Assembly (NCBI RefSeq): GCF_006345805.1
Contig: NC_042999.1
Span: 19,716,001 to 19,780,000, forward strand
Source: Octopus sinensis
Lineage: Eukaryota
Reading direction: 5' to 3'
DNA length: 64,000 nt
In this document: in pieces, positions 1 through 64,000 of the stretch
How positions within the stretch are numbered: position 1 is the stretch's first letter
Layout: each line of letters opens with the position of its first letter
The notes under the pieces: model-generated
Database searches by the model: none
Told to the model about the DNA's origin: nothing
The model's input: only the letters and a program-made list of their open reading frames with translations
Translations under genes and position numbers: made by a program

Positions 1-274
1 CCGATGTCTCCAAAAGAGTGAGTGACGTGGAGTTATGTGACAACCAACGATCACTATAGTTTCTTCCCAAAACCCGGATTTTTATAACTGCTCAACTTGA
101 CTGAAAAGAATCGAAATTCAGGACAAATATTCTTTACGAAACATTTAGAATCTTTATATGAGCAGTTATATTAACCAATAGGAAAAAAGAAAATGATAAT
201 TCTTCGGCAAAAACATTACGTCATATTGCCAATTCACGCCACATTTCAAAATGGCTAAAATGGTTATTGCTACA

Positions 275-960
275 CTCGCAAGGGAAACGTTGTTGTATTG
301 CATTTGTTAAATAATTGTAAACTGTAACCCTCCCCATCTGGGAGAAGGAACTTTGTTTATTGTTTAAAAATTGAATTGTGTCCCTGTTTGGTGAAATTGA
401 CAATATTTTCACCATTTATACGGAAGAATTTTTATTGGAATGCTTTCCATAGAAGAAAGTGTAAAAATGAATTTCGCTGCAGCCGTCGGCGGGCGCCACT
501 CAATAAAATTAAAATGGAAGAAATACAAACCTATTTCGGATTGATCACCGACAAAGACGGTGAATCTAGGATAACACCACCAAACGAAATACAAAATTAA
601 ATTAAAGAAAAGACTATTGTCTATAAAGTATACAATGTAGAGAAAACAAGATTTGAACACCTGCAGGAAAGCACCATCGAAAAGTGTCTTGGTGCGACTA
701 TGAAAGATTAAAGTATCTAACCAGAGGCAGTAAATTCCCCACAATAGAAGCAAGGTTCGAGTCAACGGAGCGTGCAAGGGAGTGCTCGACTCGAACCTTG
801 CAAAGTGGAAGTATTCTATTTTTACCTTTATATCTAGGACGTAGGACGTCCCGGACAAAAATTAAAATTTCCCCCCCAGAAGTCGAGATAGGCTGGATTG
901 TAGCCACACTTCTATACAAGAGGAAGGACAAGATACAATTGATCGAAATTGCAAGAGACG
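275..960 (+). pseudogene. Degenerate 5'UTR plus N-terminal ORF1 fragment of a Tx1-group retrotransposon paralogous to the element at 10020 (copy 1)
   Basis: Translates across frameshifts to NFAAAVGG...ESRITPP...IVYKVYNV...IEKC...TIEARFES...ILFLPLYLGRRT, colinear with ORF1 at 10288 (SFSDAVGG...ETRLVPP...VTYRVYNI...VEKC...TVEAHFET...IILLPLYLGCRT). Confidence 0.85.
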
Positions 961-1099
961 GGCCTACAATTCCAGTCTGTTATATATTTTGAGTATTGTT
1001 ATAACTAACGATATCAAGATATAACTTTGTATTTTGTATTTTATGTATAGATGTATATATAAAGATGTACGTAGAATATGTACACATATATACATAAAT

Positions 1100-1137
1100 T
1101 AGCACAGTGACACAGCAACGACGGGTCAAAATGCTAG
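1100..1137 (+). mobile_element. Helitron-type 3' terminus (hairpin plus CTAG) closing the ORF1-fragment segment
   Basis: agcacagtgacacagcaacgacgggtcaaaatgCTAG|t matches the 3' end of the Helitron at 26304-26704 (agcactgtgacctagcgttgccgggtcatactgCTAG|t). Confidence 0.7.
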
Positions 1138-1157
1138 TTGGTCTATATATGTGATTT

Positions 1158-1466
1158 GAGGGCGCAATGGCCCAGTGGTTAGGGCAGCAGACTCGCGGTT
1201 GTAGGATCACAGGTTCGATTCCAAGACCTGGCGCTGTGAATGTTAATTGAGTGAAAACTCCACGAGGCTCTACGACGCTCCGGCAGGGGTTTGTGGCGAT
1301 CCCTGCTGTAATCTTTCGCCAAAACTTTCTCTCTATATATCTCTGTTTTGTTGGCCTGCTCGATTAGCCTGCGAGGTGGCGTCATTTGAAGGCTAAAAGA
1401 ATGCAAAGTGCATTGTGACCAGCGATGAATAGCAAAATCAGATAGCCTGGTCTGTCACGGTGATCA
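1158..1466 (+). mobile_element. tRNA-derived SINE (octopus OR-like head) in U2 spacer
   Basis: Head gagggcgcaatggcccagtggttagggcagc with A/B-box-like motifs; orthologous insertions at 7302, 9287 and 17167. Confidence 0.85.
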
Positions 1467-1489
1467 CAGTGATATATGATTTGAAAATA

Positions 1490-1695
1490 AGATGCACTAA
1501 TCGAGGATTGAACGATCTGCTCAGAGGTCAGTCAGATTCATTCACCGTGACCTGCTACCCACCAGCCAGACACTAGCCAACACTGCTGATAAGTGATTAG
1601 CCGCGCCCCCTATCATGGTGACGTCACTTGTCTGAGACGTTTACTTTACGCAATGGTAAGAACATATATTACCATTCAACATACAATATCTATAT
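1490..1695 (+). promoter_or_regulatory. Orphan U2 upstream module (GC-rich box plus GTGACGTCAC) with no U2 downstream
   Basis: Near-identical to the sequence upstream of U2 at 8013 and 10009 up to base ~1695, then unrelated; TGACGTCA at 1619-1626. Confidence 0.75.
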
Positions 1696-2151
1696 TAAAT
1701 TAATATCCAATTTTTTCACCCGTATTTTGACTTTAATTATAAAATAACATGTTCTCAAACCGGCAGTAAATTACTTGTGCAGTATTTATATCCGAGAAAT
1801 TAGCGCGCCTTAACGAGGGCATTTGAATGTAACTGTGAATATAATCGGCCGATCTGTTAGCCTCAATCCAACCTCGTGTTGATAGCTTCCGTGCAGTTCG
1901 ACAAATTTTATTTTTGACGTACTCTACTGATGAATCGAAGATATTTAAGTAAGAAAAATAACAATTTATTAACGATGAAACAATTGCATAGAGTTAATCG
2001 ATATTTTCGTTATTTTTCATCTGTCCTGCTCGCTTACATTCTTGGTGTGTTAAATTATTCCTTGAGAACAATTCTTTGGTGGTAGATTCCCTTTGCGGAT
2101 CTATAACTAGCGTTAGAGCGTCCACATAGTGGATTCTCTCTCATAGTTTTC

Positions 2152-2200
<49 letters not shown>

Positions 2201-2215
2201 ACCATATATATATAT

Positions 2216-2470
2216 GGCATATGCAAAAAATTATTGTATACAGTGATCAAGTGCACTACAACTAAAAGAAAGCCATCAGGTGTACTGTTGGAGGATTTCA
2301 GGAAGGTTTGAAGAATTTGGTGTCTCTAAGGCTAACGACTGATGCTTCAACAATTCTGAGCGTGAAAAAATGTTTCCGAAAGTCATGGGTGATGCGTTGC
2401 TTTTTGATTTTGTCAGCATGTCCACGAGTGATGTTTTGTTTTATGATTTTGTGAGCCTGTCCACGAGTGT
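2216..2470 (-). mobile_element. 3' end of a CR1/L2-group LINE next to a (TA)n tract
   Basis: Minus strand reads KIKKQRITHDFRKHFFTLRIVEA...VVSLRDTKFF, the typical CR1-group C-terminal motif R..FF..RVV..WN.LP. Confidence 0.6.
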
Positions 2471-2922
2471 TTAACATATGGAGTTTAAAATGATGCCCAA
2501 ATTTGTTGGAATGTGGTGGGTGTTCTTGTTTTTATAACTATCCAGAAGGATAGACATTTCGTTGAGAACCATACAATTAGTTGGTGGTCTTCTTATTTTA
2601 ATACTAGCTGTTGGGAAATAGAAGATGTAAGAAAGGTCAAGTGGGGAAGACATTATTTCGGCTTCGCTAAAGCAATCTGGCAAATGTAAAACTTCTGTCA
2701 AAGAAAAACTCTTGTTTTACCATTGAACCCTATCAAAAGCCATACCCTTGAAATTTATGACCATAAGCCCTACTATTTACTTGTTTAGACAGAGTGAAGA
2801 AGGAAGCCCCTATTCAGTCTTTTCACTTACTAGAAATAGCAGCTAACTCCCCACTAACTCTACGAAACGAAACTCCAACGTCTTAAAATAAACGAATGAT
2901 AAGTGTACGTCAGACAATGTTC

Positions 2923-3043
<121 letters not shown>

Positions 3044-3417
3044 ATGGGATAGTCTTGCCTGGCACACCTCCTCAATGACAGCTGAAATGTTAATAACAAC
3101 CCCTCAATACAACACCGGAAGTGAATGAGACCGAAACTAATATCTCTTGGTTTGAAGTAAACTTCTCCCTTTACAACGAACCGACCAGTATGTGATCGTT
3201 CGATTTGCTAGAAGTAGCAACCAAACCGAAGCATTCGAAGTTGACGAAGAAAATGTCAGTTGCTTAAATATATATTTGCTTTTGATCCATATACATACTT
3301 TGAATATAATGCACCGGTCGAGGGTGCGATGCTCTGGTCACAGGTCAGTCAGATTCATGCTCCGTGACCTGCTACCCACCAGCCAGTCACTAGCCAACAC
3401 TGCTGATATGTGATTAG

Positions 3418-3690
3418 CCGCGCCCCCTATCTTGGTGACGTCACATGTCTTAGACGTTTATTTTATGTAATGATAAGAAGGTATGTTAACATTCAACATA
3501 CAATATCGATATATACTTACAAATAATTGATTTAAAGATATTAGAAATATTTTAAACTAGAAAATGTAAGGATTGAATGTGTTTACAATATAGCAGGTAA
3601 TTAAGTGTGATTGGAATAAACAATTTACACATCAGTGGGTGTAACATTAACTTGTGTAAAGATAGTCTGTGGGAAAACAGCTAAAATCTT
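3418..3690 (+). promoter_or_regulatory. U2 snRNA promoter: distal GC box and CRE-like palindrome at about -255, PSE candidate at about -50..-21
   Basis: Conserved upstream of all four U2 starts; TGACGTCA at 3436-3443; GTAACATTAACTTGTGTAAAGATAGTCTGTG at 3641-3671 resembles metazoan PSEs; exact element limits are inferred. Confidence 0.7.
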
Positions 3691-3880
3691 ATCGCTTCTC
3701 GGCCTTTTGGCTAAGATCAAAGTGTAGTATCTGTTCTTATCAGCTTAATATCTGATACGGTCCCTATTTGGGGCCATCGATATTAAACTGATTTTTAGAA
3801 CGAGGCGAAGTGTTAGGGGCTTGCTCCGCCTTTGCCACGGGTTGTCCTGGTATTGCAGTGCTTCCAGGATTCAGCCCGCT
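3691..3880 (+). ncRNA. RNU2: U2 spliceosomal snRNA (copy a, apparently intact)
   Basis: ATCGCTTCTCGGCCTTTTGGCTAAGATCAAAGTGTAGTATCTGTTC 5' end, branch-point recognition GTAGTA, stems IIa/IIb, Sm-like ATTTTTAG, stem III, stem-loop IV CCTGGTATTGCAGTGCTTCCAGG. Confidence 0.97.
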
Positions 3881-4400
3881 CACACCCGGGAGATACAAAT
3901 TAAAAATAAAATCAGATGTTTTGTTACAGTCCTCTTTTTGTTTCATCATCTCAGCGGGTTTTCTGTTAGTTGTCGTTGCTAAATACCTTCCTCACCATCA
4001 GCAAGCGCTTCACGTTCAATCCCGACTCAACCCCACGGTTTTTGTCCTCTTTGCTTCCTCATTTCAAATCCCGTCATCGCTTACACACCAACCCCTACCA
4101 GGCTCAGTGCCTTCAGAGGAGGCCCATTTTTTCTTTCAAGTCTCCCCTTTAAGTATATTTTCCTTCTCTCTCCTTCACACCAGTCTCAGGTGCCAAGCAT
4201 AGTCACACGGAAACTGCATTTCCACTTCACTACAACAAAGTATAACAACAGTAAAAACAATGTGGATGCACAAAAGAAGTGACATTCCCTATCCATCAAC
4301 CTACTAGAAATAGCAGCTAACAGACAGGATCAATTGGTAGGAAGTCCAGTATCTACCGCCAATAGTACTTACTAGTATAGTCTTTGAAAGAAAACAGCAG

Positions 4401-5130
4401 GGATCTTTTCCTTTTGAACGGCAGTTTTCAACACAATTTCCAGTTAACTAAAAACTTTTAAACTTCGTATACTGGTAGAATGTGTCAAAATAAAACATTT
4501 TTTTCTTTTGGCTTTCTTGAGAAGATTGTAATTTGTAAGTTTAACGTAGTTTAATTTTTCGAAGATGGCCTCTATTTAACTAAAATCATTTGCTGCGTCT
4601 AAAACTGAGACAACATCTTGTCATGTTATGTTTACGTTCGGAAAGCGTGTGTGTAAAATTTATAGAATTATTTTGTTTGTCAATTGTTTAAATTATTTTC
4701 CATTGCTTTCGTTTTAGCCTTTGGTTTTTTTTTTTCTTAAGCAATGGAAAATAGTTTAAACAATACACGTATATCTCAAAAGAAAATGAATAATTTTAGA
4801 CACACGCCTAACAATTAAATCAATTTAACAATTAAGAAGAAAAAAAACGAAAGGCTAAAATTTAGGGTTTGCGTTAGTGTAGGGTTAGGATTAGATCAGT
4901 GGCAGGATGTCTCAGTTTTAGACGCAGCAAAGGATTTTAGCTCAATAGAGGCCATCGATTGGTTAAAATACGAAAAATTAAACTACGTTAAACTTACAAA
5001 TTACAATTTTCTCAAGAGAGCGAAAAGAAAAAATGTTTTATTTTGACACATTCTACCAGTATACGAAGTTTAAAAGTGTTTAGTTAACTAGAAATTGTGT
5101 TAAAAACTGGCGTTCAAAAGGAAAATATCC
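4401..5130. mobile_element. Non-autonomous DNA transposon (MITE) with about 200-bp TIRs and 8-bp TSD, Merlin-like
   Basis: Starts GGATCTTTTCCTTTTGAACG, ends CGTTCAAAAGGAAAATATCC; AACAGCAG at 4393-4400 and 5131-5138; second truncated copy at 50975. Confidence 0.8.
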
Positions 5131-5740
5131 AACAGCAGATGCGATTGTCACGGGTGGGAGGTCTTTAAATCACAATAAACGCCAGTATGTATTTCCGTCT
5201 CCAAGGCCAGATTAATACCCATACAGCCCCTAATCACTTCAAAAAGATTTTGGTGCCGCCAGATGTATATAAATGTAAACAATAATATATGATAAATTAA
5301 ATTTTTATTTTGCAAAATCAAATAAAACTAACAGTAAGATGGAAAATAATCCCTTCCACTGAAGGAAAAAGGCCTTGAAAATTTGTGGAGGGGACTAGTC
5401 GAATACGTCGACCTCAGCTTCCACTGGTACTAAATATATTGCTAGAAATAGCAGCTAACTCACCACCAACAAATCGACCAAATGATTGCAACATTATTTG
5501 CTCAATGAGAACTGAAATGTTAACTTCACCACAGTCCAGTTTCACTCCCAACGTTCACCTGACGCTATTGTAACGAATATTTTACGTTTAATATGGTAAA
5601 CAGTGGTACGAAACCGAGTAACAGTTGGTTTGAAGCAACGAACCAATCGCTACCTAGTCGCCCGACTTACAAGGTACAGCAATCAAAACAAAACATTCGG
5701 CATTAACGAAGATGTGAGTCGCCTTAATATTTGTTATTGG

Positions 5741-7281
5741 TCTATATATATAAAACTGAGAATGAGTGTCTGTCTATCTGTCTGACTGTATTTCCCTAAA
5801 ACCTGAGAACTACACAACCAATTTCATTCGAATTTTACACATAGCATACTTAGGGTCCGTGGAGTGTCATCGGCAAAAAAAGTTTTACCTTTTTGCCTAG
5901 GGAAAGCCAACAGCAATATCAAATCTTCTCCACTACGATTCCCTAAAACTTGAGAACAACACAACCAATTTCATTCAAATTTTACACATGCCTTACTTAG
6001 GGTCCATGTAGTTTAATGGGCAAAAAATGTTCAACTTCTTGCCTTGGGCGAGCCAATAGCAATATCATATCTTCTCCACTATTTCAGTATTATGTGTTAA
6101 AGGTGAAACAAAAATATTTCGCTATTTTATGTCAGAAACTTTCACTATAAATTTAGAGATAATAATAATAATTGAATTATATGTAGTAAATAATAATCAA
6201 AATCAAACTAAAGTACAATATAATCGTAACCTAAGATAAGTGAAAGTAGCAATTGGTATAAAATTGCATCAACGACTTGAACTTGAATAAGTGGTTTCAC
6301 ATGAATGGGAATAAATTAAACTAAATCAATCGCGTACTGCTTTTTGATTCACCGTAATGTGTGTTGTTATTATTATTACTGTTTAACTATTGTTATCACG
6401 TTTGTCGGTTCCTCGTAAAGAAAACGTTGTTGTGTTGCATTTGTTAAATAATTGTAAACTCTAACCGTCCCCCTCTGGGAGAAGGAGCTTTGGTTATTGT
6501 TTGAAAATTGAATTGTGTACCTTTTTGGGGAAATTGACAATATTTTCACCGTTTATACGGAAGCATTTTTGTTAGAATGCCTTCGATAGAAGAAAGTCCA
6601 AAAAGGAATTTCGCTGCAGCCGTCGACGGGCGCGAACTCATTAAAATTTAAATAAATACAAACCTATTTCGGATTGATCACCGATTAAACGGTGAATCTA
6701 GGATAACACCACCAAACGAAATAAAAAATTTAATTATAGAAAAATCTATGGTCAATAAAGTATACAATGTAGAACTAAACAGATTTGAACACCTGGAGGA
6801 AAGCACCATCGAAAAGTGTCTTAGTGCGACTATGAAAGTTATCAAGTATCTAACCAGAGGCGGTAAGTTCGCCACAATAGAAGCAAGGTTCGAGTCAACG
6901 GAACGTGCAAGGGAGTACTTGACTCGAACCTTGCAAAGAGGAAGTATTTTATTTTTACCTTTATATCTCGGACGTAGGACGTCCCGAACAAAAATTATAA
7001 ATATCCCCCCAGAAGTAGAGGTAGTCTAGATTGTAGCCACACTTCTATACAAGAGGTGGGAAAGTAACAATTGATCGAAATTGCAAGAGACGTAACTACA
7101 ATTCGAGTCTGTTATATATTTTGAGTATTTTTATCACTAGCGATATCAATATATAACTTTCTATGTTGTACTATATGTGTAGATGTATATATATGGATGT
7201 ACAAGTAATATGTACGCATATATATACACATATATACATGCACTATCACTATGATTCGGCAGCGATGGGTCATAATAATAG
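5741..7281 (+). mobile_element. Non-autonomous Helitron carrying a Tx1-type ORF1 fragment
   Basis: 5' TCTATATATATAAAA like the other Helitrons in the window, internal ~150-bp tandem duplication (about 5790-6080), cargo 6411-7090, 3' hairpin plus ATAG|t; the empty site is visible at 17139-17160. Confidence 0.7.
6411..7090 (+). pseudogene. Tx1-group 5'UTR/ORF1 fragment (copy 2)
   Basis: ORF 6748-7029 VYNVELNRFEHLEESTIEKC...TIEARFESTERARE...LPLYLGRRT, homologous to ORF1 at 10288. Confidence 0.85.
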
Positions 7282-7301
7282 TTGGTCTATATATGTGATT
7301 T

Positions 7302-7610
7302 GAGGGTGCAATGGCCCAGTGGTTAGGGCAGCGGACTTGCGGTTGTAGGATTACAGATTCGATTCCCAGACCTGGTGTTGTGAGTGTTTATTGAGCGAAA
7401 ACACCACGAGGCACCACGAGGCTCCGGCAGGAGTTGGTGGGGATCCCTGCTGTACTCTATCGACACAACTTTCTCTCTCTCTCATTTTGTTAGGCCTGCT
7501 CGCTTAGCCTGCGGGGTGGCGTCATTTGAAGGCTAAAAGAATGCAAAGCGCATTGTGACCAGCGATGAATAGCAACATCTGATAGCCTGGTCGTTCACGG
7601 TGATCACAGT
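7302..7610 (+). mobile_element. tRNA-derived SINE in U2 spacer
   Basis: Same family and same position as the copy at 1158. Confidence 0.85.
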
Positions 7611-8012
7611 GATATATGATATGAAAATAAGATGCACTAATCGAGGATTGAACGCTCTGGTCAGAAGTCAGTCAGATTCATTCACCGTGACCTGCTACCC
7701 ACCAGCCAGTCACTAGCCAACACTGCTGATAAGTGATTAGCCGCGCCCCCTATCATGGTGACGTCACTTGTCTGAGTCGTTTACTTTACGCAATGGTAAG
7801 AACATATATTACCATTCAACATACAATATCTATATAAACTTACAAATAATTAATTTAAAGATATTAAAAATATTTTAAACTATAACATTTAAGAATTGAA
7901 TGTGTTTACAATATAGCAGGTAATTAAATGTGATTGGAATAAATAATTTACATATCAGTTGATGTAACTTTAACTTGTGTAAAGATAGTCTGTGGCAAAA
8001 CAGCTAAAATCT

Positions 8013-8191
8013 ATCGCTTCTCGGCCTTTTGGCTAAGATCAAAGTGTAGTATCTGTTCTTATCTGATACGGTCCCTATTTGTGGCCATCGATATTAAACT
8101 GATTTTTAGAACGAGGCAAAGTGTTAGGGGCTTGCTCCGCCTTTGCCACGGGTTGTCCTGGTATTGCAGTGCTTCCAGGATTCAGCCCACA
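8013..8191 (+). pseudogene. RNU2: U2 snRNA copy b with an 11-nt deletion in stem-loop IIa
   Basis: TTCTTATC|TGATACG versus TTCTTATCAGCTTAATATCTGATACG in the other copies; rest of gene and promoter intact. Confidence 0.92.
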
Positions 8192-8809
8192 CCCAACTGG
8201 GAGATACAAATTAAAAATGAAATCAGATATATTGTTACAACCACCATTTTTTTTCGTCATTTCAGCGGGTTTTCCGTTAGTTGTCGTTGCTAAAGAACTT
8301 CCTCGCTGTCAGCAAGCGGTTCCCTTTCGATCCCGACTAAACCCCACGGTTTTTGTTCTCTCTGCTTCCTCATTTCAAATCCCGTCATCGCTTTCTCACC
8401 AACCCCTTCCAGGTTCAGTGCCTTTTGAGGAGATCCTTTTCCTTCTAAGCAGTCGATTCAAGTCTCCACTACTTTAAGTATACTTTTCTTTCTATATCCT
8501 TCACATCAGGGCGGACTTCTATTCTCTTTCCTGTTTCAGTCATCCGACTGCGGCCTTGTTGGTGCACAGCCACGAACATTTAGACGTATAAATCGACACC
8601 AGCACTTATTATTTGATGCCTAGTACGTAAGCTATCGTGTATAGCTGAAGATACATACCCAAGGAGCCACCCAAAGAACTGATCTCGGACCCATGTTTTT
8701 GAGAAGCAAGCTCCTTACGAAACGGCAATTTCTACCTATTTTTTTTTAAATTGCAAAGCAGCTGTTCCTCAAAATAGATCTTATGTAACACATCTGCTTC
8801 TAAAGTTGG

Positions 8810-9266
8810 TGCGACAATGAAATATATCAAGTATCTAACCAGAGGCGGTAATGCACCACAATAGAAGCAAGGTTCTTGTCAACGGAGCATGCAAGGGAGT
8901 ACTCGACTCGAACCTTCCAAAGTGGAAATATTTTATTTTTACCTTTATATCTGGGACGTAGGACGTCCCAGACAAAAATTTAAAATGTCCCCCCAGAAGT
9001 AGAGGTAGTCTGGATTGTAGCCACACTTCTATACAAGAGGGAGGACAAGATACAATTGATCGAAATTGCAAGAGATGGGCCTACATTTCAAGATTGTTAT
9101 ATATTTTGAGTATTGTTATCACTAGCGATATCAAGATATAACTTTGTATTTTGTATTTTATGTGTAGGTGTATATATATAGATGTACATGTAATATATAC
9201 ACATATATATACACATATATACATGAACTAGCACTATGACCCGGCAACGACGAGTTATAATGCTAG
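8810..9266 (+). mobile_element. 3' half of the ORF1-carrying Helitron (copy 3), fused to the U2b 3' flank
   Basis: Begins mid-ORF1 fragment (ggtgcgacaatgaaa), ends acccggcaacgacgagttataatgCTAG|t. Confidence 0.7.
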
Positions 9267-9286
9267 TTGGTCTATATATGTGATTT

Positions 9287-9603
9287 GAGGGCGCAATGGC
9301 CCAGTGGTTAGGGCAGCGGACTCGCGGTTGCAGGATCGTAGGTTCGATTCCAAAACCTAGCGTTCTGAGTGTTTATTGAGCGAAAACACCAAAAGCTCCT
9401 CGACGGTCCGGCAGGGGGTGGTGGCAATCCCTGCTGTACCCTTACAACACAACTTTCTCTCTCTCTCTCTCTCTCTCTCTCTTTTGTTGGCCTGCTCGCT
9501 TAGCCTGCGGGGTGGTGTCATTTGAAGGCCAAAAGAATGCAAAGCGCATTGTGACCGGCGATGAATAGCAACATCTGATAGCCTAGTCGGTCACGGTGAT
9601 CAC
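9287..9603 (+). mobile_element. tRNA-derived SINE in U2 spacer
   Basis: Same family and position as 1158 and 7302. Confidence 0.85.
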
Positions 9604-9736
9604 AGTGATATATGATATGAAAATAAGATGCACTAATCGAGGGTGGGACGCTCTGGTCAGAAGTCAGTCAGATTCATTAACCGTGACCTGCTACCCACCA
9701 GCCAGTCACTAGCCAACACTGCTGATAAGTGATTAG

Positions 9737-10008
9737 CCGCGCCCCCTATCATGGTGACGTCACTTGTCTGAGTCGTTTACTTTACGCAATGGTAAGAACA
9801 TATATTACCATTCAACATACAATATCTATATAAACTTACAAATAATTAATTTAAAGATATTAGAAATATTTTAAACTATAAAATTTTAGAATTGAATGTG
9901 TTTACAATATAGCAGGTAATTAAATGTGATTGGAATAAATAATTTACATATCAGTGGATGTAACTTTAACTTGTGTAAAGATAGTCTGTGTCAAAGCAGC
10001 TAAAATTT
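9737..10008 (+). promoter_or_regulatory. U2 promoter now directly upstream of the retrotransposon
   Basis: TGACGTCA at 9755-9762 (-254), PSE candidate gtaactttaacttgtgtaaagatagtctgtg; nearly identical to the U2b promoter. Confidence 0.8.
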
Positions 10009-10019
10009 ATCGCTTCTCG
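10009..10019 (+). other. U2 nucleotides 1-11 (ATCGCTTCTCG), left copy of the target-site duplication
   Basis: Follows the U2 promoter at the normal start position, then switches abruptly to element sequence TCCATCGCTACC. Confidence 0.9.
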
Positions 10020-10287
10020 TCCATCGCTACCTGGTGTTTTTTTAATTTTTCCTCGGTTTATACCAATATTTTTCTGTTGCTGCAAATCGTTGTGTGAGTT
10101 CGTTTCCGTTTGTCTACTCTGTCGTGTTACAAGTAATATCATTGTTGAACTGTTTTTGACCCAGTAATTTTCGCCCTTCGGGGTAGAAAATTTCTGTGGT
10201 TTTTTTTTTTTTGTGTGTGTGAATTCTTAACCTGTATAGGTTATTTTTGGAAAAAAAAAAAATTCTCTTGTCATTTGTGACAAGTTT

Positions 10288-11629
10288 GTGTTGTCTAATA
10301 TGGAATTAGACTTAAGTTCAAAAAAAGACTTTCCCGAAATGGGAGAAAGTATAACAACTGTTAAACAAAAGGAAACACAGACAAAACCCAGTTTTTCAGA
10401 CGCCGTAGGTGGCGAAGTCGAAGAAATGGAGGTATCAATGGAAAGATTATTCAAGTTTAGATCGCTGGTGCAAAAAAGTGGCGAAGAAACACGATTGGTA
10501 CCGCCCCCCGAAACTATACAAGCAATAAAGGAAAAAATGGTCACCTACAGGGTGTACAATATCAAGGAAAAACGAATGACCGACGTGAAAAACGAAATGG
10601 TCGAAAAGTGTATGGCTCCAATATGGAGTAAAGTTAGTCATGTCAACCGAGGTGCAAGAAGCGCTACAGTGGAGGCGCATTTTGAAACGGCGGAAGTAGC
10701 AAGGCAAATTTCGACACAAACGTTGAAAAACGAGAGTATAATACTGCTACCCTTATATTTAGGATGCAGAACCGCAAAAGTGACCCTAGAAGATATACCA
10801 ACGGGCTACGACGTGATGTGGGCGGCAACAGCGGTCATTTTTGATGTTGAATCAAAATTGACAATTTTAAGTATGAAGAGAAAAATTGCAAAACACTGGA
10901 GAGGCCAGCAGCTGGAGATGATAATCCAGGCGGAAAATGCGACGTTGGAAAGCCTACCAGACAGAGTCTTCGTGGGGGAGGGGCACTCCATACGAGTTTC
11001 GGTGGAAGGACGCAGGCCCAGATGTTTTAAGTGCGGGCAAAGGGCCACGTTCGCTCCGTTTGCACAAAAAAAATAATGCGGGCAACGCCCCCCCACAAAA
11101 CGCTGTGAAGAACGCAGAAAGCAGCAAAGTGGAGAAAAAAGTAACGGCTGGCGAAAACAAGGAGGAAAAATAAACAGGTCGAACTCCAAAAAGGAGGAAG
11201 ACAAGAACGAAATGCAAAATGAGAAAGGAAAGGATGAGGAAAATAATGCAACAAAAACAAATAAACAAGAAGACATGGAATTTACGAACGTGTCCAACAA
11301 AAGGAAAAAATCCATCACCCCTGACTCCCCACCCGTATCAAAAAAAAAAAAACAACGCAGACGAACAAATTAAAAATATTCTCCAATCCCACCCCGGCGG
11401 TACTACACTTATAGGCCAGCACTTTAACAAACCCCACCCCCCAACTGTAAAAGGGTTTAAACCCAACGAAAAAATTATTGCATACACCACAAAGAACGTG
11501 AGAGTAGAAACATGGGTGAAAGCAAGTACGCTGATCAGGTGCTACAAAGCGACCGAGAAGGAAGCGGAGTGGGGGGGAGACAGGCAGAAAGAATCTGTCA
11601 GGCTCCCTCTCGCAACCGTGAGTAAATAA
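10288..11629 (+). pseudogene. ORF1 (gag-like, CCHC zinc knuckle), frameshifted
   Basis: Restoring one G near 11043 gives CFKCGQRGHVRSVC (CX2CX4HX4C), followed by a Lys/Glu-rich region; further shifts at A-runs; stop at 11627-11629. Confidence 0.85.
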
Positions 11630-11644
11630 TTTTCTTTTTTCTCG

Positions 11645-14600
11645 ATGATTAAGTTAGGTTGTATAAATGTGCGTGAATGGGATCGAAATGGAAACAGGCT
11701 TGTTTTCGTGACGACCTCATTTCACATAGAATCGAAGTAGCTATTGTTACCGAGTCCAAGATGAAGGGACCCCAAGCGTTTTCACCACTTCTCAATGGTT
11801 ACGAGAAATTTATTTCTCCTAGCCGAGGGGGAGGTGCAGGCGTGGCAGTTCTTTTCAGGAAGAACTTGGACTTACAGGTAAGTACTGTCTTTTTGGACCC
11901 AGAAGGTAGGCTGGTTGTCCTAGATGTGACGCACGTGAGTAAGCAGTCCTTCAGGTTGGTGGCTGTCTACGCTCCTAACGGACGTGGGCAGACCGGTTTT
12001 TATCGGGAACTGGAGCACTTTCTAGTGACGTCCAAAACGGTAGTCTTGGTAGGGGATTTCAACACCATTCTCGATGCGCGGGTGGATGGTGTAGGCTCGA
12101 GCGATAGGAAGGGGAATCCTGGCCTCAAGGCTCTACTAGCGAGCTTTAATCTAGTAGACCGTTTTCGACTGGATGAGCCGAACGTTCCACAGTGGACGTG
12201 GAGTAATAACGACGGCTCACTCAGATCGTACATAGATAGAGTATTTGTTAAGGAACGAGATAGGAATAGTGTTAGCTGTCAACAATTCTCTGTTGTGCCT
12301 TACACGGATCACAAACTTGTAACGTGTGAGGTACATGTAGATAAATGCCATAGACAAGGTGCCGGGTACTGGAAGATGAACAAGTCTATTTTGACCTGTG
12401 AAGCTTTCCGTACCCAGATTAAGGAATTAGTACAGAGGGCATTATGTGGCACCATCATTAATAATAGATGGTGGCTCGCCCTCAAAAGAGCCATCCGTTT
12501 GGAGTCCATTAGATTTAGCAAGCAGCTAAGTTTAGATAGGACTAGAATAGAGGGCGAATTAGTTAAGAACTTAGACGAGGATATGGAATCTGGCTGTGCA
12601 TCCGGAGTGTTGGCAGCGAGAGCGGTATTGTACCGTCACCTCAACGCCAAGCACGAGGGGTGTAGAGTCAGAGCTAAGTTACGTGCAGGAAAACGAGAAG
12701 GTATTAACGTTGCCGGATGGGCCCGTCGTGAGGAGAGTCAGAAGGGCAAAAAGTCCTGTATTATGTCCTTATCTGACGAGCAGGACCGCAAGATCTATGG
12801 ACAGGAGGAGATGCAGAAGGTACTTCACCAGCATTTCACACGGCTGTTTGGGGGCGGTGGCCCGCTCGAGCGTGGGGAGACCTTAAAGGACTTCCTAGCT
12901 GGTGGGCCTCGGCTCTCGGCGGGTGAGGCGGAGTGCTGTGAAGGATCGATCTCTCCCGCAGAGGTAAGAGGGGTTATGGCCGAGTGCGCCGGGGAAAAGT
13001 CACCGGGATTGGATGGTCTACCCTATTAATTTTATTGTTGTATGCCGGACTTGTTCGGGGGCATACTGGCAAGCGTCTATGCAAACTGGCAACAGAATGG
13101 GAGGATTCCCAGCTCTGTGAGTCGGGGAGTTGTGACGCTGGTCCAGAAAGACCCGAGCAAGGGGGACAGTATTAGTAATTACAGGCCCATAACTCTACTT
13201 AATGTAGAGTTTAAGATTTTGGCCAAGGTGTTAGCAAAAAGGTTGACGGCTGTCGTGAAGAAACTTGTCGGGAAGGCACAGACATGTGCAATCCCAGGCA
13301 GGTCGATCCAGGATAATCTTCACCTTCTCCGCTACACTATAGATAGGGTCGGGAAATTAGACGGCAAAGGAGGGGCATTGGTCCATTTAGACCAAAGTAA
13401 AGCGTTTGATAGGGTGGACCATCGGTACTTGGCGGCGGTTCTCGAAGCGGCTGGGCTGGGCCCTGGCTTCTGCGGGTGGATCTCAGCTATGTACAGCGGC
13501 ATCAAGTCCACAGTCCAGATAAACGGTTACCTAACGGAGCCGTTTTCGATCAAGCGTTCAGTTCGTCAAGGGTGCCCCTTGTCCCCGCTCCTGTATGTTT
13601 TGGCTCTTGAGCCATTGCTGCGGAAGCTGGAGAAGTTGGGAGGCAACCCTAATGAAATCGGATGCGGTAAGTCTGTTTCTGCCTATGCGGATGACGTCAC
13701 CCTCATCGTGTCCAACGGAACACAGCTACCTCGGGTAGTAGGTGCTCTCCATAGATACGAAGCGGTAGCAGGGGCAAAAGTTAACAGGGACAAGTCCATC
13801 GGTTTGCGCCTCGGCACCTGGAGGAACAAGCAGATACCGTCCAGTGTTGTTGGACACTGGACGGATGGTCCTGTTAAATTGCTCGGAGTCTGGTTTGGTC
13901 CAGACTCCCAGACGGAGAAGAATTGGAGCGAGGTAACGAGCAAGGTGGATGCCATAGTACGGAAGTGGTCCGGAAGGCATCTTTCCTTGAAAGGGAGGGC
14001 GGAGGTGGCACAGATGTTTATAGCCTCTGTCGTCACCTACCGCCTGACCGTCGTGCCTTGCCCCGATTCGTGGTTAAACAAGTTGGAACGACTTCTTTTC
14101 CGCTTTTTGTGGAAAGGAGGAAAGCCACTTGTGAGACGCTCCGTGTGTTGCCAGGAACCGCTAAAGGGTGGACTGGGGATGCCTTGGCTAATGATGCGCA
14201 AGCATGCGTTGAGGCTGAGACACCTCTGGTGTTACCTGGAGGATGATAAGGTGTGGAGTTCGCTGGCAGAGGAATTCTTCCCGCGACCGGCCTCTATGGA
14301 GGGATTTACACCCGGTCTCATTAAAGGACGTAAACTGACTTCATGGCAGAAGGAGTGCCGACAGGCACTCTGGCTGATCCACAAGATGGGTAAGGCCGGC
14401 AGCGGGAATACCACCTCGGTGTTCTATAAAGGGCTGGTAGGAGGAAAAAATGACGACGTCCTAGGAAGGGCTCTGGGGTTCGATGAGGATCAACTCTCCA
14501 ACCTGTTTAAGAAGACTTTCAGGCCGGGGTATTTGGATAATTACCAAAAATCCCTGACCTGGCAGTGCTATAGGAATGCATTACCTGTTCGCGAGAAGTT

Positions 14601-15033
14601 ATCCAGGCACGGAATGTCAGTGCCACCGACGTGTCCAAGATGTGGGTTGGACGATGAAACCGTTCAACACGCTTTTGTACAATGTCGGGAGCTGTCAGGC
14701 TTGATAAGTTACGTTGAACACGTGTTGTCGCATCTGGGACGAGTACAGCTGTCGGCTGCATCTATGATTAAGATGATACCGCCAACTGGACTCTCAAAGG
14801 AAGGTAAGGCTTGTTTTTACTGTACGGTGGCAGTATTGAAAGAGTGTGTATGGAGAACTAGAGTGGAAGGTCTAGTGAAAGGGTCCTTTAACTCTGGCCC
14901 CGGTTTGTTAAAATACTTCGGATATCATCTGAAGAGCAAGATGGGGTTGGAGAAGAGGAGCCTGCCACAGAAAGAGTATATGGAACGTTGGAAGGATGTG
15001 ATGAGAAAGGTGGGTGAGAGTAACCCAGCTTAA
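11645..15033 (+). pseudogene. ORF2: APE endonuclease, reverse transcriptase and C-terminal zinc finger; one frameshift and one nonsense codon
   Basis: MIKLGCINVR(G)MGSKW start with one base missing near 11675; TESK, VYAP, GDFN, SYIDR, YTDH APE motifs; PGLDGLPY-TAA(13027)-FY; YRPITLLN, DQSKAFDRV, QGCPLSPLLY, YADD; CPRC...ETVQHAFVQC. Confidence 0.95.
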
Positions 15034-15388
15034 TCATCGAGGAAAGGAAAAATCAGCTGCTGGGATTTATAGGCTGCCGGGTTCAAAATTGAAACTGGTA
15101 CCTCCCATTACCTTTCACTGTACATAACTGTTTAAAATAAAGAATTAATAATAAAAAAAAAGAAATCAAAAGAAAACATACGCACTAAAAGTTCTCGTGA
15201 CAAAGGCAAAAGTAAGCCAAGGTTTCGTTTCAAGGCAAAGTAAGCCAAGTTTTCGTTCAAGTGACATAAAATTTTAATTTTGTAATTTTTAAAATTTCAT
15301 TCGAACTCGCATAGCATTTTTGTAATTGTTTTGTCCTGTAATGTATCCATTCTATGTTAGATCTATTGATCATAATAAAGAAAATTTT

Positions 15389-15578
15389 ATCGCTTCTCGG
15401 CCTTTTGGCTAAGATCAAAGTGTAGTATCTGTTCTTATCAGCTTAATATCTGATACGGTCCCTATTTGGGGCCATCGATATTAAACTGATTTTTAGAACG
15501 AGGCAAAGTGTTAGGGGCTTGCTCCATCTTTGCCACGGGTTGTCCTGGTATCGCAGTGCTTCCAGGATTCAACCCACT
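15389..15578 (+). pseudogene. RNU2: U2 snRNA copy c: complete sequence but cut off from its promoter
   Basis: Full U2 directly after the element's 3' end; carries private substitutions including loop IV ATTGCAG>ATCGCAG; normal 3' flank follows. Confidence 0.92.
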
Positions 15579-17166
15579 CCCACCCGGGAGATACAAATTA
15601 AAAATAAAAACAGATATGTTGTTACAGCCCCCTTTTTTTCTTTCATCATCTCAGCGGGTTTTCCGTTAGTTGTCGTTGCTAAAGACCTTCCTCGCCGTCA
15701 GCAAGCGGTTCGCGTTCGATCCCGACTCAACCCCATAGGTTTTGTCTTCTTTGCTGCCTCGATTCAAATCCCGTCATCGCTATTACACCACCCCTACCAG
15801 GTTCAGCGGATTTTGAGAGGAACCTTTTCTTTCTAAGCAGTCGATTCAAATCTCCACTACTTTAAGTATACTTTTCTTTCTATATCCTTCAAACCAGGGC
15901 GGAATCTATTCTCTCTCATGTTTCAGTCATTCAACTGCGGCCATGTTGGGGCACAGCCACGAACATTTAGACGAATGAATCGACACCAGCACTTATTTTT
16001 TTAAGCCTAGTACGTAAACTATCGTGTATAGCTGATGATACTAGCCCAAGTTGCTACGCAAAGAACTGATCTCGGACCCATGTTTTTGAGAAGCAAGATC
16101 CTTACTAAACGGTCATTTCTACCCATTTTTTTAAATTTTAAAGCTGCTCCTCAAAATAGATCTTATGTAACACATCTGCTTCTAAAGTTTTATACCTAAG
16201 AATTCTAGGAAGTTTAACGTGAATCCTTTTGTGCCGTACACCAATAACCACTCCGTTATGTCCCCCCTCCCTCCCTCACCTTTTCCTTAATACCCTAAGC
16301 TCGGGCTTATTTTGTTTAATGTGTAGCGTACCCTTAGTGAAATCCTTTCTCTCTCTCTCTCTCTCTGACATATATAACATAAATACGGCCGATAACAGCT
16401 AACCTTCGGCCGCTTGGGCCTGTTGTGTCAACTACACCGATTGGTTGGGATTGGCGCAGTTTGTCTCTTGCTCAATTACGCCCGAATACGCAACCCAACC
16501 AATCACAATCTTCAGATAAGATCCCGTGACACAGTCGTCTAAATTCTTTGCTTGAGCCTACAATTTGCTATAATACACAGTGATTCATCGAATCGAGCTT
16601 CTTTGGTTCTAGTCCTTCTAAGGACTAACCCCTGACCTCAGAGCACCCACTGACAGACAGCCAGTTCCAGCGATTCAGCCAGTTCCAGCGACAGACAACA
16701 CCACTAGCAGAATTTCCGGACCTTCAACTATGTCGCCTTCATCTTAACGACGCCAACAGCAACTTCGCCTTGATTTAACTTCCCACTGTTTGTCAATACT
16801 TCACCATGGTTAACAGTAAGCGCAACCGGCGAGTACCTTCTGTACCAAGTGACCCGGCACGGCATAGCATCCACAACCGCTTACACGACATGTGTTCAAC
16901 AGGCTCTGTCTTGTGCCCTCAGCTCCTTAGTTACAGGATTTCTACAGTTGTGTACTTCACTAGGAACTGGTATTTATCTTCAACTTGAGTCTGAACATTC
17001 AACCACCGTCCTATTGTAAAGACTTTCTACGCTCTGTATTTTATTACACACGCATACACCCTTGTTTGTACGACTTAAAAGGTATCGCAATCAAAACAAA
17101 ACATTCGACATTAACGAAGATGTGAGTCGCTTAAATATTTGTTATTGGTCTATATATATGTGATTT

Positions 17167-17450
17167 GAGGGCGCAATGGCCCAGTTGTTAGGGCTGCGGA
17201 CTCGCGGTTGTAGGATCGTAGGTTCGATTCTCAGACCTGGCGTTGTGAGTGTTTATTGAGCGAAAACACCAAAATATCCACGAGCCTCCGGCTGTACTCT
17301 TTCGCCACAACTTTCTCTCTCTCTCTCTTTTGTTGGCCTGCTCGTTTAGCCGGCGGTGTGGCGTCATTTGAAAGCTAAAAGAATGCAAAGCGCAATGTGA
17401 CCAGCGATGAAGAGCAACATCTGATAGCCTGGTCGGTCACGGTGATCACA
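17167..17450 (+). mobile_element. tRNA-derived SINE in U2 spacer
   Basis: Same position as the other spacer copies, bounded by atatatg(tg)attt-like duplicated sequence. Confidence 0.85.
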
Positions 17451-17864
17451 GTGATATATGATTTGAAAATTTGAAAATATGATGCACCGGTCGATGATTG
17501 AATGCTCTGGTCAGAGGTCTGTCAGGTTCATGCTCCGTGACCTGCTACCCAGCAGTCAGTCACTGGCAATCACTGCTGATAAATGATTAGTCGCGCCCTC
17601 TATCTTGGTGACGTCACTTGACATAGAGGTTTACTCTGTATAATGATAAGAATGTATGTTAACATTCAACATACAATATCTATATATACCTTACAAATAA
17701 TTGATTTAAAGATATTAAAAATATTTTAAACTAAGAAATGTAAGGATTGAATGTGTTTACAATATAGCAGGTAATTAAGTGTGATTGGAATAAACAATTT
17801 ACACATCAGTGGGTGTAACATTAACTTGTGTAAAGATAGTCTGTGGTAAAACGGATAATATTTT

Positions 17865-18054
17865 ATCGCTTCTCGGCCTTTTGGCTAAGATCAAAGTGTA
17901 GTATCTGTTCTTATCAGCTTAATATCTGATACGGTCCCTATTTGGGGCCATCGATATTAAACTGATTTTTAGAAGGAGGTGAAGTGTTAGGGGCTTGCTC
18001 CGCCTTTGCCATGGGTTGTCCTGGTATTGCAGTGCTTCCAGGATTCAGCCCATC
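17865..18054 (+). ncRNA. RNU2: U2 spliceosomal snRNA (copy d, apparently intact)
   Basis: Complete U2 sequence with upstream module (TGACGTCA at 17609-17616) and conserved 3' flank. Confidence 0.96.
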
Positions 18055-18663
18055 TCCCACCTGGGAGATACAAATAACAAATAATGTCAGATATATTCTT
18101 ACAGGCCCCTTCTTTCTTTCATCATCTCAGCGGGTTTTCCGTTAGTTATCGTTGCGGAAGGCCATCCTCGCCGTCAGCAAGCGGTTCCCGTTCGATCCCG
18201 ACTGAACCTTCGTCCACTTCCAATTTCGTACGCATTGCTTTCTCATTTGAAATCCTGTCATCGCTTTCACACCACCCCCTATCTGGTTCAGTGCCTTTAG
18301 AGGAAACCCTTTTTTTCTTGCAAGAGGTCGGTTCAAGTCCCCACTTTAAGTATACTTTTCTCTTTATATCCTTCACACCAGTCTCAGGTGCCCAGCAAAG
18401 TTACGGTGAAACTGCATTTCCACTCCACTACAACAAAGGCCAGACTGATACCTATACAGCCCCTAATCTCTTCAAAAAGATTTTGGTGCCGCCAGATATA
18501 TATAATTCAAAATGTAAACAATAATAAGCGATAAGTAAAATTTTCATTTTGCAAAATCAAATAAAACAAACAGTAAGATGGAAAATAATCCCTTCCACTA
18601 AAGGAAAAAGGCCTTGAAATGTTGGGGGAGGGGGCCAGTCGATCAGATCGACGCCAGTATGCA

Positions 18664-18910
18664 ACTGGTACTAAGTTTGTCGGCGAGCTGGCAGAATTGT
18701 TAGCGCGCGGGATGAAATGCTTAGCATTATTTCGTCTGCCGTTACGTTCTGAGTTCAAATTCCTCCGAGGTCGACTTTGCCTTTCATCCTTTCGGGATCG
18801 ATAAATTAAGTACCAGTTACTCACTGGGGTCGATGTAATCGACTTAATACCTATGTCTGTCCTTGTTTGTTCCCTCTGTGTTTAGCCCCTTGTGGGTAAT
18901 AAAGAAATAG
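18664..18910 (+). mobile_element. Octopus SINE family with head ggcgagctggcagaa
   Basis: gttcaaattcc B-box-like motif and gactttgcctttcatcctttcggggtcgat core; further copies near 27580, 29630, 39040 and 61715-62128 (minus). Confidence 0.8.
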
Positions 18911-19167
18911 TTTATCGACCCCAGAAAAAAGTTTATCGGCCCCAGAACGATGGAAAGAAAAATCGATTCCTGCGGAATTTGAACTCAGAACATGAAGTAT
19001 TGGTACTTTTCTTGAACTTGTGCCTGAACACTCATTTAGCGTCCTATTGCAAACACTTTCTATGCTCTGTATTTTATCACACACGCATACACCCTTGTTT
19101 GTACACACATATTCATTATTGTATGCATGACGGCCTGTCTATTATTGTTCTTATGTACTTATGTCGC

Positions 19168-21109
19168 ACAGGGTCATAGCCCAACTGATTAGGGAGAGAG
19201 TCAACTTGGACGAGATGCAGTTTGGCTTCGTGCCAGGGAAAAGCACCATCGATGCCATATTTCTGGTGAGACAGCTGCAGGACAAATACCTAGCCAAAGT
19301 TACACCTCTGTACCTGGCTTTCGTTGTCATGGAGAAAGCCTTTGACAGGGTCCCCCGATCCCTTATCTGGTGGTCAATGAGGAAACTAGGGATAGATGAA
19401 TGGTTAGTGAGAGCTGTGCGAACCATATACAGGGACGCTGTTAGTAATGTGAGGGTTGGCAACGTGTACAGTGAAGAATCCCGGGTAAAGGTTGGGGTCC
19501 ACCAAGGTTCAGTCCTCAGTCCCTTCCTATTTATCATAATCCTCCAGGCAATAACAGAGGAATTCAAGACAGGATGCCCCTGGGTGCTCCTCTATGCTGA
19601 TGACCTTGCTCTAATTGCTGAGTCACTATCAGAACTGGAGGAGAAGTTTCAGGTGTGGAAGCAAGGATTAGAATCGAAGGGCCTAGCTAAAACCAAAGTC
19701 GTAATAAGTAGGAAGGTAGACAAGTCACAAACGCCTTCAGGTAGATGGCCTTGCTCGATCTGTAGGAAAGATGCACCAAGTGTAAGCTATGGACACATAA
19801 GAGGTGCAGCAACGTCAAGGGAAGGCTAACTAGGAAGATAGTTTTTGTATGTGGTAAATGCTCAGGAGCAATAAACACTGAAAATGCGCAGAGAGCAACT
19901 TCCGCCACATTCCAAGGAGAAAAACTAGAAATAGTTGATAGCTTCCTTTACCTAGGTGACCAAGTCAGTAGCAGGGGCGGGTGTGTTGAAAGTGTAACTG
20001 CTAGAGTAAGAATAGCTTGGGCAAAGTTCAGAGAGCTCTTACCTCTGCTAGAGTAAGAATAGCTTGGGCAAAGTTCAGAGAGATCCTACCTCTGCTAGGG
20101 ACAAAAGACCTCTCGCTCAGAGTAAAAGGCAGACTGTATGATGCATGTGTACGAACAGCCATGCTACATGGCAGTGAAACATGGGCCGTGATTGCTGAGG
20201 ATATGCGTAAGCTCACAAGAAATGAAGCCAGTATGCTCCGATGGATGTGTAATGTCAGTGTTCATACTCGACAGAGTGTAAGTACCTTGAAAGAGAAGTT
20301 GGACCTAAGAAGCATCATTTGCGGTGTGCAAGAGACGTTTGCGCTTGTATGGCCATGTGGCAAGAATAGATGAAGATAGTTGTGTGAAAAAGTGCCACAC
20401 CTTAGCTGTTGAGGGAACCTGTGGAAGAGGCAGACCCAGAAAAACCTGGGATGAGGTGGTGAAGCACAACCTTCGAACTTTAGGTCTCACCGAGGAAATG
20501 ACTAGAGACCGAAACCTTTGGAAGTATGCTGTACGTGAGAAGACCCGGCAGGACAAGTGAGACCATAACCCATGGCTTCAGTCCACTTATACATACCTTT
20601 CCTTCTTCGGACACAAAACTCTACTTGTGAAGACCTGTTGAGGCAAGTGAAAATCAAAAATCAAAATCAAAATCGAAATCGATCAACATCAATGGAATTT
20701 GTAGTTGTGATACCATTGCCGGTGGCACGTAAGAGAACAATCCGATCGTGGCCGTAGCCAGCGCCGACCTGACTGACCCCCGTGCCGGTGGCACGTAAAA
20801 AAACACCATCCGATCGTGGCCGTTGCCAGCCTCGCCTGGCCTCCGTGCCGGTGGCATGTAAAAAGTACCATCCGAACGTGGCCGTTTGCCAGCCTCGTCT
20901 TGCACCTGTGTCGGTGGCACGCAAAAAGCACCCACTACACTCACGGAGTGGTTGGCGTTAGGAAAGGCATCCAGCAGTAGAAACACTGCCAGATCAGACT
21001 GGGCCTGGTGCAGCCTTCTCGCTTCTCAGACCCCAGTTGAACTATCCAACCTATGCCAGCATGGAAAGCGGACGTTAAACGATGATGTTGATGATGATGA
21101 TGATGATGA
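19168..21109 (+). mobile_element. 5'-truncated, degenerate RTE-clade LINE with minisatellite-like 3'UTR and (GAT)n tail
   Basis: QFGFVPGKSTIDAIF, EKAFDRVPR, GVHQGSVLSP, LLYADDL; C-terminal RGRPRKTW; 3' end ggacgttaaacgatgatg; 3' fragments also near 22110, 27120 and 30930 (minus). Confidence 0.92.
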
Positions 21110-22039
21110 TATGCTGTGTATCTGTGTGTCCCCCACAACATCGCTCGACAACTGATACTGGTGTATCAGAGGTTCCGGTAACTTAGCGGTTCATCAAAAG
21201 AGACCAATAGAATAAGTACTAGGCTTACAATGAATAAGTCCTTGGGTCAATTTGATTCGACTAAAGGCGGTGCTCCAGCATGGCTGCAGTCAAATGACTG
21301 AAACAAGTAAAAGAATAAAAGAAAAGAAAATACACACCTATGCTGTTTATATTTAGTGACATACAGTATTTATACCATATATCTACCGACCTACTACTTT
21401 GCAACCCTTTCCTGACTGCCAAATAAAAAGTAACTTACCATAGATAAAGAATTCATAACCGAAAAACAGTGAACTATTAAAGGGGTTACATACTATCATA
21501 AGCCTTCTGGAAAACATGCGTGCATCTACAAACATTAGATATTACAGAATTAATTCCCCCTTCCAGTAATAAACAACTCTTTGAATGGAAAAAATGTTAA
21601 GCAGAAGAAATCTCTGAAATTTGCCAAATCAAGCAAACCACAAAAACTGTATATGTTGTACATGAGTTATTTATTTGATATACAGCAAAATGGGGAGCCT
21701 CCCCTGTTAGTGGAATCTTCCTATTTTTGTTCTTCCTGTTCTCACTTGTTATCTTTCAAGGGAAGGGCTTATGGCTTAATCCTTAAGACAATTCTTTTCC
21801 TATTTCTATGAGCATGAAACTAATAGCTTTATCTTGTATTTTATCTTTTTTTTACTTTTATGTTATTTTAATGGGATTACTCTGCATTTCTGTCTGTCTC
21901 TGTATGTCAAGGTGTGTATATATGTGTGCCTATGCATGTGTATGTGTGTGTATTGCTCTCTGTGTTTGTTTATATCTACACAATCATATACATCCACTAG
22001 CACATACATAGGCACACATGTGCTTTTATTCAAGCATGT

Positions 22040-22086
<47 letters not shown>

Positions 22087-22399
22087 TGTATGTATGTATA
22101 AATGTCATCATCATCATCGTTTAAAGTCCACTTTCCATGCTAGCATGGGTTAGTCAATTTGACTGAGGACTGGCGAACCAGCTGGCTGCACCAGAGGCCA
22201 ATCTGATCTGGCGGAGTTTCTACAGCGGGATGCCCTTCCTAACGCCAACCACTTCAAGATTGTAGTGGGTGCTGTTATGTGCCACCGGCATGACATATAT
22301 ACATATATATATATATATGTGTGCATATACATATATATGTAATATATATATATACACATATATATTTTTGTATGTATATATATGTAAATATATATATAT

Positions 22400-22462
<63 letters not shown>

Positions 22463-22724
22463 ATATATATATGTGTGTGTGTGTGTATAATATTTGCTAC
22501 ATAAACACAAATGTCACAAACAACCACAATAAACTACCATGCACAAATTGTTGGCAAGCTGTAATTATATATTAATTAGATCGTATAGGAATCACTAATG
22601 CAGAATCGAAGTAAAGTAGTGAGATGATGTATTCAAGCCAATTCATTTCATTGTAATGTTGTGGAAAAGCTGGATATTTAAAAGCTATTTTAAATTCTTC
22701 ACTTTTGGAATCACTAATGGATCT

Positions 22725-22755
<31 letters not shown>

Positions 22756-23269
22756 GTGACAATTCCTTTTGCAGTTTAATATTTCCCAGATCTTACTAAC
22801 GGATCGGAAATGAGGTCAAAGCTGGAAACACATGTGAGAAATTATACACTAATTATGAGAAAGTAGGTCAATACTGATCAAACAGCTGGAGCAATGTGAA
22901 ACAAAGTGTCTTGCTCAAGAACTCAACACACAGCCCGGTCCGGGATTCGAGCTCACAACCTCATGATCGCAAGCTCGGCGCTCTGACCACTGAGCCATGC
23001 GCCTTCGCAGAATCCATTGACATGCATAGACTTAATGTAGTTCACAAGGAGATTCAGCATTACACAAAATGTGACAAGGCTGCCCCTTTGAATTACCGGT
23101 ACTGCTCATGTTTGCCAGTTGCTTTGATAGGAGCAATGTGAAATAAAGTGTATTGCCCAAGGACACAATGCACCAACGAGAACTGAATTCACATCCTTAT
23201 GATCGGAAACCAAACACCCAAGCCACTAAGCCACATGCCATCGTCAGTGCTTACCTAGGGTTAAACAAC

Positions 23270-23443
23270 AAATTAGCAAGTGTAGATGTGGTTGCTTACC
23301 AACCACATGGTTCTGGGTTCAGTCCCACTGCGTGGCATCTTGGGCAAGTGTCTTCTACTATAGCCTCGGTCCGACCAAAGTCTTGTGAGTGGATTTGGTA
23401 GACAGAAACTGAAAGAAGCCAATGATATACACATATATATATG

Positions 23444-23474
<31 letters not shown>

Positions 23475-23680
23475 GTACGTGTGTCTGTGTTTGTACCCCC
23501 AACATCACTTGACAACCGATGCTGGTGTGTTTGCGTCCCCGTAACTTAGCAGTTTGGCAAAAGATCCAATAGAATAAGTGCTAGGCTTACAAAGAATTAG
23601 TCCTGGGTTTGATTTGCTTGACTAAAGGCGATGCTCCAGCATGACCACAGTCAAATGACTGAAACAAGTAAAAGAGTAGA
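23270..23680 (+). mobile_element. Dominant octopus tRNA-derived SINE (head ggcgtaggagtggctgtgtgg, internal microsatellite, tail gtaaaaga repeats)
   Basis: Representative copy; others near 32880, 35490(-), 39470, 40380(-), 40750(-), 46600(-), 52990, 57370(-), 60295, 60470(-), 61310(-) and 63495. Confidence 0.85.
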
Positions 23681-24397
23681 TTTTGTAAGAGAATAGACAC
23701 TCTGTATTTCTTCTGTTTTTCTTTTACTTGCCTCAGTCAGCTGACTGCGGCCATGCTAGAGCACCACCTTTAGTCAAGCAAATTGACTCCAGAACTTATT
23801 CTTTGTAAGCTTAGTACTTATTATATCGGTCACTTTTTGCTGAATTGCTAAGTTACAGGAACACAAACACATCAACATTGGTTGTGAAGATATGGTGGGG
23901 GAAGACAAGCACAGGCACACAAACACACACATATATACATATATATATATATATTGTTATATTTCGGAATGGTCATATTGCCAGTTTAGCCAATAAAAAC
24001 ACACGCACTATATATTTGGTGTTATTTTGCTTCAGTGTTATTTATTTTTTACATTAATCTTAATCTTATTTCGGCCAGGGTTCTTTCGTCACACTCCTGT
24101 GACCGCATCAGTGGTCCTTTGTTTTCTTCTTTCTTATTTGTGTCTCTCCTTACTAACCGTCAGCCATTTTGTATTTCTATTATATGTTTTCATTTGCGCA
24201 TGCTTATATCTCTATGTTCGTCTATGTTTATTTAGTGTGTGTATGTGGGGGGATGCCTGTAATATTTGTATCTTCTGTTTATATACGTTCATGTAATTTG
24301 TATTTTGTTTTTGTTGTTGTTGTTTTTGTTTATTCTTATTTTGTTCATGTGTTTACATCCACTTATTATTATCATTACATATGCTTGTATGTATATA

Positions 24398-24443
<46 letters not shown>

Positions 24444-24814
24444 GCAGGGACCCCCTTCGGTCACGAATGACCATGTGATTGCACCTAGAATGTTACCATC
24501 CGAGGCACAAGTCAGGGCAAGGTTGCTTATGGAAACCAGCAGTCGCCCATACATACCAGTCTCCCCTCTCCACACCACCGATGTTATCCAAGGGAAAGGC
24601 AAAGGCTGATACAGCTTGGCACCAGTGACGTCACAACTCATTTCTACAGCTGAGTTAACTGGAGCAACGTGAAATAAAGTGTCTTGCTCAAGAACACAAC
24701 ACGCAGCCCGGTCGGGGATTCGAACTCACAACCTCACAGTGGTAAGTTCGCCGCTCTAACCACTGATCCACGTGCCTTCACACACACACACACACAGACA
24801 CACACACACACACG

Positions 24815-24870
<56 letters not shown>

Positions 24871-25984
24871 CGATGGTTTATTTCAGTTTCTGTTTACCAA
24901 ATCCACTCACAAGGCTTTGGTTGGCACGAAGCTATATTGGAAGACTCTTGCCCAAGGTGTCACAAAGTCGGACTGAACCCAGAACGATGTTGTTGGGAAG
25001 CAAGCACCTTACAACCTGAGATAAAGTTCTGTGTACAATCGCCATTTAAGTGTAGTAATATACACATGATTTATATAACAAAGAGAGAGAGAGACTTCAC
25101 TGATGGAAAATTTGTTTAAAAAAAAAGAGAAAGTAAAAACAAATAAGATTAGAAAAGAAAGAGGTTAGTTTATCAGTGTGAAAAATTTTGCCAAGAATAC
25201 TAAAATTTTCATAAATTTACTTATTATAATAATTATATTTTCTTTTCCCCCACTCCTTTATGCAAATATCTTAGTTCTGTCTTGAAGCTATTTTGTTGAA
25301 CCAGGCGGATAATTTTGTTTTGAATGACAATCTCTACATGAGCTGTGGCATTAATTGTACGGAAAATAAAAAAAAATATTGATGCACTGGTTATCACTGA
25401 TTTATGGGGAAATGCTTCTTAAAAGCTTGTTAAACATATGCATTAAGGAAAGTTTATCTCCTCTGATAAAATATTTACACGCAAACAAGTTTCAGAATAT
25501 TGGTTAATTTAACCATATTATACCTAATTGATACGGCAGAATATCTTTAGAGAAAAAGAGAAGTGGCTTGCTGGCTTTCTATATTAATGCATTCAAATCA
25601 TACCTTTTAACTTATTTTACTACTACAAACTAAAGCCAAACATTTTACCAAATTCTTCCTCTCTTCCTTCCTAGTGTGTCTCTACTTTTAAAACCTAAAT
25701 GAAGCACTTATCCTAATGTTTCCCCTGCCAGACAGGTTTGCTATTAGATTTCTTTCTCTCTCATCCTAGTATATATTTTTTCCCTTTAACCACTCACTTT
25801 TGGATGTACAAATTAGCATATCGACATGGCTAAAGCAATCACCCAGTCGTGGAGTGCTTGAAATGGTTAAAAGCACTTCTCCCAAGACTTGTTTATGTTT
25901 CTTTTAAACTATGACAGCTACAAATTGCAATTAATGATAATTTAGAATCAGTATTTAACATATTTCGAGGTAGTTCTGTCCCTG

Positions 25985-26252
25985 CGTCTGTGGAGACTCC
26001 GCGGCAAAATGTGCGTCCTGACACTCGGGATATGCATGCGGGATATCGGGGACCGCTTGTGAATTCAATATTCCCACGAAACTTCTCCAATGAATCCTTC
26101 TACTACGCAGATGCAACCGCGAATGGCTCGCTATCTCCAGTGTCCTCGCACAGGACCATCGAGCGTGGGCCGCCATGGTTCGTGATGCGGTCAGGACCAG
26201 AGAAGAAGCTGGCTCAACCCGCCCTGGGTGAACGCCGTCACAAGTACAAGTA
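25985..26252 (+). mobile_element. 3' end of an RTE-like LINE with (CAAGTA)n tail
   Basis: Reads ...LAQDHRAWAAMVRDAV...GSTRPG-stop, then tcacaagtacaagtac. Confidence 0.55.
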
Positions 26253-26303
26253 CTAGCAAGCTGGCACAGACACACTTCTACTCTTACCCATGTCTGAGTG
26301 AAA

Positions 26304-26704
26304 TCTCTCTCTATATAAACGGCAAAATGTCTGTGTGTGTGAGTGTGTGTGTGAGTGTGTGTGTGTGTGTGTGTGCATGTCCTTTATACAAATCCACAAT
26401 CTTTCAGCTAGAGGGCTCGCACTTTCTATGGTCATTCAAAACCGTCCAAGGGTGGACGTGCGCATCTTTACATTTCCCCAGTCAACCCGCAAAGCCATTT
26501 AAAAATCAATAGAAGTGACTTTTTGTGAATTTTCTATCCAAAACCCAATCAAAATGCCCGAAACTTGATGCACCAATTGAATGCCAGCTAGCTGTATGTG
26601 ATGGGTCGGAGATTTGGACAGCACTCGCGCGTATGTGTGCACGCACGCAGCTGTATATGCGTGCACTAGCACTGTGACCTAGCGTTGCCGGGTCATACTG
26701 CTAG
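26304..26704 (+). mobile_element. Non-autonomous Helitron
   Basis: A|TC start, 3' hairpin tgacctagcgttgccgggtca plus CTAG|T, no TSD. Confidence 0.8.
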
Positions 26705-27119
26705 TATTCATTATAAGACATTTATATGAATAAAGAACCAGAATTTTTGTATATTATCATTGTAGTAGGAATGGCAACAAATGGTCTTGTTTAGATTATA
26801 GAACCACAATATAAACAATATTCTTAGCTCTGCTGTATGGTGCTATAGTAACGAGACTATTCTCAATTCTTGAAGTAACCACATTAGCTCACTATTTGAA
26901 GAGACTGATGCTGTCAGGTTCTGTTCAAACACTTTCTGTGATTGTTCTGGGGACTTATAATTGATATTATGGTCAAACTGACATGAAATGGAAGCCTTTG
27001 GAAATCAAATGACAAACCAATTGGTTTTTGTGCTGGGAAAGAAACAACTGCCACCAGCAAAATTTTCCTATGGTTTTGTCCTCTAAGAAAAAAAAATAAA
27101 TGAAATTTTTGATGGAAAG

Positions 27120-27154
<35 letters not shown>

Positions 27155-29974
27155 GTTTAACGTCCGCTTTCCATGCTAGCATGAGTTGGACAATTTGACT
27201 GAGGCCTAGCAAACCAGATGGCTGCACCAGGCTCCAATCTTTGTCTGGCAGAGTTTCTACAGCTGGATGCCCTTCCTAAACGCCAACCACTCCGAGAGTG
27301 TAGTGGCTGCTTTTACGTGCCACCAGCACAAGAGCCAGTCAGGCGGTACTGGCAATGGCCACGCTCAGATGGTGCTTTTTATGTGCCACCTGTACAGGAG
27401 CCAGTCCAGCGGCACTGGCAACGACCTCGCTTCGAATGTTTTTCACGTGCCACCAGCACAGGTGTTAGTAAGGCAACACAGGTAACGATCATGCTCGAAT
27501 GGTGTTTTTTAATATGCCATCGGCACGGAGGCCAGATTGTTACTCTGGCAACGATCTCACTCATATGGTACTCTTATTAAGGTGGAGAGCTGGCAGAAAC
27601 GTTAGCATGCCGGACGAAATGCGTAGCCGTATTTCATCTGCCGTTACGTTCTGAGTTCAAATTCCGCCGAGGTTGATTTTGCCTTTCATTCTTTCGGGGT
27701 CGATAGATTAAGTACCAGTTACGCACTGGGGTCGACGTAATCAACTTAATCCGTTTGTCTGTCCTTGTTTGTCCTCTCTATATTTAGCCCCTTGTGGGTA
27801 GTAAAGAAATAGGTACTCTTAGCATTCCACTAACACGGGTGCCAGCCATCGAATTTGATTCCGATTTCGATTCCGATTCACTTGCCTCAACCTTAAACTT
27901 CTAAAACCTTTTGGAGGGAATAATTTACAGACAAAATAATCAATACCTCGAGTTTACCCAACAAATTGTGCATAGAGACCCCTACTTGTTCAAGACTGTT
28001 CAGAAATTTGGTTGGGTAATTTACAACACAGTCATATGAAGCAACAATGTCTGTTTATTTGTAGCATCTTTCTATGAAGTCTACTAACTTCATTTTGATT
28101 TCTCTCTCAGAAGCAAATTCTGAAACTAGTATTGCTCTTTCACAGAGCCATTGGGAATGATCCCATATCTGATGTTTGATCAGCATTTCACCTTATTTGT
28201 CATTCTTCTTTAGTTCAATATTCTCTTGCAGCAGCAACATAACTTTGTCTGTTTCAATCTAAATGCATTGCATTATTTGTCTACTTCTCATTCATCCCCC
28301 TTTGCCACAGCAGTTTACATACTATTAGCAGATACAGAAGTCAGTCAAGAGTCTTAACTTCCTTCAGATATCTGTGTTATCTTTCTTCTGCTTGCTAAAG
28401 AGGTCCTCCATAAATGTTTCAGAGCTATTAAAATTTGATATACGCATTGCAGTCTTTCCAAAATTGAATCTACTTTAACTCTTTCATTACCAACCCGGCT
28501 GAAACCAGCTCTGGGTCTGAGTACAATACAAGAACCCATAAAACAACAGGCAAATAGAAACAAAAAGAGACAACATGAAAAGCACAAACAAAAAGAAAAA
28601 TTATAGTGAGATAGAGCGCCCCAACTTGGAAGGAGTGCAAAACTGAAAGACAGTGTGAGAGATAGAAGTGGTAAGACATTATAATTTTGTAAAGACTGTA
28701 ACTGAAAGAAATGATTGTTTGAACTATTTAGAGAAAAAAAAGGGAAAAAGCAAGGTGAATTTTGATACTGTTAAATGAGCAAGTTTCCTAACGTTTTTTT
28801 TTAACACTGCGATAAACATTTGATTCTCCTTTAGTTTAAAACAAAGGAAAAGAAATAAGTAAGGACTGTATGAATATTGTTTTAAAAAGTTTATTACGGT
28901 AGGGTAAAAGCAAAGAGGAAAGTCGTGGTTTCGCCTCGGAGCAAGGCTAAAGGTTGTGTAAAAGTTAATGGTAAAGGAATATATAGTTTCATTGCACAGC
29001 GGGAGCAAGTTGGCCAGCTCATTTGCATTGTAAATATATTCATTTCACATTCATCCTTCAGATGTTTATGTTCCTGCATGTCTTTGTATGTCCCCTCTGT
29101 AATTAGGCCTTGTGCCTGTAATAAAGAATTAACCTCTAGCCAAACAATTATTCTGTGCTGAGGAAGGGAAACAACCCAGAAAATCGCAATACACAGATAT
29201 TGTTTTGAGCTGAGTGGGGGTGCTAGATTCCTTTGTTCAAAAATATAAGGACACAGATCGTGTCGTATAGCCAACTTGAGACAATGTCTTCTGGGGCTAA
29301 ATTACAGCAACATTAGTCCTAAACCAGGACTGCCATGTTATGTTGGCAAACAATCTTTACTACAGTAGGAATAAATAATCATTACATTTGACAAAATAAT
29401 CTCAATGCTAAAGGGTTAATATGATTCGCCATGTAAATCCCCCACAAGAACTTTCTCTGCCCCACTCACTTCTCTTATACCTTAACCCTCATCGAGTTTT
29501 GTAGGTTTGTGAGTTGCATGGTAACCTCACTAGAACCAATGGAATGAGAAACGCACCCAGTACACACTATCAAGTGGTTGGTGTTAGGATGGGCACCTGG
29601 CTGCAGAAACCATATCAAAGCATATTTAAGGTAGTAAGACGGCAGAAACGTTAGCACGCCAGGTGAAATGCTTAGCGGTATTTCGTCTGCCGCTACGTTC
29701 TGAGTTCAAATTCTGCTGAGGTTGACTTTGCCTTTCATCCTTTCGGGGTTGCTTAAATAAATACCAGTTACTGGGGTCGATATAATCGACTTAATCCGTT
29801 TGTCTGTCCTTGTTTGTCCCCTCTATGTTTCGCCCCTTGTGGGCAATAAAGAAATAAGAAAGAATAGAATATCAAAGCAAACATAGGAGTGAGTTGGAGT
29901 CCTTAGACCCACTGGATCTTCGTCAAACCATCCAGCCCATATAAGTGCTAGGAATATATAAAGTACTGTAAGTA

Positions 29975-30033
<59 letters not shown>

Positions 30034-30828
30034 AAAAATACATATGCAGGCTGATTTAAAAGTTCTTTTAATATTAAAATAAACCACCAAATAACCTGTT
30101 AGGGGCAGTTTCCTCGCCTTGGAACTGAGCTGAACAGATGACTTTTAGGTCGCACTTTTTTGTATCTTGCCTGAGTGAAGGAATGGTGCAGACCCTATAT
30201 AGGGTCCACTTAGCTGCACAGATCTATTGTAGTATATTGAATCTCTCGCACCACTTTATTTTTGTTGCTGACTACTAGAATTTGCTGTGTTGTGTATAAT
30301 TTCAAAGTAGAAACTTTCAGAACATTGAGACCTTTTCTTATGACCAGATTCACAAACATCACTAGTCTTTTTTTAATTATCTATGATTCACTTGCAATGA
30401 AGCTTTATAAGTCGTATTAGAACTATTCACACGATGTTATCGCTTTGATTAAATATTTACAGGAAAATTTCACTTCCAACTAATTGAGAAGAGAATATTT
30501 GTTTTTGTATGTACTGGGGGTAACCATAATCTCTCTGGTTGCATTTTTGCTTTTAACACGCTAAGAGCCCTCTTTCATTTTTTTTTTCACTTGTTTCTGA
30601 AATCAGACTGTGGCCATGCTGAAGCACTATCTAAAAGGGTTTTTAGTCAAACAAATTGATCTTAAAGCTAATTTTTTCAATCCTGGTACTTATTCTGATG
30701 GACTCTTTTGGTAAACCGTTAAGTCAGGGTAGAAATAAACAAAAACCACCAGTTGTCAAGTGGTGGAGGGGGGACAAACATAGACAGAAAGACATACACA
30801 AATAGATATATATATATACATGTATTTA

Positions 30829-30927
<99 letters not shown>
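30829..30927. repeat. (CTAT)n tetranucleotide microsatellite
   Basis: Direct read. Confidence 0.97.
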
Positions 30928-31699
30928 ATATCATCATCATCCTCATCGTTTAACATCCACTTTTCATACTAGCATGGGTTGGACGGTTTAACTGGGTCCC
31001 ATGCTGGTAGCACATATGAAGCACCATCCAAACGTGGTTGATACCAGTGCCCCCTGACTGGCTCCCATGCTGGTGGCATGTAATATATGAATTTTTCTGA
31101 CAGTTTTGGGGGAAAAAAATCGTTGGGGTATATATGTATAGGTATGATGCGGTTAACGCTCCGATTCGTTATTGTATAGCATTGCGCATGCGTTACTGGA
31201 GGTCCATAGTGAATAAGTATTTTCTTAAAAATTATAATCGTAGATATCATTCACCCACGGCAGTTGCTGGATATATTTTTAAGGTCAACTTTGAGGTACT
31301 CGGGAACACTTCTAGTCTTCATCACAATTTCAGCTCTCAACCAAATTGAATGCGGTGTCTTTTAGGAATGATGGTCCAGTCTTCAAATATGCTTTGAAGT
31401 CAGATAACTGAAAATTGATTCATTAAAAAAAGATTAGGTCAAAATATTTTAGGTAAAAAAATGGGAGAGTGAAGCAAAACTTCGAATTTCAATCAAAATA
31501 CCTCAGAAAATTATAGATTAACCAGATTTTAAAAACATGTACTTATTGAGAAGAATCTTTTGGTGAAAACATCGTTAAAAGAATTATGAAGGAGAAAAAG
31601 TTCTGTGGCTATAAGTGACGAAAACGATGGTAACCCCAAAACTGAATTTTAGTCAAAGCATCGCAGCTAATATTGAAGGAAATAATGCAACAGCTGCGT

Positions 31700-31910
31700 T
31701 CAAAGAAAGAGCTCTATGAGATGAATCTTATGGTGAAAGCCTCATCAAAAAATATTAGCTACAGAAAAGTGGAGTAGCTTTTCCAATCGAAGTTGGATGT
31801 AGAGTGTTTGTTGGACACAGTGTGAGACGATTATGGTTATCGTTAGGCCTAACTCATCGTAAAGTCAATACCACCATGACCGATATCCAAACTACAGTGG
31901 TAATTCCCGG
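31700..31910 (+). mobile_element. Remnant restriction-like endonuclease domain of an RLE non-LTR retrotransposon (HERO/NeSL-like)
   Basis: KY*...AFPIEVGCRVFVGHSVRRLWLSLG resembles the RLE motif K..KY...P.EVG.RG. Confidence 0.5.
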
Positions 31911-33325
31911 GAAAGCGGGCTTATCCCTTGGTGGTTCCGTTCTCATAATTGTTTCGCTAATCCAGTAACAACAATACAAAGTATGTAGCCCTTAAAAGGG
32001 TTTTTGTACATTTATTGAGAATACCGAACTGTCTTACAAAGGATCTTGTTTTTAGGAATTCCAAATAAGTTATGAATACCCAGATTGTGAAGTCAGTTAT
32101 GTAATGACATGAAATTAATAACCCGATAGGAAGAATTCAAATAAAGCAGCCCCGAAAAGGCCTTTAAGACGTTCCCAGAGTATATAGATTTTAGGAGGAA
32201 ATACTAAAAAGGTATGCATACTAAAATCGTGAAACATGTTATGTCATAATAGGCTAATTAGATATGAGATAATAACAATTGAAAGTAATTAACTGTGAAA
32301 AAAACTTTTGTGCGTTCCCAGAGAATATTACCCTCAGCAGCGCTCGTGTTGATATATTCGTGAATAAGTCACTAACCAAAATAAGTGGATCTATTGTTTA
32401 GGAAAACACTATTTACTTGTTTAAACGTTGTATTGGATAAATTGAGAAAATAACTAAAATAGTTCAAATATTAAGAAATAAGCATACTGAAAATGAATGG
32501 GTTATTTCCCTTGGAAGCTGAAAAATTTTACCCCACCATTCACTCACACCTAAATGTTATTCCTCCCACCCTTTACCCGAAGATTTTTTCGAAATCAATT
32601 TAGACTTAAAACCTCCCCAGACACATAAGCAATGTGCGTGTGAAGTTTAAGAAAGATGACTATTTTGAAAAAGATGATGCTAAAACTAAGGCAAATAAGT
32701 TATTTTTTTTATCAAACATATCTTGTTCGGGAACCTTTTGACCACCTCGTATGATACGCAAGGAAATCGTTTTAAACGTACAAAAGGCAACGTAATAAAT
32801 TACAAAATAATTATTAGGTTTCCGAGGTCACTATGCTTTCACTAAACAGAAAAGAGAAATTGAAGTAACAGTGAGAAACATAGGCGCAGGAGTGGCTGTG
32901 TGGTAAGTAGCTTGCCTACCAACCACATGGTTCCGGGTTCAGTCCCACTGCGTTGCACCTTGGGCAAGTGTCTTCTACTATAGCCTCGGGCCGACCAAAG
33001 CCTTGTGAGTGGATTTGGTAGACGGAAACTGAAAGAAGCCCGTCGTATATATGTATATATATATATATTATATATGTGTGTGTGTGTACGTGTATGTTTG
33101 TGTGTCTGTGTCTGTCCCCCTAGCATTGCTTGACAACCGATGCTGGTGTGTTTATGTCCCCGTCACTTAGCGGTTCGGCAAAAAAGGGACCAACAGAATA
33201 AGTACTGGGCTTACAAAAAATAAGTCCCGGGGTCGAGTTGCTCGACTAAAGGCGGTGCTCCAGCATGGCCGCAGTCAAATAACTGAAACAAGTAAAAGAG
33301 TAAAAGAGAGAGTAAATAACCCTAC

Positions 33326-33405
33326 CTTCAGGAATGGATTCTGAAACTCTGTTTACCAATATTTTGCGAATCCTCTCACCAAGTTTTGCAACTGGTCTTT
33401 TTTCC
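33326..33405 (-). CDS. Receptor gene exon 9 (juxtamembrane cytoplasmic: WEKRPVAKLGERIRKILVNRVSESIPE)
   Basis: ttcgttag|G...GAAG|gtagg; starts in phase 2, matching the end of the TM exon. Confidence 0.65.
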
Positions 33406-33569
33406 CTAACGAAATATAGAAACATTTCATTATTTACAAGTGATTCTATGATTCTATGATTGTCTGACAAAGACAAAAATGTTAAATATTATACAGTTAC
33501 AAGTAATAGTATTATTAATATTGATGCACCTCAAGTAAATTTATATTAATAAATTATAATAATTAAATA

Positions 33570-34030
33570 TTAAGTTAAGTTAATTTAATTTTTTTGGCTC
33601 AAAAAGTAAAAAGCAAGTCCATGTAGGGGGACATGGAGTTATGTACAGGGAGGGTGTTCATGCAAAGAGTTCAATCCATTTCTGGTTAAGAGAGACTTTG
33701 AACCGAGCGGTCGTCGGCATCTTCACTATCTCGTCCGGCAGCTTATTCCCCGGATCTGCAACCCGGACGGAGAAGGCCCCTCTCCTTCGATTGAGATGAA
33801 ATCATTGCAGATAGAGCTTTTAAGAGTGACCCCGCAGCCGACGCTCTGGAGCAGGAGTGAAGAACAGCTCATTCGAGAGGTTACACTTTCCGCTTATGAT
33901 GTTGTGAGCAAGAATGAGATCACCACGGTGTCGTCGTTTTTCTAGAGAATAAAGGTCGAGCGTCTTCAGCCTTTCTTCATAAGACAAATGCTTGAGACCA
34001 AGAACATTGCGGGTAGCCAGCTTCTGGACT
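33570..34030 (-). mobile_element. 3' end of a CR1-clade LINE
   Basis: LKRVQKLATR..LSYEERLKTLDLYSLEKRRHRGDLI...RLRGH; same family as the plus-strand copy at 51862. Confidence 0.9.
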
Positions 34031-34096
34031 CTTTTTAGCAAACAACAAAGTCTTCAATTTCATACGGCAAACGATATGTGTGACACACTGTTTATA

Positions 34097-34991
34097 TCAT
34101 GTCATCCCGTAAGTTCTGTCCGAATTTTGAATAAAGAAAACAAGTGATCAAATGTTATATTTAATTGAAATTTAATCATCAATGTACTTTCCTTGATCAT
34201 CTATGACTTCCTTCCATCTATTTACAAGTTTTTTTTTTATCCCATGAATGTAAAACTCTTTTGGTTTCAAAGCGAAGCACTCTGAAACGTCAGTTTCGAC
34301 CTCCTCCTGGGTTGCGAAAGTTATGTCCCCCAAATGATTCTGTAATCTACAAAACAAATGGTAGTCTGAAGGAGCAAGGTCGGGAGAATAAGGTGGATGA
34401 GGAATAAGGTGGAAGAGGATGTTTGAGTTTCATTCATGTATTTCCTGCTGGGCCGTTTTTGAATCATTCATCTTCAGCATCAGGTGTAACTTGGAGCTAA
34501 ACAACAGCAATAACAAGGATAATGTAGTTAGTCCGAGATACACTGGGTAAAACAGATGGAATGGTCACGACTGGAGCACCTTTCATAATGTATGTTTGTC
34601 CATCGGAAGAGTCATCCTTAAGGATTACTGATAACTTTGTGCGGTGGATAAGCGTTGTGGACCATCGATCTTTTTCTCTCATCCGAGGCCATCTTTAATC
34701 CAGTGGCAAGAGCGAGTCAAGACGTATAGGAACGAAAATGGATGCCATAGATGACCAAGATGTCTTAGCTGCCACATATTGCTTTCTGTACTCCACAATA
34801 TCTTGGCGCAGCCATCTTACCCTCTCTTTAACCACGAAGGTTTCTTCCGTTGAGTCCGTTAGATCCAGTTTTCACATGCATGGGTAGGCATGTCATACTA
34901 TGTTAAATTCCATTAGACATTCTAAAATGCAATTAAATTTCATTCAATCTTAAAAGAGGTAAAATCGGACAGAACTTATGAGATGACCTGA
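34097..34991 (-). mobile_element. Internally deleted mariner element
   Basis: About 30-bp TIRs (tcatgtcatcccgtaagttctgtccga / tcggacagaacttatgagatgacctga) flanked by TA; HPPYSPDLAPSDYH and LQNHL...FY..GI..L..RW remnants. Confidence 0.88.
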
Positions 34992-35081
34992 TAGTTTAAA
35001 GCTATCTTATTTATATTACGAAGCTTTCTGATTGAAATATTATTGCCAACACAATAATATTCTAATAAAATATATAAGATA

Positions 35082-35466
35082 TTAGCAGTATCGCCCGGCG
35101 TTGCTCAGGTTTGTAAGGGAAATAACTATAAAGCATTTTTAGAGAGTTATAGCCAAAAAATAGCAAAAAAATGGAAAAAAAATTAGGGTAAATTTTTTTT
35201 GAGAGTTAAAAAAGGTGGAGTTGCGTCCCCTAGACGGTCTGTGGTTTGGGTTTCTGATTCTCGACCCCATGTCGAATTTATCGATTTTTTTTCAGAACTG
35301 GGGGAACTTTTCAAAATTTTCGCCGCGTTAGTTTTGAATTATGACATTGGGCTATGTGTGTGTCAAGTTTCATCAGAATCGGTTGAAAGCCGTGGTCAGG
35401 GTGAGGGTACGAGAAAACAGACACACAGAAAACGCACAGACAAACTGCCGTTTATATAGAGAGAGA
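35082..35466 (-). mobile_element. Non-autonomous Helitron
   Basis: TCTCTCTCTATATAAAC start; 3' hairpin cctgagcaacgccgggcg plus CTAA|T. Confidence 0.75.
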
Positions 35467-37654
35467 TTATAAGGATTAAATCCTGAACATATATACCCTT
35501 TACTCTTTACTCTTTTATTATTTGTTTCAGTCATTTGACTGCGGCAATGATGGAGCACAGCCTTTAATCGAGCAACTCGACCCCGGGACTTATACTTTGC
35601 AAGCCCAGTACTTATTATTTCGGTCTCTTTTGCCGAACAGCTAAGTTACGGGGACATAAACACACCAGCTTCAGTTGTTAAGCAAGGAGGCTAGGGGGAC
35701 AAACACAGACACACAAACATACACGCATATATATATATATGTATATATATATATACATATATACGACGGGCTTCCTTCAGTTTCCATCTACCAAATCCAC
35801 TCACAAGGCTTTGGTCGGCCCGAGGCTATAGTAGAAGACACTTGCCCAAGGTGCCACGCAGTGGGACTGAACACGGAACCATGTGGTTGGTAAACAAGCT
35901 ACTTACTACACAGCCACTCCTGCGCCTATATCACGAAGTTTTACGAGTGAATTGATATAGGTGTCAAATTTTGGCACAATTTCGCTGGGAGGGGACTTAT
36001 TTTATCGACCCTGAAAGGATAAAAGGCGAAGTTGATCGCGGCGGAATTAAGATTACCAACACATGCATTGAGATACCAATAGATAAGAGCTTGCTTTTCA
36101 TCTATGCTAGTTTGACAAAATAAGTAGTATATCTAATATTATATTTTAGTTGTGAGTGTTTATCGTGTGAAAACACCTAAAGCTCCACGAGGCTTCAGCA
36201 GGGGATGGTGGTAAACCCTGCTGTACTCTTTTACCACAACTTTCTCTCACTCTTTCTTCCTGTTTCTGTTGTACCTGTATTTCAAAGGACCAGCAGCCTT
36301 GTCACACTCTGTGTCACGCTGAATCGCCTCGAGAACTACGTTAAGGGTACACGTGTCTGTGGAGTGCTCAGCCACTTGCACGTTAATAAATGAGCTGCGA
36401 CGTCACAGGTGCCAAGCTGTATCGGCCCCTTTGCCTTTTCCTTGGATAACATCGGTTGCGTGGAGAAGGGAGGCCGGTATGCATGGGCGAATGCTGGTCT
36501 TCCATAAACAACCTTGCCCAGACTTGTGCCTTGGAGGGTAACTTTCTAGGTGCAATTCCATGGTCATTCATGACCGAGGGAGGTCACGCACAATATTTTA
36601 GTTGTGGAGAGGATTGCAGCTCGCTTTATGATTATATATACACATGCCATGTCAGGTTTATATTACGGTGCAAATGTCACAAATCAATATTATTAGCAAT
36701 ATTGGCCATGATATTAAGGCGAGAGCTGGCAGGATCTTTAGAACGCTGGGCAAAATGTTTACCGGCAGGCTTGCAGCTTCGTGTCGCAAATATTTGTATT
36801 GAAATATCGCACAAGCACAGTTTATTTTCATCCCATTAAAAAATATTATTTTTTAAAAATATGTTTACGTCAAATTGCACATTCTACAGTTAAAATTATT
36901 ACAATGAATATTAATTCAGAATTTAATATACCGGTAATCCTTGAGTATAATCCGCATTTTTTTCTCAAAATTTAAAGATCAAAATCCCTAGTGCGTACTA
37001 TATACGAGGTTAAAAACGAAAAATATTTTCTAAGCAATGTCCGAGTCTCTATTTGCTGTCCGGCAATGTTTATTCAGACGCATTTTGTGATGTCGGGCAT
37101 GAAAATACCTTAAACTAAGCCTGAAAGCAATGAAGTCATAAAATAATCATCCATAACTTGCAGTAAGCAACATTTATTAAACGTTATTACTATTTTTCTT
37201 TATTTTCTGCAAACAAAATATACAAAAAAGCTACACGTTTGCATTATGTTATATATACAATAGTAATAAAGGACGTTACCTTATACAGTTTTACAAACCA
37301 AGGACGTGATTCAAGTTACAGAAGGGGTGCGTATTATACACAAGGTTTAGGTTTTTCAGAGGTACAGCCCCCCCCCCCCCCTAAAAATCCCCTGCGTATT
37401 ATACTCAAGGGCGGACTATACTCGAGGATTTACAGTAATAAATGGGCAATTTGTGCAATTGATATTACCATAAAGAGGAATACCAAATTAATATACATCG
37501 CAATTGGGGAAAAAATATTGAATATTTATATGGATCAGATTGTGTGTCCTTACTATCTAGTAAGGACACTAATCCAAAATTTAGTGTTCATTCAACCACA
37601 TTAATTACATTTAAGATTAAAATAATACAAAAACCCAATACATATTCACCTTAC

Positions 37655-37745
37655 CAACACGAAATTGCAGCCGAGATTCCCACGTTTAAGACAGCAAACA
37701 GGGTCAATGGAACTAATATATACACCAGGATATACTTGCATTTTT
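37655..37745 (-). CDS. Receptor gene exon 8 (transmembrane: EKCKYILVYILVPLTLFAVLNVGISAAISC)
   Basis: tttccag|AA...TTG|gtaag; 91 nt, phase 1 to 2; hydrophobic stretch of about 22 aa. Confidence 0.8.
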
Positions 37746-37793
37746 CTGGAAATTGCAAAAAGGTATTGTTTATATACATTCATATGGACAAAG

Positions 37794-37835
<42 letters not shown>

Positions 37836-37919
37836 TGATATATATATTATACATGATATACATACCTCACCAGAACGATTTGACTGTGGTATGTGTCATA
37901 CGGATGTGAGTTATTTAGA

Positions 37920-38200
37920 AAGGAAATGATTTTTAAAATAACCATTTTTCTGGAAGTTATGAGGAAACAGAGTCGGTGGGGGTACACTTGGATATTTCAA
38001 AATGTGACCTCGTGTGTACCGTTGGCGATTTTTCCCCCTGTCTTCCCTCCTCTGGATCTTTCCTTCTCCTATGTTTCCGACGAAGAGCTCCGCTCGAAAC
38101 GTTAAACCCTCCTTCTTTCCTGAGCGTCCAATAATACTATATTTATCCCCCTCCTCGCGTTGTTGGGTTTTTTTTTGTGCTTTCTTGTTTGGATTAACTA
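37920..38200 (+). mobile_element. Penelope-like terminal fragment with minimal hammerhead-like motif at 38073-38107
   Basis: gttt-CCGACGA-a-gagc-tcc-gctc-GAAA-cg-tt-aaac. Confidence 0.55.
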
Positions 38201-39597
38201 TATATATATATATATATGCACATTGAGTTGACATAAGTCATGCTGTGATTATGTTGCTACTATATATCTACAGATCAGTTTGCTTCACTTCACTTTCATT
38301 TTGTATGTAGCAATATTTAATTATGTAACTGCATGTTATATATAAACAAAACATATATTTCCTTCGTTCAGTTAGCGTCAAAAGGGTGACAATAATTTGA
38401 ATGAGATGGGCTCAGTTTTCCACCACGCATAAGCGAAAATAGGATATAACAGTACGTACGATGATACTGTGTAACGACTACTTACTATATTAAAAATCCA
38501 TCGTATTATGTGTGTATGTGCATTACACAATTTATTGGCTGTAATTAGAAAGTTTTCATTGCTTTGTAGATGCATGTTCTTTTAACCTATTTACATTTCA
38601 TCTGGTATCTTTACGAATTCTATTATTGATGTTTGTGTTGCATACCACTGGTAAATGTACGATTATACATTATAGAATATATGATACAATATCAAACCAA
38701 TGTAAAACATGCTATCTTAATGATAGCATGTTCTCACACGTGTACATGTGTGTCTCTGTGTGCGTGCGTTTGTGTGTGTGTTTTGTGTATATATACCTAG
38801 GCAAGTTGATGAGGTATACGTGAGTAAGTAAAGACTATTCATATTTGTGTAGGTGTTTATGTATATGTCTATGTGTAAAAAGAGTGTGTGAATATGTGAC
38901 ATGTTAAGAGGGTAGGGTTGACCGTGCAGGCATTCATTTGATCACCTTCTTGTACTAACTGCTTAGCATCGCTAAAAGAGTTCATAAAGAATGGCTTAAT
39001 GTAGCTCAATGGTAACAGCGTTGGGGTATCATAAATGAAGGCGGCGAGCTGGCAGAAACGTTAGCACGCTGGGCGAAATGCTTAGCAGTATTCGTCTGCC
39101 GTTACGTTGTGAGTTCAAATTCCGCCGAGGTCGACTTTGCCTTTCATCCTTTCGGGGTCGATAAATTAAGTACCAGTTACGCACTGGGGTCGATGTAATC
39201 GACTTAATACCCATGTCCGTCCTTGTTTGTCCCTTCTATGTTTAGCCCCTTGTGGGTAATAAAGAAATAGGTATCATAATTTTCGACTGACTTTATTTTG
39301 TACAGTTTAATATTTTTTATTATGATTAATTGATTTCAAATCTTATATAATCTATCAAATTAGGGGATTGAGTATTCCGTCTCATTTCACGTTGTCGAAA
39401 TGCCCGGACGAAATATAATAATAACATTATTATAGTTATATAACATGTGTATTTCTATATGTATTGAAGCAGGTGTGGTTGAGTCGTAAGAAGCTTGCTT
39501 CCCAACCACATTGTTCTAGGTTCAGTCCTAGCCGACCAAAGCTTCGTGAGTGGATTTGGTAGGCGGAAACTGAAAAGAACTCGTCATACACACACAC

Positions 39598-39652
<55 letters not shown>

Positions 39653-40155
39653 GACTTTGTTTGTCTCCCGCCGTCTCTTGACAACCGATGTCGGTTTATT
39701 TACGTTCCCGTAACATGGCGGTTCGGCAAAAAGTCCGATAGAATAAGTACCGGGTTTACAATGAATACGCTCTAGGAGCGATTACTTTGACTAAAAGGCA
39801 GTGCTCCAGCATGGCCGCAGTCAAAAGACTGGGTCAACCTGAAATGAAGTGTCTTGCTCAAAGATACACCGCGTCGCCGGAAATTGACCTCACACTCTTG
39901 GGATCGTGAGCCGAATACACTAACCACACACCTTCACACACACAGAGTGGTGACTTCTTCACTGTTTCTCTTGTTGGTATTTTCCTTTCTTTGTATGGAT
40001 TCCTTCACTGCTCTACAATTTGTTACTTCTTTTCAAAATATTTTTCTTTAAAATTCATGAATGATATTTTGTTACTATGCTTACATGCATGTGTTTGTGT
40101 CACTATGTATGTATGCACTTCTGTTATGTATGGATGTGTTTCTCAATATGGGTCC

Positions 40156-40204
<49 letters not shown>

Positions 40205-40337
40205 TGTGTGTGTGTGAAGCGTGCGTATGTGTATATGGCCATGTGTTTCCGACTCCTTTAGTGTATGTGTGTATGTACCTATCTGTCTATTTATCTATCT
40301 GTTAACACACATCTGTTTTCCTACCACAGACACACAA

Positions 40338-40397
<60 letters not shown>

Positions 40398-40572
40398 GTA
40401 CATATATACGACGGGCTTCTTTCAGTTTCCGTCTACCAAATCCACTCACAAGGCTTTGGCCAGCCCGAGGCTATAGTAGAAGACACTTGTCCAAGGTGCC
40501 ATGCAGTTGGACTGATCCCGGAACAATATGGTTCATAAGTAAGCTACTTACCACACAGTCACTCCTACGCCT

Positions 40573-40644
<72 letters not shown>

Positions 40645-41051
40645 GCCACTCCTACGCCTCCTATATATATATATGTATATATACATACATATATGTATAT
40701 ATATGTATGTATATATGTATGTATATATATATACATACATATATACATACATATATACGAGAGGCTTCTTTCAGTTTCCGTCTACCAAATCCACTCACAA
40801 GGGTTTGGCCGGCCACAGGCTATAGTAGAAGACACTTGCCCACGGTGCCACGCAGTGGGACTGAACTCGGAACCATGTGGTTCGTAAGCAAACTACTTAC
40901 CACGTAGCCACTCCTACGCCTGTTATTGTAATATTCTTAAATTATTGTGGATATGTATATGTGTAGCAACTGATGTAAAAAAAACATTTGTAAGAAAATC
41001 TAATAATCGGTTAGTAATATTATTGAGTAAGAGATTAAAAGTTTATCTAAC

Positions 41052-41195
41052 CTTTACATTTCTTGGAATTGTTGTCCCAGTAATATTCTATAACGCAACC
41101 TTCCTCACAATATCCCGTGACTTGATCACATTTAGAACCTTCACAAAATTCACAATGTTCCTTACACATATCTCCATAGAATCCAGGAACACATT
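41052..41195 (-). CDS. Receptor gene exon 7 (EGF/laminin-EGF-like: QCVPGFYGDMCKEHCEFCEGSKCDQVTGYCEEGC)
   Basis: ttattgcag|AA...AAAG|gttag; 144 nt, phase 1-1. Confidence 0.9.
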
Positions 41196-41278
41196 CTGCA
41201 ATAACAAAAACGATAAAAGAAGAGAATATTGTGGTAACTCTATGTATTTCACTAACGTTAGTATCTAATATCCAGTTG

Positions 41279-41665
41279 TGGAGGCGCAATGGCCCAGTGG
41301 TTAGGGCAGCGGACTCGCGGTCGTAGGATCGCGGTTTTGATTCCCAGACCGGGCGTTGTGAGTGTTTATTGAGCGAAAACACCTAAAAAAGCTCCACGTG
41401 GCTCCGGCAGGGGATGGTGGTGATCCCTGCTGTACTCTTTCACCACAACTTTCTCTCACTCTTACTTCCTGTTTCTGTTGTACCTGTATTTCAAGGGGCC
41501 GGCCGTGTCACTCTCTGTGTCACGCTGAATATCCCTGAGAACTACGTTATGGGTGCACGTGTCTGTGGAGTGCTCAGCCACTTACACGTTAATTTCACGA
41601 GCAGGCTGTTCCGTTGATTCGGATCAACCGGAACCCTCATCGTCGTAACCGACGGAGTGCTTCCT
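41279..41665 (+). mobile_element. Full-length OR-like tRNA-derived SINE
   Basis: Same head as the U2 spacer SINEs but a different 3' tail; other copies near 36150, 42035, 52420(-) (TSD CATGCGATAAGAT at 52388-52400 and 52798-52810), 55533 and 62610(-). Confidence 0.85.
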
Positions 41666-41712
41666 TCCTTAATATTCAGTTATAATAATATTTTATAGAA
41701 TGATTATAACAA

Positions 41713-41853
41713 TTGCAGCGTAGAAGGTGTTTGTAAGTCATTTAAGAAACACACAAAAGCCGTTCGATTGACAAATTAAACTTAAATGTTGAAGTGAATC
41801 GAACGGCTTTTGTGTGTTTCTTAAATGGCTTACAAACACCTTCCACGCTGCAA
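41713..41853. repeat. Short palindromic MITE-like hairpin (arms about 58 bp)
   Basis: ttgcagcgtagaaggtgtttgtaag...gccgttcgatt / aatcgaacggc...cttacaaacaccttccacgctgcaa. Confidence 0.85.
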
Positions 41854-42460
41854 CTGTTTTCGTTTCAGTACACGATCTCAGATCAAATCACTTACTATGC
41901 AAGTACATCTCCGTAATTCCAGAATGATTATAGTTTAAATGTAATAATAACTGGCGTGTCTCTTCATGTCAATGATACATCAAATATTTATATATATAAT
42001 TATATAAACTGATGACTATAAATCTACATCTGCAGTGGAGGCGCAATGGCCCAGTGGTTGGGGCAGCGGATTCGCGTTCGTAATGAACGCGGTTTCGATT
42101 CCCAGACCGGGCATTGTGAGTGTTTATTGAGCGAAAACACCTAAAGCTCCACGAGGCCCCGGCAGGGGGTGGTAGTGAACCCCGCTGTACTCTTTCACCA
42201 CAAATTTCTTTCACTCTTTCTTCTTACTTCTGCCACAAAGCAGAGGAACCATGGTGTAACTCACTATGGTGAGGTAAACTTTCAGACCCTAGTCTAGATT
42301 GCGAATCCTCTGTACCCCAGGATGGTTCAGCTCTCCACCCGTTAAAAGCCACAGTTTACGGCATGAGGATAGCTTTCGCACCCGTGCAACCGCCAGTCTA
42401 TCGCATGTGGTGGGTGGATCTTCAAGTTGCCCCACGCATTCTTAGTAGCTTAGAGTAGGC

Positions 42461-42979
42461 TTGAATTAGAGATTATTCTTTGTGGCTAATGGCGTGAGTC
42501 CTGACTGGAAGAACAAGAAGAAGAGAACATCTGCATTAAGTTTATCTTTATAACGCCGGACAAAATACGAAATGGCGTATCGTCCGTCTTTATGTTCTCA
42601 GTTCAAATTCCGGCGGGACGGAAAATTCTAACTGGGCCCCACCTGGATCGTCATGTGCTGTTTATCTTGATATGAGATCACCATGTCGTGCGCATATGGT
42701 TGTGATGCATGTGCCTGTTGTACCCTTATCAGACGGGTAGCCATATGTGCACGACATGGTGATCTCATATCACGATAAACAGCACATGACGATCCAGGTG
42801 GGGCCCAGTTAGAATTTTCCGTCCCGCCGGAATTTGAACTGAGAACATAAAGACGGACGATATGCCATTACGCATTTTGTCCGGCGTTATAAAGATAAAC
42901 TTAATGCAGATGTTCTCTTCTTCTTGTTCTTCCAGTCAGGACTCACGCCATTAGCCTCAAAGAATAATCTCTAATTCAA
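42461..42979. repeat. Fold-back inverted duplication: 239-bp arms, 41-bp spacer
   Basis: 42461-42699 is the reverse complement of 42741-42979, with about 6 mismatches counted by eye. Confidence 0.95.
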
Positions 42980-43398
42980 AGCGAAAGTTAGTCTAACAGC
43001 TGTTTCTGGGATAGTAGAAATATCTTAAGCTAAGCCTGAAAGCAATGAAGTCATAAAAGAATCATCCATAACCTGCAGTAAGCAACATGTATTAAAATAA
43101 AAGTATTCAGAACACAGAATAACATGTAACAAAAACAATTTCCAAACATATTTACATTCTCATATAACAGTTAAGAACATCACCATTATTGTATTACGCA
43201 TGCACGGAAGTGTTTGTTCGACTAGGTGCTGCTGGCTTAATTATGCACGACTCAAGTTAGAGAAGGGGTGCGCATTATACACAAGGTTTCGGTTTTTCAG
43301 AAGTACAGCCTCCCTAAAAATTCCCTGCGTTTTATACTCGAGGCTTTGCGGTATAAATCAGTATTTTTAAAGTGAAATAACAGATTTACATAACTTAC

Positions 43399-43581
43399 GT
43401 AATACTTCCACTTCACATAGAGTAAGTCTTCTCTTTTTTCCTTCTAACGATATTTTGACATTACTTGAATTTACTGGTTTTTGACATTTAATATTGATTA
43501 CTTCTTTCATGTATTTATCTTTTCTGCCCTCAAAACAAAGTGTTGATTCAAGATAAACTTTAAATCCTTCCAGACTTTGAC
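43399..43581 (-). CDS. Receptor gene exon 6 (C-terminal half of F-type lectin/FTP domain)
   Basis: SQSLEGFKVYLESTLC...NIKCQ...RLTLCEVEVL; ttcaag|GT...TTAC|gtaagt; 183 nt, phase 1-1. Confidence 0.88.
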
Positions 43582-43769
43582 CTTGAATCGAAATATAAGA
43601 GTAAAACTGAAATCAGATGTTAGCTATATTGAGAATAATTAAAAAAAAAAAAAAAAAAATCATTTCAAAAGATCACTTAGGGAAGGGTTTCCCTTTCTTA
43701 TAATTTGTCTAATTAAATCATTAGACGAGTTAGATTGATGGAAAAGAGTGTGTCATTATTTTTCCTCCC

Positions 43770-44082
43770 CGGTGAGTCACCTTCCTTTTTGTTTAGGGAA
43801 ATATTCCACCGTAAGTTACCATCCCAGGTCCAGGCCCACATAACTCAGACCGAGATCAAGTACCTGCGACAGTTAGCGAAATCAGCTGACAAACAATTTT
43901 CGTCCGTTGGGGTTATGGTCAACGTCATAGTATCAGCCACGAGTCATGGTAGAGTTAGGGAAGACGACCTTTGCTTCTACCACACAAAGTACAGGAAAAA
44001 GGCTACCAGGTGTAAACAACCATGTAGCTTCAAGATCCCTTGGCCATCGGCTCCGGGAAACTTCAGAGTCGGCTGCCATTGA
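43770..44082 (+). mobile_element. Ty3/Gypsy gag C-terminal remnant
   Basis: LFREIF..KLP..VQ.......L..LA..AD and LCFYHTKYRKKATRCKQPCSF (C.YH..FG.KA..C..PC motif). Confidence 0.7.
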
Positions 44083-44508
44083 ATGTGAACCCTTTTAAAA
44101 CCTAGCCAGGCTCATGGGCCCGGTTTCCCGGTTTCAATGGCGCATGTGTTCCCCAGCTGGACCATCGCAGCGTTACTCATTTTTGCCAGCTGAGTTGACT
44201 GGACCAACGTGAAAAGAGGTATTTTTCTCAAGAACACAACGCGTCGCTCGGTCCAGGAATCGAAACCACAATCTTACGATCATGATGCTGACACCCTAAC
44301 CACTAAGCCATGTGACTCCACACACCAACAATTATAATGTTCTTTAAATTCTCTGTATAAAGACTATTTCGACACAAACGAACTCATTTAGTACGAACCG
44401 ACACCGGAATTGCTAAAAACAGCAGCGTCAACATCTCCGTCCAGTCACACATCATTGTCTTGAAAATGGCAGGCTGGAAATCCTTTGATCAGAGGTACCA
44501 TCATCATT

Positions 44509-44592
<84 letters not shown>

Positions 44593-44610
44593 GTTGTTGT
44601 TGTTGTTATT

Positions 44611-46041
44611 GAGTGAGAGAGCAGTGCATGCCATCAAATTGACACTGGGGTAAAATATACGAAGCCCGGTATACCCATCATGATTACCCGTCTGATAAGG
44701 TACATTAGGCACATGCCTCACAACCCTATGTGCGTGACATGGTGATCTCATATCAAGATAAACTGCACATGACATTGCAGGTGGGGGCCCCAGTTAGAAT
44801 TTACTTCTGGTCGAGTAGCCCATCCCGCTCAAAAGGTCCCTGAATAAGGGTTGTTTAAGGATGTTAAATGAAACACCCATGTTTCCAGAGGTGAATTATT
44901 ATTCAAACCCCAAAGTATCCCCTCTCAACACATGGCTATGATGCTCCCCCACTACTTCTGCTCATGATCAGAGATGCACATCTCGTCAGCCACTAAGGGA
45001 CATGCTCAACTGGTTAAGGTCAAACAACTGACAAGCAAATCTGTGGTATTGAGCAGAATATTTGCTGGGATTTTTCTTTGTCTATTTCTTTTGCGTTTAG
45101 TTTAGTGCAGTATTTACCATGAAGGGGCTTTTCTTGCCATCGTTTTATCATGGCTCGTTGCTGTTCTATTTTTAGTTTGGATTTCATTTGTTTTATAGCT
45201 TTTGTTGTTTCTTCATCATCTTCTTCTTCTTCTTTGTGTTTATTAGGTGGTATGATTTCTTGTTTGTATTTGTCAGCTTCCTTAAATACTGAGAACAGTT
45301 TTTTGTTTTGCTCGTGTTTTGCTGCTATCTGGATCAGTTTTCCTTCCTTCTGAAGTAGGTATTTTTGCAGTCCTATGGTGGTTATTTTATAGTAGTTTTC
45401 CAGCTGTATAAGGCCTCTACCACCTTCTATACGTTGTATATATAGTCTTTCTATGTCAGATTTTGGGTGATGCATCCTAGATCCTGTCAGTATTTTTCTT
45501 GTTTTCCTATCTATTTTGGACAGTTCATTTCGTGTCCAGTTAAGGATATTGTATCTGTAACTTATAACTGGGACAGCTAAAGTGTTGATACCTATTATCT
45601 TGTTTTTAGCATTGAGCTCTGTTTTTAGTATTGATCTAACTCGTCTATAATATTCTTTTTTTATTTTCTCTTTCATTTGTGTGTGTTGTGTCTTATCTAG
45701 TTCATGGATTCCTAAGTATTTGTAAGTTTGGCTTTGGTCTAATTCTTTTATTCATTGGTTTTATCTAGTGTGATGTTGTTACTTTTAACTAGTTTTCCTC
45801 TTTTCATGGTTACTTTGGCGCATTTTTCTAATCCAAATTTCATATCTATTTCTTTGGTAAATCCATGAACTGTCTTTAATAGCGTTTCCAGCTGTTTGTC
45901 ATTTGCAGCGTATAGTTTTAGGTCATCCATATATAAAAGGTGGCTGATCGTTTTGCCGTAACATTTATATCCGCATCCAGTTCTATTTAGCATATCAGAT
46001 AGAGGTGACAGTGCCAAGCAGAAAAGGAGTGGAGAGAGCGT

Positions 46042-46042
<1 letters not shown>
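44611..46042 (-). mobile_element. 5'-truncated, internally deleted R4/Dong-clade retrotransposon between (TAA)n tracts
   Basis: TLSPLLFCLAL, HLLYMDDLKL, KFGLEKC, KEYYRRVRSILKTELNAKNK, HHPKSDIERLY...GGRGL; (TTA)n on the plus strand at both ends. Confidence 0.85.
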
Positions 46043-46112
<70 letters not shown>

Positions 46113-46294
46113 AAGGGTTGTTTAAGGATGTTAAATGAAGCACCCATGTTTCCAGAGGTGAATTATTCAAACCCCAAAGAATCCCCTCTCAACACATGGT
46201 TATGATTCTCCCCTACTACTTCTGCTCATGGTCAGGACTTATTGTAGAACTTAGTAATAGCAATAACGAAAGTAGTATTTTTAGCAGTACTTAC

Positions 46295-46495
46295 TTTCAT
46301 TCATTTGATTGTAGATTCTCAGTTGAGATATCATGTATGGTTTATCAAGCGTCACTTGCCAGTATGGATCGGTTTCAGATTTAGTTTGGGCACAGGATTT
46401 ATGTGGAACTGCATGATCAAAATTACCGTCAACCGCCTTGTCGGATGTCATTATGTCGAACTCACTACACTTTCCATTGTAGCAAATGTTTTCTC
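46295..46495 (-). CDS. Receptor gene exon 5 (N-terminal half of F-type lectin/FTP domain)
   Basis: GENIC...KAVDGNF...SCAQT..ETDPYWQVTL..PYMISQLRIYNQ; gttag|GA...GAAA|gtaagt; 201 nt, phase 1-1. Confidence 0.88.
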
Positions 46496-46912
46496 CTAAC
46501 TTTCTATAAATACTTGTTTGATTTGTTTGTTTACCTTGAGCAATATTAACTGAAAAAAAAGATTGACGTCTGAATTAATTATCCAGTACAAACATTTTCT
46601 TATTCTTTTACTTGTTTCAGTCATTTGACTGCGGCCATGCTGGAGCACCGCCTTTAGTTGAGCAAAGTGATACCAGAACTTATTCTTTCCATCGGTCTTT
46701 TTTGCCGAACCGCTAAGTTACGGGGACGTAAACACATCAGCATCGGTTATCAAGCAATGTTGGGTGACAAACACAGACACAAAAACATACACACACAACA
46801 CATAGATACATACATACATACATACATACATACATACATTACAGACATACATTACATACATTACATAAATACATTACAAACATTACATACATACATACAC
46901 ACATTACATACA

Positions 46913-46943
<31 letters not shown>

Positions 46944-47315
46944 CATTACATACATACATTACATACATACATACATTACATACATACATACATTACATAC
47001 ATACATACATACATACATACATTACATACATACATACATTACATACATACATATAGGACGGGCTTCGTTCAGTTTCCGTCTACCAAGTCCACTCATAAAG
47101 CTTTGGTCGGCCCGTAGCTATAATAGAAGACACTGGCCCAAGGTGCCACGCAATGGGGGTGAACCCGGAACCATGTGGTTGATAAGCAAGTTATTTACCA
47201 CGCAGCCACTCCTGCGCTTTTAGTTCAATATATTTCGAAAGCGTGTTTTGTGAATCAAGGACACACTTCTATAGATCCAGTTTTCTGTACATAATAACAT
47301 AGATGCAGAGTATAA

Positions 47316-47710
47316 TCTATGTATATAAAAGTAAGGTTGTGTGTCTGTCTACTCCGATTTAGATTCCTAACTACTCCCACATTTTCGGGTGCAGTTTAAC
47401 TAAAACCGGGTATCTTATAGTCGTGATTCTTATCTAGCCCTTCTGGGTATTTGCGCGCGTCTACGATGAGTCTACGATTTAAAAAATAATTTACCATCAT
47501 TTTTTTCCCTTTTAATGCATATTTTTTTTTAATATAAGGGAAGTAACTCTCTAAAAATGTCTACGATGAGTCAACGATTTAAAAAAAATTTACCATCATA
47601 TTTTTTCCATTTTTAATGCATCTTTTTGCTATTTGTTGACTATAACTCTCTAAAAATGCTTTATAGTTATTTCCCTTACAAACCCGAGCAACGCCGGGCG
47701 ATACTGCTAG
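47316..47710 (+). mobile_element. Non-autonomous Helitron
   Basis: A|TC start; cccgagcaacgccggg hairpin plus CTAG|T; related copies at about 49710-50217 and 58715-59626 (the latter tandem, second start at 59230). Confidence 0.82.
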
Positions 47711-47800
47711 TTTGATATATACTAAGTTTGTATCGGCCAAAAGAATCGAATTTGAAATGGCATTTACAACACAAAAACTTAACAATTATAAAAGTACTAT

Positions 47801-47865
<65 letters not shown>

Positions 47866-47866
<1 letters not shown>

Positions 47867-49671
47867 CGGGAAGCTTTATGAAAATAGACAAAAGACGAAG
47901 GCAGGTGGAAAACAAACAAACAATTGTATTAGTATGGCGCTCAGGAAATATATAAATAAAACAAGTCTTTAACGTTTCGAGCCTACGCTCTTCAACAGAA
48001 AGATACACAGAGAGAAAAAAAACACAGAAAGAAGGAGAGAAAAAAAATGCGTGCAGTAACTAACGAATCAACATGGCGATCTGATTTCGGCCAGAGGTCA
48101 AAGATCAAACATGAGACGCAAGAGCGAAATAAGGGGAGATAATAGGGTTGATAATAGGGTTGAGTGACCCTAGGATAGGTCTGGACAGGCGTATGTTTGG
48201 GGTTGGTGTATGTATTAGTACGTATTAGTATGTATTAGTTGGTGTATATATTAGTATGGCACATCATATATGATGTGATGTGTAAAGTCGTGTGGTGTAG
48301 TGAGAAGAGGGAGAGGGAGAGAAGAGGGGGGAGAAGGGGAGGGGAAGAAGAGGGGGAGGAGAGGGGGAAGAGGAGAGGAGGGGAGAAGGAGGGAGGAGGA
48401 GGGGAGGAAAGAGGGGAGGGGGAGAGAGAGAGCAGAGGGAAGAGGGAAGGAGGGAGGGAGAAAGAGGGAAGAAGGGAAGGGGAGTAGGGGTGAAAGGATG
48501 AAGGACTGAAGAAGTAGGGGTCGGGGGGGAAAGGATAGGTGAGGAGGGGGAGAGGGGGGTTAGATGAGGAGGGGGGGAGAGTTGAGACCAAATGGCGTAT
48601 AAGAGCGAAGAGAGAAGATTAATTCCTGTTCACGGCGCAAACGGGAATCCGGATGGCCTCTGTGTAAGGACAAACCGAACACAGATAGGTGTTGCAAGGA
48701 GTGACCGGTGGAGCGGAAATGGCGTGAGACCGGTGTGTCGTTCGCAGGTGGATGTCACGAAGGTGTTCCGCGGACCGGTCAGCCAAGCGGCGTCCCGTTT
48801 GTCCGATGTACAAGGAATTGCAGAGAGAGCAAGAGACGCAATAGATAATATTGCTGGAGGTGCAGGTGAAGGAGTGGATGATGGGATAGGGTCGATGGTG
48901 GGTGCTAGTGAGGCGGGTGGTGTTGGAGAGGTAAGGGCAAGTGCGGCAACGTGGGCAGAAGCAGGGGAACGAGCCGGGTTGGGAGGTAGGGTCAGGGAAG
49001 GAGCTATGGACCAAAAGGTCTCGAAGGTTGTGGGCTCGTTTGAAAGAGGGGAGGGGTCGGTTAGGGAAGAGGTGTGAAGTGGACGGGTCGGACTGGAGAT
49101 GACGGAAAGCTCGAAGAATGGTGCGTTGGAGACGTAGGGTCGTGTGGTGGTAAGTGAGGGGAAAAGGGAAGCGGGAGACTACAGGGCGGGTTCGGGGAGA
49201 GAGAGCAGATACACGGTCCACGGACCGTGCTCTGGCAAGGGCGGTGTGGATAGTGGTGAGGGGGTATCCACGTAGGGTGAAGTGGTGAGCCATACGTTGA
49301 GACTGAGTCTCAAAGTCATGGTCGTCACTACAGAGCCTACGTAGACGGAGGAATTGGGAATAGGGGATGGAAAGCTTGGTGTGTTCTGGGTGGGAGGAAG
49401 AGAAGTTGAGGTATGAGTGTGAGTTTGTGTGTTTGTAGTGAATGGAGGTGGTAAGAGTGGAGTGAAGAATGCTAACCGAAATGTCGAGGAAGAGACAGAG
49501 GTGTTGGAGATAGTGGAAGTGAAGTGGAGGGCTGGATGGAAAGATTGGACGAAAGAGAGGAAGGAATCTAGATGTTCGCGGGAGAGTGAGGTGGCACCGA
49601 TAATGTCGTCAATGTAACGACCATATAGTTCAGGAGTGGGACCAGTGAAATTAGAGAATATTTGGGCCTCA

Positions 49672-49672
<1 letters not shown>
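47866..49672 (-). mobile_element. Penelope-like element: RT C-terminus, GIY-YIG endonuclease and terminal region with hammerhead-like motif
   Basis: YGRYIDDII...FHPALHFT; SFTCTSSNIIYCVSCSLCNSLYIGQTGRRLADR.AEH; HHR-like motif at 47966-48003. Confidence 0.9.
48300..48590. repeat. Polypurine (GA/G-rich) low-complexity tract inside the Penelope element
   Basis: Almost pure A/G on the plus strand with many G-runs. Confidence 0.9.
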
Positions 49673-49712
<40 letters not shown>

Positions 49713-50460
49713 TATAAAACTGTAGTTGTGTGAGTGTCTGTCCCCTTCGATTTAGATTCCTAACTACTCCCACATTTTGCGATGCAGTTTAACCAAATTC
49801 GGGTATCTTATAGTCCTGATTCATATCGAGCCCGTCTGAGTATTAGCGCGCGTCTACAATGAGTCTACGATTTTAAAAATAATTTAACATCATTTTTTAT
49901 TCCATTTTAATGCATAATTTTTCGTGTGTCGATGGCGGCGGAGTTGGCGGCCATGGTCACACCTGCACCTGTTTGCTTCTCCCCCTTCTTCCCTCCCTCG
50001 TGAAGCTGTGGGGAAGGGAGTGTAAGGAAATCAACGTCGTAAAGCGTTGTCAAGGAGACCAGCGTTCTTTTAGAACAACGACTTCATGGCTTGAAGACAC
50101 TAAAACAGAAATGGCTAAGAAAGCCCGAATTGGCATCTATAAGGGAAGTAACTCTCTAAAATTGCTTATATAGTTATTTCCCTTACAAACCCGAGCAACG
50201 CTGGGCGATACTGCTAGTATATATATAAAACTGTCAAGAATATTGAAAAAGTAATAATTACATATTGTATAATTTTCTTCAATTCTACATAAGGCTGAAT
50301 TTTTTAGCTCTAACTTATATTTTTAAAATTTTGATGAAATTTAATAAATATAAAATTACATAGGTACAATTTGCCCAAGGTACCACTCGGTGGGACTGAA
50401 CCCGGAATCATAGGGTTGGGAAGCAAACTTCCTACCACACAGTCACTCCTGCGCCTATCT

Positions 50461-50534
50461 CTATTACTACTACTGCTGCTGCTGCTACCACCACTACTAC
50501 CACCACTACTACCACTACTACTACCACCACCACC

Positions 50535-50600
<66 letters not shown>

Positions 50601-50606
50601 AGTACC

Positions 50607-50641
<35 letters not shown>

Positions 50642-50642
50642 A

Positions 50643-50695
<53 letters not shown>

Positions 50696-50710
50696 ACTAC
50701 TACTACTATC
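50461..50710. repeat. Compound (CTA)n/(CTG)n/(CCA)n trinucleotide array
   Basis: Direct read. Confidence 0.95.
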
Positions 50711-50974
50711 TCTGCCTGTGACGAAACTCAACACCTTCTTCCTTCTTCAGTCTCCGTTTCCCTACAACTTCAACAAAGACAAGCATAACCCAAATTTAGT
50801 TAGTCCACTGCCTCTCATTTAAGTCGAAATCCAGAATTATGACGCTGTTCTTTACGACTGATATATCTGCACATACCTTGACTGCTATTTCCCTTATCTA
50901 CCTGGAACAAAATGCTCAATTCATAGAAGTAACTTCAACCATAGAATTCATGCTACAAGTTTAACACTACTAAA

Positions 50975-51407
50975 GGATCTTTTCCTTTTGAACGGCAGAT
51001 GTCAATACAATTTCTAGTTAACTAAACACTTTTAAACTTCGTGTACTGGTAGAATGTGTTTATAAAACATCATTTTTTTCTTGGTTTTATTGAGAAAATT
51101 CTATAGTTTGTAAGATATTTCGTCTGAAAATCCGAGCATTTCGGCAATTTTAACCATTCGATTACCTCCATTCAACTAAAATCCTTTGCTGCGTCTAAAA
51201 CTGAGACAACATCCTGTAACTAACCCTAAGCCTCCCCCCCTAACCCTAACCCTAACCCTAATTTTTTTTTCTTAATTGTTAAATTAATTGATTCCATTGC
51301 TTTAGTTTTTTTACACGCGTAACAATTAAATTATTTTAACAATTAAGAAAAAAAATTAGGGTTAGGGTTAGGGTGAGGTTTAGGGTTAGTGACAGGATGT
51401 TGTCTCG
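50975..51407. mobile_element. Truncated copy of the Merlin-like MITE with internal inverted (TAACCC)n/(GGGTTA)n units
   Basis: Left TIR matches 4401 onward; ccctaa and ttaggg arrays at about 51240-51260 and 51356-51390. Confidence 0.75.
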
Positions 51408-51861
51408 CCTTCCCCAACATGACAAGTTATATCTACAGCAATATTTTATGCTCACACTTCTCCCTTGGATCCGACGTACAATCAAAAGCAACACTCCTAG
51501 CCAACATCAAAATCTTCATAAAAACATACCCTTTTGCAGTAGTTTTATATCATGGTGTTAGATAAATAGACTAACGAAGCAGGGGTAAAGAAATAATTAC
51601 ACGATCCACAACGATTACTGTTAGACAAGGTTAAAAGCTCTCAGCCAATGTCTCACAGTGAACTTCTTAGCCTGAACTACTGACATTTCTTTATTTTGTA
51701 ACAATGTGTCAGTTCACTTTTAGTCACTTCCTTCCACTTTTAATCCTTCCACAACAAGTTGTGCCGGTGCGTAAGTTTCCCTCAACTCAGGAAACAAGGA
51801 AACATACATCAGAAAAAATAAATAAACTCAACAGCCCCAGGATAACCTTTCCAACATTTTA

Positions 51862-52106
51862 GGAAACTGAAGCAGACGATTTCATCTCAATCGAAGGAGA
51901 GGAGCTTTCTCCGTCCGGGTTGCGGATCCGTGGAACAAGCTGCCAGACGAGATGGTGAAGATGCCGACGACCGCTTTGTTCAAAGCCTCCCTGGACCTCA
52001 AGTGGCCTGAACTCTTTACATGAACACCACCCTGTACTTAACTCCATGTCCCCCTACATGGCCTTGCTATTTGCTTTTGAGCCAAATTAACTAACTAACT
52101 AACTAA
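51862..52106 (+). mobile_element. 3' end of a CR1-clade LINE with (CTAA)n tail
   Basis: RRGAFSVRVADPWNKLPDEMVKMPTTALFKASLD. Confidence 0.88.
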
Positions 52107-52809
52107 CACTACCGACAAAACCGCTAGTGTAACCACAACTTGATCCACCAAATATTCCTTAACCAGACAAATTATTCTTTTTTATCCATGTGGAACCTGG
52201 CAAAAGAATTTCAGAAAACTGCCTTGGCTGTCATACTGTACATCTGTCATTACCCCTAGTGCAAAAACTGCTCCCATCGCTGCCATAAAGCCATCAGTCT
52301 CTCTCGAGGCCTTTCAAAAAATGTAATCAAGCCACTACTCTAATCTTAACATTTTTGCTGAATGCACAAATCATCAGATCAACCTTTCATGCGATAAGAT
52401 CTTTTCTTTTTTTCCCTCTCTTTCTCCATCGGTTACGACGATGAGGGTTCCGGTTGATCCGATCAACGGAACAGTCTGCTCGTGAAATTAACGTGTAAGT
52501 GGCTGAGCACTCCACAGACACGTGTACCCTTAACGTAGTTCTCGGGGATATTCAGCGTGACACAGAGAGTGACAAGGCCGGCCCTTTGAAATACAGGTAC
52601 AACAGAAACAGGAAGTAAGAGTGAGAGAAAGTTGTGGTGAAAGAGTACAGCCGGGATCACCACCATCCCTGCCAGAGCCTCGTGGAGCTTTAGGTGTTTT
52701 CGCTCAATAAACACCCACAACGCCCGGTCTGGGAATCGAAACCGCGATCCTACGACAGCGAGTCCGCTGCCCTAACCACTGGGCCATTGCGCCTCCACAT
52801 GCGATAAGA

Positions 52810-54440
52810 TAGAAAGATCAACATAGAGTTACCGACCAGTGAGGAATATTACCACGAATCACCCGAGAGAGTGTCGACATGAATTCGGATTCCCTCAAGC
52901 AATTTTCTGGATGAATTCACTGGACGATGGCTATTTTGCTGAAAATCTTCTATCGCAGCTGATTGTCCCAGTTTTCAAAAAGGAAAACAAATTACAGGAG
53001 TGGCTGTGTCGTAAGTAGCTTGCTAACCAACCACATGGTTCCGGGTAAGGTCCCACTGCGTGGCATCTTGGGCAAGTGTCTTCTGCTATAGCCCCGGGCC
53101 CACCAATGCCTTGTGAGTGGATTTGGTAGACGGAAACTGAAAGAAGCCTGTCGTATATATGTATATATATATATATATATTTGTGTGTCTGTGTTTGTCC
53201 CCCTAGCATTGCTTGACAACCGATGCTGGCGTGTTTATGTCCCCGTCACGAAGCGGTTCGGCAAAAGAGACCGATAGAATAAGTACTGGGCTTACAAAAG
53301 AATAAGTCCCGGGGTCGAGTTGCTCGTTTAAAGGCGGTGCTCCAGCATGGCCGCGGTCAAATGACTGAAACAAGTAAAAGAGAGTAAAAGAGAGTGCTCG
53401 CAGCAAAGCACCGACCGATCTTACCTTATTGTCAAATTATTTGATAGAGTGATGAAGTCTCGAGTAAGTCACTTCCTGGAAAGTAAATCAACTTTTTTCA
53501 AAACAATGTTTTGTTTTGCACCAGCAGCGACTACTTAAGACAGCTCTGGTATCATATTCATCCTAGCCTAAAGGCCCCAAGAGAGGGTTTCAATGCATTT
53601 ATCTTCACTTCAGCGAGGCTTTCAATAAATTTAATCACAGTATACTGTCAAAGTAACTATCCAACATCGGGGTCTGAGGGAAATCATTAAGGTGGATTTA
53701 AGCATGTGAAGATCGACGGCGTTCGATCAAGTTCAGCCCCTGTCATCAGTGGAGCCCGTCAAGGCCATGTATCGGACCCATTTCTCTTCATTATTTACAT
53801 TAGGGACACCATTCACGTTGTCATAGCAACATAAAAATTGACATGATCCGCAGAGTGTGCTCGTGGGTTCACAGAACTTTCTGATCTAGAGATGCTCCTA
53901 ATATTCATCCTTCGCTTCTCTATCATCGCCCGTCCTCACGTATGAAACTGTTATGCGTTCTGGTCTCTCTACTCGAAAGTAAGTATAAAAATTAAAGCAT
54001 CCCAGAGATCAATCAAAGAAAAAGCAAGACGACATGACAGGTTTTGACTTCTGGGATCGGATCGCGAGGCTCAAGCTTTATTCCCTCTAACGCCGCCATG
54101 GGTGTTATATCATTTGTATAATGTGGAAAATATCCCAACATTGTCCAAATGATGTTGGATTCAACTTCAAAATTCACTCTAGACTTGGTCCCAATGCCAT
54201 CTGTCCTCTACAAAAATTGCCCTCGCATCACATTACAACACCGAGACTGAACTATTTTGCCTCAACTTGCCCTGCTCTCTTCAACACCAATCCAAGACAT
54301 ATAAAGGAAGATATAAAAATCCCAACAGTCAAACGTTTCCCGGATGTATAACCCCAAAAAGTTCCAGATAAAGCAACTACACTCGGATGTATCCCTGCAA
54401 ACAACTCTTTGTACGCAAGGGCTATGGTGCCCAAAGCACG
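52810..54440 (+). mobile_element. Highly decayed CR1/L2-group LINE (RT region to C-terminus), interrupted by a SINE
   Basis: IVPVFKK-like, YLHFSEAFNKFNHSIL...NIGV.GKSLRWI, and C-terminal RLG...C...PALFNTNP...KRF.D...PD remnants. Confidence 0.6.
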
Positions 54441-54541
54441 ATTAAATGTCTTTATAGGTGCTGTTGTTAAATTAGTGATGGCTTGGGTAAATTATGGCCG
54501 AAATCTAAGTATCTCCATACCCTTAACAAATATGTACTCAC

Positions 54542-54685
54542 CATACGTTTGCTTGTCACACTTCTTTCCATGCCATCCATCTTCGCAGCCATTTTTACAG
54601 ATTCCAGAAATTTGGTGACATGATTCCCCTCGAGAACAATGACATTCATTTGTACAATTTTTTCCATACAATTCGGGTGGACATC
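54542..54685 (-). CDS. Receptor gene exon 4 (EGF-like: GCPPELYGKNCTNECHCSRGESCHQISGICKNGCEDGWHGKKCD)
   Basis: atttag|GA...TATG|gtgagt; 144 nt, phase 1-1. Confidence 0.92.
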
Positions 54686-55089
54686 CTAAATTGATAATAT
54701 CGAAACAATTTCTTTTTATTACGTTTATATATTTGTTGCGTAAGATTTTTTATGTGAAGTCGTGTGTTGAAACAGATATTGTTGTATTTCGGAATGGTCA
54801 TTTTGCCAGTTTAGCTAATAAACATAGACGCACAAGAGATATACGCATGCGCAAATGAAGACACATACAATAGAAATACAAAATGGCTGACGGTTAGTAA
54901 GGAGAGACACACAAATAAGAAAGAAGAAAACAAAGGACCACTGATGCGGTCACAGAAGAACTTTGGTCGAAATAAGATTAAAATTAATGTAAAAAATAAA
55001 TAACACTGAAACAAAGTAACACCAAATATATAGTGCGTGTGTTTTCATTGGCTAAACTGGTAAAATGACCATTCCGAAATACAACAATT

Positions 55090-55520
55090 TTGAGTACTAA
55101 TCCATCTAAATGATTCTGTAAGCCTCGAAATTGATGGTAATCAGAAGGGGAGAGTTCCGGCAAATAAAGCAGGTAAGGGATTTTCTCCCAGCCAAGTTCC
55201 TCGATTTTCTTCAGATGCAATCTTTGCACTGTGAGACCATGCATTATCATCTTGAAACACCACTGCTTTACCATTCGCTAAAGCAGGCCTTTATTCAAAG
55301 CATACAAGTTCTTTGATTCTTGGCAATAGGTGTGAGCAGTAATGGTTGCATTAGTTGGTAGCACCGCAAAGTGGAAAATTCTCACCAAACAGGAAGAAGA
55401 AACTTTTTTGCCCGGAAGTCCTTTTAGAGTCGTGGTTTAACCTGTTCTTCACAGCTAAGCCATTGCCTGCATCGGTTATAGTTTTCTTTACAAACCCATT
55501 TTTAATCACCAGTCACTAAT
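55090..55520 (-). mobile_element. Mariner transposase fragment
   Basis: KIEELGWEKIPYLLYLPELSPSDYHQFRGLQNHLDG (degenerate YSPDLAPSD). Confidence 0.75.
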
Positions 55521-56969
55521 CTGTCCCAAGGTGGAGGCACATGGCCTAGTGGTTAGAGCAGCGGACTAGCGGTCGAGGGATTGCGGGTCCGAATCTCAGA
55601 CCGGACGATGTGTGTATTTATGAGCGAAATACCTAAGCTCTACGCGGCTCCGGCAGAAGGTAATGGCGAAACTTCTGCTGACTCTTTCGCCTCAACTTTC
55701 TCTCACTCTATCCTCCTGCATCTTGCAGCTCACTTGCGATGGACTGCGTCCCGTCCAGGTGGGAAATCTATACGTGAAGGAAACCGGGAAACCGGCCCCA
55801 ATGAGCCAGGCATGACTCGAGAAGGAACAAACAAAAAATCTGTCCCAAGGTGGTGAAATACGCTTATGAGAGTAAAGAGACGAGCAGATGTCCACTCGTG
55901 ATTTTTAGTTGGCTTCTGTCAACTCATGGGGAACCTATTTTCCGAGTTTCTGTTCCTATCCAAGCCGTTGAAGATGGCGATGAACAGTTGAAAGTTTTGG
56001 ATTGAGCTTGCTTGCCAATTCTTCAACTGACACAGCATTATACTTCTCAAGCTCTGGCAACAGATGTTCATCGACAAATGCAAATTCAACATGGCGTCAC
56101 ATTCGCGGTCTCTCACTTCGGCTGACGTTACGATTTTTGAAAACTGCAAACCATTTTCTGTGACTTCTTTCGTTGAAGCACTCTTCTCCATAAACAGAAC
56201 GGGTATTTCGGGCTGTTTCTGCAGCACTGTTTCCCTTAACATTATGTTTCCCATAACATTATGTTTCACATAACACTATATTTCCCATAACATTATGTGC
56301 CTTGAATACTTCTTCGAGGCGTTCATCTTTGAGCGGTTAATATTAGTAATTAATTCAATCAGATTATTCTTCAACAAGAAATTATAATAATTTAAAGATT
56401 TCCAAATTAATATGTGTCTCAATCAATACATTTGACGTTTCAGAATACAGTAAAATTTGATAGAAATTACATATATGATAGTTCAGACATTACTTTTGGG
56501 ATGTCGTGATATATAACACAGTGCCCCAGCATGGCCGCAGTCCAGTGACTGAAGCAAAACATATATCTACACAAATATTTGTGATCTATACTCTTTCTCT
56601 TTTACTTGTTTTCAGTCATTTGACTGCGGCTATTGTTTCATTAAAGTCATGTATCACCTTGACCTTCGAAACGTGGAGTAGATGAAACAAAGCTGACTGA
56701 AGAAGGCGAATTTTCCTTGTTTTGTATGTCCTGTACTCTATTTTTTCGTTGTTTAAGAAAAATGTCCATTTCCTTGGTTTTGTGTTTATGTTTTCGTTTC
56801 TCATGGTGTTCGACGATTTTTTTGTGTCGTGTACCCATATATGCATGTATATATACATGTAGAGGTAGGTACGTAAATATATGTATGTATATATGCATAT
56901 GTTTTATTTATTTATTAACTTATTATATGACGGAACGCATGCATCCATTTCTAAGTAAGCTTGTTCTTA

Positions 56970-57003
<34 letters not shown>

Positions 57004-57568
57004 ATCTGTGTTTGTGCCCCCAACATCGCTTTGACAACCGATACTGGTGTGTTTACATCCCCGTAACCTAGCGGTTCGGCAAAAGAGACTGATAGAATAA
57101 GTACTAGGCTTACAAAGAATAAGTCCTGGGGTAGATTTGCTCGACTAAAAGGTGGTGCTCCAGCATGGCCACAGTCAAATGACTGAAATACGTAAAAGAG
57201 TAAAAGATTAATAAGAGACCTGTTGAAAAGTTGTCTTCTTAAAAAGTTGTTTCGATGAAAAATTGCTTCGAAAAGAAGTTGTGAGATGAATTATTGTTTG
57301 ATAAAAGGTTTTGGTATCAATGATCGCACTTAACATTTGGAAAAACATTTGATGATAGTTTTATAAAGACTCTTTTTACTCTTTTACTTGTTTGCCATAC
57401 TGGAGCACCGCCTTTAATCGAGCAACTCGACCCCGGGACGTATTCTTTTATTTTTTGTAAGCCCAGTACTTATTCTATCGGTCTCTTTTGCCGAACCGCT
57501 AAGTAACGGGGACATAAACACACCAGCATCGGTTGTCAAGCAATGCTAGGGGGACAAACACACACACG

Positions 57569-57639
<71 letters not shown>

Positions 57640-57917
57640 CATATATATATATACATATATACAACGGGCTTCTTTCAGTTTCCGTCTACCAAATCCACTC
57701 ACAAGGCTTTGGTCGGCCCGAGGCTATAGTAGAAGACACTTGCTCAAGGTGCCACGCACTGGAACTGAACCCGGAACCATGTGGTTGGTAAGCAAGCTAC
57801 TTACCACACAACCACTCCTACGCCTATTGTTTGATAAATGATTTTGGTATCAATGATCGCACTTAACATTTGGAAAGGCATTTGATAATAGTTTTATAAA
57901 GCGAGACATCAACATAC

Positions 57918-58061
57918 CAATTAACTTAATATGATTAACTCCGGCTTTGCCATCGATATACAATTTATCAGCCGTTGCATCACCAGTACACATTGTCTTA
58001 TTTGTATTTGGTTTTAGGTTGCATTCCATTCCACCTGGATAGGTAACTCTCATCGTTGAAT
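57918..58061 (-). CDS. Receptor gene exon 3 (DSTMRVTYPGGMECNLK...VNHIKLI)
   Basis: ttctctacag|AT...ATTG|gtatgt; 144 nt, phase 1-1, open; joins exon 4 as ...IKLI-GCP. Confidence 0.8.
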
Positions 58062-58250
58062 CTGTAGAGAAGGGTACATACAGAAAAATAAAAAGTATTG
58101 TGTCTGTAAATGTTAAGCTTAATTAAAAAATAAATTAAAGAAATGTGTGTGTATACATACATTCATACATACATACATACATACATACATACATACATAC
58201 ATACATACATACACGCATACATACACACACACACACACACATATATATAT

Positions 58251-58377
58251 AAAATTAGAAAAAAACACCTTTTATCAATTCAAAATGAACAATTAAATTA
58301 CACCATCTAGAAAACTACATATAACAGAAATATTAACATTAAAATAACAATAAAATGTCAAAGATTAAGTAAATTGC

Positions 58378-58422
<45 letters not shown>

Positions 58423-58602
58423 GTATATAAATTTATATACGTCATTATCATTATTATTATTTTTTTCTTTTTGCAATTTACTTAATCTTTGACATTTTAT
58501 TGTTATTTTAATGTTAATATTTCTATTATATGTCATTTTCTAGATTGTGTAATTTAATTGTTCATTTTGAATTGATAAAAGGTGGGTCTTTTTTCTATTT
58601 TT
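58251..58602. repeat. AT-rich palindromic MITE-like fold-back (arms about 130 bp)
   Basis: caccttttatcaattcaaaatgaac...aaattgcaa mirrored by ttgcaattt...gttcattttgaattgataaaaggtg; central palindrome acgtatataaatttatatacgt. Confidence 0.85.
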
Positions 58603-61600
58603 TTTAATATAAATATATTATATATTGTGTGAAATTTGATTTAATATTTCTAAATTGAATTTTGTTTCCCCGTAAGTTTTGGATTTTATTTCCTCAAATA
58701 TTAATAATTATATATCTATATATATAAAAGTGAAGTTGTGTGAGTGTCTGTCTCCTACGATTTAGATTCCTAACTACTCCCACATTTTGCGATGCAGTTT
58801 CACCAAATTCGGGTATCTTATAGTCGTGATTCATGTCGAGCCCGTCTGGGTATTAGCGCGCGTCTACGATGAGTCTACGATTTTAAAAATAATTTACCAT
58901 AATCTTTTCTCCATTTTAACGCATATTTTTTCGTGTGTCGATGGCGGCGGAGTTGGCGTCCATGCTCACACCTGCACCTGTGTTACTTCTCCCCCTTCTT
59001 CCCTCCCTCGTGAAGCTGTGGAGAAGGGAGTGTAAGGAAACCAACGTCGTAAAGCGTTGTCAAGGAGACCAGCGTTCTTTTAGAACAACGACTTCATGGC
59101 TTGAAGTCGCCAAAACAGAAATCACTAAAAAAGCTGAAACAGATCCACAAAAACGGCAAAAACCGCCACACAGGGCAGGTTTCCTGTGCAAACAATTTGC
59201 ACAACCGAATGTTTTAGCTGTTGCACAAATCTTTATATATAAAAGTGAAGTTGTGTGTCTGTCTCCTACGATTTAGATTCCTAACTACTCCCACATTTTG
59301 CGATGCAGTTTAACCAAAACCGGGTATCTTATAGTCATGATTCATATCGAGCCCTTCTTGGTATTGGCGCGCGTCTACGATGAGTTTACGATTTAAAAAC
59401 AAAATTACCATCATTTTTTCCATTTTAATGCATTTTTTCGCTATTATATAAGGGATGTAACTCTCTAAAAATGTCTACGATGAGTCAACGATTTAAAAAA
59501 AAATTACCATAATTTTTTATTCCATTTTTAATGCATTCTTTTGCTATCTTTTTGCTATAACTCTCTAAAAATGCTTATATAGTTATTTCCCTTACAAACC
59601 CGAGCAACGCCGGGCGATACTGCTAGTATATATATAAATATATATATATATTGTTATATTTCGGAATGGTCATATTGACAGTTTAGCCAATAAATCTTGC
59701 TGAACAAATATATATATATATATTTTCAAACTTCTTTTTTACAAATATATATATATATATATATATATACCCATCAAATCATCATCATCATAATCAATAT
59801 TATTATCATATCAACTTGAATTTGAATATATACATACATTATATTTTACACCCTGTGCAGCCGGATCCATGACTACATTTTAGTACTAATTTGCAGTGAT
59901 CTCCCTTTTCTTACCTTATTAATGCATTGAAGTAGAATGAATATAACAGTATGCTTTCTGCCAAACATTTTTTGTGTTTCATGTTTACATAGAGAAGACT
60001 ATTAAATACCGCCTACTATTTTTCTTAAACATGCTATGAAACCAGCTGAAGTCAATGAAATTGATAAATATGTTAAAGAGGGAGAGAAAGAGTAAATAAT
60101 AAAGAAAGATCTACCTTTACGCTGCAGTACTTGCATTATTAATATTATTTAAGGTGGCAAGCTAACATGCCTTCTGATGATTTACTTTCAAATTCCGCCG
60201 AAGTCGATTTTGCCTTTCATTCTACGGGGTTTGATAGAATAAATCTCCTCCAGTACTAATCTGGATTTTGGCTAACTTGAAAGTTAATATATAAGCGTAG
60301 GAGTAGCTGTGTGGTCAGTAATTGCTTACGAACCACATGGTTCCGGGTCCAGTGTCACGTAGTGGCACCTTGGATAAGTGTCTTCTACTATAGCCTCGGG
60401 CCCACCAAAGCCTTGTGAGTGGATTTGGTAGACGGAAACTGAAAGAAGCCGTCGTATATATATGTATGTATATATCTCTTTTACTCTTTTACTCTTTTAC
60501 TTGTTTCAGTCATTTGACTGCGGCCATGCTGGGGCACCGCTTTTAATCGAGCAACTCGACCCCGGGACTTATTCTTTGTAAGCCCAGTACTTATTCTATC
60601 GGTCTCTTTTGCCGAACCGCTTCGTGACGGGGACATAAACACACCAGCATCGGTTGTCAAGCAATGCTAGGGGGACAAACACAAACATGCACGCACACAC
60701 ACACATATATATATATACATATATACGACGGGCTTCTTTCAGTTTCCGTCTACCAAATCCACTCACAAGGCTTTGGTCGGCCCGAGGCTATAGTAGAAAA
60801 CACTTGCCCAAGGTGGCACGCAGTGGGACTGAACCCGGGACCATCTGGTTGGTAAACAAGCTACTTACCACACAGCCACTCCTACGCCTATATATGTGTG
60901 TGTATATGTTTGTGTGTCTGTGTTTGCGTTTGTCCACCCCCCGCCAACATCGCTTGACAACCGATGCTGGTGTGTTTACGTCCCCGTAACGTAGCGGTTC
61001 GGCAAAAGAGACCGATAGAATAAGTACTAGGCTTGCAAAGAATGGGTCCTGGGTGGTCGATTTGCTCAACTAAAGGCGGTGCTCCAGCATGGCCACAATC
61101 ACGTGATTGAAACAAGTAAAAGAGTAAAGAGTATATATCACATTGCCAATGTTTTCACAGATATTGCACATTTGGAATGATCATTATAAATTTTCTAATA
61201 AACATTAAAAATTGTACTCTGTCAACTCGAACCAATATTTTTGTGTTTCAAGCAAATCATTTTATTGTCAGTCAATAGATAATCTCTAAATTGAAAACAA
61301 ATTAATTTCAATTTACTCTTTACTCTTTTTACTCTTTTACTTGTTTCAGTCATGTGACTATGGAACACCGCCTTTAGTCGATCAAATCGACCGCAGGACT
61401 TATTCTTTGTAAGCCTAGTACTTATATTATCGGTCACTTTTTTGCCGAACCGCTAAGTTACGGGAACGTAAACACACCAGCATCGGTTGTCAAGCGATGT
61501 TGGGGGGACAAACACGGACACACAAACACGCATATATGTATATAAACATATATACGACGCGCTTCTTTCAGTTTCCATCTACCAAATCCACTCGCAAGAC

Positions 61601-62199
61601 ACTTACCCAAGGTGCCACGCTGTGGGACTGAACCCGGAACCATGTGGTTGGTAAGCAAGCTCTTACCACACAGCACTCCTACGCCTATATATTTTTACCG
61701 TCATAAAAAATATATATTTCTTTACTACCCACAAGGGGCTAAATACAGAGAGGACAAACAAGGACAGACAAACGGATTAAGTCGATTATATCGATCCCAG
61801 TGCGTAACTGGTACTTAATTTATCAACCCCGAAAGGATGAAAGGCAAAATTGACCTCGGCAGAATTTGAACTCAGAACGTAAAGACAGACGAAATACCTA
61901 TTTCTTTACTACCTACAAGCGGCTAAACACAGAGAGGACAAACAAGGACAGACAAACGGATTAAGTCGATTATATCGACCCCAGTGCGTAACTGGTACTT
62001 AATTTATCGACCCCAAAAGGATGAAAGGCAATGTCGACCAAGGCAGAATTTGAACTCAGAACGTAACGGCAGACGAATTACGGCTACGCATTCCGCCCGG
62101 CGTGCTAACGTTTCTGCCAGCTCGCCGCCGCACTGTCATAAAAAATATAACCACTACAATCATTATCAACAACATATTAGAAAATGAAATGTTTCTCAC

Positions 62200-62349
62200 C
62201 AGAATAATTACTGTAAATTGCTACAGTATTAAATCTGTATGTGTTTCTAAATTGTATTCTAATTTGAGGTTTCACTGCAATTTGATTATGAGAGGAAAAT
62301 AAATGCGAATAATTATTCCTCTCGTTCTGTATAAATTCATGATATTTCC
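62200..62349 (-). CDS. Receptor gene exon 2 (RKYHEF...KPQIRIQFRNTYRFNTVAIYSNYS)
   Basis: Long pyrimidine tract, tattcag|GG...TCTG|gtgag; 150 nt, phase 1-1, open. Confidence 0.78.
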
Positions 62350-63062
62350 CTGAATATAACGAAAAAGATAATTTTAGATTATTAAATTGAAAAATCGAAA
62401 AATGAAAACAAACATCAAATAACTTAAGAAAATATTCAGAGGGGTAATGGTATATTTTTGCTAACAAAAGTGATATTCACATTTGAATTACAACAAATAT
62501 TAAGGTTAAGAAGGTAGACATTTTCTTTCACTGTAGAAAAAAAAAACGTCGCCCTTTTCAAGCCTAGCCAGGTTCATGGGTCCGGTTTCCCTATTTTTGT
62601 GGCGTATGTGTTCCCCCCAAGGAACAAGAAGAGAGAGTGAGAGAAAGGTGTGGCGAAAGAATACAACAGGGGTCGCCACCACCCCTGCCGGAGCATCGTG
62701 AAGCTTTTAGGTGCTTTCGCTTTTAAAAACACACAACGCCCGATTTGGGAATCGAAACCGCGATCCTCTGACCGCAAGACCGCTGCCCTAACCACTGGGC
62801 CATTGCGCCTCCACAATGAAGTCTTAAGGGGCATATATTTCCTTATATTCAGAAGGCCTTAATATTTTCCCATGTCTTACTTAAAATTTCGATTTAGTCA
62901 GAATGAAAATGTTGAGAGTGAAATTCATGCTTTAAACAATTGTATTTATTATCAGAAATACGTGCCTGTATCTTCGGTCAACCCAGTTTTAAGGAAATTA
63001 CAATTTAAACAGAATATATATAAGAAGATAATCTTCAGTAATCCTGCTATTGCTTTACTTAC

Positions 63063-63200
63063 TTCTTTGGCAATATGGCAATTTATATCCAAGTGAGCAT
63101 CCTCTTTCACATTCACTAAGGATCCGGAAGCCACAGTCAGTAATGTTTTTACAGTGACACTGGAACTTTTGGTCTTTTCCAAATAAGTCAGTTCCGTAAT
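63063..63200 (-). CDS. Receptor gene exon 1 in window (EGF-like: LFGKDQKFQCHCKNITDCGFRILSECERGCSLGYKLPYCQ); gene start lies beyond the window
   Basis: tttctaaag|AT...AGAA|gtaagt; 138 nt, phase 1-1. Confidence 0.82.
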
Positions 63201-64000
63201 CTTTAGAAAGATAAAACACCAACAATATCTCAAAATTTCTTTCAACAATTCATAAAATTTATTTCGTTCATATTAATCTTTAGATTAACATAGGGTGAAG
63301 ATTCATACCTTATAAAGAACAAACTCAATGATGAGAACTAAATCAATCTACGTATTTACTTCTACGATGCTCTTCTATCTACTTTTAACATTAATTTATT
63401 ATACATCGCATAATTTTGGTCTCAGACATATAAAGGATATGACAATGAGGGAATAAGAAATACATATTCTGAGGTTTTAAGTTTATTTACATTAGGTGCA
63501 GGAGTGGCTGTGTGGTATGTAGCTTGCTTACCAGCCACATGGTTCCGGGTTCAGTCCCACTGCGTGGCATCTTGGGCAAGTGTCTTCTAATATAGCCCCG
63601 GGCCGACCAATGCCTTGTGAGTGGATTTGGTAGACGGAAACTGAAAGAAGCCTGTCGTATATATGTATATATATATATGTATGTGTGTGTATATGTTTGT
63701 GTGTGTGTTTGTCCCCCTAGCATTGCTTGACAACCGATGCTGGTGTGTTTACGTACCCGTCACTTAGCGGTTCGGCAAAAGGGACCGATAGAATAAGTAC
63801 TGGGCTTACAAAGAATAAGTCCCGGGGTCGATTTGCTCGACTAAGGGCGGTGCTCCAGCATGGCCGCAGTGAAATGACTGAAACAAGTAAAAGAGTAAGA
63901 GTATTTCCCTAATATCTAAAGACTCATTTTTTAATGACTCTTGTTATTTAGACATCACTCAATGATTAAAGGCTTTACATTCCGTTTCTACATTATCCAG

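What the first reader, a model, noticed from the sequence alone, without database searches (positions are those of the whole stretch)
9737..10290. Promoter capture: the element may be transcribed from the U2 snRNA promoter as a U2(1-11)-element chimera
Seen: the whole upstream module (CRE-like box at -254, PSE candidate, start site) is intact and contiguous with the element's 5'UTR, and only 11 U2 nucleotides intervene. Inference: Pol II started at the U2 promoter would give a capped RNA beginning AUCGCUUCUCG, so the element would need no promoter of its own. As with R2/28S co-transcripts, those 11 nt could guide 5' integration and re-create the same junction each cycle. The RNA would have to bypass snRNA-type (Integrator/3' box) termination, ending either at AATAAA 15374 or running through the downstream U2.
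Basis: inference. Interest (0 to 1): 0.85.

Follow-up and report, generated by a model that had tools for sequence, protein, structure and literature searches.

The report
LINE retrotransposon inserted at U2 start
A 5.4-kb, now-defective LINE retrotransposon sits exactly at the transcription start of one U2 snRNA gene in a tandem array, so the U2 promoter is fused to it, but nothing here shows that the element relies on that promoter.

Summary
An intact U2 upstream module (97% identical to the neighbouring unit) runs into U2 nt 1-11 (10009-10019) and then into the 5'UTR of a sense-oriented LINE (10020-15385). A complete U2 follows (15389-15582).

The "11 U2 nt" are therefore ordinary duplicated target DNA from staggered nicks, not evidence of an RNA leader.

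The element is L1/Tx1-like: CCHC ORF1, then APE-RT-zf-RVT ORF2. It has an ATG-free leader and its own AATAAA, and it lacks an A-tail. This copy is dead (ORF1 frameshift, lost ORF2 start, two or more in-frame stops).

Its closest full-length relative (Argonauta, 51% ORF2 identity) has a 17-bp duplication at an AT-rich non-U2 site, and none of the other relatives' loci fetched contains a U2 gene. No 5' ribozyme was found. T7 and T13 tracts lie 28 and 191 nt after the U2 start.

One hint favours site preference. An older related LINE remnant inside the U2 repeat unit is preceded by a diverged U2 -20..+11-like sequence.

Verdict: the fusion is real, promoter dependence is unproven and is the less likely reading, and interest is modest.

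The parts
9465..10008 (+). U2 upstream (promoter) module of the interrupted unit
   Evidence: About 86% identical to the 17865 unit over 9465-10022. The last 400 nt are 97.2% identical to the 8013 unit.
9755..9762 (+). CRE-like TGACGTCA at -254
   Evidence: Lies within the block TGGTGACGTCAC, which is invariant in all four U2 upstream regions.
9966..9989 (+). Invariant proximal block TTAACTTGTGTAAAGATAGTCTGT (-43..-20), a possible core promoter element
   Evidence: Invariant among the four units. Its function was not tested.
10006..10019 (+). 5' copy of the target-site duplication TTTATCGCTTCTCG (U2 -3..+11), containing the 'U2 nt 1-11' at 10009-10019
   Evidence: Exact 14-bp repeat with 15386-15399.
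10020..15385 (+). Full-length but defective L1/Tx1-like non-LTR retrotransposon
   Evidence: Single copy in the window. Domains. ORF2 aligns to 1,148-1,155-aa relatives in one reading frame. The closest solved structure is human L1 ORF2p (E 7e-42).
10020..10299 (+). 5' leader: ATG-free, T-rich, with T7 (10037-10043) and T13 (10200-10212)
   Evidence: Folding z-score is -2.3. No Rfam family matches at E<=1.
10300..11076 (+). ORF1, with its CCHC zinc knuckle split by a frameshift near 11040
   Evidence: CFKCGQ lies in one frame and KGHVRSVC in the next; the Argonauta ORF1 has the intact KCFICQKPGHLKSVC.
11665..15033 (+). ORF2 (APE about 11719-12312, RT about 13165-13890, zf-RVT about 14548-14688). 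The start codon is lost, and there are in-frame stops at 11674-11676 and 13027-13029.
   Evidence: PF03372 3.4e-12, PF00078 2.6e-32, PF13966 4.1e-10. Stops and N-terminal decay.
15034..15385 (+). 3'UTR ending ...CATAATAAAGAAAAT, with AATAAA at 15374 and no poly(A) tail
   Evidence: The last 150 nt are alignable with the 3' end of the Argonauta relative (z=3.4, 3/1000 shuffles), which ends ...CTAATAAAGAAATC.
15386..15399 (+). 3' copy of the target-site duplication
15389..15582 (+). Complete U2 coding sequence now separated from its promoter
   Evidence: Rfam RF00004, 183.6 bits, model positions 1-192. Upstream of -3 lies the element's 3'UTR.
15602..15639 (+). 3'-box-like motif AAATAAAAACAGAT (15602-15615) and a T7 run (15633-15639) downstream of the U2
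   Evidence: The motif occurs exactly only about 20 nt after each of the four U2 genes. T5-T8 runs lie about 51 nt after three of the four U2 3' ends; the fourth has TTCTTTCTTTC there.
245..956 (+). Older related LINE remnant, unit 1: U2 -20..+11-like sequence at 245-278, leader at 279-439, ORF1 fragment at 440-956
   Evidence: tblastn 32-33% identity, combined E 8e-22. The end-anchored U2-junction score is reached by 6 of 127,467 window positions.
6401..7050 (+). The same older remnant, unit 2: TTTGTCGGTTCCTCG at 6401-6415, leader, and ORF1 fragment
   Evidence: tblastn 35% identity, E 5e-22. The anchored score is reached by 47 of 127,467 positions.
8858..9073 (+). The same older remnant, truncated, in the unit that hosts the new insertion
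   Evidence: tblastn 35% identity, E 5e-12.

Best explanation
This is an ordinary target-primed reverse-transcription (TPRT) insertion of an L1/Tx1-type LINE, in sense orientation, into the start region of one U2 gene of a tandem U2 array.

Staggered nicks produced the 14-bp duplication TTTATCGCTTCTCG: the bottom strand was cut between -4 and -3, and the top strand between +11 and +12. The upstream copy of the duplication leaves the U2 promoter plus U2 nt 1-11 abutting the element's leader. The downstream copy restores a complete but promoter-less U2. These steps are shown by the sequence.

The promoter fusion is a by-product of where the element landed. The U2 promoter probably still initiates at 10009 and reads into the leader. 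However, the element family carries its own ATG-free leader and its own AATAAA, and a relative lives outside U2 genes, so the family does not depend on the U2 promoter. These steps are inferred.

This copy is coding-dead and cannot be an autonomous source. Whether the lineage prefers this U2 site is unresolved, at roughly even odds.
For: - Perfect 14-bp target-site duplication bracketing the element.
- The empty site is reconstructed by the neighbouring unit: 6821-8026 matches 8806-10022, and 8006-8807 matches 15382-16189.
- APE, RT and zf-RVT domains, and closest solved structure L1 ORF2p.
- The Argonauta hians relative (51% ORF2 identity over 1,117 aa) is full length. It has a 17-bp duplication in AT-rich non-U2 DNA, the same AATAAAGAAA 3' terminus without an A-tail, and an ATG-free 234-nt leader.
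- No U2 gene in relatives' loci L001-L006 and L008.
- No ribozyme in the leader.
- T7 at +28 and T13 at +191; T-tract termination of promoter-proximal and snRNA Pol II is described in PMC11610936.
- Defects of this copy.
- Only one of five U2 start sites in the window is occupied by this element, and there are no further copies or fragments of it.
Against: - A second, older related LINE remnant in the same array is preceded by U2 -20..+11-like sequence. This suggests recurrent use of the same site rather than chance.
- The precise 3' end has no A-tail and no microhomology to the primer (my reading of the junction sequences). That would fit priming on a transcript that reads through into U2.
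- Element nt 4-21 match U2 nt 1-18 at 13/18 positions.
- No U2-type 3' box occurs inside the element, so read-through to the downstream U2 is not excluded.
- No transcript data were available.
Confidence: 0.7

Rival explanations
1. The lineage is specific for the U2 start site and uses the external snRNA-type Pol II promoter instead of a promoter of its own. Its RNA begins AUCGCUUCUCG, and this leader (and/or read-through into the downstream U2) anneals to the target and re-creates the same junctions each cycle.
For: - The promoter and start site are intact and the element is in sense orientation.
- The leader is ATG-free from +1.
- The older related remnant has a U2-like 5' flank: anchored score reached by 6/127,467 positions in unit 1 and 47/127,467 in unit 2; collinear weak similarity of window 1-278 to the promoter, z=2.0.
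- There is no A-tail.
- The first U2-type 3' box lies only after the downstream U2.
- The general idea is already stated in the literature for target-specific elements (PMC4494074, citing R2).
Against: - The 11 nt are fully explained by a 14-bp target-site duplication of a length comparable to the 17 and 22 bp made by relatives at non-U2 sites.
- The nearest full-length relative and four more distant relatives' loci are not in or near U2 genes.
- The U2-like motif at element nt 4-21 is not significant by local-alignment shuffles (p=0.12-0.56).
- The U2-like flanks of the old remnant are much more diverged than the remnant itself, and BLAST sees nothing there.
- T7 and T13 tracts lie close to the start.
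- In vertebrates, snRNA promoters are coupled to 3'-box processing rather than to polyadenylation (PMC5493778).
- The copy is dead.
Confidence: 0.2
2. This is a sub-case of the best explanation. The lineage does target the U2 start region, using a multicopy RNA gene as a safe haven as Keno and Utopia do, but it is transcribed from its own internal promoter. The promoter fusion is then irrelevant to its life cycle.
For: - Two related LINE generations sit in one U2 array, both in sense orientation, and both apparently joined at U2 +11.
- Many Tx1-clade families are target-specific, and Keno targets U2 (PMC4494074, PMC4640811).
- The 3' junction is precise and has no A-tail.
Against: - The evidence for the old junction is post hoc and weak (BLAST negative; global z=2.0).
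- The Argonauta relative is at a non-U2 site.
- Four of the five U2 start sites carry no copy of this element.
Confidence: 0.25
3. The structure did not arise by retrotransposition. It would instead be an assembly error, or a recombination joining a U2 promoter to a LINE located elsewhere.
For: The array is heavily rearranged: an orphan promoter fragment at 1300-1702, and units of unequal length.
Against: A perfect 14-bp duplication lies exactly at both ends, and the two flanks together reconstitute one U2 unit collinear with its neighbour.
Confidence: 0.03

Closest known systems
Keno (Tx1-clade, APE-type non-LTR retrotransposons specific for U2 snRNA genes; Kojima & Fujiwara 2004, as described in PMC4640811 and PMC4494074)
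   Same: An APE-type LINE located in a U2 snRNA gene of a multicopy array. Its architecture (ORF1 plus APE-RT ORF2 with a C-terminal zinc-binding region) is compatible with the L1/Tx1 group.
   Different: In Keno (and Utopia) the 3' flank starts at U2 nt 39. Here the 3' flank starts at -3 and the 5' flank ends at +11, so the whole U2 coding sequence is regenerated downstream. Clade membership by RT phylogeny was not tested. Family-level target specificity is not shown here. Keno has been reported from vertebrates, lancelet and cnidarians, not from molluscs.
Utopia (RLE-type U2-targeting non-LTR retrotransposons; PMC4640811)
   Same: The target gene is U2. Target-site duplications of about 20 bp are reported for the reptile Utopia families.
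   Different: Utopia encodes a PD-(D/E)xK restriction-like endonuclease, whereas this element has an APE domain. The insertion site also differs (nt 38/39 for Utopia).
R2 in 28S rDNA (co-transcription with the target and 5' processing by an HDV-like ribozyme; cited in PMC4494074)
   Different: R2 is transcribed by Pol I, encodes an RLE, and carries a self-cleaving ribozyme. Here no Rfam ribozyme is found at E<=1, the promoter is an external snRNA-type Pol II promoter, and the element has its own AATAAA.
Upstream-promoter capture and 5' transduction by LINE-mobilised elements (e.g. the SVA subfamily transcribed from the MAST2 promoter, and SINEU 5' extensions; PMC4494074)
   Same: An upstream host promoter can drive a retroelement copy and add host nucleotides to its 5' end.
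   Different: In those cases the host-derived 5' sequence is carried to new loci, which proves the transcript existed. Here the 11 nt are indistinguishable from target-site duplication, and no second copy is available.
The unnamed full-length LINE in Argonauta hians (locus L002; ORF2 51% identical, RT part P0002 57%)
   Same: Same ORF1 type (CCHC) and the same APE-RT-zf-RVT ORF2. Both have an ATG-free leader of 234-280 nt, a 3' terminus AATAAAGAAA without an A-tail, and a 14-17-bp target-site duplication.
   Different: The Argonauta element sits in AT-rich, microsatellite-flanked DNA with no U2 gene within 10 kb.

Membership tests
APE-type non-LTR retrotransposon of the L1/Tx1 group | ORF2 with an N-terminal apurinic/apyrimidinic-like endonuclease followed by a reverse transcriptase | tested here: met
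   PF03372 E=3.4e-12 and PF00078 E=2.6e-32. ORF2 aligns in a single reading frame with 1,148-1,155-aa relatives. The best solved-structure match is L1 ORF2p at E 7e-42, against R2 at 2e-25.
APE-type non-LTR retrotransposon of the L1/Tx1 group | C-terminal zinc-binding region, and an ORF1 with a CCHC knuckle | tested here: met
   zf-RVT PF13966 E=4.1e-10. The CCHC knuckle is present but split by a frameshift.
APE-type non-LTR retrotransposon of the L1/Tx1 group | Target-site duplication flanking the insertion (the TPRT signature) | tested here: met
   14/14-bp duplication at 10006-10019 and 15386-15399.
APE-type non-LTR retrotransposon of the L1/Tx1 group | 3' poly(A) tail (typical of L1 proper) | tested here: not met
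   The element ends ...AATAAAGAAAAT directly at the duplication. The Argonauta relative also lacks a tail.
Tx1 clade | Placement within the Tx1 clade in an RT phylogeny with reference elements | not tested
Keno (U2-specific Tx1 family) | Insertion at the conserved site with the 3' flank starting at U2 nt 39 | tested here: not met
   The 3' flank starts at U2 -3 and the 5' flank ends at +11. The Keno site is taken from PMC4640811.
Keno (U2-specific Tx1 family) | Most or all family copies reside in U2 genes | not testable with these tools
   There is one copy in the window. The source genome is absent from the protein collection (best hit 62%). The metagenome scans were empty.
Utopia | Restriction-like (PD-(D/E)xK) endonuclease C-terminal to the RT | tested here: not met
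   An APE domain lies at the N-terminus, and Pfam reports no RLE-type family in ORF2.
R2-type co-transcribed element | Self-cleaving (HDV-like) ribozyme at the 5' junction | tested here: not met
   An Rfam E-value search of 9600-15700 returned only the U2 gene.
R2-type co-transcribed element | Transcripts initiated at the host gene's promoter | not testable with these tools
   No transcriptome data. Only the permissive geometry is shown.

The most novel reading that the evidence does not exclude
A cephalopod-type LINE lineage is specific for the U2 snRNA transcription start (nicks at -4/-3 and +11/+12). It has re-used this site over a long period: an old remnant and a young copy sit in the same array. 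It depends on the external PSE-type Pol II snRNA promoter for its transcription, producing capped U2(1-11)-led RNAs that escape snRNA-type termination. This would be a U2-targeting strategy distinct from Keno and Utopia (nt 38/39), and the first LINE shown to live off an snRNA promoter.
Probability: 0.2. Interest if true: 0.75.

Novelty: new member of a known kind. Interest (0 to 1): 0.35.

Why it matters
If the fusion is incidental, this is one more LINE insertion that knocks out one copy of a multicopy U2 gene. It is useful for annotation: a promoter-less U2 at 15389 and a dead LINE.

If the lineage really targets the U2 start site and is driven by the U2 promoter, two things follow. It would add a third, mechanistically different U2-targeting retrotransposon lineage. 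It would also give a natural test case for how far an snRNA-type Pol II promoter can support a long, translatable, possibly polyadenylated transcript. That question is otherwise addressed only with artificial reporters.

Tried and rejected
- Ribozyme or other known RNA in the leader: an Rfam E-value search of 9600-15700 found nothing but the U2.
- Other copies of the element in the window: none by blastn. tblastn found only the old ORF1 remnants and an unrelated RT fragment.
- Same-genome or close copies in public data: the best protein hit is 62% identical. A JGI metagenome scan with the RT found no relative. A junction pattern AATAAAGAAA-N(0-8)-ATCGCTTCTCGGCC found nothing.
- U2 genes near relatives: the loci searched were L001-L006 and L008. 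Rfam found none, and the 11-mer was absent from L001-L004.
- A U2-derived 'head' at element nt 4-21: 13/18 matches when anchored at U2 nt 1 (3 chance sites in 128k positions), but local-alignment shuffles gave p=0.12-0.56. The shared CATCGCT 7-mer with the Argonauta leader is at chance level. I treat this as not significant.
- 5'UTR homology between this element and the Argonauta relative: not significant (p=0.2-0.45).
- Unit 2 upstream region as the 3' end of a tandem LINE copy: z about 0. Rejected.
- An 18/19-bp target-site duplication (AAAAT(T)TTATCGCTTCTCG): this needs an indel. The exact 14-bp reading is preferred because the Argonauta relative ends with the same AATAAAGAAA motif.
- The vertebrate 3'-box consensus: the full GTTT...AAARNNAGA motif was not found anywhere in the first 20 kb, which holds the whole U2 array. 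The half motif is too loose to be useful. An array-derived motif was used instead.
- A tandem LINE array in relative L006: the junction contains no RNA gene. Not pursued.
Full report
**Context.** The first 19 kb of the window hold a rearranged tandem array of U2 snRNA units, all on the + strand. Rfam finds four complete U2 genes at 3691-3884, 8013-8195 (with an 11-nt internal deletion), 15389-15582 and 17865-18058. Self-comparison shows repeat units of about 2 kb interrupted by other sequence. The rest of the window is repeat-rich eukaryotic DNA with microsatellites and SINE-like repeats. The best named protein relative of the element comes from the octopod Argonauta hians, so a cephalopod host is likely. 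This is an inference.

**The observation.** It is correct.
- 10009-10019 is ATCGCTTCTCG, identical to U2 nt 1-11.
- The 400 nt upstream are 97.2% identical to the upstream region of the neighbouring unit.
- That stretch contains every block that is invariant among the four units, including TGGTGACGTCAC with TGACGTCA at -254 and a -43..-20 block.
- From 10020 the sequence is unrelated to U2.
- AATAAA lies at 15374, and a full U2 follows at 15389.

The element is bracketed by a perfect 14-bp direct repeat, TTTATCGCTTCTCG, at 10006-10019 and 15386-15399. The two flanks together reconstitute one U2 unit collinear with its neighbour: 6821-8026 matches 8806-10022, and 8006-8807 matches 15382-16189. 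This is the signature of target-primed reverse transcription (TPRT) with staggered nicks, the bottom strand cut between -4 and -3 and the top strand between +11 and +12. The 11 U2 nucleotides are therefore the part of the duplicated target that lies downstream of the start site. They do not by themselves indicate an RNA-borne leader. An alternative cannot be excluded from one copy: an RNA that already carried U2 1-11, inserted with almost blunt nicks near -3/+1. It is less parsimonious, because relatives make long duplications at non-U2 sites (below).

**The element (10020-15385).**
- It has a 280-nt leader.
- ORF1 runs from 10300 and contains a CCHC knuckle.
- ORF2 carries APE (PF03372), RT (PF00078) and zf-RVT (PF13966) domains in one frame from 11665 to 15033.
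- The 352-nt 3'UTR ends ...AATAAAGAAAAT with no A-tail.
- The closest solved structure is human L1 ORF2p (E 7e-42, against 2e-25 for R2). It is therefore an L1/Tx1-group LINE. Tx1-clade placement was not tested.
- The copy is defective. The ORF1 knuckle is frameshifted (CFKCGQ|KGHVRSVC, against the intact KCFICQKPGHLKSVC in Argonauta). The ORF2 start is lost, and the conserved INVRGL motif reads YKCA*MG, with the catalytic Asn replaced and a TGA at 11674. A TAA at 13027 interrupts the APE-RT linker.
- The rest of ORF2 has no frameshift, so the copy is young but dead.

**Relatives.**
- The protein collection has nothing closer than 62% identity, so the source genome is not represented.
- The Argonauta locus L002 holds a full-length relative: ORF2 51% identical over 1,117 aa, and ORF1 29%.
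- That relative has a 17-bp duplication, TATTTTTAAAATTTGTA, in AT-rich, microsatellite-flanked DNA. It has the same AATAAAGAAA 3' terminus without an A-tail (the 3' ends are alignable, z=3.4) and an ATG-free 234-nt leader.
- A more distant relative, L003, has a 22-bp duplication at an unrelated GC-balanced site.
- No U2 gene occurs in any of the relatives' loci fetched and searched.
- So a full-length element of this group can sit where there is no U2 promoter, and a 14-22-bp duplication is normal for the group.

**Features bearing on transcription from the U2 promoter.**
In favour:
- Sense orientation.
- An external promoter and start site untouched by the insertion.
- No ATG from +1 to the ORF1 start (0 observed, 5.0 expected, P=0.004). 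The relatives' leaders are also ATG-free, so this is a LINE property rather than a U2-specific one.
- The array's own 3'-box-like motif, AAATRAWRWCAGAT, occurs exactly only about 20 nt after each U2 gene. It does not occur exactly inside the element, where the best match has 2 mismatches.

Against:
- There is no 5' ribozyme.
- T7 at +28 and T13 at +191 lie on the coding strand.
- Three of the four native U2 units carry a T5-T8 run about 51 nt after the U2 3' end.
- In mammals, Pol II at snRNA genes and in promoter-proximal regions terminates at such tracts (PMC11610936).
- In vertebrates, snRNA promoters are coupled to 3'-box processing rather than to mRNA-type 3' end formation (PMC5493778).
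- The vertebrate data are extrapolated to this host.

The idea that a target-specific element needs no promoter if its target is transcribed is already in the literature (PMC4494074).

**An unexpected hint of recurrence.** tblastn with the element's ORF1 finds older, diverged ORF1 fragments (32-35% identity; E from 5e-22 to 5e-12) on the + strand inside three U2 repeat units, at 505-956, 6694-7050 and 8858-9073. Their ORF1 ATG is at 440 and 6577, and their leaders are ATG-free.

Homology between units 1 and 2 starts abruptly at CTCG (275-278 and 6412-6415). The 15-35 nt just upstream resemble the U2 start region:
- Unit 1 reads TCAAAATGGCTAAAATGGTTATTGCTACACTCG, against U2 TCAAAGCAGCTAAAATTTATCGCTTCTCG.
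- Unit 2 reads TTTGTCGGTTCCTCG.

An end-anchored alignment score of 17 (unit 1) is reached by only 6 of 127,467 window positions, and a score of 14 (unit 2) by 47. Window 1-278 is weakly collinear with the promoter (174/314 matches, z=2.0, 42/1000 shuffles), with TGACGT at -243 against -254.

Caveats:
- The test is post hoc.
- BLAST sees no similarity.
- The U2-like flanks are far more diverged than the remnant copies are from each other.
- The upstream sequences of the two units are not homologous to each other.

I rate at roughly even odds that an older related LINE also sits at U2 +11. If it does, the lineage prefers this site.

**Comparison with known systems.** Keno (APE-type, Tx1 clade) and Utopia (RLE-type) are the known U2-targeting LINEs. 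Both leave a 3' flank starting at U2 nt 39 (PMC4640811). Here the flank starts at -3, so the defining site of Keno and Utopia is not met, and Utopia's endonuclease type is not met either. R2 is the model for co-transcription, but its ribozyme is absent here. The element is best filed as a new family of the L1/Tx1 group. Whether it is a new U2-targeting variant depends on a genome-wide census that could not be run.

**Verdict.** The fusion of an intact U2 promoter to a LINE leader is real and well defined. The most likely reading (about 0.7) is that it is a by-product of a TPRT insertion and that the family does not depend on the U2 promoter. Interest is modest.

Noticed in passing
window 245-956, 6401-7050, 8858-9073: Diverged ORF1 fragments of an older related LINE are embedded, in sense orientation, about 1 kb upstream of the U2 start in three repeat units. 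In two of the units the fragment is preceded by a U2 -20..+11-like sequence.
   Followed up: partly
window 8013-8195: This U2 copy lacks 11 nt, most of a 12-nt stretch in the second 5' stem-loop of the Rfam model (score 153.8 against about 182 bits for the others). It is probably a variant or a pseudogene.
   Followed up: no
window 1300-1702, then 1703-3290: An orphan U2 upstream fragment, including the CRE box at 1619, breaks off at about -171. It is followed by about 1.6 kb of unrelated sequence with (TA)n and (AT)n runs before the next unit resumes at 3291. The segment 1472-1695 is duplicated at 3291-3512.
   Followed up: partly
window 19161-19829 (+): A 222-aa RT fragment (PF00078 E=1.3e-21) of an unrelated LINE, 25% identical to the element's RT. 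It lies about 1.1 kb downstream of the last U2 gene.
   Followed up: partly
window 48622-49293 (-): An ORF with a weak GIY-YIG match that falls below the Pfam threshold (E=0.008). It may be a remnant of a Penelope-like element.
   Followed up: no
window 4401-4612 / 4908-5130: An inverted repeat of about 220 bp (89% identity) sits within the spacer after the first U2 unit. A related copy occurs at 50975-51289. It looks like a foldback or MITE-type insertion.
   Followed up: no
window 21115-21322 and at least 12 other sites; 1161-1333 and 8 other sites; 18681-18910 and 5 other sites: Several families of SINE-like repeats of 170-230 bp are scattered through the window. One of them lies inside each long U2 unit upstream of the promoter.
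   Followed up: no
window 3904-3939, 8215-8254, 15602-15639, 18079-18092: Each U2 gene is followed about 20 nt downstream by AAATRAWRWCAGAT (3'-box-like). In three of the four, a T5-T8 run follows about 51 nt downstream. This arrangement resembles the mammalian pairing of a 3' box with a T-tract terminator.
   Followed up: partly
L006 1-15346 (ENA contig ctg14421c): A distant relative (42% identity) occurs as head-to-tail tandem copies, with about 830 nt between one ORF2 stop and the next ORF1 start. No RNA gene lies in between.
   Followed up: partly
window 10164-10190, 10228-10245, 10266-10287: Three short perfect hairpins occur in the element's leader, including a GCCC-UUCG-GGGU tetraloop stem. 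Whole-leader folding gives z=-2.3.
   Followed up: no

Follow-up and report, generated by a model that had tools for sequence, protein, structure and literature searches.

Keno and Utopia are the sole LINEs known to target U2 snRNA genes, and the 3′ flank of their insertions begins at U2 nt 39, i.e. at a 38/39 site (PMC4640811); our literature search found no later U2-targeting LINE. Keno has been reported in vertebrates, lancelet and Hydra, not in molluscs (PMC4494074). Many families of the Tx1 clade insert specifically into multicopy RNA genes, and being transcribed together with the target is a recognised strategy (PMC4494074). Site-specific LINEs are few and are under development as RNA-only tools for gene insertion at safe multicopy loci. 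The present analysis concerns a LINE of Octopus sinensis that likely has a dedicated target site at the U2 start and of which a single copy was found.

A LINE inserted in a U2 snRNA gene array

Rfam searches of the window (the whole stretch of DNA that was analysed, 64 kb) identified four U2 snRNA genes, all on the + strand, that form a diverged array. One unit of this array contains a full-length LINE, and the locus has the following features:

3691-3884, + strand: uninterrupted U2 gene, empty site (Rfam and unit alignment)
8013-8195, + strand: uninterrupted U2 gene with an internal 11-nt deletion, empty site (Rfam and unit alignment)
9622-10008, + strand: U2 upstream/promoter block, still joined to the 5′ side of the LINE (~90% alignment to the corresponding blocks of the three uninterrupted U2 genes)
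10002-10019, + strand: left copy of the target-site duplication (AAAATTTATCGCTTCTCG), with U2 nt 1-11 at 10009-10019
10020-15380, + strand: full-length non-LTR retrotransposon, 5,361 bp, sole copy in the window
10023-10034, + strand: candidate U2-derived head, ATCGCTACCTGG (element nt 4-15; 9 of 12 positions match U2 nt 1-12)
10300-11076, + strand: ORF1 as assembled, 258 aa, RRM-like region and CCHC knuckle (translation)
11645-15033, + strand: ORF2, with ATG at 11645 and start MIKLGCINVR
11719-12312, + strand: APE domain of ORF2 (Exo_endo_phos; Pfam E = 3.4e-12)
13165-13890, + strand: RT domain of ORF2 (RVT_1; Pfam E = 2.5e-32)
14548-14688, + strand: C-terminal zinc-binding domain of ORF2 (zf-RVT; Pfam E = 4.1e-10)
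15034-15380, + strand: 3′ UTR, with the terminal AATAAAG at 15374-15380
15381-15399, + strand: right copy of the target-site duplication (AAAATTTTATCGCTTCTCG; junction reading and unit alignment)
15389-15582, + strand: complete 194-nt U2 gene, cut off from its own promoter by the LINE (Rfam 183.6 bits, model 1-192)
17865-18058, + strand: uninterrupted U2 gene, empty site (Rfam and unit alignment)

About 1.2 kb on the left of the LINE corresponds, by alignment, to the spacer plus promoter found in the other U2 units; this promoter is followed by U2 nt 1-11, and the left junction joins cagctAAAATTTATCGCTTCTCG to tccatcgctacc, U2 +1 being at 10009 and +11 at 10019. The right junction joins tgatcataATAAAG to AAAATTTTATCGCTTCTCGGCC and continues into a complete U2 gene. 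The U2 transcript start (+1) reads AUCGCUUCUCG, and alignment of both flanks with the three uninterrupted units rebuilds the normal empty site, CAGCTAAAATTTTATCGCTTCTCGGCC. The duplication is 14 nt long if exact (TTTATCGCTTCTCG) or 18/19 nt long if one T indel is allowed, and spans approximately -8 to +11 of U2. Since relatives end in AATAAAGAAATC, part of the AAAA at 15381-15384 may be the LINE's own, and the duplication length is therefore given as 14-19 nt. The TCC at 10020-10022 could also correspond to U2 nt 12-14 (GCC) with one mismatch, in which case the top-strand nick would lie at +14. A duplication of 14-19 nt around a full-length LINE with a joined 3′ end is expected of target-primed reverse transcription. 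The insertion and its target-site duplication are real, and chance resemblance is ruled out. The first-pass annotation had already described a 5361-bp APE-RT element within a U2 unit, with the U2 promoter plus nt 1-11 on its left, AATAAAG then a full U2 on its right and a duplication of 14 nt, or 18/19 nt with a T indel, around -8 to +11; the Pfam APE and RT domains of the element at 10020-15380, the junctions, Rfam and the unit alignment bear out this description.

Damage is light over the whole LINE: the reading frames are shifted by 1 nt at two places, both within or beside short homopolymer runs, and are interrupted by one nonsense codon. The CCHC knuckle of ORF1, CFKCGQ.GHVRSVC (~11023-11066), is readable only across a 1-nt frameshift near 11040; ORF1 gave no Pfam match and, used as a protein query, no database homologue. 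In ORF2, the only two lesions are a shift of 1 nt at ~11672 and, at 13027-13029, a TAA nonsense codon; ORF2 retains the APE motifs INVR, TESK, GDFN, SYIDRV and TDHK and the RT motif YADD. The 3′ UTR includes a 28-nt tandem duplication (15203-15261) and folds no better than shuffled sequence (z = -0.88), giving no sign of a special structure, and the poly(A) tail has four A's at most. This copy is dead as assembled yet young, its decay amounting to roughly 2%. Because the units of the array differ by 10-12% and only one of them carries the LINE, its insertion is more recent than the duplications that built the array.

Classification and relatives

With its N-terminal APE, RT, zinc-binding C-terminus and target-site duplication, this element is a non-LTR retrotransposon of the L1/Tx1 group. 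Its best solved relative in the PDB is human L1 ORF2p for RT and APE alike: the RT matches L1 ORF2p with E = 2e-41, far ahead of R2 (~1e-25), and the best matches of the APE are L1 ORF2p and the L1 endonuclease. A position within the Tx1 clade is plausible on indirect grounds: RT-based surveys of molluscs recover Tx1 and not L1 proper (PMC10294476), and L1-Tx1 is the sole L1-group class in the octopus repeat annotation (PMC13282606). An ORF1 of the RRM-like plus CCHC type may also mark this clade.

Self-BLAST and tblastn revealed no second copy or fragment of the LINE in the 64-kb window; the only matches of these searches were two remnants of distant RTs and some older remnants resembling ORF1. 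Among 5.8 billion protein clusters, no RT belonged to the same family, the best match being 62% identical. Metagenome scans, done with a single protein and with an alignment, only yielded relatives at 25-42% identity, and scans of prokaryote-genome contigs and viral contigs for the junction pattern gave no match.

The nearest relative with readable flanks comes from Argonauta hians (L001; RT 57%, APE 42% and ORF1 29% identical). It is integrated in AT-rich simple non-U2 DNA, with a 17-nt duplication, (T)ATTTTTAAAATTTGTA, and its target has only the 8-mer TAAAATTT in common with the U2 site. This duplication of 17 nt resembles in length the one of the window, pointing to two nicks a fixed distance apart; the alignment of the 5′ UTRs of these two elements is unconvincing. 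Two other relatives (L002, 62% identical, and L005, from JGI, 58% identical) lie on contigs too short to read the flanks, although L005 runs into (ATT)n. Two elements from marine metagenomes (L003 and L004) are 46-49% identical and have no accompanying RNA gene; the ORF1 of L004 encodes an RRM and an intact CCHC, CWQCKERGHIARVC. A 3′ terminus AATAAAGAAA(TC) is common to the relatives. Rfam found neither U2 nor any other snRNA at the nine relative loci (L001-L009).

The U2 array also contains an older ORF1 remnant, which is 32-35% identical to the ORF1 of the LINE (compared to 29% for the ORF1 from Argonauta). It was multiplied by unit duplication and corresponds to a single insertion event. 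Located in the spacer, ~1 kb upstream of the U2 starts, it is preceded neither by a U2 promoter nor by a U2 5′ fragment, so that it was rejected as an earlier insertion at the U2 start. Similarity between its 5′ UTR and that of the LINE is undetectable.

Targeting of the U2 start and other readings

In our opinion, the case for genuine targeting of the U2 start, accompanied by capture of the promoter, is evenly balanced. A LINE of the L1/Tx1 group has entered one unit of the U2 array in sense orientation, the bottom strand being nicked at about -8 and the top strand after +11 (possibly +14), which generated the 14-19-nt duplication. The entire U2 promoter and start site are fused to the 5′ UTR of the LINE, and a complete promoter-less U2 gene lies downstream. 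The family would prefer this -8/+11 site, and the captured U2 promoter would transcribe the inserted copies, whose RNAs would start with U2 nt 1-11. This promoter-capture step is weakened by the poor support that snRNA-type promoters give to long polyadenylated transcripts. Such a lineage would target U2 at a site other than those of Keno and Utopia. Also in favour of this reading are the similar duplication length of the Argonauta relative, the lack of a long poly(A) tail together with the 3′ terminus common to the relatives, the older ORF1 remnant in the same array and the small number of lesions in ORF2.

The first nucleotides of the LINE may bear on this transcription. A longer comparison of the candidate head with the U2 5′ end, from element nt 4, gives 13 matches out of 20. 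Elsewhere in the window, at least 9 matches out of 12 with U2 nt 1-12 occur at ~2e-4 per position, whereas an unanchored local-alignment test of the head is not significant (p ~0.12-0.19). This likeness was spotted post hoc, and element nt 4-15 may be an inherited U2-derived sequence; a donor RNA initiated at a U2 start site would leave such a 5′ head.

The main alternative, which has an appreciable though lesser probability, is a chance insertion: the LINE would belong to a dispersed family with a loose AT-rich preference, whose endonuclease nicks TTTT/A-type or TAAAATTT-like sites anywhere, one of which, in this species, adjoins U2 +1 on its upstream side, and the position at a gene start would be coincidental. 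The bottom-strand nick context, AAAATTTT/AG (TTTT/AG), indeed resembles the loose preference of the L1 endonuclease for TTTT/A. The Argonauta relative in AT-rich non-U2 DNA and the 58% identical JGI relative that ends at (ATT)n also fit this reading, as does the lack of a second U2-associated copy in the window, the protein clusters and the metagenomes searched. Furthermore, three of the four U2 genes have no insertion, the older related remnant sits in the spacer and not at a start, and a first-pass screen that picks out striking features will enrich for such coincidences. However, only ~5 x 19 positions of the window allow a sense insertion with a duplication over the U2 start that spares both promoter and gene, so that a random event would produce this arrangement in ~0.15% of cases even within the window. 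Genome-wide, the chance is ~1e-6 per event, an estimate that assumes ~100 U2 genes and 2.8 Gb. Two further points against coincidence are the possible U2-like 5′ head and the frequent target specificity of elements of this group (PMC4494074).

A regional preference without any defined sequence is improbable. The lineage would build up in U2 or similar tandem arrays because their chromatin is open or highly transcribed, or because these arrays tolerate insertions. Two insertions of related ORF1 lineages and of different ages are both found in the 18-kb U2 array and none in the other 46 kb, and more distant relatives form long head-to-tail arrays. However, two insertions out of two in 28% of the window correspond to p ~0.08, and the older remnant, spread by unit duplication, counts only once. 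Finally, a LINE contig mis-joined into the U2 array is very improbable: the frameshifts at short homopolymer runs hint at long-read indel errors, but the junctions are precise, the duplication is as long as expected and a normal U2 unit can be rebuilt from the flanks, none of which a chimeric join would yield.

Returning to targeting of the U2 start, the first-pass annotation had proposed a sequence-specific U2 family with a target site unlike that of Keno and Utopia. The second part holds, the 3′ flank of these two elements starting at U2 nt 39 (PMC4640811), and our literature search found no report of a LINE at the U2 -8/+11 site. The first part stays a proposal: no second copy was found in the window or in the protein, metagenome, prokaryote-genome and viral collections searched, and the Argonauta relative lies outside U2. 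We advance only tentatively, as slightly less probable than not, the broader proposal of a first-seen cephalopod Tx1-group lineage that is specific for the U2 start, hijacks its promoter and leaves the downstream U2 whole; this would be the third, independently evolved, lineage of U2-targeting LINEs and the first LINE aimed at a Pol II snRNA start.

If targeting is genuine, the U2 start, recognised by an APE-type element, would be a new target beyond the internal site of Keno and Utopia. The element would let one examine, in a natural setting, how an L1-like endonuclease gains specificity through small changes, and it would exemplify a retrotransposon driven by a captured Pol II snRNA promoter. 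It would also be relevant to how SINEs with snRNA heads arose; the repeat annotation of Octopus vulgaris includes a 'SINE/U' class (PMC13282606). A chance insertion would make it no more than another young LINE among the many repeats of a cephalopod genome.

Comparison with known target-specific elements

Keno (Tx1 clade) shares with the LINE of the window its L1/Tx1 group, an APE and an RT, a sense-oriented position in U2 genes and the absence of a long poly(A) tail. The target site sets them apart: the 3′ flank of Keno starts inside the U2 RNA (nt 39), whereas the window LINE is integrated at -8/+11, with the promoter captured and the downstream U2 whole, so that its 3′ flank starts at about -8 and holds U2 nt 1-194 instead of beginning at the Keno site. 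Utopia has the same target gene, and its reptile families have duplications of ~20 bp (PMC4640811). However, Utopia has one ORF, a C-terminal restriction-like PD-(D/E)xK endonuclease and the nt 38/39 site, compared to two ORFs, an N-terminal APE and only a zf-RVT at the C-terminus for the window LINE.

The crocodilian Tx1-Mar families and SINEU carry 5′ heads derived from snRNAs (U1/U2) (PMC4494074), which recalls the resemblance of nt 4-15 of the window LINE to U2 nt 1-12. However, Tx1-Mar and SINEU target a Mariner transposon and not U2, and the head of the window LINE is limited to 12-20 nt, with 9/12 matches and weak statistics. R1 and R2 are also integrated in sense orientation in a multicopy RNA gene and rely on the promoter of the host gene (PMC4494074). 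They lie within the transcribed 28S and are processed from a long Pol I transcript, whereas the window LINE begins 11 nt past a Pol II snRNA start. Lastly, Ty3 from yeast and TRE5/DRE from Dictyostelium integrate, like the window LINE, at or just upstream of the starts of small RNA genes. Unlike it, they reach Pol III targets via contacts with transcription factors, Ty3 uses an integrase, and neither belongs to the L1/Tx1 group.

The insertion in the U2 array

Rfam detected four U2 snRNA genes in the window, which form a loose tandem array with units of variable length and spacers that are ~10-12% different between units.

U2 snRNA genes (Rfam)
3691-3884, + strand, U2 gene
8013-8195, + strand, U2 gene, 153.8 bits
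15389-15582, + strand, complete U2 gene to the right of the element, 183.6 bits (highest of the four)
17865-18058, + strand, U2 gene

In the gene at 8013-8195, 11 nt (TATCAGCTTAA, flanked by two direct repeats of TATC) are missing immediately 3' of the region that pairs with the branch point; this gene probably represents a pseudogene or variant. The array unit at 275-3300 is devoid of a U2 gene: its upstream block ends at 1702, ~170 bp short of the expected U2 start, then come 1.6 kb of unrelated sequence, including two long (TA)n tracts, and the next unit restarts at 3291.

One unit carries an APE-RT LINE (10020-15380, + strand). At the left junction, cagctAAAATTTATCGCTTCTCG is followed by tccatcgctacc (U2 +1 at 10009, +11 at 10019), and ~1.2 kb to the left of the insertion can be aligned to the promoter and spacer of other U2 units. 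At the right junction, tgatcataATAAAG is followed by AAAATTTTATCGCTTCTCGGCC, which runs on into the complete U2 gene. The two copies of the duplication (10002-10019 and 15381-15399; 14 nt exact, or 18/19 nt with one T indel) are separated by 5,361 bp, and conceptual fusion of both flanks gives an empty site, CAGCTAAAATTTTATCGCTTCTCGGCC, identical in three intact units. The junctions, duplication, length and rebuilt empty site confirm the description of the insertion in the first-pass annotation in all its items. Cephalopod relatives terminate in GGC(T/C)AATAAAGAAATC, so part of the four A's at the right junction may be the element's own and the true duplication length is therefore 14-19 nt. 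Integration proceeded through target-primed reverse transcription, and the two nicks around U2 +1 were staggered by 14-19 bp. Since only one unit is occupied and units are ~10% diverged, the element inserted after the units had been duplicated.

Structure and relatives of the element

Features of the element (+ strand)
10020-10299, 5' UTR (280 nt)
10300, start of ORF1 (RRM-like region and CCHC knuckle CFKCGQ.GHVRSVC)
11645-15033, ORF2 from its ATG, opening MIKLGCINVR...
15034-15380, 3' UTR (28-nt tandem duplication; terminus AATAAAG plus at most four A's)

To read the CCHC knuckle, a 1-nt frameshift near 11040 has to be bridged; RRM and CCHC are both intact in the ORF1 of L004, a more distant relative from a marine metagenome. 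ORF2, whose start matches that of the Argonauta element (MALFSVGGINVRGL), encodes Exo_endo_phos, RVT_1 and zf-RVT domains (Pfam) with YADD and endonuclease catalytic motifs, and is open up to 15033 except for a 1-nt frameshift at ~11672 and a single TAA (13027-13029). Each frameshift is in or next to a short homopolymer and may reflect an error of assembly. Three lesions per ~4.2 kb of coding sequence correspond roughly to ~2% decay, our own estimate, which assumes that ~4% of substitutions lead to stop codons. Overall, the element is a genuine LINE insertion, clearly defined and fairly young, and its position is unusual and suggestive. Folding revealed no notable structure in its 3' UTR. At 15266-15300, this UTR carries TAAAATTTTA, a 10-mer also present at the U2 target, and TTTTTAAAATTT, as in the Argonauta duplication; both are probably AT-rich coincidences.

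The element belongs to the L1 group, since human L1 ORF2p is the top solved-structure match of its RT and also of its APE, and likely to the Tx1 clade, since RT-based surveys place mollusc L1-group LINEs in Tx1 (PMC10294476). No member of the same family was found among 5.8 billion protein clusters (closest 62%), and protein search detected no ORF1 homologue.

Closest protein matches to the RT
P0001, 62% identity, 3-kb contig, GCA_024449705.1
P0003 and P0004, 58% identity, JGI metagenome
P0002, 57% identity, Argonauta hians
Many further proteins, 38-49% identity, ENA metagenomes

The Argonauta hians relative (L001, ~4884-10640 of its own sequence; APE 42% and RT 57% identical) is full length and lies in AT-rich simple DNA between the copies of a 17-nt duplication, (T)ATTTTTAAAATTTGTA, with no U2 within 8 kb. 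Its 3' UTR is partly tandem-duplicated (~10020-10390 and 10425-10640), and the conserved GGCTAATAAAGAAATC ends the second copy only. A JGI metagenome relative (L005; 3300045642, 2015-2105; 58% identical) has the terminus AATAAAAGAAATC, directly followed up to the contig end by (ATT)n, which may represent either a targeted microsatellite or a tail made by the element. More distant relatives (L006-L009 and L019-L020; ENA ERZ21867824 and ERZ25071366; ORF2 41-43% identical) are arranged head to tail in tandem arrays whose periods are ~6.5-6.8 kb, with no RNA gene between copies; some are assembled as 'circular' contigs. The relatives thus behave as expected of Tx1-like elements, with simple-repeat flanks, tandem arrays and no poly(A) tail.

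Possible site preference, chance and an older insertion

That the element represents a new U2-targeting family, as also proposed in the first-pass annotation, is plausible, with a single copy as its basis: the position, which keeps promoter and gene whole, is suggestive, but no second copy was found in the window, metagenome scans, prokaryote genome contigs or viral contigs, and none of the relatives examined is associated with U2. With the element in sense orientation, promoter and start site remain complete to its left, and the U2 gene is complete to its right. Positions giving such an arrangement represent only ~0.15% of the window, and we estimate that random insertion genome-wide would produce it at about 1e-6 per event. 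Multicopy RNA genes are targets of many Tx1-clade families (PMC4494074). Furthermore, 9/12 positions agree between nt 4-15 of the element (ATCGCTACCTGG) and U2 nt 1-12 (elsewhere in the window, equally good matches appear at ~2e-4 per position), and a U2-like 5' head is what a donor copy transcribed from the U2 start site would leave; this similarity was spotted post hoc and fails to reach significance when tested by unanchored alignment (p ~0.12-0.19).

The endonuclease, or the ORF2 protein with its RNA, would prefer the U2 start site, and pairing with the TTTT primer may involve the last four A's of the RNA. From the U2 promoter, each new copy would give RNAs opening with U2 nt 1-11, and the downstream U2 copy would be silenced through promoter loss. 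We give even chances to this account as a whole, combining site preference, U2-promoter transcription and silencing of the downstream U2. Chance insertion of a family with a loose AT-rich preference is somewhat less probable: the nick context TTTT/AG resembles the loose L1 preference and the Argonauta target shares only TAAAATTT with the U2 site, but such an event would have to hit one of the few positions sparing promoter and gene.

The array also carries a decayed ORF1 remnant in U2 spacers, ~1 kb upstream of U2 starts and in the same orientation.

ORF1 remnants
505-956, + strand
6578-7030, + strand (including a 93-aa ORF at 6748-7029)
8858-9073, + strand

Their identity to the ORF1 of the element is 32-35%, versus 29% for the Argonauta ORF1. 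An older related LINE was incorporated into the U2 repeat unit and then multiplied with it, the three copies counting as a single event spread by unit duplication. This remnant shows an older visit of the element's lineage to the U2 array, and is compatible with a regional preference for arrays, which we consider unlikely; no U2 promoter or U2 5' fragment lies upstream of it. An assembly artefact is very improbable for flanks whose fusion restores an empty site.

Two distant RT remnants (19170-19637, + strand; 45823-46038, - strand) share 25-33% identity with the element's RT and probably derive from LINEs of other clades. Short interspersed repeats are dense in 18000-64000, and ARAGORN found no tRNA-like head in those of the window.

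Repeat families and composition
23292-23678 (example), ~390-bp family, >15 copies, both strands
18681-18910, ~230-bp family, 6 copies
41283-41462, ~180-bp family, also in U2 spacers (1161-1333, 7305-7482, 9290-9466, 17170-17324)
48001-50000, 2-kb bin with a strong composition anomaly (GC 0.50, GC skew +0.50; elsewhere ~0.39 and ~0)

Comparison with known U2-targeting elements

In our literature searches, we found neither a LINE reported at the start site of U2 nor any U2-targeting element from a cephalopod. In a 2026 repeat annotation of Octopus vulgaris, L1-Tx1 comprises 13 families with recent activity and a SINE/U class is also described; snRNA targeting goes unmentioned (PMC13282606). Keno (APE type) and Utopia (restriction-like endonuclease) were the sole U2-targeting retrotransposons reported in 2015 (PMC4640811). 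The element is not Utopia, as its endonuclease is of the APE type. It also differs from both in its insertion site: Keno and Utopia leave a 3' flank starting at U2 nt 39 (PMC4640811), whereas the Octopus sinensis element is inserted around U2 +1.
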